Virus record (IMG/VR): IMGVR_UViG_2541048004_000003
Coordinates: 1-64,000 of that record
Strand: one strand, 5' to 3'
Length of the DNA stretch: 64,000 nucleotides
From: a virus
Taxonomy: Duplodnaviria; Caudoviricetes
Below are positions 1 through 64,000 of the stretch, piece after piece (position 1 is the first letter of the stretch; every line of letters starts with the position of its first letter). A program made the translations under genes and the position numbers. The notes beneath the pieces are model-generated. The model saw nothing but the letters and a program-made list of their open reading frames with translations. It was not told the DNA's origin and did no database searches.

Positions 1-118
1 CTTGTTTTTTTATTTATAATAGTTGCTATGGGTTTTGTGTCAATTTGTTTATTTACAGTTGTTAAATTTCTAATGGTTTGCAAAAATACGATTTATTTAC
101 GAAAAAAGAGATAGAACG

Positions 119-149
119 TTTGCATATTTAAAAAGGATTCGTACCTTTG
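119..149 (+). promoter_or_regulatory. Bacteroidota sigma-A promoter of the tRNA-Ser gene
   Basis: TTTG (119-122), 19-nt spacer, TACCTTTG (142-149) matches the -33/-7 consensus TTTG/TAnnTTTG, about 40 nt upstream of the tRNA. Confidence 0.8.
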
Positions 150-191
150 CACCGCTTTTGAAAGAAAGCGCTTCCGTGCCGGGAAGCTTTT

Positions 192-276
192 GGAGAGGTG
201 GCAGAGTGGTCGATTGCGGCGGTCTTGAAAACCGTTGTACCGCGAGGTACCCGGGGTTCGAATCCCTGTCTCTCCG
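192..276 (+). tRNA. tRNA-Ser (anticodon TGA)
   Basis: GGAGAG/CTCTCC acceptor stem, GGT in the D loop, anticodon arm GCGGT-CTTGAAA-ACCGT, long variable arm, GGTTCGAATCC T arm. Confidence 0.97.
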
Positions 277-277
277 C
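265..277 (+). repeat. attL core, 13 bp CCTGTCTCTCCGC (tRNA 3' end)
   Basis: Identical 13-mer at 46662-46674, just beyond the integrase gene. Confidence 0.92.
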
Positions 278-311
278 AATAAACCTTGAAAATCAAGGGT
301 TTGCAAAGTAA

Positions 312-332
312 GTACACGAAAATGTACACGAA
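312..332 (+). repeat. Integrase arm-type binding repeats, left (GTACACGAA x2)
   Basis: GTACACGAA at 312-320 and 324-332; the same motif occurs three times at 46508-46555 at the other prophage end. Confidence 0.7.
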
Positions 333-374
333 AACGCTTCAAAACAGATGTTTTGGGGCGTTTTTTAATTAGAA

Positions 375-419
375 AATGAAGAAGCCCGGCACTTACAATC
401 GTGTACGGGCTTCTTCATT
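375..419. terminator. Intrinsic terminator ending the late/lysis operon
   Basis: Perfect 14-bp inverted repeat AATGAAGAAGCCCG / CGGGCTTCTTCATT at the stop of the last lysis gene. Confidence 0.75.
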
Positions 420-966
420 ATTGCTTCACTAATCCGCAAAGCATCTTCTTTATCCAATTGATAATCGGCATTCGTTTGAAATACAATATACCTGTAAGCA
501 AGACGAGCGACAAGTAAAAGATATATCGCCACTTGTATGGGTCAGGGGCTGGTGCTACTTGCTTGTTCTGCTTCACATTCTCTTTCTGTAATGATGCTGA
601 TTGCTTTTGCTCCTTGCCATCGTGCTTCTCTTTACTTTCACCTTTTCTTTCGTCTTCGTGTTCAATTGCTGTTTGTTTTATATACTTAATCGGTTTTCCT
701 CGAATCGCTTCGATATTCAAAGTACCATCTCTTATAGAAAGACTTGCGATGACATCGCTTGTATCTAATTGTGAAAACTCAATTTCTGTGATAACCACAC
801 GCCCCCTTTCGTTTGTTGTGGTGTCAATTAGGCGTTCAACCTGCACGGCGGTTGTTGTCGCAATGCTGACAGAATCAACTTTGCTTACTGAAACATCAAC
901 AACCCTTTTTGTGCTGGAGCAAGCCGCAAACAACGCAGCTAACATAAGAAAAATAACGTTCTTCAT
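418..966 (-). CDS. Putative unimolecular spanin (lipoprotein with C-terminal TM helix)
   Basis: Lipobox LFAAC, beta-rich middle, C-terminal hydrophobic [18 protein letters not shown]; directly after the endolysin. Confidence 0.65.
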
Positions 967-1541
967 CGTGATAAACTTTTTATGTCTTCAAGACGGTTCA
1001 ACCAACCTTTAAGAAATCTCTTATTGGTATGCTTCATCAACTCCGCTTGTGTTGCCTTGCGCCCAATCCTTGCTTCATATCGCTTTACACTACCATCTGT
1101 AATATCTCGCAAGAATTGCTTTCGTGCATCGAACACAAGTTGAAAAAACTTGTCAGGGTCTTGTGCATTGAGTGCGTGAATCGTTTTTTCACCAACAATT
1201 CCGTCAACCTTAACACCGAGCAATCTTTGAGGAATAAAAATGCCGTGCGCCCCCGAACCCCATACCCAATCAACAAGGATATTTGCAACCTTTTGTGAGT
1301 TGATACTATCGGCTTTCCACCTATCCCAAAACATTGTTTTAAGAATATCAACCCATTCTTTTTCTGACAACTTTTTCAGCCTTTCAATAGTAGGTCTTGG
1401 GTATGCCTTTCGGCGGCAATACGCATCAAACGTTGCTATTGTTACGCCCATATTCGTTGCCCCTCCTCTGTCGGCTGGGTCGTTTACAAAACCGCCCTCC
1501 CACTTTTTGATATAGGGGGCTAATAATTCAACTTTCGCCAT
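963..1541 (-). CDS. Endolysin, glycoside hydrolase family 108 with peptidoglycan-binding C-terminus
   Basis: [22 protein letters not shown] motif; C-terminal FLKGWLNRL. Confidence 0.92.
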
Positions 1542-2043
1542 AATCTTTCCTTTCTTTTAGTTCGCTCAAATCAACATCAAAGTGCCGTTCGGTCTTATCT
1601 ACAAGTATGCGTTGTGCAATCTTTGCCCACTTTGCATCATTGCACGAACTTTCATTCTCTAACATCGACCAAACTTGCCAAAAGCACACCGCGCCTGCTA
1701 CAATGTTTGCCAACTTCACGGGCAATCCCTCGAATATGTAGGTTTCAATCAGAAATGCAAGTACAGTCAAGGCATACACCTTGATAAGCGTTACAAACAC
1801 TCTACCTGCATAATTAGACTTGAACTTTCCATCGTTAGCTCCGGGATATTTCTTCTTAACACGGCGTGATAACGACCAAGCCGTATAACAATCACACAGA
1901 ATGGCAATTGTGCAAATCACAATGAAAGGCAATGTCGGTTGCAGAAGCGCAACCAAAGCCCCAAATGTGCTTACACAATACTTGCCACAATGTGTGATGA
2001 ATGTTTTCAAAAGTTCATTCATAATCAAGTAAATTGAAAGCAT
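1528..2043 (-). CDS. Phage holin
   Basis: Several hydrophobic helices, SMLENESS motif and charged tail; immediately upstream of the endolysin. Confidence 0.75.
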
Positions 2044-2441
2044 TTACCGACCTTGACAATCGTAGTGTCCATTGGGTACAGCTTCAAAGGTTCAAGCCCT
2101 TGTTCCGCTCTCTTTTTATTGAGGATGGGCAAGTTCTCTTCTGCTTTCTGAATAGCTCCTATCAACACATCAGACCCGGTAAAGCAAGAACGCCTTTCGC
2201 CAATCGGTGTTCCTCCTATATCCTTTGTGTAGTAGTCGCCATCTTCATCTGCTTGCTCGTTAAATGTAGCAAGAACCACTTGCATCTGCATACGAAGATT
2301 AGACGAGTTTTTACCCGGAAACTTTGTTGGCTGAATTATTGTCTTCTCGATAAGAATACGGCGACCGAACAAGTCTTCCATATCAATCGACTTACCAACA
2401 ACAACGTCCGCTTCAATACCAAGTTCACTAAACTTTGCCAT
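2025..2441 (-). CDS. Hypothetical phage protein downstream of the DGR RT
   Basis: 138-aa ORF co-oriented and tightly packed with neighbours. Confidence 0.7.
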   Translation of the reverse strand: MAKFSELGIEADVVVGKSIDMEDLFGRRILIEKTIIQPTKFPGKNSSNLRMQMQVVLATFNEQADEDGDYYTKDIGGTPIGERRSCFTGSDVLIGAIQKAEENLPILNKKRAEQGLEPLKLYPMDTTIVKVGKCFQFT

Positions 2442-2453
2442 AAGTCTTACATT

Positions 2454-2840
2454 TTATTCTTTGATTTCGTTGTTCAACATTTCGTCCAAGTCTTCTGTGA
2501 AAAGAAGAAATTCCTTGTACTCTTCTACTGCTTGCTGGTTTTTCTTAACCCCAAGAATGTGCTTATTGTAGGCATTCACAATACCCAATTCCTCCGTTTC
2601 ATCAACAACCGAACGAATGATTGCCTTTTTCAAGGCACTTTTCGTCGGTTGCTCCCAAATACGGATTTCGCGACATTGCCAACCCACCTGCTTCTCTTCT
2701 CCGCTCTCTTCGTCTGTACCCATTTGCGGCTGAATGTTGTAACGATACAAAAATGAACCATCGTTGTCTTTTTGAATACAAGACGGCATACCTACTACCA
2801 TATCATAAAAGGCATTAGGAACGAGTGAATCTAATTTCAT
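2454..2840 (-). CDS. Hypothetical protein overlapping the 3' end of the DGR RT (not recognisably Avd)
   Basis: 128-aa ORF, 26-bp overlap with the RT stop region. Confidence 0.7.
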   Translation of the reverse strand: MKLDSLVPNAFYDMVVGMPSCIQKDNDGSFLYRYNIQPQMGTDEESGEEKQVGWQCREIRIWEQPTKSALKKAIIRSVVDETEELGIVNAYNKHILGVKKNQQAVEEYKEFLLFTEDLDEMLNNEIKE

Positions 2841-3834
2841 ACGGAATTTTGTTTTTTAGAGTTCTTACTAAATTGATTGAATCGCAATACTTACACCATC
2901 CCCACCAAGAAGCAATCTTTTGTTTATACTCCTTTTTAGTAGGCTTTTTCTTCCGTTTGTTCAGCTTTGCCACCCGGCGGCAAAGACTTTGCTTGATTGT
3001 TTTACGAAGAAGCGTGTGCGTGTGAAAGAAGACATATCCCAAGAAGTCAATACCTCTTGCTTCCACGGGGAATACTTGATAATTCCGCTTGACCTGCAAT
3101 TTCAAATTGTCGTGCAAGTAAGCCCGTATGCTATGCAGAAGACCGTGCAACACCTCCTTGTTAGGGGCAAGTATTACAATATCATCTGCATAACGCCAAT
3201 AATGCTTCACGCCCTTTTCTTCTTTCAACCAATGGTCAAAATAAGCCAAGTAGATATTGGCAAAGTATTGTGATAGATAATTACCGATAGGCACACCATT
3301 AGGCACTGAACTAATGATTTCATCAAGCAACCACAGCAAGCGTTTGTCTTTCAACTTTCGCCTTAACAACCGCTTCAATATCTCGTGGTCTATTGATGGA
3401 TAAAACTTGCGTACATCTATCTTCAAACAATAGCGTGTACCCTCGACATCATTCTTCAATGCAAACTTCACGTTTCTTGCTGCCGCGTGAATACCTCTTG
3501 TCTTGATACAAGAATATGTGTCCTTGACGAACAAGGAAACCCATATCGGTTCAAGAACATTCATTATAGCGTGATGAACGATTCTATCAGGATAATATGG
3601 CAATCGGTATATTTCACGTTGCTTTGGCTCGTATATCGTGAATACGTGGTATTTTGAAGTCTTGAACCTCTGACACTTCAAGTCCTCGTGTAGCGTCAAT
3701 AAGTTTTCTTCACGCCTTTTGTCGTGAATCTTGATACCATAAGAACCAGCCTTGCCTTTGCGCGCTCGTTCGTCTGCAAGCCGCAAGTTGTCAAGACTAA
3801 TGATGCTATCATATAAGTTTCCTATTCGCTTCAT
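2815..3834 (-). CDS. DGR reverse transcriptase
   Basis: PDRIVHHA, KIDVRKFYPSIDH, GVPIGNYLSQ (DGR-type motif 4), YADD catalytic motif, GIDFLGY; adjacent TR/VR pair. Confidence 0.97.
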   Translation of the reverse strand: MKRIGNLYDSIISLDNLRLADERARKGKAGSYGIKIHDKRREENLLTLHEDLKCQRFKTSKYHVFTIYEPKQREIYRLPYYPDRIVHHAIMNVLEPIWVSLFVKDTYSCIKTRGIHAAARNVKFALKNDVEGTRYCLKIDVRKFYPSIDHEILKRLLRRKLKDKRLLWLLDEIISSVPNGVPIGNYLSQYFANIYLAYFDHWLKEEKGVKHYWRYADDIVILAPNKEVLHGLLHSIRAYLHDNLKLQVKRNYQVFPVEARGIDFLGYVFFHTHTLLRKTIKQSLCRRVAKLNKRKKKPTKKEYKQKIASWWGWCKYCDSINLVRTLKNKIPYEIRFTRS

Positions 3835-3993
3835 TGACGTTTGCTTGTATATTTGGATTCTTCGGGGTTTTCCCTACCAAAACCGTTTTACTGATTCTAT
3901 TTTTTGCCCCTGAACTTGTCAAGACATACGATGTATATCACATCGTTTTTGTGGCAAGGTCTTCATTGCGTGAAATGTTGTTTTATACAAGAT
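3835..3993 (-). ncRNA. DGR RNA spacer between TR and RT (structured)
   Basis: Nested hairpin: ACGATGT/ACATCGT (3928-3946) inside TTGCC/GGCAA (3904-3908, 3953-3957); position where DGR cis-priming elements normally lie. Confidence 0.5.
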
Positions 3994-4103
3994 AAGCCGA
4001 GAACCGACATTCGCAAACGCAGTCGAAGCCGTCCAATTCGTATACGCGTACACGAAGCCTGCATTCGCACCATTATTCGCATTACCGCCGAACAAAAGGA
4101 CGC
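3994..4103 (-). repeat. DGR template repeat (TR)
   Basis: 110-bp near-copy of 4168-4277; all 10 differences are at TR adenines of the minus strand. Confidence 0.96.
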
Positions 4104-4152
4104 AACAATGAACAACCTTATTTTTCATCTTCTGTTTGCGTTCGATTTCGAT

Positions 4153-5451
4153 TTATGGGATAAAGCAAAGCCGAGAACCGACAGACGCAAACGCAGCCGA
4201 AGCCGCCCAATTCGCATACGCGTACACGAAGCCCGCAGCCGCACCATGATACGCATTACCGCCGAACAAAAGGACGCGCTCTGATACACCACTACCGGGT
4301 ATGTTAGTGTAGAAGTAATCACAGAAGTAAGTTGTTGAACCTGCACCGATATTCAAAGGCATTATTTCCCCGAACTCTCCAAGTACAAGTTCTTTTACAT
4401 ACCCCTCTTTTCGTGGTAAAACACCTCTGAACTCATAATCTGCAACGCCGTTACTATTCCATTTCTCCTTATCATTGCAAACGTAGAACTCCGAGCGTCC
4501 GCCGTCTGCATCTGATTGAATAAGACACTTTGCCCCATCTGTAATTGCCCAGCAATGTCCAAAGGGATTTTCAACACCTCTGTACGAAATAGCTTGCAGC
4601 GTTTGAGGTGCAAGGCTTCCATCATCAGATTTTGCGCAAACGTACTCAACATACCCCGACTTGTTACCAAGGCTATTTGTAATACCGCAAGGCACGGGTG
4701 GATAATACCCAAACTTATCCCAATTGCCTAAATCGGTAATTCCCTTACCAAGCCCACCTTGTCGATAGCCGTTATCGTCAAGACTTGCATTGAATGTATC
4801 TTGTGAATTGAAGTTGCAATACTCAACCGCAAAGAACCAAAACAATGCTTTTTGAACGTTATAGGTGTTGCAATTCCAATTTGCCGACCCTCTGTTTCGT
4901 GCATAAGTTCGGGCGTTTGTTGTGTTGAAGTTGGTTGCTGGTCTTCCGAGCTGTGAAGTAAACTTGTCGTCTTTTGACGCATCGTTATTTCCTCCACGAT
5001 AGTCGGCGGTTGCATTCACAACGCTTGAAAGTTTGCTTGTCGAACGTTGAATTGTAGCTTCATACGCTGAAACAAAACAACGCTCCCACCTTTGAAAGCC
5101 TGGCAACTCGTGTGTGGACATCAAAAAGCGTCGTTTGTTTCCATCTGCTTCAAATTTGACGTAACAAGTTGGAATTTCAACCATTACTTGTCCGTCTGTT
5201 CCGTCAAGTTTAGCTTCTGCCGAATTGTCCCTTTTTGTGCTATCATTTGCGTGAAGATAATAGGCGATTGTGCCGTTATCTCTAAGCACACAACGACGCA
5301 TCAATGATTGAACGGGTAATGATGCGTGAAGTTCCATTTTACCTATTCTTGTAGGCTTTGGATTTGACACCGTTACGTCCCATTCAATACCATAGAAGTA
5401 ATCATAAGGCGTTTGAGGGCGTGTTTGCCCTATTCCAAGAACGATTCCCAT
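4153..5451 (-). CDS. DGR target protein 1 (C-terminal CLec/FGE-type variable domain; probable tail adhesin)
   Basis: C-terminus LLFGGNAYHGAAAGFVYAYANWAASAAFASVGSRLCFIP contains VR1; YRGVENPFGH..GAK motif; located after the tail genes. Confidence 0.9.
   Translation of the reverse strand: MGIVLGIGQTRPQTPYDYFYGIEWDVTVSNPKPTRIGKMELHASLPVQSLMRRCVLRDNGTIAYYLHANDSTKRDNSAEAKLDGTDGQVMVEIPTCYVKFEADGNKRRFLMSTHELPGFQRWERCFVSAYEATIQRSTSKLSSVVNATADYRGGNNDASKDDKFTSQLGRPATNFNTTNARTYARNRGSANWNCNTYNVQKALFWFFAVEYCNFNSQDTFNASLDDNGYRQGGLGKGITDLGNWDKFGYYPPVPCGITNSLGNKSGYVEYVCAKSDDGSLAPQTLQAISYRGVENPFGHCWAITDGAKCLIQSDADGGRSEFYVCNDKEKWNSNGVADYEFRGVLPRKEGYVKELVLGEFGEIMPLNIGAGSTTYFCDYFYTNIPGSGVSERVLLFGGNAYHGAAAGFVYAYANWAASAAFASVGSRLCFIP
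4168..4277 (-). repeat. DGR variable repeat 1 (VR1)
   Basis: Differs from TR at TR positions 4010, 4011, 4023, 4032, 4041, 4060, 4064, 4065, 4074, 4077, all T on plus (A on coding strand). Confidence 0.96.
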
Positions 5452-5452
5452 A

Positions 5453-5728
5453 TTAGTAACCCCATTTTAAGTTAATACTTGACAGTGAAGTTTGCTTCAC
5501 CGCCTTAATAATTTCGGGATTCCAACCAACATCAAACTTGGTTGTAACGAAATCACCGTCTTGCATTCCCGCAAGCTGTACCGAAAGTTCAACGGCGTTT
5601 GTGCCGTCGTTTTTCAGATTGAAGCATTGACCATCAGGCAAACAAAAGGTACTATCTTGTAAACCCGTGATTGCTCCCATCTTTCCAATTTGTGAGGAAA
5701 CTTGTTCCCCTGAACGTGTTACTGACAT
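5453..5728 (-). CDS. Small hypothetical protein heading the DGR operon
   Basis: 91-aa ORF ending 1 nt before the target start; promoter-like element upstream. Confidence 0.7.
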   Translation of the reverse strand: MSVTRSGEQVSSQIGKMGAITGLQDSTFCLPDGQCFNLKNDGTNAVELSVQLAGMQDGDFVTTKFDVGWNPEIIKAVKQTSLSSINLKWGY

Positions 5729-5747
5729 AATCCGAATTTTAATTCTA

Positions 5748-5755
5748 CAAAGTTA
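5748..5755 (-). promoter_or_regulatory. -7 promoter element TAACTTTG upstream of the DGR cassette
   Basis: TAnnTTTG on the minus strand 20 nt upstream of ATG 5728; repeated phage motif next to it at 5766-5779. Confidence 0.55.
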
Positions 5756-5818
5756 TCACATAATGTATTACTATAAAACATTTTTGAATAAGTAAGATAT
5801 AACTTTTGAGCATACAAC

Positions 5819-8800
5819 CTATGTTGTGTATTGCTTGAACAATACGTGATACCCACCATTGTAGTACCTCAAACACAAAGAATCACCTTTCATCATATCT
5901 AACCCATCAATTGCTCCGCCATCATTATTATAGATTTGCGCACCATCACTTGAACGAATCTTGATACGATTTGGCATATTCCTATCACAGACAATTTCGA
6001 TATTAAAGATTACCTCCTTACCTCCCGTCCTTTTGTCAATGACAGACTTTGCTGGTAGGTTTACACCAAGGTAGCTTGTTTCGCATTTTGTGAAGTGAAA
6101 CTTGTGTGTTACATCATAATGTGATAAGATAATATCAGTAAAGGCTTCACCAATGTACCCTGTTTCATATTCACACCGTTTACCTATACCGTATATGTTA
6201 CCAACATATTCAATAGCTCGTTGAGGAAGCCAATGGTCAAAAGAGCCATCCCCGGAAACGCATTTTGCAAACAATGCAGAACCAATAACGTTTGTATCAT
6301 TGCTTGTCAGCTCGAAGAAAGCGGCGTTGCTATACCCAAGCCAATTCAAATCACCTATCGAAGCAAAGTGTGTTCCTCCGACCCCATACCCTCGAAACCG
6401 TATATTCCCATTAGTAAGAGAAAGACCAGTTGATTGGTCGTAACTATTCGTTGAGCCTATTCTGTAACTATTGATGTCAAAACCACCTATCTTTCCCGTT
6501 TGTGCATCAATAACCCCCGAAACATTCGCCTTTGTCATATAGGTAGTTCCGTCTTGCTGAACCCTAAACGGTGCATTTGCTCTATCATTGAACGCTGCAC
6601 CAGCCCAAAAGCGTATTGAATCGGCAACCGTTCCCTTACCGGTCATTCCTGCAAGAATTGAAGTGTTGTCGCCGGCAACTTGTATTGTCCCCGACGTTAC
6701 TAATCCACCATCAATAGTTGTCTTCGTGTTGTCATAAGACACACCAAGAACCCAATCGGCTTCGTTATACGTTCCTTGCAGTCTTGCAACCTTACATCTT
6801 CTCAAAACATTACCATCAAGCCACAAATCGCCTATATCGTAGGGTGTGTAAGGGGTATTTACGAACACACGACGTTTACCGTTAGCTGTTTCTTGTGCTT
6901 TTGAAGCATCGTCCAAAGCCTTGATTGCCGTTTTGTCCTCTATCAGCTCCCAAGCATACGTTGCAGAAAAGCGTTTCAGCTCCTTTGTTTTTGTATTAAA
7001 CCACAAGTCCCCGATGTGTTTTATTCTTTCGTCGTTTGTCTTCCAAATCAAAGACGGGCTTGTTTTCTGAAACCACGTTTCTATTTTTCCATCAATCTGA
7101 TTGTGAACATCTGTACTGAAATCTTCAAGGCTTTGCGGTTGTCCATTTGAAGTGAAGATAACGCGACCACCAATTTCTCCGTCGTCAAGGTCAAAATAAG
7201 TAGAGCCATCGGCACTCTCAATACGACCCGTCTTGATGAAACGCCCATTTATCATTGAAAACCCGTAAGACAAGGCAAGCGAACGTGCTTGCAAATCAGC
7301 ATCAACAGAATTGATAACACCAATCCAAAAATGATAGTTGCTTGCATCTTGGTCGGTCTTGATAGAATCCTTGCTAAATACAATCGTTGCTGCCGTTCCA
7401 GCCTTTGCACATTTAGCAAATATGTAATATGCCTTTCCATCTTCGGGTAATCCGGTTATCGAAGATGCAATAAACCACGTCCTTGGTTGCTCCTCGATTG
7501 TGTAATGCGTTAAAGAGCCAGCCGATACACGAACCATATTCTTTGCACCCTGATAGTTTGGTTCAAACACAACATTCTGCAAGGCAAACTGCATTGATTT
7601 AGCACCAACCGAAAGTGCAAGTGTGTCAATCGAATTAGGCTTAATCTTATCGGTGTAGTAATCCCCATCTGGGTCAAACACCATACCCATAACTTCACGA
7701 GAAGAACGCCAATTCGCTCTTGCCCTTGTTGGGTCTTTAAGATTGTGCGTTGTAGTAATCTTATCAATATCGATAAGTTCAGAAATAACCCTTGTTGTGA
7801 TATTATTTTCTGCCGTATCTGATATTGTCAAAGTGTAATCGTACACGTCAAGCAAGTTGCGTTGTAGTGATTGAATGCGTATTGCCTTGCTTACTCCTAT
7901 ATCATCATCATTGATATTGATATAGTCGCCGGGTGAAAACAAACTTGCTTCTACATCTTCACCAAACAACCTTTTAAGATATGATTTTGACACGCTCAAC
8001 CCATACTTTACCTTTGGCTGGCTGTTCTGTCTGTAATACTCATTTCCTTGCTCTTGTAGCTTCTGTTCTGCTTCTATTTGGTATTGTTCGGGCAATGTAA
8101 CATCAAGTATTTTGTATTCATCACCAACCGCAAATTGAAAAGCCAAAGAAGTTGCAGACGGGAATACGTCCCCGCGGTCGTCTGTTAGCTTCTTCAAGGT
8201 GAATGTTCTTGTTGGGTGGTCGTACTTGTGAATGTCAAATTCATACCCAGCAAGATTGCCCGTATTGAAATGTATCTTTGCACTTACCCCTGCAATAAGA
8301 TATTTCGTTGTTTTTCCATCTGCTTCTGTTGCATTCAGGTCAAACATAGAAGAATCTTTGAATTGCAGAACATCACTTGCAACAATTGACGATACCTTGC
8401 CTTTGAATGTTGGCTTGATGTCTTCAAAGATTTTTCGTGCTTCGTGTATTCCATACCTCTGCACGGCTTCTGCTTGCTCGATAAATGATTGCGCCTTGCT
8501 CTTGCCCGGCAAACACAGTCTGTTTGCCCGATACTTATTTGTTATGTTATCATCAGAACCGAACACTTTAAGACGTGTAACAATGTTGCTACTATCCACG
8601 TTCTGTCTGTCAAGGGCATACAATCCTTTCCCCTTTCCGAACTCAAAAACGAAAGGGTGTGTTATTCCAACTCGATTGAAGAAATCGATTGTACGAATAC
8701 CATTCAGTTCTGAAATACTTGCTTCTACATCGAACGTTTTACAAAGGTTTTGAAAGACCGCCAAACAATTGTCGCCATCTCCGAATGTCAATGTCTTATC

Positions 8801-9253
8801 TGCAATAGTATCAGGACAAGCCCCCAACTTCCACTTACCGGGAAATACTCTGTTTGCATTGGAGATAAGCACTCTTGCAAATCTCTTCAAGTTGCCAGTC
8901 AATGCGTCCCCCTGTACATCTTGAAGTGTATTGCCCGTTGTTTCAATTGTAACATCGTAGAATGCACGCAAAAGGTCATATTGTACGCCCTCAAAAGTCA
9001 ATTCATAGGCGTATTTGTGCATTCCGAGCTTTCGCACTCGTGGCAATTGATTCAGCTTGTATGTCCTGCCAAATACATTGAAATAGTCCCCTATTTCGTA
9101 ATGTTGAGGATAAGGGCTTTCAACGCTGATATTTACAACATCATCACCAAGCAAGCCCCACGATTGTCGGGCTTCCTTGATGTCTGTTGCTTCTCTCTTA
9201 ACGGCAAGCGGATATGTCGTGCCGTCCTTTCTTGTGATTATAATTTGTTCCAT
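5819..9253 (-). CDS. Large tail tip/baseplate hub protein
   Basis: 1144 aa after the Dit-like gene; same motif series as 51181-53964 (TRLxxxG, IFxDIxP, FxxGxLxG). Confidence 0.75.
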   Translation of the reverse strand: MEQIIITRKDGTTYPLAVKREATDIKEARQSWGLLGDDVVNISVESPYPQHYEIGDYFNVFGRTYKLNQLPRVRKLGMHKYAYELTFEGVQYDLLRAFYDVTIETTGNTLQDVQGDALTGNLKRFARVLISNANRVFPGKWKLGACPDTIADKTLTFGDGDNCLAVFQNLCKTFDVEASISELNGIRTIDFFNRVGITHPFVFEFGKGKGLYALDRQNVDSSNIVTRLKVFGSDDNITNKYRANRLCLPGKSKAQSFIEQAEAVQRYGIHEARKIFEDIKPTFKGKVSSIVASDVLQFKDSSMFDLNATEADGKTTKYLIAGVSAKIHFNTGNLAGYEFDIHKYDHPTRTFTLKKLTDDRGDVFPSATSLAFQFAVGDEYKILDVTLPEQYQIEAEQKLQEQGNEYYRQNSQPKVKYGLSVSKSYLKRLFGEDVEASLFSPGDYININDDDIGVSKAIRIQSLQRNLLDVYDYTLTISDTAENNITTRVISELIDIDKITTTHNLKDPTRARANWRSSREVMGMVFDPDGDYYTDKIKPNSIDTLALSVGAKSMQFALQNVVFEPNYQGAKNMVRVSAGSLTHYTIEEQPRTWFIASSITGLPEDGKAYYIFAKCAKAGTAATIVFSKDSIKTDQDASNYHFWIGVINSVDADLQARSLALSYGFSMINGRFIKTGRIESADGSTYFDLDDGEIGGRVIFTSNGQPQSLEDFSTDVHNQIDGKIETWFQKTSPSLIWKTNDERIKHIGDLWFNTKTKELKRFSATYAWELIEDKTAIKALDDASKAQETANGKRRVFVNTPYTPYDIGDLWLDGNVLRRCKVARLQGTYNEADWVLGVSYDNTKTTIDGGLVTSGTIQVAGDNTSILAGMTGKGTVADSIRFWAGAAFNDRANAPFRVQQDGTTYMTKANVSGVIDAQTGKIGGFDINSYRIGSTNSYDQSTGLSLTNGNIRFRGYGVGGTHFASIGDLNWLGYSNAAFFELTSNDTNVIGSALFAKCVSGDGSFDHWLPQRAIEYVGNIYGIGKRCEYETGYIGEAFTDIILSHYDVTHKFHFTKCETSYLGVNLPAKSVIDKRTGGKEVIFNIEIVCDRNMPNRIKIRSSDGAQIYNNDGGAIDGLDMMKGDSLCLRYYNGGYHVLFKQYTT

Positions 9254-10443
9254 ACAATGATTGCATTAGTTTGAAAACCTTGTATCTCATCAATGCACCC
9301 CGTAATAACCGGGAAATACTCACCATTTTTTTTGTAGTTGTGCGAAACCTGCACATCACGACCCGAAATGTCTTCATCAACCGTTCCATCACCCCAAAAT
9401 ATATTCACATACTTTGGTGTTGTTATGTTGATTGTACAACTCTCTGTCGCTTCCGATACACGAATATGCTTCAACACGCGCTTCACGGGTTGTGGCTCTG
9501 TTAGCTTCAACTTGAATGTGCCGACCATCAATTCATCGTTCCACTTCTTCGATACGCTGATTTCGTCCTTGCAATATACTTCGTAGATAAGTGGTTTTAT
9601 CGGGTGAACATCTATTACAAGACGATGTAAGCCACGTTTGTCGAACTGCTGTTCAAATCTCGACATCTGCACAATGAAATCATTCTTTGTCTTAGCCTTT
9701 ATGAAGCAAGAAAGTGTGATTTCTCTTGGCTCGTAATACTTATGGTTCAAATCGACATCTTCACCGTGGTAATTGTCCCAAGATATGCTTGCAAGTTGTT
9801 TCAATTTCGGGCGGTTAAGAACACCGTCTGAATCAGAAACAAATACGCCAAACTCTCTGAAATCTATACCATCAAGCGTGTATGATTGTTGCTTATTAAC
9901 GCTCGAAGCCTGTAACAACTCTTCTTGTGTCAATGCAATATCATACAACTTGACATCATCAAGCAAGCAAAGTCCATATTCACCACCATAATAGTCTTGG
10001 TTTAGCGACACCCCTTGCAACGTTCCTGCTTGTGTTAGTGTCTTAACTAATTGTCCGTTTACAAAGAAGTTGTACAATGTTCCTTGTCGCACCAACGCAA
10101 GACCGAACCACATTTTGGGATTTGCTTCAATAGGGACTTCAATATAGTTATTCAGTCCATCAAAGTTCAACCCCCAAACAAACGCTGTTGGTGTCCCTGT
10201 TTCAACTTCCAACGATTGAACATATAGTGTAATCGTGAATGGAGCATTCAAATTTGAGAAGATTTGCTTTGTTACTTCCCCATATTCAGAACCGGTGAAC
10301 TTGATTGCATTACCATTTCGCCCCGGAACAAATGTTGCCGAATTTACTTGAACGTCTGCACGATTTTGGCTATAATCATACGCCACGTTTGAACCTTTAC
10401 TTTCATCAAAAGGCAAGTTCAAAATGATATTGTTTGCTTCCAT
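9238..10443 (-). CDS. Distal tail-like protein with N-terminal LamG and C-terminal PKD-like domain
   Basis: LPFDESKG..GRNGNAIKF and LLDDVKLYDIALT (LamG); DFREFGVFV..W..YHGED (Dit-like); IFWGDGT..HNY (PKD-like). Confidence 0.7.
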   Translation of the reverse strand: MEANNIILNLPFDESKGSNVAYDYSQNRADVQVNSATFVPGRNGNAIKFTGSEYGEVTKQIFSNLNAPFTITLYVQSLEVETGTPTAFVWGLNFDGLNNYIEVPIEANPKMWFGLALVRQGTLYNFFVNGQLVKTLTQAGTLQGVSLNQDYYGGEYGLCLLDDVKLYDIALTQEELLQASSVNKQQSYTLDGIDFREFGVFVSDSDGVLNRPKLKQLASISWDNYHGEDVDLNHKYYEPREITLSCFIKAKTKNDFIVQMSRFEQQFDKRGLHRLVIDVHPIKPLIYEVYCKDEISVSKKWNDELMVGTFKLKLTEPQPVKRVLKHIRVSEATESCTINITTPKYVNIFWGDGTVDEDISGRDVQVSHNYKKNGEYFPVITGCIDEIQGFQTNAIIVWNKL

Positions 10444-10444
10444 A

Positions 10445-10957
10445 TCAATATGTTTTTTTGTTCTTCTCTACGACCTTGATAACGCTTTCTTCTCGTTCGT
10501 CAAAAGTAAGAGTACCCCCATAGTGATTGATATGTACCTTTGCTTTTCCCGAACTTGTTACGGACACAACCGAGTTGTCGAACATATCAATTTCGACAAA
10601 GGCGTTATCCTCAACAATTATATTTAGGTTCGATTCGTGCTTTGCAAACACTTCGCAAACCTTGTAGCACGTTGCCTTTACACTTCCCTTGGTCTTTCCA
10701 AGCGCAACGCAACGTCTAAAATTCACAAGGCTTACATCATCATCAAGGAATACACCCTTTTCCTCCATTATGCCTTTGAAGTTATCCCGGATATACTCAT
10801 TGTTCGGGAACTCATTAGACAAGCAAAAATCAATACCTCGAATGTACATATCAACCATTGCACGCTTGTCCGTTAGTGATTTCAATTGCTTGTGCCAATC
10901 ATCGCAAATACCTTTGCTCTTTGCTTGCTTGGCAAGTTCTTTTGCTACCTTATTCAT
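10445..10957 (-). CDS. Hypothetical phage tail-region protein
   Basis: 170-aa co-oriented ORF between the tape measure and Dit-like genes. Confidence 0.65.
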   Translation of the reverse strand: MNKVAKELAKQAKSKGICDDWHKQLKSLTDKRAMVDMYIRGIDFCLSNEFPNNEYIRDNFKGIMEEKGVFLDDDVSLVNFRRCVALGKTKGSVKATCYKVCEVFAKHESNLNIIVEDNAFVEIDMFDNSVVSVTSSGKAKVHINHYGGTLTFDEREESVIKVVEKNKKTY

Positions 10958-10976
10958 ATCATTTGATTTTTGTTCA

Positions 10977-13900
10977 TTAAACTAACCCTTGCGACCTCAA
11001 AGGGTCGCTTCCAGCATTCATTGCCTTTAACTCTTTGTGTATTTCGACAAGGAAACGATTGTAAGACGTGTTTTGAGCAATAACAGAAAGCATTGCAAGC
11101 TGTTGCCGCAAGATTGCCGATGCTTCAACCTGATTGATTCGCATTGCGTTCAATTGCCCAGCAACAATACTTGCGGTTTCTTCCGTTACACCCTTAACTG
11201 CACCCGTCAAAGAAGAATCATTTTCAAGTGTAGAAAGATTCAACTTCTCTTTTAGTGCATTGATAGAGCGTTCAAGTGATGGGTATAATCCACCAAGTTC
11301 GCTTGAAAGGCTGTCAATATCGCCTATAACGACATCAAAACCCTTAAATACACCGTTCTTGTCCACCCACTTTGAGGTGTATTTGCTAATAACCTTATCA
11401 ATAGGTTCTTGAAGAACCTTTTGTATCAGCATATTCTTGACAAGATTGTTCACGATATTTTTTACCGTGTCGCCCCAAGCGGTTGCCGCGTCCTTTCCAT
11501 TCTCAAAAGCACTAATGATAGCATCACCCAATTGCGTTGCGATTGCTTTAACATCAGTATCAAGAAGACTTTTCTTCATTCCATCGATGGTGTCTTCAAT
11601 GCTTCTGTTAAGCTCTTTTATTTGCTCTCTCCATTCTCTGATTTTATCATTATCGGTCTTCTTCTTGTCCTGTTCCGCTCGAATCATACCTTGCAACTCA
11701 CGCTGTTGTTGCTTCATATTCTCGATGGACGCTTGTTGATGCTTATACAAGTTTCCTGACAATGCTTTTGATATTTGCCATTCAAGCTCCTTGTATGCAG
11801 ACGTAAGGTTCTTGACGTTCTCTTGGTGCTTTTTGATTGCTCTTTCTGCTCGTCGGTCGTTAGCCCCTGCAAAGTAGTTCACAACCGAACCAATAGCCTT
11901 GATTGCACCACCTACCATCTGCACGGGATTTCCCGACATAAAGCCCATTACCGCATCTTGCGCACCGCTTGCAAACCCATCAAGTGCTTGAATTGCGTGT
12001 CCAACCTCTTCTGTACCCTCTACGCCCAATGATTCAAGCGTGTTTGTTACATCAGATATAATGCCTTTAAGCTGATTACCAGCCTTTCCTGCACTATCAA
12101 ACATACCGGCTAATGCCGCCGTTTTGTCTTGGTCGCTCGTTGCCTTTTTCAAGTCCTCAAAGCCTTTTGTTAAAGCCTTAAATGGGTTTCGCTCCTTGAT
12201 TTCATTCTTTAATTCCTTTACTTTATCTTGTATCACTTTGAAATCTTCCGGCGACAACTCGATTCCGAGAACGGCGGTTTTCCCCTCAATCGTAGCCAGC
12301 AAGCGTTCAAGTTCTCTTGTGCCTATCTCATCAAGGTTTCCAAACATCTTTTCCCAATCGGGGCTTATCTTCATTTCATCAATAGCGAGCTTTGACAATG
12401 CTTCATTTTGTGCTTTGTCAAGTTGTGCCAACATTTCGGTATTACCGTGTTCTTGGGCTTTCTTTCGCTTCTCGCTGAACTCCTCGATAATATCTTCTTT
12501 CTTCTGCTCGAAAGTTCGATATGTTTGCAACATTTGGTCGTATTCAGAATCTCCCGACAACTTGCTATCCTTGTCATACTGCTTCTTTCTGTTAGAAATC
12601 GCCGCATCTATCTTTCGGCGTTCCTCGTCCGTGGTTGCCTTTGCTCTTGCTTTTTCAAGCAAAGCCAAGTCGTTGCTATACTCCAAGTCAAGTTTTATCT
12701 TCTTGTCAAGGTATGAAGCGTAATCATCAAGCAACTTCTTGGTTTCCTCCTCTTGCTTTTGCAACGCATTCTTTTCTGCATCGTCCAACGCTTGCTTCTT
12801 GTCATTATCAACGTCCGTTCCGTCTTCTGCAAGCTCCTTTCGCTTCTGCGCAATGATATTCAAAATATCAAGCGCTGTCTTTGCATTGCCTAATTGCGTG
12901 GCAAGTTCTTCATTGAATGCTTCAAGAACCGTCTTCTTCGTTTCTTCCGCAATTTGGTCGTTCAATGTGCGTAATCTATTGATTTGCTCCTTGCTCCTAT
13001 TCTCAACATCAACCGAAAGGATAATATCACGTTGCTTCTTCAAGTAGTCAATATAAGTTGCACCTTGTGCAAGTAATCCACTAAATTCAGAAGCAGCGGA
13101 CTTCACCAGCACTTCATCACCTGAATTTACCCACTTCTTGAAGCGTTCATATTCTGCTTTCCTCTTTTCTAATTGCTCAACAAAGGGGTCTTTATCGCTC
13201 TTTGATGTGGTCTTCTTGGTAGGCTTTTCAAGTTGCTTCTGCAAGGCTTCAATTTCCTTGTTTGCCTTATTCCATTCTGCTGAATTAGGCACTAAGTCCT
13301 TTAATGCTTCCTGCTTCTCTGAAATAGCTTGCTCGATAGCCCCAACAGTGCCTTTTGCGTATGTCTTAACTGCATTGATACCTGATTGCTTCATTTCTTT
13401 TAGGGCGGCGGTTTCTTCTTCCGTTGCCTTTTTATACCCGTCTCGAATTTCGGCATTAAGGTCGTCAATTTCCTTTTTCTTTTCCTTTTTAGCGGTATTC
13501 TCTACTTGTATATAATATCCCGTGCCAAATGAACTCGTCTGAACCCATTGGCTTCTTGTGTCGGACATTGATTCGTATTCGGCTTGAAGTTCCATTTGCT
13601 TCTTGACCTTTTCGGCGGCTTGCTGGCTATAAACCAACGCTTTTGCTTTTGCTATTTGAGCCGATATAAATGCTTCCTTGTTGTTTATAAGCAAGTTTTC
13701 TGCATCACGAACATTCGTAACAGATACACCGAGTTCATCAAATGCCTTTTTGTTGTCTTTAATGAACTGTTCTTTTTCCTTGATGTTATCCCCAAGTGCG
13801 GTGTATTTTACGGAAAGTTCTTCAACCTTGCCTATTGGTTTATAACACCCCTCAATCATAGCCTTGCTAAACTCCTCTTGTGCTTTCTTTGCTTCCCTTG

Positions 13901-15056
13901 CTTTGCTTGAAAAGTGAGATACAAGGGCTATCAATGCAGAGATACCAGCAAGAACCCATCCGAAAACAGGTATTGATTTGATAGCAAGACCAACGGCACG
14001 AAATGCACCAGCAAGGGTGAAGTTTGCTACCGTCCCTGCTGTTGCCGCTGCTGCTTGTGCGCCCGTGGCAACCGTATTAGCCCCTTGTACTACCGTGCTT
14101 TGTGCTGTTGCCGTTGCTTGTGCTTGTTGTGCGGTGGTATTAGCAACCGTTGCGGCGGTTTCTGCCGTTTCTGCAACTGTTGCTTTTGCGACTATCCCCG
14201 CCCACCATTCTTTAAGACCATTGAGCGTTACGAGCTGAAACGCACTATCTTTATTCAAGGTCTGTGCGACCGACTGCATACCCATTGCAATCGCCATCAC
14301 ACTTTGAACCTTTGTCATTACCTTTTGCAGATTTTCGTTTTCTCCTGCAAATAATGATATAGCCCCCGTTGCGGCTGAAAATGCACCTGAAAGCCCTGAA
14401 AGCCCCTGAATGAAGCCTTGAAACTTAGCTTCATCATTGGCAAGAATTTTACCTTGTTGTGCAATGTCGCCTTGAATATCTTGCAAGCGTCCTAACTCAT
14501 TAACAAGGGCTTTGTATGCTTCGCTTTGCTCATCAATTCCTTGGTCAATAAGCATTGCCATTTCCTCTTTTAGTTCTTTAATTCGGAAACGCAAGGATTG
14601 ATGTGCTTTTGCGTTTTCTTCAACTTGTCTTGTTGCTTCTTCGCGCTTTGCGGCTTCCTTTTCAAGCTCATTAGACAAGTTGCGTGCTTCTTCAAGTGCT
14701 TGTTTACGCACCGCAATTTCTCCTTGAATACCTGCACGAGTTTCTTCTATTGCCCGGTATTCTTCATCACGTCCAGCCATAAAAGCCGCACTTGCTTCTT
14801 GACCAAGTTGCACATATTGCCCCGTGAGTTCCCCAAGTTTCGTTTCGTGTATCTCACACGCTTGCCCTATTTTTCCAAGAGCGTCCCTAATGCCATCGGT
14901 CGTTTGCATAAATGCCTTGTCCATCTGTTTACCTCCGGCAACCGTTGCATCTGACAAGCCTTGTACACGGCGCAATGTTTCTTCAATTGCGCTGTTCATT
15001 TGGTCGTTCTCCATTACGGATTTGAACGATAATGCACCTCCGTCTATATTTGCCAT
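10977..15056 (-). CDS. Tail tape measure protein
   Basis: 1359 aa, helical, Ala/Lys/Glu-rich, follows the tail assembly chaperones. Confidence 0.9.
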   Translation of the reverse strand: MANIDGGALSFKSVMENDQMNSAIEETLRRVQGLSDATVAGGKQMDKAFMQTTDGIRDALGKIGQACEIHETKLGELTGQYVQLGQEASAAFMAGRDEEYRAIEETRAGIQGEIAVRKQALEEARNLSNELEKEAAKREEATRQVEENAKAHQSLRFRIKELKEEMAMLIDQGIDEQSEAYKALVNELGRLQDIQGDIAQQGKILANDEAKFQGFIQGLSGLSGAFSAATGAISLFAGENENLQKVMTKVQSVMAIAMGMQSVAQTLNKDSAFQLVTLNGLKEWWAGIVAKATVAETAETAATVANTTAQQAQATATAQSTVVQGANTVATGAQAAAATAGTVANFTLAGAFRAVGLAIKSIPVFGWVLAGISALIALVSHFSSKAREAKKAQEEFSKAMIEGCYKPIGKVEELSVKYTALGDNIKEKEQFIKDNKKAFDELGVSVTNVRDAENLLINNKEAFISAQIAKAKALVYSQQAAEKVKKQMELQAEYESMSDTRSQWVQTSSFGTGYYIQVENTAKKEKKKEIDDLNAEIRDGYKKATEEETAALKEMKQSGINAVKTYAKGTVGAIEQAISEKQEALKDLVPNSAEWNKANKEIEALQKQLEKPTKKTTSKSDKDPFVEQLEKRKAEYERFKKWVNSGDEVLVKSAASEFSGLLAQGATYIDYLKKQRDIILSVDVENRSKEQINRLRTLNDQIAEETKKTVLEAFNEELATQLGNAKTALDILNIIAQKRKELAEDGTDVDNDKKQALDDAEKNALQKQEEETKKLLDDYASYLDKKIKLDLEYSNDLALLEKARAKATTDEERRKIDAAISNRKKQYDKDSKLSGDSEYDQMLQTYRTFEQKKEDIIEEFSEKRKKAQEHGNTEMLAQLDKAQNEALSKLAIDEMKISPDWEKMFGNLDEIGTRELERLLATIEGKTAVLGIELSPEDFKVIQDKVKELKNEIKERNPFKALTKGFEDLKKATSDQDKTAALAGMFDSAGKAGNQLKGIISDVTNTLESLGVEGTEEVGHAIQALDGFASGAQDAVMGFMSGNPVQMVGGAIKAIGSVVNYFAGANDRRAERAIKKHQENVKNLTSAYKELEWQISKALSGNLYKHQQASIENMKQQQRELQGMIRAEQDKKKTDNDKIREWREQIKELNRSIEDTIDGMKKSLLDTDVKAIATQLGDAIISAFENGKDAATAWGDTVKNIVNNLVKNMLIQKVLQEPIDKVISKYTSKWVDKNGVFKGFDVVIGDIDSLSSELGGLYPSLERSINALKEKLNLSTLENDSSLTGAVKGVTEETASIVAGQLNAMRINQVEASAILRQQLAMLSVIAQNTSYNRFLVEIHKELKAMNAGSDPLRSQGLV

Positions 15057-15258
15057 TACATCAAGCTGTTTACATAATCCATAATATCGTCCCTATTGTG
15101 TTCAGACAAGACAATTTCTTCTTCATCGTCGTTAAAGTCATAGCTTGGTGCATCAAGCATCATTTTCTGCACAATAGACCACGCAATTCCGTTTGTAAGA
15201 TAGTCCAACGTCCAACCGAAATGGGCGCAAATTGCACCGCGCCTACCGTGCGGACTTC
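15056..15258 (-). CDS. Tail assembly chaperone T segment (probably reached by -1 frameshift)
   Basis: Open -1 frame continuing from G GGT TAA at the G stop: GLRSPHGRRGAICAHFGWTLDYL..; no nearby start codon. Confidence 0.6.
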
Positions 15259-15831
15259 TTAACCCTCGTTGCTTTCCTCTATCCGAATTGGTATTGTTGT
15301 TCGGTCGGCGGACATCAACCGAATAGAGTTCAAAAAATCCCCTAAATTGCACATTGCGTTGATTAGCACATAGAGTTGATACAATTCAGATGGTTTGATT
15401 TGCCGGGCAAATAGTCTTGCCAATTCTTCAAGGCGTTTCGTGTCCTCTTCGTATCTAACAATCCCACCATTTCCCGCTTTCGGTATAAGGTAATCAGAAC
15501 CAAGAACCGCAAGCGCAATAACCTTTGCACACCGCAAGGCGTGCTTTTTTGTCATAATTCGGGCTTGAAGCATACCATCTGTACTTTTGATTGCTTCTTC
15601 ATCAATCGCCATTTCAACCCATTCAGAAGAAAGGCGGTCAAGCGTACCAAGTGTAGGTTCTTCGATTACGAAGTTCCGTGTGATAGGTACAAGGACTTTC
15701 TTCTTGAATAGCCCCCACAAATATGTTTTGTGTCGAACTTCGACATCTTGCACCTCAAACGACACCCCCCTACCGATTAGGGCGTTCAGTTCCGAACGTT
15801 CTTGTTCAAGTGCTTTCTTTGCTTCTTCCAT
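15259..15831 (-). CDS. Tail assembly chaperone (gpG-like)
   Basis: 190 aa between the major tail and tape measure genes; similar to 58091-58564. Confidence 0.75.
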   Translation of the reverse strand: MEEAKKALEQERSELNALIGRGVSFEVQDVEVRHKTYLWGLFKKKVLVPITRNFVIEEPTLGTLDRLSSEWVEMAIDEEAIKSTDGMLQARIMTKKHALRCAKVIALAVLGSDYLIPKAGNGGIVRYEEDTKRLEELARLFARQIKPSELYQLYVLINAMCNLGDFLNSIRLMSADRTTIPIRIEESNEG

Positions 15832-15850
15832 ACAACATTATTAAAAGGAA

Positions 15851-15886
15851 AGGAAGCCCCGAACACACACGGGGTTGGGGCTTCCT
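15851..15886 (-). terminator. Intrinsic terminator/attenuator after the major tail gene
   Basis: AGGAAGCCCC / GGGGCTTCCT stem followed by a T-rich tract on the minus strand. Confidence 0.7.
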
Positions 15887-15910
15887 AAAACAACAATGAA
15901 AAAGAATTAC

Positions 15911-16420
15911 TTATGCCTCCTTGGGGTCATAAGAACGAAGTGCCTTGCCTGCCGACACTGCCAAAGGCGTAACGGTGAAATCAACAAGGAAGATTCCCTT
16001 TGCCGACATATCAGCATTTACAACTGCTTCAATGTCCGCATTCGGAATTTCAAAGTAAAGACCTTGTTCTGACTTGACAAGGATAGAACGGTTTTCTACT
16101 GTTTCGCTTCCATCGAAAGCCCACTTTGTCTTCTCTGAACCTGCTTTGTTAACCTTTGTACCACCGACATAAGCAACGAGTGTGTCAATGTCAGCGTCCA
16201 TAATACTGAACGTGAACTTGGGAATCTTCTTTGACTTCTTGCGTACTTCGGGGGCTGAACGTCCCTCCTCGAAGTGTTCTGTAACTTCTGCCGCGTCTTG
16301 ATTGAGCTTGGCGGTGTCCTTATACGTCTTGCCAATCTTCTTCATTGTAGAAGCTGCTGGCATTGTTCCGTTTGGTGCGGCTGCACCCACCAAGATTTCA
16401 CTTAAACCTAACGTAATCAT
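15911..16420 (-). CDS. Major tail (tube) protein
   Basis: Position after the tail-completion genes, followed by a terminator; likely start MITLGL at 16420 (ORF track start 16453). Confidence 0.75.
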   Translation of the reverse strand: MITLGLSEILVGAAAPNGTMPAASTMKKIGKTYKDTAKLNQDAAEVTEHFEEGRSAPEVRKKSKKIPKFTFSIMDADIDTLVAYVGGTKVNKAGSEKTKWAFDGSETVENRSILVKSEQGLYFEIPNADIEAVVNADMSAKGIFLVDFTVTPLAVSAGKALRSYDPKEA

Positions 16421-16431
16421 ACTATTATATT

Positions 16432-16848
16432 TTAATATGTTTGTATATTCCAAGCGATACGAATGTTGCAGAAGTGTTGTTTAATGCTCGCTTCTTGCAG
16501 AATTGATTGGCTTTCAGGAATCAACTTCAACCCATCAATCCTCGAACCTCGCAACACGTCTAAAACAATCCTTGTCAGCTCTGATAACTTCTCGTGATTA
16601 GGCTTCAACTGCTCTGTTCCCTTAATCCGTCGCTTCTTGTCAGCCACATAGATGTTCACATTACTTGTTGCTATTTGTGGCAAGAAGTCTTGTGTCATCG
16701 TTATAGTGTTAATAACAACGTCTTCATCGGTTGAGCCGTCGGGGCGGTCGTTCTGATAGTAGATTCCGCCTTTTATCGCGCTTTTCAACTCTCTTGAACC
16801 ACTCAACAACTCAAAAACAATCTTGTCTATATCAAAGGAAGTCTTCAT
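16432..16848 (-). CDS. Tail terminator/completion protein
   Basis: Canonical neck gene order; IYYQNDRP and NVNIYVAD segments. Confidence 0.6.
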   Translation of the reverse strand: MKTSFDIDKIVFELLSGSRELKSAIKGGIYYQNDRPDGSTDEDVVINTITMTQDFLPQIATSNVNIYVADKKRRIKGTEQLKPNHEKLSELTRIVLDVLRGSRIDGLKLIPESQSILQEASIKQHFCNIRIAWNIQTY

Positions 16849-17306
16849 TCTGCCGCTTTTTTGATGTTATCAATCAACTTTTCAAGCATTCGGGGCAACT
16901 CTCTTTCCGCCAATTGCTCTGCACTCGCAATCACATCACGCCCCCGGCTTTCAACATATAGGGCATAATTCATTCCTGCTGTTACAACAAGGCAAACGCC
17001 ATTTGTGCGTTCACCAATCTTTGCAGAAAGTTCTTGCCCTGCCTTTGCTCCGATAGTTCCACCGCCTACTTCGTTGTACAAAGTATGCACGGCAACGCCA
17101 TCAACGAACACGGCATAACCGATAGAAGAACGTAGGTTGCCTGTTTGGTCTTCAAAACCTTGTTCTTTCGGTATGGAGCGTGCGTGGTTTACACACATTT
17201 CCCCCAGCTTCTGCAATCGTTTGATTTGCTGTTCTTGAATTTGCCCCAAGAACGCATCGAAACGTTCTTGAACCTCTTCTTTTGTGAATTGTGCTTCTAT
17301 ACCCAT
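16845..17306 (-). CDS. HK97 gp10-like tail completion protein
   Basis: DQTGNLRSSIGY and YALYVE motifs. Confidence 0.75.
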   Translation of the reverse strand: MGIEAQFTKEEVQERFDAFLGQIQEQQIKRLQKLGEMCVNHARSIPKEQGFEDQTGNLRSSIGYAVFVDGVAVHTLYNEVGGGTIGAKAGQELSAKIGERTNGVCLVVTAGMNYALYVESRGRDVIASAEQLAERELPRMLEKLIDNIKKAAE

Positions 17307-17626
17307 AGCCGTGAATGCAATTGTCCTTTGTCAAATTTCAATGCAACCCCCTTTATGCGGACATCTGAACCATCTTCATGGTTTGACACAAATACACTTG
17401 TACCCTCATCTATCGTCAAAGCCCCCTTGGGTATCTGAATGATAGCCGAATACTTGCGATAAGTACCATCGGCGGTCTGAATCTCCGAACCTCGACCATC
17501 GGTTTCCTCTCTACACATTGATAAGAATATAGTTTGTTGGTCTTCATCAGACCAACGCCCGTCTTCCCCTTGTGTTGATTCTCCCGTTATCAAGGCAAAC
17601 AAGTAGTGTGGGTATTGCTTTACCAT
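17297..17626 (-). CDS. Head closure/stopper protein
   Basis: Beta-rich 109 aa between connector and gp10-like genes. Confidence 0.55.
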   Translation of the reverse strand: MVKQYPHYLFALITGESTQGEDGRWSDEDQQTIFLSMCREETDGRGSEIQTADGTYRKYSAIIQIPKGALTIDEGTSVFVSNHEDGSDVRIKGVALKFDKGQLHSRLWV

Positions 17627-17934
17627 AAGTTTGACCTGTTGCGGATTTTTGGACGAGCAAACAACACATTGTCAAGCCCTAATTCATTGCAAAGTGCATT
17701 GTAATAGAGTTTCACGGCTTCAACATTCCAAGAGATTGAATACCCACCCTCTGAAACGTTCAGCATTACCCCTTTTAGGATAACCGACATTCTTTGATAG
17801 GTTGCGACATCACACGCACGAACGTCTGCTTCTGCTTCACCGTCAAGTGATGCTTTCAGCAAAACAATGTCGATGTCGTCTTCTGAAATGTTCAGCCCCG
17901 AAAGTGCCTTGGTCAAGTATTGTTTGTTTGTCAT
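17620..17934 (-). CDS. Head-tail connector protein
   Basis: Helical 104 aa after the capsid gene; SEGGYSISW motif. Confidence 0.6.
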   Translation of the reverse strand: MTNKQYLTKALSGLNISEDDIDIVLLKASLDGEAEADVRACDVATYQRMSVILKGVMLNVSEGGYSISWNVEAVKLYYNALCNELGLDNVLFARPKIRNRSNLW

Positions 17935-17960
17935 TGCTCCTGATTGATTTTATAGGCTTA

Positions 17961-17984
17961 GGTGGGTATAGTTAAATACCCACC
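17961..17984 (-). terminator. Hairpin after the major capsid gene
   Basis: GGTGGGTAT / ATACCCACC inverted repeat just after the stop at 17994. Confidence 0.5.
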
Positions 17985-17993
17985 CTTGCCTTG

Positions 17994-19097
17994 TTAGTTC
18001 TTGTTCCAAGAAGTTGCGTTTACCTGCATAAGAACCGAGCGACCAGCCAAGTTCCACGCTGGGAAAAGGTTACTGATACCCTCCGTTACCTCCTGCACTG
18101 GGCTTTCAGTCGAATACTTCTTGATAAGCGTATGTCCATGCATCACCTTTTCGGCAACACTTCCGGGCATCTTCTTGGCATCAATAGGACGCTTCCAATA
18201 GGTGTTGCCAAGAACCTTGCTTTCAGAGAAAAGAATAACATCATCTTCAAACGGATTTGAAGTGCTGCGCGTACCGTCGGCAAGCTCAATCGTAATATCT
18301 TGGTCGATAACAACGATTTGAAGCCCCTTGTACAGCTCTTTCTTCTTCGCAAGATAGGCATTCACCGTTTGCAAGTCGGGCGTGTCTGTTGCCCCCGTGA
18401 TGCTCTCAATCAGTGTTGCACACTTCTTGACAACCTCTTCTTGTGATGCGAACTTAGCAAACGTATCAACGTTCATAAACATAAACTTGTAGTTTGCCCC
18501 TACGCTCTTTCCTTTCTTCAAGGCTGATGGAATATCCTTACTCAAAGGCTTGCCCGATGTTCCAGACGCATAAGATGTTGCGACACCGATTTTCTGTTCT
18601 TTCGGAATCAGATAATCCACGTCATACTCGGTTACGATAGCCGCATTGTTTGAGTTCGTGAACTTCACCTTACCAAGTGAAATTTGACGAAGTGCAATCC
18701 ATTCTGCACGAGCTGCGACACCGTCCCAACAGAACTTCGTGTCTTCCGCCCAAAACTCAACAAGTGCTTTCAGGTCGGGATTATCACCCGCCATTGCAAC
18801 CATAATATCGTATTCCGTCAATTCGTCCTCGTTCTTTTCACGAGAAATTGAAATCTTAGGAATATCGCCTTGAATGCGACTAATAGCATCACGCATCTTC
18901 TTGGGAATTGTCGCACCTCGTGAAACAAGGTCGGCAGCAATCTTCAAGCCTGCTTGTGCTTCAAGCATCTTCCAATCAAGGCGGTTCGTTTCTTTCAGGG
19001 GGAAAAGAGTAGGATAGTAATAATCCTTTAAGTCGTAAGTGTGAATTACGGCTTCCATATTCTTTTCGTCCAACCCTACCATCAATGATTTTTGCAT
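17994..19097 (-). CDS. Major capsid protein (Phage capsid E-like)
   Basis: 367 aa after scaffold and decoration genes; TLFP, IPKISISR and ALRQISLGK segments. Confidence 0.85.
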   Translation of the reverse strand: MQKSLMVGLDEKNMEAVIHTYDLKDYYYPTLFPLKETNRLDWKMLEAQAGLKIAADLVSRGATIPKKMRDAISRIQGDIPKISISREKNEDELTEYDIMVAMAGDNPDLKALVEFWAEDTKFCWDGVAARAEWIALRQISLGKVKFTNSNNAAIVTEYDVDYLIPKEQKIGVATSYASGTSGKPLSKDIPSALKKGKSVGANYKFMFMNVDTFAKFASQEEVVKKCATLIESITGATDTPDLQTVNAYLAKKKELYKGLQIVVIDQDITIELADGTRSTSNPFEDDVILFSESKVLGNTYWKRPIDAKKMPGSVAEKVMHGHTLIKKYSTESPVQEVTEGISNLFPAWNLAGRSVLMQVNATSWNKN

Positions 19098-19116
19098 ACT
19101 GATAAATTGTTAAGGG

Positions 19117-19683
19117 TTACACATATACCACACCTTTAAGTGCAGCCTTGATAACATCATTTGTTGCGGGTGCATTACCGTCTTGAACAACACAAATCAC
19201 CCAAGCTGACACCCAAAGGTTTTCGCCATTATCAACGTCTTCATTTGAGCCTGCAATGGCGATAGGGGTTACTTTAAGGGTTGTGTTTGCTCCCTTGCTT
19301 TCAAAAGCACAATCCCCAGCCTTTACAACCTTTCCAAGCGTTGTTTGAACGGTGATAACGTCCTTTGCTTCATCGTTTCTGTCGATAGACGTAATCACTT
19401 GACCCGCACAATCATTAGCCGCAAATCGGTCGCCCACCTTGAAGTGGTGTCCTTTTGCTACTTCATAGGTCGTTGCGTTCGCTTCGGCTTGCGTAAGAAC
19501 CTTTGCGGTTTTGCAAACATCGAACAAACCGCCATTTCCTTTGCCGATAGGTGTACCCTCCAAGAGTGAAGAACCACCCAAATTAGCAACCGAAACGCCT
19601 ACACCGCCGGGAATGTCTGCCGTGCGATGAAGAATGCACTTCACAACGCGGTTGTCTTTCTTTCGTTTGATAGTCATACCCAT
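19117..19683 (-). CDS. Head decoration protein
   Basis: Beta-rich 188 aa between scaffold and capsid; IPGGVGV..EGTPIG motif. Confidence 0.65.
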   Translation of the reverse strand: MGMTIKRKKDNRVVKCILHRTADIPGGVGVSVANLGGSSLLEGTPIGKGNGGLFDVCKTAKVLTQAEANATTYEVAKGHHFKVGDRFAANDCAGQVITSIDRNDEAKDVITVQTTLGKVVKAGDCAFESKGANTTLKVTPIAIAGSNEDVDNGENLWVSAWVICVVQDGNAPATNDVIKAALKGVVYV

Positions 19684-19702
19684 AGTTGTATTACTTTACT
19701 TG

Positions 19703-29081: not shown

Positions 29082-29663
29082 CTACATAAGCATTGAGGGT
29101 AAAACAACTTCAAGGAGCATCATCAGAAACACGGCAACCAATGCACCAACAATAGCCCCCAAAAGAGTAAAAACGAAGCCCAAAATCTCTGGCATTCCGC
29201 ACCCTTTATAATCCACAAACTCCTTTATCAATCCTGCACATCCTCCAAGTAGAAGACCATACAAAGGAGAAACGAGAGAGCCTGCAAGCAATGCAATTAC
29301 AAGCCCAGCAAGAAAATGCTCCTGCTTGTCGGCTTGTTTGGTTGCTCTTGTCGTCGTTCTTATCGCTTCCGTGATACTTTCTACCACCAAACCAAAGAAA
29401 GCCCTACAACGAGCAGAAAAGGGGGCTTTGTTGAACACTCTTGTACCTGATACAAAAACGGGTGGTTGGGTCTTTCCCGAAAGCACACCCAACCACACCT
29501 TTCCGCCGAACAAGATGTTCAAACGCTCCTTAAATGTCGGCTCCCAGCACGACACACATTGATTGCCATCGCTCCAAACGTGAAGTGATGCACATTCTTT
29601 ATCCGTCATAGTAGACGGTCTTTGCAATACCTTGGTCGATTGCGGAAAATCTATTGGTTTCAT
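29082..29663 (-). CDS. Hypothetical protein with C-terminal multi-pass membrane domain
   Basis: Soluble N-half; DKQEHF..KEFVD hydrophobic C-half. Confidence 0.6.
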   Translation of the reverse strand: MKPIDFPQSTKVLQRPSTMTDKECASLHVWSDGNQCVSCWEPTFKERLNILFGGKVWLGVLSGKTQPPVFVSGTRVFNKAPFSARCRAFFGLVVESITEAIRTTTRATKQADKQEHFLAGLVIALLAGSLVSPLYGLLLGGCAGLIKEFVDYKGCGMPEILGFVFTLLGAIVGALVAVFLMMLLEVVLPSMLM

Positions 29664-29747
29664 ACCTAAAAACTCATATTGATGCTATACTTGCAAAAGT
29701 ACAAGATATATCACTATAAAAGATTTCAAGAAATAAAAAGATAGTCC

Positions 29748-30251
29748 TTACTTACCCAACTTAACACGAATAGGAAGTCCAGCAAACGCCCAAGCAAGTA
29801 GGGCAGCATCTCGCACGTCTTGGTTTGTTCTCCCCATTAGCCCCGTAAATGAAGCCAACTCTTCGTGTGTAATCTTTCCATCCTTGCCTTTCCAACCTTT
29901 CCGCAAAGGAGCGTGTTCCAAGACCTCAATACCAAGATGCTGGCACATCTCAACTATCTTCTTACCTGTCTCGTGATTGCGTCCCACATCATACCCCTTA
30001 GATGCTGCACGTTGCTTGCGTTCCCATTGTTGCAGATGCCAATTACCTTGTATTAGCCAGCTTGCTTCTATCACAACAATAAGCGTTTCTTGCATCTTGT
30101 CCCTAACATCCTTTGCGTGTTGTAGGTAATCAATTACTTGTGGAAATGTCAAGTTTGACACTTCTAATTGCCTTGTTGTTGGCTTCAAGAAAGCCACGCC
30201 CGAACGTGTTACGTCCGGGTCAATGGCTATAATGTTATCATATTTTCTCAT
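29748..30251 (-). CDS. RuvC-like Holliday junction resolvase
   Basis: IIAIDPD..SGVA, VIEAS, RDAALLA acidic motifs. Confidence 0.7.
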   Translation of the reverse strand: MRKYDNIIAIDPDVTRSGVAFLKPTTRQLEVSNLTFPQVIDYLQHAKDVRDKMQETLIVVIEASWLIQGNWHLQQWERKQRAASKGYDVGRNHETGKKIVEMCQHLGIEVLEHAPLRKGWKGKDGKITHEELASFTGLMGRTNQDVRDAALLAWAFAGLPIRVKLGK

Positions 30252-30443
30252 CTATCTTGCTTTGTTTTTCTTCATCTGTTTTGCTCGGATGTGCCGATTA
30301 TAAAACCTTTGATAGCAAATGTTGTATCGGTCATCACCACAACTTGCGGTGTGTTCGTACATACAACCCTCGCACACGTTGATACCTTTCTCTTTATACA
30401 CCTGCTCAATCATCAAGTGTATTTCCCTTGTCTCACAGTTCAT
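30252..30443 (-). CDS. Small hypothetical protein
   Basis: 63 aa with Cys cluster, abutting neighbours. Confidence 0.45.
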   Translation of the reverse strand: MNCETREIHLMIEQVYKEKGINVCEGCMYEHTASCGDDRYNICYQRFYNRHIRAKQMKKNKAR

Positions 30444-30453
30444 AGCATTAGTT

Positions 30454-30861
30454 TTAGAAAGGTAAATCGTCGGCTTGTGGCAAGGGTTGCTGTGCTTGTG
30501 GCGTTATTGCACCACTCACTTGCCCTGCATTCGCTGTATTCTCTCCCTTTACACCACAAAGCTGTACTTCTGATGCACTCACATTGATTGCGGCTTGTTG
30601 ATTGCCATTTCTGTCTGTGTACATCTTAACTTTGAGGTTTCCCCGAACAAAAACCTTTGACCCTCTTTTAAGGTAAGGAAGCAAGCCGCCCCCCTCTCCG
30701 AACCAAAGAACCGAACACCACGTTGTAAGGTCTGTTCTGTTACCTTGTTCGTCTTTCTGATATTCGGTGTGTGCAACACTGAAAGAAACGTATTTCTTTC
30801 CCCCGAACTCCTTTATTTCGGCATCGTTCCCGATGTTGCCAATAATCTCTACTTTCAACAT
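30454..30861 (-). CDS. ssb: Single-stranded DNA-binding protein
   Basis: IIGNIGND, GSKVFVRGNL, acidic DDLPF C-terminus. Confidence 0.93.
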   Translation of the reverse strand: MLKVEIIGNIGNDAEIKEFGGKKYVSFSVAHTEYQKDEQGNRTDLTTWCSVLWFGEGGGLLPYLKRGSKVFVRGNLKVKMYTDRNGNQQAAINVSASEVQLCGVKGENTANAGQVSGAITPQAQQPLPQADDLPF

Positions 30862-30914
30862 ACTTAATTATTACTTTTGAATTAAACTTGTAATGCAATT
30901 GCATTGCATTTGCA

Positions 30915-31472
30915 TCAATACTTTTTGCCGTGAAGTACTGGGCGTAATGCGTTATACTTCATCTTCTGTTCGATAAAGAACCATAAGTCGATATTCATAC
31001 TTTCAGCCCAATTGAAGACATAATCAAGACCGAACAAGATACGTCTTTCAATACTGATGTTTGAACGGCTCAACCCCTTTGTCAAAGCAAAGGCGTTTTC
31101 TGTGAATGTGAACTTGTCAAATGCTCGGTGATACTTACAAAGGTTCATCTTGTCGAAGTCTATACCCAACGCCCCAGCAAGGTCTGCAAGATGAATGGCA
31201 ATATCTGCCATTTCATCTTCAAGCGAACCCTTGATGTTTCGGAATATGATTACAAACCAATCATCACGAACAATACCTTGGAAAGCATTCTTCACACCCG
31301 TTTCAAACCCTATAAGGTTAGCACGTTCGTTTTTTCGGTCTGCTTCTATCACCTCCGCAATCTCTGTTATTACGAGCATCAAGCAATGTTCGTTACTTAA
31401 ACGTTCTTGCCAAAACCCCTTTTCTTTGGCGTTCTCGTGTGCCTTGTAGGCAAATTCGTTTCTTGTCATCAT
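30915..31472 (-). CDS. MazG-like nucleotide pyrophosphohydrolase
   Basis: AKEKGFW, ITEIAEVIEADR, EDEMADI, KMKYN..HGKKY. Confidence 0.8.
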   Translation of the reverse strand: MMTRNEFAYKAHENAKEKGFWQERLSNEHCLMLVITEIAEVIEADRKNERANLIGFETGVKNAFQGIVRDDWFVIIFRNIKGSLEDEMADIAIHLADLAGALGIDFDKMNLCKYHRAFDKFTFTENAFALTKGLSRSNISIERRILFGLDYVFNWAESMNIDLWFFIEQKMKYNALRPVLHGKKY

Positions 31473-32179
31473 AAATCAAATAGTAATTGTTCGTTTATAC
31501 TCATATTGCTTAGCTCTTCTTCTGCATCGAATAAGCGCGGTTGTGCCTGCTGATACAAGATTCTTTGCTTTGCCGCGTTGTAATACTCTGGGTCAAGCTC
31601 TATACCTGTCATTTCAAACCCCATACTATCAGCGGCAAGGCATATTGCCCCGCTTCCTAAATGCGTATCAAGGATTTTATCACCTCTCTTTGCATAGTTT
31701 TGAAGAAGCCAAGAATAAAGCTGTACGGGCTTTTCTGTTGGGTGTATTGTGTTTTGCTTTGCAAGCACCACACGATTGATAGTGATAAGGCGTGTTGGGC
31801 AATTGAACGAAGAATAAGCAAGTTCACAATCGGACATCGTAAGCCCGGTTTGCCCCTTAAACCACACAATCCATCCTTTTGTGCCTTTCGTCAAATGTTC
31901 AACGAAGTAGTTTGCACCCCAAATAATCTGATTGCGTGAAACTCGTTCAAGTTCTCTGAAATACTCCGCCGTCGGTGTACTATCGTCCCAGCCTTTGCGT
32001 GCGTGAAACTTTCGGTTGTGCTTTGGATTTTTGCAAACACAAGACTTTTGCCCGTCGATACCAAGCCCATAGGGTGGGTCGCAAATCGCAAGGTCAAACG
32101 CATTGTCCGGCAACTCCGAAAGAACACGCATACAATCAGCGTTGATAAGCTGAATCTTGCCTAATTGGTCAATAATCAT
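31469..32179 (-). CDS. DNA methyltransferase (N6-adenine/N4-cytosine)
   Basis: DPPY, HPTEKP, LDTHLGSG motifs. Confidence 0.92.
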   Translation of the reverse strand: MIIDQLGKIQLINADCMRVLSELPDNAFDLAICDPPYGLGIDGQKSCVCKNPKHNRKFHARKGWDDSTPTAEYFRELERVSRNQIIWGANYFVEHLTKGTKGWIVWFKGQTGLTMSDCELAYSSFNCPTRLITINRVVLAKQNTIHPTEKPVQLYSWLLQNYAKRGDKILDTHLGSGAICLAADSMGFEMTGIELDPEYYNAAKQRILYQQAQPRLFDAEEELSNMSINEQLLFDL

Positions 32180-32739
32180 ACACCTATAATTTTGTATATT
32201 TCCCTTGTTAGGTAGATGTCATAAAAAGCATCGTGCAACGCTTCATCATCAACATTGACACCCATAAACTTTGCAACTGTCGCCAACTTGAAGTTTTCCA
32301 TCTCGTGTCGTCGGCTTGCAAGGTGATGTGATGCAAGAACCATCACGTCTATTGAGTTTGACCAAAACCAAGAGCCGAAATAATTATCTCCGTTCTGTAA
32401 GAAGAATCCACGCAAGAACTGATTGTCAAACGAAGCGTTGTTGTAACCGACAAGAAAGAACTTGTCTTTCTTGTTGAACTTATCAACATACTTTCCAAGC
32501 ATTGCCACAAGCTCCTTATACACTTCACCCATTGAGGGATAAGCAAGCACTTGTTCACGTGTTACGCCCGCAACGGAAAGGGCTTGTTCTTCAATTACTG
32601 CTTTCGGGTTCGGTTGAACGTGAAAGTCAAAACGTTCTTTCTCGACACCATCAATCTCTATCATTCCGCTAATTTGATGAATACCGTTCTTTCCGGGATT
32701 TACACCGGTCGTTTCAAGGTCAAAAAATAGCAACTTCAT
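32176..32739 (-). CDS. DEDDh 3'-5' exonuclease
   Basis: FFDLETTG, GYNNASFD, HDAFYD. Confidence 0.9.
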   Translation of the reverse strand: MKLLFFDLETTGVNPGKNGIHQISGMIEIDGVEKERFDFHVQPNPKAVIEEQALSVAGVTREQVLAYPSMGEVYKELVAMLGKYVDKFNKKDKFFLVGYNNASFDNQFLRGFFLQNGDNYFGSWFWSNSIDVMVLASHHLASRRHEMENFKLATVAKFMGVNVDDEALHDAFYDIYLTREIYKIIGV

Positions 32740-32772
32740 TATCTTATTTGTTTTATAGTGATATACTCTTTG

Positions 32773-33846
32773 CTAAATTTTTGAAAGCCATTGTTCGTGA
32801 ATCTGACTTGCTATTTGAGCCATCATAATAGGGGGTACGGACATTCCGCAAACGTAATGTGAAGATTGACCTGCAAAATTGTAGTCTTGTGGGAAAGATG
32901 AAATGCAACACACTTCACTTTGACCCAAGAAGCGTGGTTGGTCAAACAACACAAGGCACGTTTCCTTGCTTGCGAGTGTAGGACAAATCTTGTCAAGATA
33001 GACGTAACTTTGATTAAAGTTGCTTCCTTTGCCGTACAAACGCATATTAGCATCACCTTGGTTTACATCTCCAAATTCCCGATGCTCCCAAAGTTTGCGA
33101 ACAACCTTTGATGTTACTTCACGACCCGAATAGTCCACGACTTCACCAAATGGAATCATCGGTTCGTTGAACTCCAAATGAAAGAACGGCAATTGCTCAA
33201 ACAAACTTGCTTGATACAAGAATGGTTCTGCAAGGTCTTTTCTTAAACAGATGAAGAACACACGTTCACGGCGTTGTGGCAACCCCATATCTTGACCGTC
33301 AAGCAACCAATGCTGACAATAATAGCCTGCATTGTCGAACGCTTCATAAATTCGACGGACGTAATCTTTTGCTTCACCGATAAGAAGACCTTTAACATTT
33401 TCTGCAACAACAACCTTTGGTTGTAATTTTTCTGCAAGGTCGATGAAGTCAAAGAATAGCGTATCAAGAACTTGTTCCGCTTGCCCCTCCCGGAAATGCT
33501 TCATCTTTCCCCACGCTTCCTCTCTACTTCCAGCCATTGAGAATGTAGAACAAGGCGGTGAACCATCTAAGATGTCAAGATTATAAAGTTCATCGGGCAA
33601 GTCCTCTCTTTTCTTGAACTCTTGTATCGGTTCAAGGAAAGGAAACCTTGGGTCGTGATTCTGACAATAAGTGTACATCATTCGGTGGTCAATCTCATTG
33701 CAACCGATAACGTCAAACCCTGCTAACTTGTAACCCATAGTGCTGCCCCCCCCGCACGCAAAGCAAGAAAAAACCTTGCCTTTGTCTTTTGAGAAGTTAG
33801 CGTCTGCCAGCGTCCAACGATAATTGTACTTGTGCTTTTTGTTCAT
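32773..33846 (-). CDS. DNA cytosine-5 methyltransferase
   Basis: FACGGG, GSPPCS, ENVKG, QRRERVF, GMSVPP motifs. Confidence 0.93.
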   Translation of the reverse strand: MNKKHKYNYRWTLADANFSKDKGKVFSCFACGGGSTMGYKLAGFDVIGCNEIDHRMMYTYCQNHDPRFPFLEPIQEFKKREDLPDELYNLDILDGSPPCSTFSMAGSREEAWGKMKHFREGQAEQVLDTLFFDFIDLAEKLQPKVVVAENVKGLLIGEAKDYVRRIYEAFDNAGYYCQHWLLDGQDMGLPQRRERVFFICLRKDLAEPFLYQASLFEQLPFFHLEFNEPMIPFGEVVDYSGREVTSKVVRKLWEHREFGDVNQGDANMRLYGKGSNFNQSYVYLDKICPTLASKETCLVLFDQPRFLGQSEVCCISSFPQDYNFAGQSSHYVCGMSVPPIMMAQIASQIHEQWLSKI

Positions 33847-34436
33847 TTGCTTGTTATATTCAATATATTATTTACTCGTTCTGCCATCACTCTGAAAAAT
33901 TCATTGTAACGTACTTCATCATTGTACTTATTCAAGAAGTGCAACATTGAAGAATGGTCGCGGTGAATGTATTTCGCAATGTCCACCAGCTTCATTTTTT
34001 CACGCCTGCAATGATAAACGAAAAGCATACGAGCAAAGAAGCCGTCACGCTTTCGGCTCTTTGTGTTGTACTGATTCAGTCGTAAGCCCGTAACCTCGTG
34101 TATTGCATTTTCAATCTTCAAGACAATACCTTGATTGCGTATGATGTTTGACGCAAACAATACAGTCTTGCCCGTCCGAATTGCAAAATCATATTCGACA
34201 CAAGCACCAACACTATCTTGCCAACCGTCCATCATATAGATGTAGTTGCATTCGTGCAATAATTCAATATCTCTGCACAAGTGCTTTATCCAATCATCGT
34301 CCACCGACAAGCCGTTATTCAAAGGGTTTACCGCCTGAATGCCTAAACTTTCCAAGAACTCTTCTGCTTCAAGAAACCTCTTCTTGACCTCCTCGAAGTC
34401 AAGACCACTTATTTTTCCACTGATGTACACTTTCAT
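33843..34436 (-). CDS. DUF4406-like (deoxyribosyltransferase-like) protein with C-terminal DnaA-C-like HTH
   Basis: VYISGKISG..F..AE..VNP..W..S.GA..E; C-terminal ARM..DIAKYIHRDHSSMLH. Confidence 0.7.
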   Translation of the reverse strand: MKVYISGKISGLDFEEVKKRFLEAEEFLESLGIQAVNPLNNGLSVDDDWIKHLCRDIELLHECNYIYMMDGWQDSVGACVEYDFAIRTGKTVLFASNIIRNQGIVLKIENAIHEVTGLRLNQYNTKSRKRDGFFARMLFVYHCRREKMKLVDIAKYIHRDHSSMLHFLNKYNDEVRYNEFFRVMAERVNNILNITSK

Positions 34437-35212
34437 TGCGTTTGCCCTTTCTGATGGTTGTACAAGAATCTATTCACGAAATAGATTTGACCCTTACCCG
34501 TTACCTTTGTCGTTGTTCGTACCTTTGTGTGGTCGCCTACGTTTATTGTAACCTTTCTTATCTCGAATAAGCCCATTTCAAGGGCTTTTTGTGTCGGTTG
34601 ATTATATCGTTCGCCCTGCTGGCATAGATAGCCGTTTGAACGCAACCAAATGAACAACCGCTTTTCGCCCATCTGTACGCCGTTCTGACATATCAACTTT
34701 GCGAGTTCCCCAATCAAGATGCTATCTTGTGATGTTTCGACGGCTTGTGAAAATAACACCCGTGGTCGCTCTTCCTCGATTTGCTTTTGTTGCTTTTCGA
34801 TTTGTTCAGCTTGTGTGGCTGCCAACCTCAATGCTTCTGCAAATGTTGTAGGTAGGTTCGGTTGTGATTGTTGTGCTACCTGCTTCACAACTTCTTCCAT
34901 CTTGTTGAATTGGTCAATGAATGCAACCTTGAATTGAAGTGCTTTTGCACCTGTCAAACCCATTGCGAGTAACGAAAAACCATCACGATTCATTACGAAC
35001 ATCGGTCTTTGCTTACCTTGTGCATCAAGATAGGTTGATTCATAGAACCAGCGTGCGTGGGCTGAATTTTCAGCCGACCCAAGCAAATTGCGAACCGCTT
35101 GTATGATATTCTTGTGTTGCTTACCAAACACCCCTGCCACTTTCAATGAATCTGTAACGGGTGTTCCTCGTTCGGTCTTATAGACCACGTTTCGTTCGAT
35201 TATACCGTTCAT
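34433..35212 (-). CDS. Rha/antirepressor (KilAC-type) protein
   Basis: SLKVAGVFGKQHKN and MNRDGFSLLAMG (Rha); LIGELAKL..TKVTGKGQIYF (KilAC). Confidence 0.9.
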   Translation of the reverse strand: MNGIIERNVVYKTERGTPVTDSLKVAGVFGKQHKNIIQAVRNLLGSAENSAHARWFYESTYLDAQGKQRPMFVMNRDGFSLLAMGLTGAKALQFKVAFIDQFNKMEEVVKQVAQQSQPNLPTTFAEALRLAATQAEQIEKQQKQIEEERPRVLFSQAVETSQDSILIGELAKLICQNGVQMGEKRLFIWLRSNGYLCQQGERYNQPTQKALEMGLFEIRKVTINVGDHTKVRTTTKVTGKGQIYFVNRFLYNHQKGQTQ

Positions 35213-35245
35213 TATTTTAAGCTCTATTAGTTAGTAATACGGTTA

Positions 35246-35983
35246 TCAAATACCCTTTCTCCTGTCTTTCCCCTTTATCTCGAAATAGTTGCACATTTCG
35301 ACAAGTCTTGACTGCACACGGTCGCCATACTTCTCTTTGAGAATTTCGCTTGAAATCCTTAAATTAGACGTTATCATTGTGAGTTCATCGGTTCTGTCGC
35401 CGCGATACTCTAAGAGTTGTTGTAAAACATTCAAGCGATTCCCCATATAAAGGGTTTCTTTCGGCTCTTGCCCGAAATCCTGAATACCGATAATAGACAT
35501 TTTCTTGAATCTTACAATTTCTCCCCTTTCGGAAAATTCTCCACAAATCTCATCGGCTCTGTTGATATTCCAAAACAAAGGACGTTGTGCATTGTCGTCA
35601 GAAAATTTGATTTGAAAACCCCAAGCACGAGCATAAGCAAGCATTACTTCAAGACACCAAGATTTACCCGACCCTGTGTTACCTGCTATGTAAATACCAC
35701 GCTTGATGTCGCCTTGTTGCTCTTCTCCTGTGATGGCATTTAATGCTTTCATCGTTGTATCTCCGTGACACCACTTGATGAAGTTTTCATAAGCAAATCG
35801 GTTTTCATCGTCTATCACAAACTTTGGGTTTCGGATTTTCCCTATCGCTTCAACGACTTTCAAGGCGTGTTCAACTTCGTAGTTATCGTAAACGTAACGG
35901 TCAAACCCCGAAAAATAGCCACGCTCCTGAATGAACTGCAAGACCTTTGAAATGTCTGGGTTATATGTCTTCTTTACTTCCAT
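35246..35983 (-). CDS. DnaC/IstB-like ATPase (helicase loader)
   Basis: GNTGSGKS, IQDFG, TSNL, DRVQSRL; follows the initiator gene. Confidence 0.8.
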   Translation of the reverse strand: MEVKKTYNPDISKVLQFIQERGYFSGFDRYVYDNYEVEHALKVVEAIGKIRNPKFVIDDENRFAYENFIKWCHGDTTMKALNAITGEEQQGDIKRGIYIAGNTGSGKSWCLEVMLAYARAWGFQIKFSDDNAQRPLFWNINRADEICGEFSERGEIVRFKKMSIIGIQDFGQEPKETLYMGNRLNVLQQLLEYRGDRTDELTMITSNLRISSEILKEKYGDRVQSRLVEMCNYFEIKGKDRRKGI

Positions 35984-36690
35984 TCGTCATTGATGTTATT
36001 GTTACTTGATACAGCTTGCTTGCCGTTATTTACCTTGTCGCTCTTGTGCCAATTTCTGACGGCTGCTTGCCAATCTTTCATTTTGTTTTTTCCGACCATC
36101 CAGCCTTTCGATGTGTAGAAGTCAATGAATCTTTCTGCATCAAAAAAGGCATAACCTTTTTCTTCAACATAAACCTTAACTTCTTCAAGTGTAGGTGGGC
36201 AAAACCGCTTGGCGGCTTTTGCTCCTATACTCTCTACTTCGATAGAAGTAGATTCTTTTATTTCCTTTTCTTTCCTTTCCTTTGGATATACATTGCATTG
36301 CTCTTGTTGTGCATTTGCATTGGAATTGCATTGCTCTTGTTGTGTTTCCTTTGATTTCCAGCGAGTTTCTGCCGCTTTCTTTCTTCTTTCTGAAATCTCC
36401 TTGCGACGATTCAAACGGGCAAGAACCGAACTTGACCAAAAGAAAGTGCCATCATTTTGAAACAAATCGAAGTCATTCACAACGCTTTCTACAACCTTGC
36501 AATCAATGTGCAATGCAAATGCAATGCTTTTGCACGCCTTAAAAGGAAGTTTACCACCTTGCTCGTATATCTGTTCGATAACACACCAAAAGACACCGAT
36601 ACCAGCCACTCCGTGTTCAATCAACACATCTTGCAACTTTGGGTCGTTGCGTGCGTTGTAGTCGTGTTGAAAGTAGAACGTATCTTTCAT
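35974..36690 (-). CDS. Phage replication initiator (DUF4373-like)
   Basis: YFQHDYNARNDPKL N-terminus; PPTLEEV..FIDFY..GW..KDWQAAVRNW C-terminus; internal DNA repeats. Confidence 0.8.
   Translation of the reverse strand: MKDTFYFQHDYNARNDPKLQDVLIEHGVAGIGVFWCVIEQIYEQGGKLPFKACKSIAFALHIDCKVVESVVNDFDLFQNDGTFFWSSSVLARLNRRKEISERRKKAAETRWKSKETQQEQCNSNANAQQEQCNVYPKERKEKEIKESTSIEVESIGAKAAKRFCPPTLEEVKVYVEEKGYAFFDAERFIDFYTSKGWMVGKNKMKDWQAAVRNWHKSDKVNNGKQAVSSNNNINDEWK
36293..36344. repeat. Iteron-like direct repeats (putative replication origin)
   Basis: TTGCATTGCTCTTGTTGTG at 36293-36311 and 36326-36344, inside the initiator gene. Confidence 0.65.
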
Positions 36691-36751
36691 TGCCTTGTGA
36701 TTTTAACCCCACCTTGACACGCTTTGGCACGAGTCAAGGCGGGGATTTGTA

Positions 36752-37492
36752 TTAAACTTCTATCAATGCGATGTTTGGTGCAACTTCCTTGATTGCTACA
36801 ATCTGTTCATCAATAACTTTGTTCCTGATGTCCTCCAAGGCTTGATTAGCTCCGGGCGAAAGAAGCAAGAAAGAAACTTCACGTCCGCTGATTTGCGCGA
36901 AAGTTTCAACCTCCAGCGTTTCGCTTTGCATACCCTTGAAGATAGGCATTGCCAAAGTGAATGATGCGGGCAAGTTTGAATTGACAACTTGTGTGAAGTT
37001 ATCTTTTCTATCGCCATTCTCCTTAACCGAGCGTTCAAGCGTGTTATTGACAGTCGCCGTGAAGTTCATAAGTGTTGTTACAAGCTCCATATTCGTCTTT
37101 CTGTCCGTGAAGAATGCACGGTTCATTTTGAAGAACATACCAAGTTCGGTTGGTGTCCACACCTTTCCGTTGTTGATGCCAAATTCAATGAACTTGGGGT
37201 TGAAGTCCAGCGTGCCAACAATACTGCCTGAATTGTAGTAATCATCTTCATTGATTACGAGCGACAAGGTTACGTTATCACGGTCAATCAAGATGTGTGA
37301 ACGCTCTTGCTCGAATTGCCCAGTACCAACACGCTTTTTCAAATACTCGAAAGGTGTTCCGATAACCCCTTTGATGTCTGTTTTAATGGGGGCTTTGGGG
37401 TCAAGTTCTTTAACCGCTCCGCCCTCTCTGATAATCAATTCTGCCTTGGTTACATTTTCACCAAAAACAACTTGCAATTTTTCTGATTCCAT
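36752..37492 (-). CDS. Hypothetical phage protein
   Basis: 246-aa ORF in the early operon. Confidence 0.7.
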   Translation of the reverse strand: MESEKLQVVFGENVTKAELIIREGGAVKELDPKAPIKTDIKGVIGTPFEYLKKRVGTGQFEQERSHILIDRDNVTLSLVINEDDYYNSGSIVGTLDFNPKFIEFGINNGKVWTPTELGMFFKMNRAFFTDRKTNMELVTTLMNFTATVNNTLERSVKENGDRKDNFTQVVNSNLPASFTLAMPIFKGMQSETLEVETFAQISGREVSFLLLSPGANQALEDIRNKVIDEQIVAIKEVAPNIALIEV

Positions 37493-37518
37493 TTTCTTTG
37501 GATTTTGAATGTTGAACT

Positions 37519-37950
37519 TTAATCGTTAGTACCTGTTTTGCGTGCCATCGCAAATATCGTAGGTTGCATTTCATCTGCTGTTGCTGGACGCTCTTCTATT
37601 AAGTCGCCATCTGCATTGTAGTAACCCGTTTGCTTGGCTTCTTGGTCGGTGAACTTGTAACAGATTTCACGCACATATTCAGCTTTCGACTTGATATTTG
37701 AAACCATTTGGCTTCTCGCTTCTTTAAGCGGTTTCAATCGTGCTTTATATTCCGCTTGAACCTGTTTCATTTCTGCTTCAATTTCGGCAATCTCAATTGA
37801 AGTATTGGCAAGTTCTTCTTTGTGTCCCTGCAATTGCTCCGGGGTATATGGCTTCATATAGCCTTTTTCCTCCACCGTGTCGCAATTGTCTTTCAAGAAT
37901 GCTTCACGTTGAACACGGTTTGCATACTCTTTACCAATTGTTCTTTCCAT
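37519..37950 (-). CDS. Hypothetical coiled-coil protein
   Basis: 143-aa ORF in the early operon. Confidence 0.7.
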   Translation of the reverse strand: MERTIGKEYANRVQREAFLKDNCDTVEEKGYMKPYTPEQLQGHKEELANTSIEIAEIEAEMKQVQAEYKARLKPLKEARSQMVSNIKSKAEYVREICYKFTDQEAKQTGYYNADGDLIEERPATADEMQPTIFAMARKTGTND

Positions 37951-37974
37951 ATCGTTTTGTTTTATAGTGATACA

Positions 37975-38529
37975 CTACTTGTCAAGCAACAAGAAATCAT
38001 TATACAGGCTTTCAAATTTCTTTCCGAAATCGAATGCACGTTCACGAGTTGCAAAGCAAAGCCGAGAACCGACATCCGCAAACGCAGGCGAAGCCGTCCA
38101 ATACGTAGCCGCGTACACGAAGCCCGCAGCATCCTTGTTGTACTCAAACCAAGGGAAATACTTGTATTGGTTTTCGTTAGAGAAGTCTGGCACAAATCCA
38201 TCTTCTTTATTCCACGCTTCTGCTATTGTGAACAACTTTGATAATGCCAGCAAAGCCTTTTCGTGATGCTTGTTTACACCACAAATTGTCATCAACGGTT
38301 CATCAGATAATCCGAGATACTTCTTTGCATCTTCATAGCTGGCAATCTCTTGTACCTCTTCTTCTTGAACATCGAAGTCAAAGATGGACAAGAAGCCATC
38401 TTCATCTGAACAAACATCGTCGTTCTTCTCTGTGATGTACTCAACGAGCTTTTCACTCGCTTGGTTCTTTGTGTCGAACTTTCCCAAGACTTCGTTTGTC
38501 GTCTTGTTTCTTACTACATACTTTTTCAT
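37975..38529 (-). CDS. DGR target protein 2 (remote, in the early operon)
   Basis: Contains AAGFVYAATYWTASPAFADVGSRLCF encoded by a TR-like repeat; likely start MKKYVV at 38529. Confidence 0.85.
   Translation of the reverse strand: MKKYVVRNKTTNEVLGKFDTKNQASEKLVEYITEKNDDVCSDEDGFLSIFDFDVQEEEVQEIASYEDAKKYLGLSDEPLMTICGVNKHHEKALLALSKLFTIAEAWNKEDGFVPDFSNENQYKYFPWFEYNKDAAGFVYAATYWTASPAFADVGSRLCFATRERAFDFGKKFESLYNDFLLLDK
38059..38130 (-). repeat. DGR variable repeat 2 (VR2)
   Basis: 72-bp match to TR 3994-4065 with 8 mismatches, 7 at TR adenines; shares the IMH end GGTTCTCGGCTTTGCTTT with VR1. Confidence 0.88.
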
Positions 38530-38542
38530 TGTTATTTTGTTG

Positions 38543-39286
38543 TTAAAAAGGTGATTTATCAAATTCAATTATCATACCCTTGTCGGCAATATGAACGTTC
38601 TTTCCCGTTAGCTCCTTAATACCTTTTAGAAATTCGCTTGCATTACTATTGCCCGGCGAAAGGTGTATCAACACAATGTTGTTCACCTTTGATAAGTCAT
38701 TAGCAACAAGTATTTCCTTGCAAGTTTCGTAGCTCAAATGGCTTCTTATTGTTCGGTCGCGTTGCGGTTTGGCAATTCTTCCTGCTTCAACATTTTCTTC
38801 TAAAATATCAAGTCGATAGTTGCATTCAAGCAATATGTTTGAAAGACCATCGAAGCGATACTTCAAATAGTATGTATCAGTAGCAAAAAGAACCGTCCCC
38901 ATCTCCTTGTGATGAATAAGATACCCGAAAGGTTCGGCGGCATCGTGTTGAACTGAAAAACCTTGAATGGTAAACCCTCCGAGCTGATAAGGCTTGAACT
39001 CTTCTGTACGCCTTACAAGTGCGTTACTTCTGATTTTCAAAGCCTCTGCCGTCCCATCAGACATATAGCAAGGAATACGAGCATCAAGCACCTTTTGGAC
39101 GTGCTTTGCGTGGTCGCCGTGTTCGTGCGATATAACACACCCCCTTATTCTGCTAATGTCAAAATCAACCGACTTTTGAATGCTCCTGTAAGGCATTCCG
39201 CATTCAATCAACAATGCTTCATTGCCATTGTCGAATAAATAGCCGTTACCAGCCGAACTGCTTCCGAGTATCTTTAATTGCATCAC
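38543..39286 (-). CDS. MBL-fold metallo-hydrolase (nuclease-like)
   Basis: GSSSAGN, SHEHGDH, HDAAEP, TDT, ECNY, HLS motifs. Confidence 0.9.
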   Translation of the reverse strand: MMQLKILGSSSAGNGYLFDNGNEALLIECGMPYRSIQKSVDFDISRIRGCVISHEHGDHAKHVQKVLDARIPCYMSDGTAEALKIRSNALVRRTEEFKPYQLGGFTIQGFSVQHDAAEPFGYLIHHKEMGTVLFATDTYYLKYRFDGLSNILLECNYRLDILEENVEAGRIAKPQRDRTIRSHLSYETCKEILVANDLSKVNNIVLIHLSPGNSNASEFLKGIKELTGKNVHIADKGMIIEFDKSPF

Positions 39287-39295
39287 ATTTTAGAT

Positions 39296-40201
39296 TTAGA
39301 AGCCGGGAAAGTTTGCTTCACCTTGTTGTGGCGATTCCGCTTGCTCCTGATTGACGATTTCCCCTGTTTCTGTATCAACGGTTGTCTTTGTTGATTTGTC
39401 GCCGTTAGAAGCCCCCAAATCAATTGCAATCACCTTTTGGTTTGCATTGTCTGACTTCTCTTGTGCAACCTCTTCTTTTACATCCTTGACTTCTTCAAAA
39501 TCTGTGTAAATATCTTGTTGCTCCTCAACGGTACGCATACCCATAGACAATTCAGGTGCGTATGCACTTGTCCAAAACGATGCTGCACGATACATCAACA
39601 TCTGCTTTGCCATCGTCTGCCATTTGCTGCCGTTCTTCGTGTACCACCCCTCCTGAATAGCAAGACGAAGTGAAACGGGGGAACTTTCAAGCACTTGGTC
39701 TGAACCCTTTGCGGTTGTGTACGCGACGCATTCAATGTCCATTATCTTCTTTCCGTCAAATTGCTTGACAACGGGCTTTTTTGAACGTGTAGCATTATCC
39801 CAAACGTAGTCGGTATAATCAACCATACCCAGCATTCCCTTTTCTGTGAAGCGGTATTGCAAGGGGTTGAATCGACCACAAGTGTTTACCGTTGCGACAA
39901 GGAACTTTGAAGACCAAGATGGCTTGCCGTAAATCGGAACCATATTCTGCATAACCATCAACGGACTTGCACCGATACGTTGTGCAATCTCAATTGCAAT
40001 CATACAATTGGATATTGCTTTTTCGATAGGATTCTTGTCGCTTGCCTTGTACATATCAGGCACAAGTTCAGACGAAGCGAACATCTTGCAAACACGTTGC
40101 ATTGTTTCAAACTGCAAGGGGTCAAAGAAATTGACTACTGCTTGCGCTTGGGTTGGTTGCACTGCAACCATACCCGGATTTGTTTTAACTAATTCATTCA
40201 T
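39296..40201 (-). CDS. RecT-like single-strand annealing protein
   Basis: NCMIAIEIA..PLMVMQN, GSKWQTM..QML.YRAA; acidic tail; likely start MNELVK at 40201. Confidence 0.75.
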   Translation of the reverse strand: MNELVKTNPGMVAVQPTQAQAVVNFFDPLQFETMQRVCKMFASSELVPDMYKASDKNPIEKAISNCMIAIEIAQRIGASPLMVMQNMVPIYGKPSWSSKFLVATVNTCGRFNPLQYRFTEKGMLGMVDYTDYVWDNATRSKKPVVKQFDGKKIMDIECVAYTTAKGSDQVLESSPVSLRLAIQEGWYTKNGSKWQTMAKQMLMYRAASFWTSAYAPELSMGMRTVEEQQDIYTDFEEVKDVKEEVAQEKSDNANQKVIAIDLGASNGDKSTKTTVDTETGEIVNQEQAESPQQGEANFPGF

Positions 40202-40208
40202 TGTTGTA

Positions 40209-40454
40209 TTACTTTGATTGGTTGATATACGAAAGGAATGTTTGACGGGCTTCTTCAAGGGCTGGTATTGCTTCCTTGACGTGTGAAGAAACCGACACAA
40301 CGGGTATTCCGTCTATTGCGATGTAGATACCGCTTTTGAACTCTCGAAGCTGCACACGTTCTTCAACCATTCTTGCGGTGTACTCCTTGGCGGCTTTTAC
40401 CTTATCCGCCTTGCGTGCATTGAACCACGCAATAACTTTCTTAATGTACTTCAT
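40209..40454 (-). CDS. Hypothetical protein
   Basis: 81-aa ORF in the early operon. Confidence 0.55.
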   Translation of the reverse strand: MKYIKKVIAWFNARKADKVKAAKEYTARMVEERVQLREFKSGIYIAIDGIPVVSVSSHVKEAIPALEEARQTFLSYINQSK

Positions 40455-40467
40455 TCTGTTTGATGTA

Positions 40468-42438
40468 TTACTTAATAACTAATTGTTTGTCATTCGTTAC
40501 AACGAGGTTGATTACTTGACTTTGCGTGTAGATAATCTGATTCACACTTTCGCGATTGTCGATGAAGATTGGGGCGGTGATTCCGTAGAAATTGCAAAGT
40601 GCATTGATAATATCAAGACCAGCATTTACTTGACCTGCCGTGTTTGCGACCGTGAAAGGAACTCCATTTACAAGCGGAATGCACGTTTCAACGGGATTTT
40701 CTTTATTGGCATCTTCAATCGTGTATTCAAACAGACGGAATGTAACCATTGTGAATAGACCGTTGATGCGTTTTTCGCACTCGTCAATCTTTGCTTTTGT
40801 GAACTGCTGAACGGTATATTCTTCACGCTCTGCATCGGCGATTTGCTGGGCAAGGTCTTTTCCCTTTGCTTCAAGGTCGGCGATTTGCTTTTTGAACTGC
40901 TCAATACGTTCACGGTCTGCAAGTTTTGCTTTGACTTCATCACGATTGCGTGAAAGTTCCTTTTTACGCTCTTGATACTCGCTTGTGTCCACCTTTTCTG
41001 TTCCTGCTTCAAGGGTTGCTTCAAGGTCGGCGATTTGCTTTGTAAGGTCTGAATACTCCTTGATGTTATCGGGGATAATCTCCACTTGTTTAACCTCTGA
41101 AAGTGTTGCAAGCTGTTCTTCCAAAGCGTGAAGTTCTTCTTCCTTTACCTTTGCACCCGAAATGGCGTTATTTTTGTCCTGCTCAACCTCTGAAATGCTC
41201 TTATTGACACATTCAATTTCTGCCTTGTAAGCCTTTCCCTTTGACGTGATTTCTTCAAGGATTCCTTGCTTGTGTTTGTTGAAGTGTTCCCTTGCTTCTT
41301 CTTTCATAGATTCGGGCAACTCTTGACCACAACAACGACACGTTGTTTCACCATTGAATTGTACTTCGTTTTCTTTGTACCACTCCGAACGTAGAGTATC
41401 AGACTTTGAAGTTAAGTCTTGTATCTGCTTATGAAGTTTTTCAAGCTGTGTATTCGCTGAATTTTCATCTTGAACATAGCCGTGAATCTCCCTCTTAACT
41501 ACGTTTATTCTCTCTTGAAGTTCGCGGCGATTAGAGTTGGCATTGAACGCTTCTTCTTTTGCCTTACTTTGAGCATCGAACAGTACTTGCTGGCGTTGGC
41601 TCTTCAATGCGTTAATCTTGCTTTGACGCTCTTGCACCGCTTCGTATTGTTGTCTTACACGCTCCGTTGCATCGTTCATAGCCTTGTCCACCTTTTCGAT
41701 TTCTGCTTCAATGCGTGCAACCTCTTCTTCAAGGGTTGCAAAATCCGTCATTTCGGGCATCAACCGTTGTGTTTGGTCAATTCGTGGCTGAATCTCCGCA
41801 AGGTCTGCTTTAAGACGTTTCTTTCGTGCCGCAAGCTCGCTTTTGAAGTCCGAAAAACTCTTGCCACTAATTTTATCAAGAAGTACCGAAAATTCAGGCT
41901 TTAAATTTGCAATCTCTTGGTCTGTTACAGTGCCTGCAAGCTGGAAGAGTTGTTCACGTTGATTCTTCCAAGGCATAGAAGCAAAGAATAATGGGTTTGT
42001 TACCATCTTAAACACGCTATCATCAATGATTGTGTTTACTCGCTTCTGATATTCGGTTACGTTTACCGGGGTTTCATTCCAATAACACTCCGTTTTGTTC
42101 CCCCTGAACACTTGTTCAACTTGACCACGTGGTTTAACCCAATCTTCCACAAATGCACGTCGCAACGTGATGTCTTCACCATCTACGTTCAAGACGCCGA
42201 TAACTTCACATTCGGTTTTCATAAGTGGTTGCCCGTCCACAACCGTCTTAATGTTGAAATCCTTGCGGTCTTCTTTGTCTTTGCCGAAAAGAAGCCACAT
42301 AAAGGCATCAAAGTGCCTGCTTTTTCCTAACCCGTTCCCCCCTGAAATTGTCGTGCTGATAGGGTCAAATTGGGTTGTTCTACTACGTTCACCCCTCCAA
42401 TTTGTTAGGGTCAAACTTTTGATAATAACCTTTTTCAT
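40468..42438 (-). CDS. Rad50/SbcC-like coiled-coil ATPase
   Basis: GGNGLGKS Walker A, long coiled coil with CRCC zinc-hook-like motif, PIFIDN Walker B. Confidence 0.85.
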   Translation of the reverse strand: MKKVIIKSLTLTNWRGERSRTTQFDPISTTISGGNGLGKSRHFDAFMWLLFGKDKEDRKDFNIKTVVDGQPLMKTECEVIGVLNVDGEDITLRRAFVEDWVKPRGQVEQVFRGNKTECYWNETPVNVTEYQKRVNTIIDDSVFKMVTNPLFFASMPWKNQREQLFQLAGTVTDQEIANLKPEFSVLLDKISGKSFSDFKSELAARKKRLKADLAEIQPRIDQTQRLMPEMTDFATLEEEVARIEAEIEKVDKAMNDATERVRQQYEAVQERQSKINALKSQRQQVLFDAQSKAKEEAFNANSNRRELQERINVVKREIHGYVQDENSANTQLEKLHKQIQDLTSKSDTLRSEWYKENEVQFNGETTCRCCGQELPESMKEEAREHFNKHKQGILEEITSKGKAYKAEIECVNKSISEVEQDKNNAISGAKVKEEELHALEEQLATLSEVKQVEIIPDNIKEYSDLTKQIADLEATLEAGTEKVDTSEYQERKKELSRNRDEVKAKLADRERIEQFKKQIADLEAKGKDLAQQIADAEREEYTVQQFTKAKIDECEKRINGLFTMVTFRLFEYTIEDANKENPVETCIPLVNGVPFTVANTAGQVNAGLDIINALCNFYGITAPIFIDNRESVNQIIYTQSQVINLVVTNDKQLVIK

Positions 42439-42456
42439 TGTTGTATTACTTTGTTG

Positions 42457-42660
42457 TTATTTAGTTAGATAATATCCTTCCAATTCATCGCTATATGATA
42501 CTATCCCCTCACATTGCAATTCCGCAATCGCCCTGCAAAAGTCACGGTATTGTAGCTCGCATTCAACGGCTTCAATGATATATTTTGTGCTATGATTGCC
42601 TTTGCTTATAGCTCTTACTATACGCTTTTTCAGCGTTTTGTACTCAATAATTTTTGCCAT
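42457..42660 (-). CDS. Small hypothetical (winged-helix-like) protein
   Basis: 67-aa ORF in the early operon. Confidence 0.5.
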   Translation of the reverse strand: MAKIIEYKTLKKRIVRAISKGNHSTKYIIEAVECELQYRDFCRAIAELQCEGIVSYSDELEGYYLTK

Positions 42661-42670
42661 AGTGATATTG

Positions 42671-42949
42671 TTATTTCTTCATTAGTTGCAAAGCAAGTTC
42701 AGCATCAACGGCAATCATACGCCCTGATTGTGATATTGCCTTGTCTATCTTTCCACTTGCCTTGATTCTGTTTGCGGTTGTCATTGAGCAATTGAATAGT
42801 TGAGCAATGCCAGCAATGCCATACACAAATCTTTTTGATGGCGTGAACTCTTCGTCTTCCTTGGATAATCGTTGGAATACATCAAACAAGACATCTGCAA
42901 ACTCTCCTATTGACATATCAATTACTCGTTTGTTCGGGTTGTCAATCAT
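42671..42949 (-). CDS. DUF3853-like excisionase/HTH protein
   Basis: VYGIAGIAQLFNCSMTTANRIKASGKID..AISQ.GR motif. Confidence 0.8.
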   Translation of the reverse strand: MIDNPNKRVIDMSIGEFADVLFDVFQRLSKEDEEFTPSKRFVYGIAGIAQLFNCSMTTANRIKASGKIDKAISQSGRMIAVDAELALQLMKK

Positions 42950-43170
42950 AAGTCGTCGTCTTCATCATCAGGTAAATCTGCATTCTTAATAAGCCTTGCA
43001 GCATTTCCGAAATTGATAACTACTAAAAGCCCGACAAGTATGCTTGTATCATCACCTATTCCACACACAAGGAATAACGAGATAAAGAAGTACCATACAA
43101 TAAGGCGTTGCTTAGTTGTGCAGTTAGGCAAACTTGCTTCTTTCCAAATCAATTTTACTACCTCTTTCAT
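42946..43170 (-). CDS. Small membrane protein
   Basis: Two hydrophobic stretches and an acidic tail. Confidence 0.55.
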   Translation of the reverse strand: MKEVVKLIWKEASLPNCTTKQRLIVWYFFISLFLVCGIGDDTSILVGLLVVINFGNAARLIKNADLPDDEDDDL

Positions 43171-43181
43171 AATCTATCGTT

Positions 43182-43400
43182 TTAGTTTTCAGCTCCCCAG
43201 ACGTCCTTTATTCCAAAATCAGCAAAAACGCCCTCAATGGCTCTTGCTTCTGAAACCTTTGGTTCTACCTTACCATTTAATCTTGCATTCCAACTTACCC
43301 TTGTTGTTAGTCCTAATGCTGACATAATACGTTTCTTGACTTCCGAAACGTCCTTTTGTCGGACTTGGGCAAATCCCCTCTTAAAACTGTAATCGTTCAT
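43182..43400 (-). CDS. Cro-like early regulator
   Basis: 72-aa basic HTH-like ORF, first gene of the leftward early operon, divergent from the repressor. Confidence 0.65.
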   Translation of the reverse strand: MNDYSFKRGFAQVRQKDVSEVKKRIMSALGLTTRVSWNARLNGKVEPKVSEARAIEGVFADFGIKDVWGAEN

Positions 43401-43506
43401 ACTTCGTCAATTTTTTCGTGTTATGCTCGTTTTTTTCGGCGAAATCTTGTAACTTTGCCGTTTACAAGCGTGATACTCTGCCTTGTCTATACGTTAGGCG
43501 TTGCTT

Positions 43507-43568
43507 TACATTTGCAAAGGTACGAAATGTTTCGTGAAATGCAAGCGTTTTCGTGGAAATAATTCACG
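43507..43568. promoter_or_regulatory. Lysis/lysogeny switch: abutting divergent -7 elements and operator-like repeats
   Basis: TACATTTG (plus, 43507-43514) adjoining TACCTTTG (minus, 43515-43522); palindrome ACGAAA-TG-TTTCGT (43522-43535); further TTCGTG/TTCACG half-sites. Confidence 0.65.
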
Positions 43569-43613
43569 CAATTTTCACTGCTTAGAATACGAATTTTGAT
43601 TAAAGTACTGATT

Positions 43614-43964
43614 ATGAATGAATTAGAAGTAAAAGAAATTAGAGAAAAAATGGGGCTTTCTCAGGAAAGATTTGCCAAACTTCTCGGTGTAACCGCTCGG
43701 ACGGTTCAAAATTGGGAATCAGGTGGCGTGATTCCACAGACAAAACAAGAAATACTTCACGAAATGACGATTCGCCCGCAATCGTATTTCGGTGGTGAAC
43801 AACAAAACGTGAATGGGAACAACATTGCTGGTAGTAATGTAACGGTTCATCAGACGGACACGGATAAACTTCTTGAACTACTTGCAAGCAAAGAAGCATC
43901 TTTGGCAAAAGCACAAGAACACATTGACCGTTTGATGGACTTAATAGAGAAAATGCAGAAATGA
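43614..43964 (+). CDS. CI-like repressor (XRE HTH)
   Basis: IREKMGLSQERFAKLLGVTARTVQNWESG; C-terminal coiled coil; no S24 peptidase domain. Confidence 0.85.
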   Translation: MNELEVKEIREKMGLSQERFAKLLGVTARTVQNWESGGVIPQTKQEILHEMTIRPQSYFGGEQQNVNGNNIAGSNVTVHQTDTDKLLELLASKEASLAKAQEHIDRLMDLIEKMQK

Positions 43965-44314
43965 GTGTGCGGGTTCTTCGGGCTTCACTTGCCCCAATAG
44001 AAATGCAGTTGCCGAAAAGTGTTTTTGACAAGATAGAGTTGTACGACTTGAAGATTGCGCTTGGCAAACCTATCTCTGTACACATAGAATTAACCCAGCT
44101 TGAATATCAAGCAATCAAAAAACTAATATATATGGCTACAATTCAAATTAAGGTTTCCGATTATTATGGCACACCATCTTATTACTCGGTGATGCCACGT
44201 TCTATTTTTGATGCTCTCGAAGTTGCTGCGTTGAATGGTGAAGAATACATTGATGTCGAAAAAGAACGATTTGACACAATGATTGAAGACTATAATAATA
44301 AGGTGGAGATATGA
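43961..44314 (+). CDS. Hypothetical protein with internal duplication
   Basis: ATGA-coupled to the repressor; LPKSVFDKIE and MPRSIFDALE half-repeats. Confidence 0.55.
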   Translation: MSVRVLRASLAPIEMQLPKSVFDKIELYDLKIALGKPISVHIELTQLEYQAIKKLIYMATIQIKVSDYYGTPSYYSVMPRSIFDALEVAALNGEEYIDVEKERFDTMIEDYNNKVEI

Positions 44315-44943
44315 AGAAGATATTTTTTACACTCGTTTCTATATTCTTGCTTGCTTGTTGCACTAATGTACATAATGGAAAGGTAAATTCAGGAATCAAG
44401 GAAACCAATATACAAGTTTTTCTTAATAGTTGCCTTGAAAGTAACCCTAATGCTCGAAACAATGAAATCACAAGGGGTATGCTTGCAGACACGATAAGAA
44501 CACGACTTCAAGCACAAATAGGAGATACTCTTGCAATTTTATCGGGTTTGACTTTTGACTTTGAAATGTGCCTTGAATACCATCGCCGGTTTAATACATT
44601 TGAATCTGATATTGATAGAAATGCAGGAAAATATGCCGTAAAGTTTTCTACAAGCAATTTCAACAATGAAAGTATATCGTCCGATAAATTCAATGTAACG
44701 CTTCAGGTATTAACTGTAATGAATAAAGAAGATGTTGCCAACCTAAAAGACAACGGCAAATATCAAATACAAGGTACGTTTGTTGATTTTGCGAACAATT
44801 CAGAAGAAACGGGATTTCTTCTACCATCAGGTGGTTATTTCATAGACTACCCAAGCGTATTTATGGATTCATTAGATGAAGAAAAAATGATAATAAACTT
44901 GGGGACAATTATACTTGATAACATCAAATTAAAACCGATGTGA
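44311..44943 (+). CDS. Lipoprotein moron (possible superinfection exclusion)
   Basis: MKKIFFTLVSIFLLACC lipobox; AT-rich; in the repressor operon. Confidence 0.7.
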   Translation: MKKIFFTLVSIFLLACCTNVHNGKVNSGIKETNIQVFLNSCLESNPNARNNEITRGMLADTIRTRLQAQIGDTLAILSGLTFDFEMCLEYHRRFNTFESDIDRNAGKYAVKFSTSNFNNESISSDKFNVTLQVLTVMNKEDVANLKDNGKYQIQGTFVDFANNSEETGFLLPSGGYFIDYPSVFMDSLDEEKMIINLGTIILDNIKLKPM

Positions 44944-44947
44944 ACCT

Positions 44948-45232
44948 ATGAAAAAGACCATCAACCCACAAGTGTTAGATATTCAAAGGCGCTTTTTTGA
45001 AGCCATTTCCTTGGCAAAGTCGTTGGGCAAAACAACGGGCTTGAAGTCTTTTTGTGAAGCCCATAATTTGAACCTTGTAAAATACTATCGAATCAAGGGG
45101 GATTTGGGTAAACCTATCGAAGAAATGCACTACAAGGCAATAGACATAGATGCCTTGTTGTATGTATGTCGTGATTTCGGTGTTTCCCCTGATTGGTTGT
45201 TGCTCGGTCGTGGTAAATTAGATATACATTAG
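44948..45232 (+). CDS. Small HTH-like protein
   Basis: RDFGVSPDWLLLGRG C-terminal HTH-type motif. Confidence 0.65.
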   Translation: MKKTINPQVLDIQRRFFEAISLAKSLGKTTGLKSFCEAHNLNLVKYYRIKGDLGKPIEEMHYKAIDIDALLYVCRDFGVSPDWLLLGRGKLDIH

Positions 45233-45237
45233 ACGCT

Positions 45238-46506
45238 ATGTTTATCAAACGTATAGTAAAATTCATTCTGCATAAACGAAAGCCGGGCGAAACAACGTCC
45301 CTTGCTATCCGTATGCGTGTAACCCTAAAAGGTGAACGCCCTTTTGATTTTCCATTAGGGCGAAAGGTTGATTTGAACAAATGGAATGCAGATACGGAAC
45401 GAGTGATTGAGGGAACAAGTGAAGCCGCCGAAATCAATCGTTCAATTGAAGAATACAAAACACAAATCAATGAAGTTTTCGCAAGGTTTGAACTGCTCGA
45501 AAAGCGAGTTCCGACACCACAAGAAGTAAAAGACTTGTTTAATGATATGGTAGGCAAGGCTTCCTTGATTGATGAAAATGGCAAACTCGATTTTTGGAAT
45601 GTGTTTGATGTATTCACCGAACAAGTAGGGGAAAAGAACCTGTGGACGGATTCGACATTTCAAAAGTTCAGAACATTACGACACCACCTTAAATCATTTG
45701 CGCCAACATTATCTTTCCCCTCTTTGACGGAAGAAAAGTTGCAAGACCTTGTTGCATATTACTACAAAAAGGACTTTCGCAATACAACAATTTCAAAGCA
45801 ACTATCGTTCTTGCGTTGGTTCTTGCGTTGGGCGGCTCAAAAAGGGTATTACAATGGAGATTTGCACGAAACATTCAAGCCTAAACTAAAAGGAATTTCC
45901 GTTGATTCAAGGGAAATCATTTATCTTTCACAAGATGAATTGAAGCAACTTCAAGATTTCCACTTCCAACCGATGCAAGAAGCACTTGAACGTGTCCGGG
46001 ACGTGTTCTTGTTTCAATGCTTCACGGGGCTTAGATATTCAGATGTTGCCAAATTGAAGCGTTCTGATGTGAAGAAGGGTGTTGTTCACGTTGTAACAAA
46101 AAAGACCGTTGATGGGCTTAGAATTGAGCTGAACAAGCATTCACAAGCAATCATTGACAAGTATATTGATTGCAATTTCCCCGGTGATAAGGTCTTGCCC
46201 GTGATTTCAAATGAAAAAATGAATGCGCACCTTAAAACCCTTGGTCAAGTTGTCGGTCTTGACGAGCCAACAAGGATTGTTTACTTCAAGGGCAATAAGC
46301 GATATGAAGAAGTATATCCGAAATGGTATCTTCTTACTACACACGTTGCACGTCGTACATTCGTAGTAACAGCGTTGCAATTGGGAATCCCCGTTGAAGT
46401 TATTATGCGTTGGACGGGACATTCAAACTTTGAAGCGATGAAGCCTTATGCAAAGATAGTGGACGAACTGAAAGAAAAATCAATGTCAAAGTTCGATGCT
46501 CTTTGA
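45238..46506 (+). CDS. int: Tyrosine integrase (Bacteroidales arm-binding/SAM-like type)
   Basis: FTGLRYSD (R), THVARRTF (HxxR), TGH and MKPY (Y); N-terminal IRMRVT arm-binding region; adjacent to attR. Confidence 0.95.
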   Translation: MFIKRIVKFILHKRKPGETTSLAIRMRVTLKGERPFDFPLGRKVDLNKWNADTERVIEGTSEAAEINRSIEEYKTQINEVFARFELLEKRVPTPQEVKDLFNDMVGKASLIDENGKLDFWNVFDVFTEQVGEKNLWTDSTFQKFRTLRHHLKSFAPTLSFPSLTEEKLQDLVAYYYKKDFRNTTISKQLSFLRWFLRWAAQKGYYNGDLHETFKPKLKGISVDSREIIYLSQDELKQLQDFHFQPMQEALERVRDVFLFQCFTGLRYSDVAKLKRSDVKKGVVHVVTKKTVDGLRIELNKHSQAIIDKYIDCNFPGDKVLPVISNEKMNAHLKTLGQVVGLDEPTRIVYFKGNKRYEEVYPKWYLLTTHVARRTFVVTALQLGIPVEVIMRWTGHSNFEAMKPYAKIVDELKEKSMSKFDAL

Positions 46507-46507
46507 T

Positions 46508-46555
46508 GTACACGAAAGAAAGCGTTCAAATCAACGTACACGAATTTGTACACGA
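46508..46555 (+). repeat. Integrase arm-type binding repeats, right (GTACACGA x3)
   Basis: 46508-46516, 46536-46544, 46548-46555; same motif as at 312-332. Confidence 0.7.
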
Positions 46556-46661
46556 CCATATAATACCAATGTGATAGTATATGATGTTATTTTTAGCCGA
46601 AAAAGCATTGTAACCCCCGATTTGGTATTGTATGAAACTATATGAAAGTAGGGTCTTGCTT

Positions 46662-46674
46662 CCTGTCTCTCCGC
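46662..46674 (+). repeat. attR core CCTGTCTCTCCGC
   Basis: Exact copy of the tRNA-Ser 3' end at 265-277. Confidence 0.92.
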
Positions 46675-46709
46675 TGAACTAACCGGACAAAACCGGACAA
46701 AGAACAGCC

Positions 46710-46746
46710 AAGTCCCACAAATTCAACGATTTGTGGGACTTTTTTT
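46710..46746 (+). terminator. Intrinsic terminator downstream of the displaced tRNA 3' end
   Basis: Perfect 13-bp stem AAGTCCCACAAAT/ATTTGTGGGACTT followed by a T run. Confidence 0.8.
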
Positions 46747-46948
46747 ATCCCCTTATGTCTGCCCTACCGGACATCATTTAGCCCTTAAAAGACAAAGTTA
46801 GTAACCTAACTCGTACCCCCGACAACTGAAAGTCCAAAAGGGGTACACTTAGTCCGAAATTGGCGAACTTCTGTCGCTATTTGGCGAGTCTGTATAAGCT
46901 TCACTTTGAGCTAATTAACGTAGTTTTGTAACCTAAAAAAGTGAGTTT

Positions 46949-46963
46949 ATGAAGAGTACATTT
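46949..46963 (+). pseudogene. Possible truncated 5' end (MKSTF) of an ICE integrase gene
   Basis: ATGAAGAGTACATTT after an A-rich leader resembles, from recall, the start of Bacteroidales CTn-type integrases; the frame stops at 46993. Confidence 0.35.
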
Positions 46964-46971
46964 ACAAACCG

Positions 46972-47043
46972 CAAAACCATTTGTGATGCGTAAATAAAAC
47001 GATTTGTTTAGGTTTAACATCTGATAAGACAAAACGAAATGTG
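46972..47043. repeat. Three imperfect direct repeats, putative transposase-binding end sites
   Basis: CAAAACCATTTGTG 46972-46985, TAAAACGATTTGTT 46995-47008, CAAAACGAAATGTG 47030-47043. Confidence 0.5.
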
Positions 47044-47094
47044 TTTTTATTTCACACGACCCACTTGTAATGGAGAATAAAAAATAATGGTTTA

Positions 47095-48153
47095 TCAACT
47101 CCGTATTCTTACTTGCCTAATAGGTACGTACAGGCTGTTTTTATACAGTATCCCATCATCCATGATGTGTGAATCGCTGCCCGCTATGGCGCAGTATATG
47201 CTTTCCCAAGCTTCCAATAAAAAACGATGCCCCTGCTGATTGAATACAACCTCTTTGTTTCCGTTGCTCGCATTGACAATAAGTACAGAATTATCAATGT
47301 ATCCATCGCATACGACTACTTTATACGTCGCATCTCCCCTAAGCCGAAACAAGTTAATGTGTTGCCCGTGATCTCCATAAAAATGCCAATTTCTGTTTAT
47401 CTTCCCGGTATATATTGGGACTGTCATATGAGCATAATATTCAAGCCGACCGGGAGTATTCGGCCATATCTCTATTGCGGAGTGCACCGCCCTTCCGAAT
47501 TCCCCCCTGCACCATATATCTGAAGCGTAGAACCGGGGTAACCGACCATCTTTGGTTCCCTGATGGAATAAGTCTCCATCCGATACCCACATCTTGCCGT
47601 CACTTCCGAATTCGAGAGCTGCTAATGTCTCGCCTGCTTTATTGACACACTTAAGCTTTTTGAATGAACCGGAAACGCCCGTTAAGTCTCCGGTATAATC
47701 CGCATTACCACCGTTGAACTTAAACTTGCCTCCGCAGAGATGCCCGTCTCCGTTCTCATTAATCAAAGCGTTGAACCCGCCCGGAGCATCAGGGTTCGGA
47801 CCAGCTTTGAGAACGTTTGCTTCGATGATGGTAGCTTTCAGCGTGTCGATAAATGCCTTGTCGGAGATAAGGGTCTTGATTATAGCCTGATGTATCGCTA
47901 CCTTAGTCAATGTCGAGATAGGACGCCAATACTCCTTGTTCGTCACCTCTATACCCTCTGGCACATCCTTAATCGCTTGGTAGTACTGGAAGTTATCCTG
48001 CTCATCCTTGACGAACACCGTAGCGCCGAACATGGAGTTACCCACATACGATTGCGTCTTGTCATGCGGAACGGGAATAGACGTCATTGGCGTAGGCTTC
48101 ACATCCTCCGTATCTGATATTGTTATTGCTTTCGTCTGTATCATTGTATCCAC
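47095..48153 (-). CDS. Terminal tail fibre/receptor-binding-like protein
   Basis: Last gene of the tail operon; Gly-rich beta segments. Confidence 0.55.
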   Translation of the reverse strand: MDTMIQTKAITISDTEDVKPTPMTSIPVPHDKTQSYVGNSMFGATVFVKDEQDNFQYYQAIKDVPEGIEVTNKEYWRPISTLTKVAIHQAIIKTLISDKAFIDTLKATIIEANVLKAGPNPDAPGGFNALINENGDGHLCGGKFKFNGGNADYTGDLTGVSGSFKKLKCVNKAGETLAALEFGSDGKMWVSDGDLFHQGTKDGRLPRFYASDIWCRGEFGRAVHSAIEIWPNTPGRLEYYAHMTVPIYTGKINRNWHFYGDHGQHINLFRLRGDATYKVVVCDGYIDNSVLIVNASNGNKEVVFNQQGHRFLLEAWESIYCAIAGSDSHIMDDGILYKNSLYVPIRQVRIRS

Positions 48154-51100
48154 TGCTTAATGTTCGTATCATCGTACTTGAACTCTACATTATCATCCAC
48201 GCCGTCTGCATACTCGGTTCCCACGTTCAGCGTGTCGGTATTGCTTGCCAATACCTGACCGTTCACCAGCCACTTAAACGCTCCGCCATTGTTCATCGCT
48301 ACCGCCGTGATGTCTTTCAGGCCGTAGGTGATTCTGGCTTTGAGCTGAACATAGTCCTTGCCTCCTATCCTTACTCCGTTCACGACAGAGCGCACAGGGC
48401 GGGGCATGTCGAGTATCTGCCCTGATTCGTCCGCCTGTTCCCAGCTCGTATGGAACCTGCCACGAACGGTTATCTCGACATCTAATGAGGATTCGCCAGC
48501 TTCTCCCGTTTCGCCTTTCAAGTCTTCCACATGCGGGATGTATGCGGTGGGGATTTCGGGCTCGCCCTCGAGGACTTGCTCTATCTTTATGTCCTCAATC
48601 TTAGCGTTTAGCCATCCCGAACTGGTCGCGTAATCTGTGCACCACGCATGAATAAAGTATACTTCGCTCATTAATTCAGCCTTAGTCACTTTAATCGGAA
48701 GAGTTACATAGATATCTTGAGGTTTCATCTCATACATCACTCGAACGGTTCGAAACGGTGTTGCTTTATCTTTTTTCCATAAAATAAAATTAGCGTATCT
48801 ATGAAAGGTCACTCCATTCTGTTCAGCCTGTGTTATGCTTATCTTGAAGCTCATAATCAATCCGGCTAACTTGTCATCGAATTGCCCGAAGCGAAAAACC
48901 TCTATCTTACCTGTATCACCCGAATACTTGTTTGTTTTTCCCGGCAGTTCATTAATGTTCCATGTAAAGTTGGCAGGTAACATAGAGCGCCTAAGGATAT
49001 TCGGTCTCACCGCTACTCCGTCCACCTTAATGCCCGTATCCTTATAGCCCCTCTTTTCCCCTTGTACCTGTGCGGTCGGGTTCTCTGCGTCATACTCCCA
49101 CCACGTTTTCGTACGTTGTGAGATGTAAGGCGAGTTTCCGTTATCACCTTTCGAGGAAAGTCCGCTGTCGACGAGCGTCTTTTGTTCATCGCTCCACAGC
49201 TTCCAGTTCTTCGTAACAGGATCGATCTCCGGCATCTTGATTGCTTTTATTGCGTTCAAACGGGATTCGATATCTTCGGGGGCTTCCGTCCAGTCCAGAG
49301 ATGTTTTGTTGCCACGAACAAGCTTTATCCAAGAAATAGACGATTCGCCGGTGCCGGAATTCGGAGCCGCGTACACGCTAAGCTTAGTGTTATTCCCAAC
49401 ATCTGCACCAGATTTTGTCTTCCATTTGAAAGAAACACATGCGATTCCGCCGACAAGTTTATCTTTTATAACCTTGGCAAGCTCAAAGATCCCACCTGAA
49501 TTATATAATAAGAAGCTCTGCTTTCCTTCGCTTAGATTCCCGGCTATGACGACAGTAGCCGTCTCGCCAGCTTCGAGATTCCTTCCCGCCTCTGATATAT
49601 CATACTCTTTCAGCAAGTAATTCGAATTGCTGACAGGAACATTAGACTTTAACAGCAGATTGCGCTCGCCCAGCAGAATGTCATCCGCAGCGGCTTGCTT
49701 AATCTTCTTGTCAATCGCTTGTCTGCACTTATCTATGCAGTCCGTCAACGATTTGACGTCAGCCACATATATCTGATACTTCGCATTGTAATCCGCCCTT
49801 TCCTGCTCGGTTATCTTGTTGTCCGCGATAGCGGTTGCTATTGACTCTTGCAGCTTGTCGATGCTGCCCGTACTTGCTGCGAGAAGCTTCTTCGACTTCG
49901 TAGTCAACTCCGACTTCAAGTCAGCTGGCAAGAACTCGTTGTCGAGGATGTAGTTGACGTTACTTTGCAATTGTGCCTGCTCGATGTCGAGCTTCTTAGA
50001 CAATTCGCTCAAGTCCCGGCGCTCGGCTTCGGTGATGATGCTATCACGGAAAGCATCCGCTACTCCGTTCTCTACACCGTTCATCGCATCTGTCAAGTCC
50101 TTGATGCTGTTTTTCGCAGTATCGAACTGCTGTGAAAGCTTCTGAAACTCTTTCTTCAACGCCTCGAAGTCCGCAGCATTCACATACGGATTTATCCAGT
50201 CGACGTCTGCAAACGCCGTGTTGTCACGGATAGCCCACAGCCGGGTATTCTCGTCTTTCAGCCAGATATCCCCTTTCTTGTAGCCGTTAATCGGCTTCTC
50301 TGTATGGATAGTCAGCTTCTCCCTGCCCATCTTAGCAATGTCCGCAAGGGCTTTCGTCAGAGCTGTGTTCTGAATTGCCTCCCATTGATACGATGCAGGG
50401 TCGGAAGCCGATGCGCCGGGACGCAATACGAAGAGATACGATACCGTTGTATCCAAGTCGGTATAGGTGTCTCCCACATGCGTACCGTATACGTCTGCAA
50501 TCATATTAGGCTGTGTGATGGGCTGTCCCTCTGCGTCATACAGCCAAGTGTTCGTAGAGCTTCCCTGCATGGTAGGCGCGCCCTTGCCCTGATAGGCGTA
50601 TACCGCCTTATCTACTTGCTTCTGCAAGCCCTGAATGAGCTTCAACAGAGCGTCCGTGCTCTCCGATGTGGCGAACTCCTGCTCAATCTTGGTTCCGTCG
50701 GGGTTCGTGATGATTATCTTTCCCGCTTCTACGGTAATCACCGGAGAGGGTGCGTAGTTACTCCAAAGGGCTACCGTGTTGAGTGTGTATTTAGGCTTAA
50801 AGACGGACATTTTCTTGGCTGCCGATGCCACAGGGTCGAGGATGTTCGAACGCCCGTATATCGCTATCCAGCAGAACCGTTTCTCTTCCGTAGTGGATAC
50901 GGGGTTTTCATCCCAGCCCGCCTGTCTTAAGCTGTTGTTCAGTTCGTCTATCGTTCCCCAGCCCGCTTGCTTTGTCGGGGCTTGCGGAGCTACACTGTTA
51001 GTTGTCAATATGAAGTACTTCACAGCATTAGCGTCGTCCTCCGGGACAATGCGTACACCTGAATCTACCCATACCTGTTGTGTGTTATCGAATACCGCCA

Positions 51101-51179
51101 AGTTGCCATTCGGAAGCAGGCGGGGTGGTTGACCGTCCATGCGGTCGGGAATCGTTGTGATTGTCGATTTTGTTGCCAT
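48141..51179 (-). CDS. Tail fibre protein
   Basis: 1012 aa mosaic: coiled-coil shaft, GERNLL and VRPNILRRS carbohydrate-binding-like modules, short collagen-like KGETGEAGES. Confidence 0.7.
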   Translation of the reverse strand: MATKSTITTIPDRMDGQPPRLLPNGNLAVFDNTQQVWVDSGVRIVPEDDANAVKYFILTTNSVAPQAPTKQAGWGTIDELNNSLRQAGWDENPVSTTEEKRFCWIAIYGRSNILDPVASAAKKMSVFKPKYTLNTVALWSNYAPSPVITVEAGKIIITNPDGTKIEQEFATSESTDALLKLIQGLQKQVDKAVYAYQGKGAPTMQGSSTNTWLYDAEGQPITQPNMIADVYGTHVGDTYTDLDTTVSYLFVLRPGASASDPASYQWEAIQNTALTKALADIAKMGREKLTIHTEKPINGYKKGDIWLKDENTRLWAIRDNTAFADVDWINPYVNAADFEALKKEFQKLSQQFDTAKNSIKDLTDAMNGVENGVADAFRDSIITEAERRDLSELSKKLDIEQAQLQSNVNYILDNEFLPADLKSELTTKSKKLLAASTGSIDKLQESIATAIADNKITEQERADYNAKYQIYVADVKSLTDCIDKCRQAIDKKIKQAAADDILLGERNLLLKSNVPVSNSNYLLKEYDISEAGRNLEAGETATVVIAGNLSEGKQSFLLYNSGGIFELAKVIKDKLVGGIACVSFKWKTKSGADVGNNTKLSVYAAPNSGTGESSISWIKLVRGNKTSLDWTEAPEDIESRLNAIKAIKMPEIDPVTKNWKLWSDEQKTLVDSGLSSKGDNGNSPYISQRTKTWWEYDAENPTAQVQGEKRGYKDTGIKVDGVAVRPNILRRSMLPANFTWNINELPGKTNKYSGDTGKIEVFRFGQFDDKLAGLIMSFKISITQAEQNGVTFHRYANFILWKKDKATPFRTVRVMYEMKPQDIYVTLPIKVTKAELMSEVYFIHAWCTDYATSSGWLNAKIEDIKIEQVLEGEPEIPTAYIPHVEDLKGETGEAGESSLDVEITVRGRFHTSWEQADESGQILDMPRPVRSVVNGVRIGGKDYVQLKARITYGLKDITAVAMNNGGAFKWLVNGQVLASNTDTLNVGTEYADGVDDNVEFKYDDTNIKQWIQ

Positions 51180-51180
51180 A

Positions 51181-53964
51181 CTATTTTAGTTTTTTATACT
51201 CGTTTTCTAATATTTCTTCATCGAACACCGATACAAGGTTACACGCCCACATCACATCACCGGGAGTAAGGCGGTATACGTCCTTTCCTTTGTTCGCCTC
51301 GTACCAGTCCTCATCCGATAGGTTGTTATCATCATGTCCCAGCGGGTTAATGCGCTTGAACTCATAGAGCCTTAGCGCGCTTCTTTTCATTACATCCGTC
51401 ACGTCCTGACCGTTACGGACGAATTTCGCCCGCAGGTCTACCGCTCCGTCTCCGAGTTCGGCGAGCTTTTGATTGCTATTAACGTCTACTGGTGCGCCCT
51501 CAATGACGTTCACAGCGTATATGTCCCACACAGGGGGGATGATTTTCTCCACCTCTTGCGGCAGGTCTGTAAGGTTGCTTGCGCCCGTAGAGCCGTCACC
51601 GATATTCACAATGCCACGTATCTTAACTCCACCTTCCGGTGTGTATTCCATGTACGTGCTCTTATCCCTCGCACCTGCGTAGAAATCACCGTATATCATC
51701 TGATACGGCTTGCCAGTCACCTTGTCGTAGCCAAGCTCTATGATCTCTTTGTGAAGCAGGGAATAGCTGTTGATGCCTGCGTAAAATGTGATGGACGGTG
51801 CTTTCTCGCTGACGGAAGAGAGCACAATAGCACCCTGACGGGCGATGTCCGTCTCGTGCCCCAGCCCTACGATGTCGTCCCCCGCTGCGGGTGCGTCGCT
51901 GTCTTGGTCGCAATCCGTCTTGCTAAGGTCTATGTAGTCCCTGCCCACCGCTACCACCTTGCGCCAGTAGTAGCGGTTTGTAGCCCCGATTGATGCCCCC
52001 TCGTTGATGTTGTCCTCCTTGCTTATTGCCAGCGTTCCGGGCGTGAACTCGTTGTGTATCTCTATCCCGTCCTGACGGGCAAGGAAGAAACAGCGGTAGT
52101 ATTCATCATGCTCTTCCACGCGTATGCACTTCATGCCTGCGGGTGATAGTATCTGCTCGCCCCCTACATGTGTCTTCTTTCTTATCTCCAGCGTTTCGAA
52201 GTACGCTTTTACCTTTACATAGAGCCTGTCCACTACCGCCTGTGTTGTGCCATCCGGTAAGACCTCTACTCCGCTGCCGTTCTCTCCGATGTGGATGCCT
52301 TTCAGAGCTTCGATGAAGTCTTTTGAGGTGATTTTGCCTTCCGAAGTCAAGCCTTTCAAGAAGGTGATCAAGCCGGCAGCCGTGTCGTCACTTAGTCGGG
52401 ATAATGAGCGATGAGCCAACTCTTTGAGAATTCTTAAAGCGGAAAAGACCCGATAGTCATTTGGTTCCCGTTCGTCCCAGCTTTTTAATATATCAATTGC
52501 TGTTTCCTTCTGCTGTCGCTCAAGCACATATTTCAGTTGCGACAGGCTCGAATCCACCTGCCTCTTCCAGCCCTTGCCTACGCTGTCGGCACACTCTATC
52601 GTGGCCATATTGAGGTTATCCAGCTTACGCACAACCTTAGTCATGCGGCTATGGCGATAACCGCTTGTAAAATACTCGTCACTCAGCAGGCGCACACTCT
52701 GACCGATGGCCAACGGTACACCATTCTCTTCTATATAGATGTAGTCCGTGTCGCCACCATACTTGCTTGCGTCCTCGCTGTGCTTTTCCAGGTAGTCGTT
52801 CACGGCCGCCAGATAGTCCTGCTCGGCCTGCCTCTCGTAGTCCTCGGGCATCTGGATATTCCAAGGGATATACTTGTCACCGACACGGGGTATTAAGTTA
52901 CCGCCAGGGAGTTGTCGGGTTTCATCCGGAAAGATAGTGATGATTTCCCACTCTTTTGTCGCACTATTCCAATTGACTTCAAAGTAGTAAGTACCATTCT
53001 CGTCCGACCCGTGGCCGTTCAGGTCGCCCGACTGGAAAGACACCCTTTTCTTCAGGGCAGGGAGCTCATAGATGTTCGGGTCGAAAGCCATTCCGGAATC
53101 CTTGAAGTAGTAAATGGTGAACGGCTTGCCGTTATTGTCTTTTCTCTGGACGGAGCGTACGGCGGTCACGGTTCCGGTATAATGCGGAAAGATATCCGCG
53201 AATGCTGCCTCTTCGACATGCTCGTACAGTCCGTATTGCGTATTGCGGTCAATGTATTTTTCCCTCCCTGGTAACTGAAGCCGGGAGAAGCCATAGCGGG
53301 TACGGTCAATGTTCCGGGTGCTACCGAGCGGTATCAAGCGTGTAAAAAACTTCACGTTGTCGCTGTTCTCAGTTTGCGTCAACGAGGTAAGCCCCTTTAG
53401 GTAGCCGAGCGGTATCCGCTGTCCATGTTCGCAGCGACTCAGATTGATGACGTAACCGTCCACCCACCATTCCGTATCAAAGGCATCCGCCATTTTGCCA
53501 AGAGCTTCCCAACAGGATGTGTTATTGTAATCGATGGTCTTGCGGGAAGTAATAATTACGTCTCCGACAGACCACTGCGGCCCCCCGGAGATGCGGTTCA
53601 TATTGTCTGTCCATTTCTGCAAGTGCTCTCTCGGTGTGCCGTCCAAGCTGAATTGCAGGTTATATTCGCCGTCGGTCAGATACAGGTACTTCACTTGCTC
53701 GGCATCGTGGATAGGTGCATACAACTTTACCGAATAGCTATAAGTCTGCCGGTTCTTCTGCTTGGGCTTATATTCCTTTTTGACAGAAAACTTAACACCT
53801 TCCAGCATTGCATAGTCATTCACCGCTAACGGCACGTAGGCGGTATGGGTGAAGGATACGGATAAGGCATTCTCGGCCATCAGTTCCTGATTCCAAGTAG
53901 AAGAAGAGGATGTAGAGGCAATCAGCTTCAACTCCCCGGATTGGTTGTATATTTTAAGCTCCAT
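51181..53964 (-). CDS. Tail tip/baseplate hub protein
   Basis: 927 aa after the Dit-like gene; TRLIPLGSTRNI, FADIFPHYTG, FQSGDLNG motifs. Confidence 0.75.
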   Translation of the reverse strand: MELKIYNQSGELKLIASTSSSSTWNQELMAENALSVSFTHTAYVPLAVNDYAMLEGVKFSVKKEYKPKQKNRQTYSYSVKLYAPIHDAEQVKYLYLTDGEYNLQFSLDGTPREHLQKWTDNMNRISGGPQWSVGDVIITSRKTIDYNNTSCWEALGKMADAFDTEWWVDGYVINLSRCEHGQRIPLGYLKGLTSLTQTENSDNVKFFTRLIPLGSTRNIDRTRYGFSRLQLPGREKYIDRNTQYGLYEHVEEAAFADIFPHYTGTVTAVRSVQRKDNNGKPFTIYYFKDSGMAFDPNIYELPALKKRVSFQSGDLNGHGSDENGTYYFEVNWNSATKEWEIITIFPDETRQLPGGNLIPRVGDKYIPWNIQMPEDYERQAEQDYLAAVNDYLEKHSEDASKYGGDTDYIYIEENGVPLAIGQSVRLLSDEYFTSGYRHSRMTKVVRKLDNLNMATIECADSVGKGWKRQVDSSLSQLKYVLERQQKETAIDILKSWDEREPNDYRVFSALRILKELAHRSLSRLSDDTAAGLITFLKGLTSEGKITSKDFIEALKGIHIGENGSGVEVLPDGTTQAVVDRLYVKVKAYFETLEIRKKTHVGGEQILSPAGMKCIRVEEHDEYYRCFFLARQDGIEIHNEFTPGTLAISKEDNINEGASIGATNRYYWRKVVAVGRDYIDLSKTDCDQDSDAPAAGDDIVGLGHETDIARQGAIVLSSVSEKAPSITFYAGINSYSLLHKEIIELGYDKVTGKPYQMIYGDFYAGARDKSTYMEYTPEGGVKIRGIVNIGDGSTGASNLTDLPQEVEKIIPPVWDIYAVNVIEGAPVDVNSNQKLAELGDGAVDLRAKFVRNGQDVTDVMKRSALRLYEFKRINPLGHDDNNLSDEDWYEANKGKDVYRLTPGDVMWACNLVSVFDEEILENEYKKLK

Positions 53965-53985
53965 AAAAAACTATTTAAAGGCTAT

Positions 53986-54429
53986 TTAAAGTTGCGGATT
54001 CGGCTCCCGGAACTTGAGTTTCATGCGGCATACGACCTCTCCGTCCTCCGTACCGGTCAACGGCTCGTATGCCGTACACTCTTGATAGTAGACTCTATAA
54101 GTACGCCCGGTCAGAGAGGTTTCCAGCGTCAGCCAACCGCTGCTCAGCAATTGCATCACGGCCGTGAAGTTTGCCGAAAACCGTTCGGGGGTGTCGGCCA
54201 CGATTGCCGCATACAGTTGGAAGTCACGGGGCTCCCGTTTAGGTCCCGGGAGTGTATCGGGAAGTTTTTCCCCGTTTTCCTCCCGGAAGGATACGGCTGT
54301 GTAAGGTTTCATCTTGGACGGCTTCAACAATTCCGAGAGATTAAAGTAATCTCCCTGATTCTTCTCCGTCAGATACATGCCATACTCCGTATACATGTCT
54401 TTCCCGTTTATCTTCCATTCTCCTTCCAT
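53986..54429 (-). CDS. Distal tail-like protein
   Basis: WKINGKD, FREENGE, KLKFREPNP; follows the tape measure gene. Confidence 0.65.
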   Translation of the reverse strand: MEGEWKINGKDMYTEYGMYLTEKNQGDYFNLSELLKPSKMKPYTAVSFREENGEKLPDTLPGPKREPRDFQLYAAIVADTPERFSANFTAVMQLLSSGWLTLETSLTGRTYRVYYQECTAYEPLTGTEDGEVVCRMKLKFREPNPQL

Positions 54430-54431
54430 AC

Positions 54432-57400
54432 CTATGCCATTTTTATACCGTTTCTTTCGATCTTATCAAAATACTCTACGACATCCTCCAGCAACTTGCA
54501 GTACGCCGTGTTGGCGGCAATCGTACCGAGTACTTCCAATGCTCGCCCCATAGCGGCGTCAAAGTCATTCATCTTCCTATCAATGGATGAGAGATGATCC
54601 TGAGCGGAGGTAAACAAGCCCTCCAATTTCGTACCCTGCTCCTGTGATATGGCCGTGTATGTTCCCGCACGCGCCTGCTGCTGAGTTGCATCGCTCGGAC
54701 GATTGAATCCGTTCCGCTCCGCATTCCTCCAGAACTCTTCTTGAAACTTATTGGCGGCATCTATTTGGCTGCCCAAGCCGCGGAAAAAACCGCCTATCAG
54801 GTCGGTAGTCCGTCGGGCTATCTCTTTTTCCGACAAGCCTTCCGTCGTGTATATCTTCTTGATGTTCTCCTGCAGTCGGTCAAATTTATCCTTCAGGAAC
54901 AAGGAATACACCATCTGCTTGGCTAAGTCGGCCAGAACATCCGTCACCCCTTTTTTGAATTCCTGTGCAGCATCCAGCCCATTGTTGAATGCGTTGACGA
55001 TGCTATTCGTCAGACTATCACCCAAGGGCCCGAATGTTTGCCGCAGAGATTCTTCCAATTCCTTATAAGCCTTATCCGTTTGTTCTTGAAGGTCTATCAG
55101 TGTTTCCAGCAACTTCTTGCTCTCGTCCTTTAACTGGCGGGTGGACAGTATGGCTTTTGCCATGTTAACGTTCAGCTTGCCATCCTTGCCTATCAATTCC
55201 TTGTATTCCGGCATGTCCAGCACAGAGGTGTAGATATCCCTTCCTCTTCCCCACCCCAAGAGCCCGGTCTTCTTATGTCCGGTCTTCACCTCAATCTTGG
55301 AGAGTGCACCTATTCCATCCTTGTAAGCTTTCAGTTCCTTTGCATAGGAGAAGGGGGCAACGACCAACCTATTTATGGACACGGCCGGAGCGTCTCCCTT
55401 CAGCTCACGCTTCAGCTCCACAACGGATTTCTTATAGGTATCTATCGCATTCAGCGCGCGTCCTATATTGTCGGTTCCAAAGATGTTCGTACCCGACTTA
55501 TAAGCCAACTGTTCCTCAAGCAGCAACATCCGGTATTCGTGCAGGTAGGCTTTCTGTTCCTCCACAATTTTCTTTAAGGCTTCCTTGTGTCGTTTGTTTG
55601 CCTGCAGGCCTCCGGCGATAAAGTTCACCAGTTCCCCTGCAGCTGCCAGCGCACCGCCTACAATACCTCCCTGAGCAAAGCCCGATGCGATATTACCGGC
55701 AGCCTCAAGCGCCTTGTCCATGTCTTCGTCTAATCCGCCGAAAACACTCTTCAGCATACCGATACCTTCCGCCCCCAATCGGCCGCCTTTCTGTATGGAT
55801 TCAAACAACGATACTGTCTTCTCTTTAGCCTTATCGCTATCCTTATATATCTTTTGGAAGTGCCCCTGTACAGCCTTGAAAGTCTTCTCATTAAACAGCC
55901 CTGCGAGTGAACGACGGGCGTTCTGTTTCTCAAGCCCTTTCGTCATATTCTCTAACTGCGCGGCTTCTTGTTTATTGCGCTCACCTCCCAATGTTTTCAA
56001 GATTTTGATACGTTCCCGGGCATAGCGGATAATGATATTGTTGCGCTGTACCTCTGCCAGTTCGTCCAGCGCAAGGCCCTGCATAACGATGGCCTGCCGT
56101 TGCAGCTCTACCTGCTCGGCATTGTCCAGTATCTCTAATTTGGCGATATTCTTCTCCGTGTCTTTCTCTTTTTCACGGGAAGTGTTCAGCGCGTCAATCA
56201 ATGCTTGGTTGCCTTCAGCCTTCTTTATCTGCTCATCGTAATGACGGTCGATGTCTGCCAATCGATTCTCTAAGGCGGAGCGGAAGACGGCGTTGGCTTC
56301 GTCCCACAGTTCCTTTTCCTGTCGGGTGTATTTTTTCTCTATCTCTGAAAATTCCTTGATATAAATATTAGTAGCTCCTTCGCGTTGCGCTTTAGCCTGT
56401 TCGGTAACGGTATCTGCTTGTTCTTTAGTGACAGGGATACCGTTCTTTTTCGCTTTCACCAAAGCGGCTATGCGTTCCCGCTCCTCCGCATCAATACGGG
56501 TTAGTTCGTCGTCTAAACGCTTGCGCGCCTCGGCTTTCTCTTTCTGCGCACCGTCGCGCATCAGTTCGATACGCATGGCCTCTATCTTCCGGCGGGCTTT
56601 CACCTCGGCATCGGAGATGGCATCGATTGTCTGGTCTGCCGTATCTTTCTTTTTCTTCCTTTCGGTTCTTTCCTCGTAATCTGCCACAATAGCATCCTGC
56701 ATCGTTTTATTATAATTATCCCATGCAGATAGTGAGTTTTCTCTTGCCTTCTCCAGCTGCTCTTTTGTCGCCTTACCCTGCGAATGTTGTTCTAATACTT
56801 TATCGTAATTGGCATCGGCTAAGGCCAATGCTGTTTTCGCAACTTCCTTACGCAGCTCTATTAGCTCTTTTTTCGACTTACCGGCAGCTTCAGCAATGCG
56901 TGTGTCAAAATCCACATCATTGGATATCTGCTGCATAGCTGATTGTGTATGTTCTATCTCCACAGTCAGAGAGTGTTGGGCCTTCTTTGTTCGCTCGGAA
57001 TATCTATCCCAAAGTATAATCAAGCCACCGATAACGGCCGATAAGCCCAATGTAAGTGTAGCCATCAGAGCTTTGGCCGCCACATTGGATATACCAAGGG
57101 ATACGGCAAGGCGGGTGTTCGCCGCGGTCAGCAGATTCTTTCCTTTGGCCAGCAGCGTGTGCGTAAAAAAACTATCCTTATTTAACGTATTAGCCACTTG
57201 TTGTATGCCTATAGTGATAGCCATCACTGCTTGCAGTTTCGTCTGTATCTGACTCAGCTTTTCTTGTTCAGCCCCAAACAGGGAAGCCACGCCCACTCCT
57301 GCTGTCATGGCACCGGTCAAACCGGAAATGGCGTCCATCGTTCCCTTGATGTTCTTGTTATCATCCGAGTGGATACGAGCCTGTGTGTTGATATCGCCGT

Positions 57401-64000: not shown

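Follow-up and report, generated by a model that had tools for sequence, protein, structure and literature searches.

A prophage DGR with a single template repeat and two targets: a tail protein and a small protein of a recombination/replication operon

To our knowledge, nearly all that has been learned about the DGRs of phages concerns receptor-binding tail proteins. Targets of another kind have nevertheless been described: Benler et al. (2021; PMC8008677) reported a second, non-structural DGR target in Quimbyvirus, and Dahlman et al. (2025; PMC12629997) found a distal VR of this kind close to genes of counter-defence in four induced prophage species. In the Roseburia phage Shimadzu two VR sites are both mutated, as determined by read mapping (Cornuault et al., bioRxiv 10.1101/575076). 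The targets in the 'Bacuni' phages F1-F4 of Bacteroides uniformis carry DUF1566/Fib_succ_major domains, are interpreted as proteins of the fimbrial tip or as adhesin-like, and occur together with Avd (PMC8143477).

Both the arrangement and the protein family described below are already published for Bacteroides phages. The initial annotation of the locus had cited non-structural remote targets reported in some gut Bacteroidales phages, and this precedent is correct: the distal target of LoVEphage (OY731433; gene AUSP0023_00079, here gene 79) in fact belongs to the same family, phrog_11581 (E=8e-47), as the protein analysed by us. LoVEphage gene 79 is located near genes of methyltransferases and a tRNA ligase and bears a VR of 108-117 nt matching the two repeats beside the LoVEphage RT. 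As the genes around it agree with those described for ORF 80/84 of Quimbyvirus, the two are probably identical.

The window, i.e. the whole stretch of 64,000 nt that was analysed, is the first part of a 78-kb IMG/VR record. It contains one DGR with two targets, as had been proposed: VR1 lies in a tail protein and VR2 in a protein of 184 aa (P0001), and both correspond to a single template repeat (TR). A search of the genome against itself found three copies of the repeat only (TR, VR1 and VR2) across the 78-kb record, with E=7.8e-24 for the VR2 match. All genes of the system (the RT, both targets and the neighbours in question) are located on the minus strand. The features are collected in the table.

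Table. Features of the DGR system and of the surroundings of its second target (positions in the window)
Feature	Position	Strand	Remarks
128-aa and 138-aa ORFs behind the RT	2025..2840	-	candidate accessory genes; the 128-aa ORF overlaps the RT end
DGR reverse transcriptase (RT), 339 aa	2815..3834	-	Pfam RVT_1, E=1.2e-17
TR-type (IMH*-like) 3' end	3988-4009	-	...GGCTTATCTTG on the coding strand
Template repeat (TR)	3994..4103	-	160 nt upstream of the RT start
VR1 target gene, 432-aa tail protein	4153..5451	-	phrog_5302 'tail protein', E=6.5e-122
VR1, 110 nt, C-terminus of the tail protein	4168..4277	-	10/10 mismatches with TR at TR adenines (hypergeometric P=9e-10)
DnaC-like loader	35246-35983	-	
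Lin1244/DnaD-like replication initiator	35974-36690	-	
DUF2303, downstream of the VR2 gene	36752-37492	-	
phrog_12688, downstream of the VR2 gene	37519-37950	-	
VR2 target gene, 184 aa (P0001)	37975..38529	-	phrog_11581 (unknown function), hmmscan E=8e-23
VR-type 3' end (IMH-like) of VR2	38053..38074	-	identical to the VR1 end, 4162-4183
VR2, 72 nt	38059..38130	-	counterpart of the TR 3' part only; codes for residues 134-157
MBL-fold metal-dependent hydrolase	38543..39286	-	Pfam Lactamase_B_2; phrog_392, E=6e-78
RecT-like single-strand annealing protein	39296..40300	-	phrog_561, E=1.7e-58
SMC/Rad50-like ATPase	40468..42438	-	Pfam AAA_23, MukB, SMC_N
Tyrosine integrase, right end of the DGR prophage	45238..46506	+	phrog_1, E=1.6e-33; Pfam Phage_integrase, Arm-DNA-bind_5

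The RT translation contains both IGNYLSQ, which corresponds to the DGR-type [I/L]GxxxSQ motif, and YADD. Its relatives show 62-78% identity in IMG/VR phages and at most 92% in the protein collection. Pfam, PHROG and NCBIfam yielded no Avd match. The two ORFs behind the RT, of which the 128-aa one is phrog_11557 (unknown function), have no match in Pfam or NCBIfam; both are kept behind the RT in two related loci (L149 and L150), and from this position they could be DGR accessory factors. In the 160-nt spacer between TR and the RT gene a hairpin was observed (3928-3946), with a perfect stem of 7 bp and a loop of 5 nt, which may be part of the DGR RNA. DNA folding 3' of VR1, VR2 and TR revealed weak, non-significant imperfect hairpins only (z from -0.5 to -1.9), and no GC hairpin resembling that of BPP-1.

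VR2 and TR 3994-4065 can be aligned without gaps, with 8 mismatches in 72 nt, exactly as listed in the initial annotation. Seven of these fall on TR adenines (4011, 4023, 4038, 4043, 4060, 4064 and 4065), and the eighth lies opposite a T at TR 4044. With 12 A in this 72-nt part of TR, seven of eight mismatches at A correspond to a hypergeometric P=4e-6. The 3' ends of VR1 and VR2 were likewise confirmed to be identical over 22 nt (by chance, no match of this kind would be expected), and the TR copy of this segment differs from them at three positions; read on the coding strand, VR1 and VR2 terminate in ...GGCTTTGCTTT, whereas TR terminates in ...GGCTTATCTTG. The IMH-like 3' end of the VRs, which has a putative role in homing, is thus distinct from the IMH*-like end of TR. 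VR2 is internal to its ORF, since 25 residues follow GSRLCF in the 184-aa product.

The full length of TR (~110 nt) is not spanned by VR2. In a BLASTP alignment with LoVEphage gene 79 (28% identity over residues 26-181, E=7e-14), P0001 lacks a segment of 25 residues ('...LVLWGGS...') just before the VR. It is the TR 5' part that would encode this segment, and because the subfamily of P0001 does not possess it, only the 3' 72 nt of TR are matched. In the tested relatives of 171-206 aa the VR is 74-76 nt long, and the 72-nt VR is a subfamily variant that still falls within phrog_11581.

Variation of VR2 was followed among homologues of the 184-aa protein (1,956 at E<=0.001) and in populations. 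In the 44 closest homologues, 67-95% identical to the protein of the window, the five columns with the highest entropy (2.9-3.5 bits) are those of residues 141, 143, 148, 150 and 152, all within VR2, and the sets of residues found at the hypervariable columns (N, H, D, S, Y, A, G, T and others) are those expected of AAT codons under adenine-only change. Contigs spanning positions 37600-38900 (1.3 kb) were obtained from four runs of four studies, and were full-length in three of them (X1, X2 and X4). These full-length contigs are at least 99% identical to the window and contain 11-13 differences each, nearly all inside VR2: in X1 all 11 fall within 38075-38114, and in the other runs two to three lie outside VR2. 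In run X6 the assembly has single-path flanks and forks at VR2, giving two alleles with depths of 50 and 30; each of them contains VR2-specific flanking bases, and therefore they represent neither TR nor VR1. Of the 14 VR2 positions that vary, 13 correspond to adenines in the usual TR of the family.

Adenine-only divergence was also confirmed in homologous phages. In three IMG/VR phages of ~50 kb in which both genes are present, with the TR beside the RT as a reference and VRs of 74-76 nt, the mismatches between TR and VR2 fell on TR adenines in 12 of 12 (L008/L078), 11 of 11 (L027/L077) and 8 of 8 cases (L016/L102). The comparison of flank and VR identity in ENA relatives was uninformative, as the flanks are mosaic. 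Identical VR2 alleles recur across samples (P0008 on 8 contigs, P0019 on 12), therefore their turnover is not fast relative to their spread. The close allele P0008 (L134-L137) is 6 nt shorter than TR and encodes a protein of 181 aa, so the length of the VR varies as well.

The template itself appears to be eroded. The nearest TRs available for comparison were those of L150 (2486-2611; RT 89% identical), L149 and 40 IMG/VR loci (L054-L093), together with a TR piece of run X2. Codons 141, 147, 148 and 150 read TAT, TCG, ACT and TTT in the TR of the window and AAT, ACG, AAT and AAT in the nearest TRs, and in the VR2-homologous part five adenines have been lost relative to the latter. This part has 12 adenines in the window versus 18 in the nearest relative, and consequently the coding capacity of TR is reduced. 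Between the TRs of the window and of L150 there are 11 differences, eight of which are A in L150 and another base in the window. TR adenines also vary among close relatives. Based on these comparisons, TR itself seems to be undergoing change directed at adenines, or conversion from VR to TR. When genome contigs and metagenome contigs were scanned with exact 30-mers of the flank upstream of TR, 0 matches were obtained.

The derived TR bases are found again in both targets: all five are present in VR1 and four in VR2, and the chance of sharing four of them is ~(1/4)^4 per VR. It follows that the eroded TR was the source of both VRs, or that sequence was exchanged between it and them. The one derived base that VR2 lacks is at the first position of codon 141, i.e. 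the mismatch at 4044, where the VR2 base is underivable from the present TR. As this position is an adenine in every related TR, it is the TR of the window, and not VR2, that is the odd one. When VR2 is compared with the adenine-rich TR of the L150 type, 13 of 13 mismatches are located at adenines, and for this reason the VR2 base opposite 4044 is probably older than the last change in TR.

The position of the VR2 gene between an MBL/RecT/Rad50 block and replication genes, proposed in the initial annotation, was borne out by the Pfam and PHROG matches of its neighbours. The order is SMC/Rad50-like, RecT-like, MBL, target, phrog_12688, DUF2303, replication initiator and DnaC-like loader, and the genes downstream of the target have the same order in IMG/VR phages of ~50 kb. 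The MBL gene ends 13 nt upstream of the target gene, in the same operon. Its product may be no more than a nuclease that acts together with RecT; relatives of this hydrolase (L134-L146) gave weak or faint matches to Pfam Anti-Pycsar_Apyc1, and the protein of the window matched Lactamase_B and Lactamase_B_2 only. The MBL-target core is common to the window and 14 IMG/VR loci. In other phages the neighbours differ, and therefore no conserved partner emerges. A copy of the motif TTTTATAGTGATA is located at 37959-37972, directly after the stop codon of the VR2 gene and just before the start of the next gene.

A second set of tail genes is found after the integrase gene (47095-64000), with a tape measure gene at 54432-57836, and the 78-kb 'provirus' looks like two tandem prophages, with the DGR, VR1 and VR2 all in the first. 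As the integrase ends this prophage and the tail genes of the second one begin at 47 kb, the RT and VR2 belong to one phage of ~46 kb. The distance of 34 kb previously given between the RT and VR2 holds for the integrated prophage; in the circular phage genome it does not, because, given the location of the integrase, the two would be ~12 kb apart.

The 184-aa protein is composed of an N-domain (residues 1-60) and a conserved C-domain (residues 61-184), in which the VR is located. The N-domain is small and acidic, with a beta-beta-alpha-beta order; in other subfamilies unrelated N-termini take its place. P0001 has no match in Pfam, PADLOC or NCBIfam, and no Pfam family was assigned to any of 65 members. 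Megablast of positions 36000-41000 against GenBank phages gave no match, and tblastn against the same phages detected LoVEphage and phage BI-TP1 only, at 28-29% identity. A search with the family profile retrieved 4,543 representatives (50% identity clusters) at E<=0.001. Besides proteins of the P0001 type, the family includes C-domain-only forms of 120-130 aa and fused two-domain proteins. Many phages encode two tandem paralogues, or two-domain fusions, with VR-like loops (L036-L050; P0244, P0256 and P0261). In one such tandem pair (2896-3354 and 3366-3743 of L036), the near-identical locus L037 differs only in the loop of the upstream paralogue. On the other hand, among the best 147 representatives of the family roughly one in three does not contain the canonical GSRL, and several of these have ordinary loop residues; the scaffold therefore exists also without DGR targeting.

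The description of the target as CLec-like, which was part of the initial annotation, was not supported. AlphaFold models (pLDDT 81 for the whole protein; pLDDT 88 and pTM 0.84 for the C-domain) predict a pair of helices, then a beta-hairpin and a loop, and another pair of helices at the C-terminus, with the VR forming the second strand of the hairpin and the loop, and matched neither a CLec nor any other PDB structure with Foldseek or VIA-align. For the C-domain model, VIA-align against 48,161 chains reached a Z of 3.8 at most, and Foldseek returned nothing at E<=0.001; a PDB profile search with the family alignment gave no match either. The N-domain of the whole-protein model produced weak rows (Z <=4.4; among them small anti-CRISPR, ClpS and antitoxin chains), which were dismissed as not significant. 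In the ESM Atlas unnamed viral clusters only were found, and no structure for the 184-aa protein, and in BFVD the model matched only uncharacterised phage proteins, some of crAss-like viruses (best TM 0.78, probability 1.0).

The tail protein gave no match in a search against the PDB, and the profile of its C-terminal domain had a sole match there, the VR segment of Mtd of BPP-1, which is weak and non-significant (E=1.6). When the phrog_11581 profile was compared with this C-terminal domain by hhalign, 32 columns aligned, all of them in the VR-encoded segment. As judged from these profiles, homology to a CLec-type target does not appear to extend beyond the VR, with no Pfam signature of FGE-sulfatase or DUF1566, and the CLec likeness of the 184-aa protein appears confined to the VR segment that both targets share.

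Taken together, VR2 is very probably a genuine second homing target of the single DGR of the prophage, and the variation in populations and relatives, together with the derived TR bases in VR2, indicates that it was rewritten recently. According to the proposed mechanism, the RT would copy the TR RNA with adenine-specific errors, and the cDNA would replace a stretch of DNA bearing the VR-type 3' end (...GGCTTTGCTTT) and homology upstream of it. Two stretches would be eligible: the 110-nt VR1 of the tail protein and the 72-nt VR2 of the phrog_11581 protein. Rewriting of the latter would randomise about eight codons (residues 134, 139, 141-143, 145, 148 and 152), which in the model are placed on one strand of the beta-hairpin and in the loop after it, and the target would be made from the recombination/replication operon and not from the virion modules.

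It could be argued that VR2 was written in an ancestor and is a working target no longer, its variation being inherited allelic diversity. The occurrence of the same allele on 8-12 contigs from different samples is consistent with such a history, as are the adenine depletion of TR and the one VR2 mismatch that is incompatible with the present TR. However, VR2 contains four bases specific to the derived TR of the window, and must have been rewritten after that TR arose. Furthermore, VR2 alleles differ between phages whose flanks are at least 99% identical, two alleles are present in one run, and neither the RT nor the VR-type 3' end is disrupted. The initial annotation had named a VR2 that is invariant, or whose variation is not biased to TR adenines, as the mark of a frozen relic; VR2 proved to be variable among near-identical phages, with adenine-biased mismatches, and we consider this explanation very unlikely. 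Rather unlikely, in our opinion, is that VR2 is indeed rewritten, though with no selection for binding, the site being kept by the homing signals in a surface loop that tolerates change. In Shimadzu the second VR has many alleles, none of them dominant, which its authors interpreted as weaker selection than on VR1 (bioRxiv 10.1101/575076), and the family members that lack GSRL and have ordinary loop residues are consistent with this reading too. On the other hand, the combination of target and VR has been kept across several groups of phages with diverged TRs, and tandem paralogues with VR-like loops, in one case differing in the loop only, are hard to square with neutrality.

A role in the virion has to be considered as well. 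If the 184-aa protein were a component of the virion or of adsorption (a tail accessory or an injected protein) encoded away from the structural genes, VR2 would serve host range in the same way as VR1, and the VR-encoded segment is common to both proteins, which sample the same sequence space. Nevertheless, the genomic context, i.e. the short distance behind the MBL gene and the recombination/replication operon, syntenic in many phages, marks the target as non-structural, in agreement with the initial annotation. There is no match to a structural PHROG and, by eye, no hydrophobic signal-like stretch at the N-terminus, the homology to the tail protein ends at the VR, and the family is found in non-structural regions of other phages too, e.g. 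LoVEphage. We regard a virion component as highly improbable.

As to the function of this second homing target, we tentatively suggest that the 184-aa protein might be an intracellular (cytoplasmic) binding module, the variable face of which tracks a fast-changing ligand, such as a protein of host defence or of a rival phage. A more far-reaching version, which is speculative and in itself unlikely, would see in the conserved 120-residue C-domain a DGR scaffold of a third kind, besides CLec and Ig, that gained a CLec-type VR fragment by retrohoming. It would act as a programmable intracellular binder, or 'intrabody', against fast-evolving host-defence or rival-phage proteins, with the swapped N-domains serving as effectors or adaptors.

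That small non-virion targets form a large and conserved family would imply that targeted hypermutation serves phages inside the cell as well. What the present locus adds to the published cases is minor: a clean example of a truncated VR, a confident model without a solved counterpart, and an eroded TR common to both VRs, which constitutes internal evidence of one template for both sites. From this locus alone the question of function is no more testable than with the published isolates, LoVEphage and Shimadzu.

Compared with the Bordetella phage BPP-1 (mtd-avd-TR-brt), the window shares the adenine mutagenesis between TR and VR and an IMH that differs from IMH*, and the VR1 segment weakly resembles the VR of Mtd. 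In BPP-1, however, the only target is a structural CLec protein encoded next to the cassette, an Avd is present, and the VR is followed by a GC-rich hairpin; none of these three features was found for VR2. The 'Bacuni' phages F1-F4 resemble the window in that they have a pair of DGR targets, of which one lies far from the RT cassette, and differ in the DUF1566/Fib_succ_major domains of these targets and in the presence of Avd. Closer to our case is Shimadzu, in which one DGR serves both a tail gene and another gene (orf43/44) without an assigned function. Its host is a Firmicute, and its activity was measured directly, whereas that of the window is inferred from populations.

The closest counterpart is LoVEphage. 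The window differs from it in the shorter VR (72 nt as opposed to 108-117 nt) and the missing 25-residue segment, in the recombination/replication genes that neighbour the target in place of methyltransferases and tRNA ligase, and in the RT, which is a single ORF in the window and frameshifted in LoVEphage/Quimbyvirus. Both are temperate Bacteroidales phages in which one TR is common to a tail protein and a distal target in a non-structural location, and in both distal targets the VR lies in the C-terminal third of the protein and is followed by a helical tail of ~25 residues.
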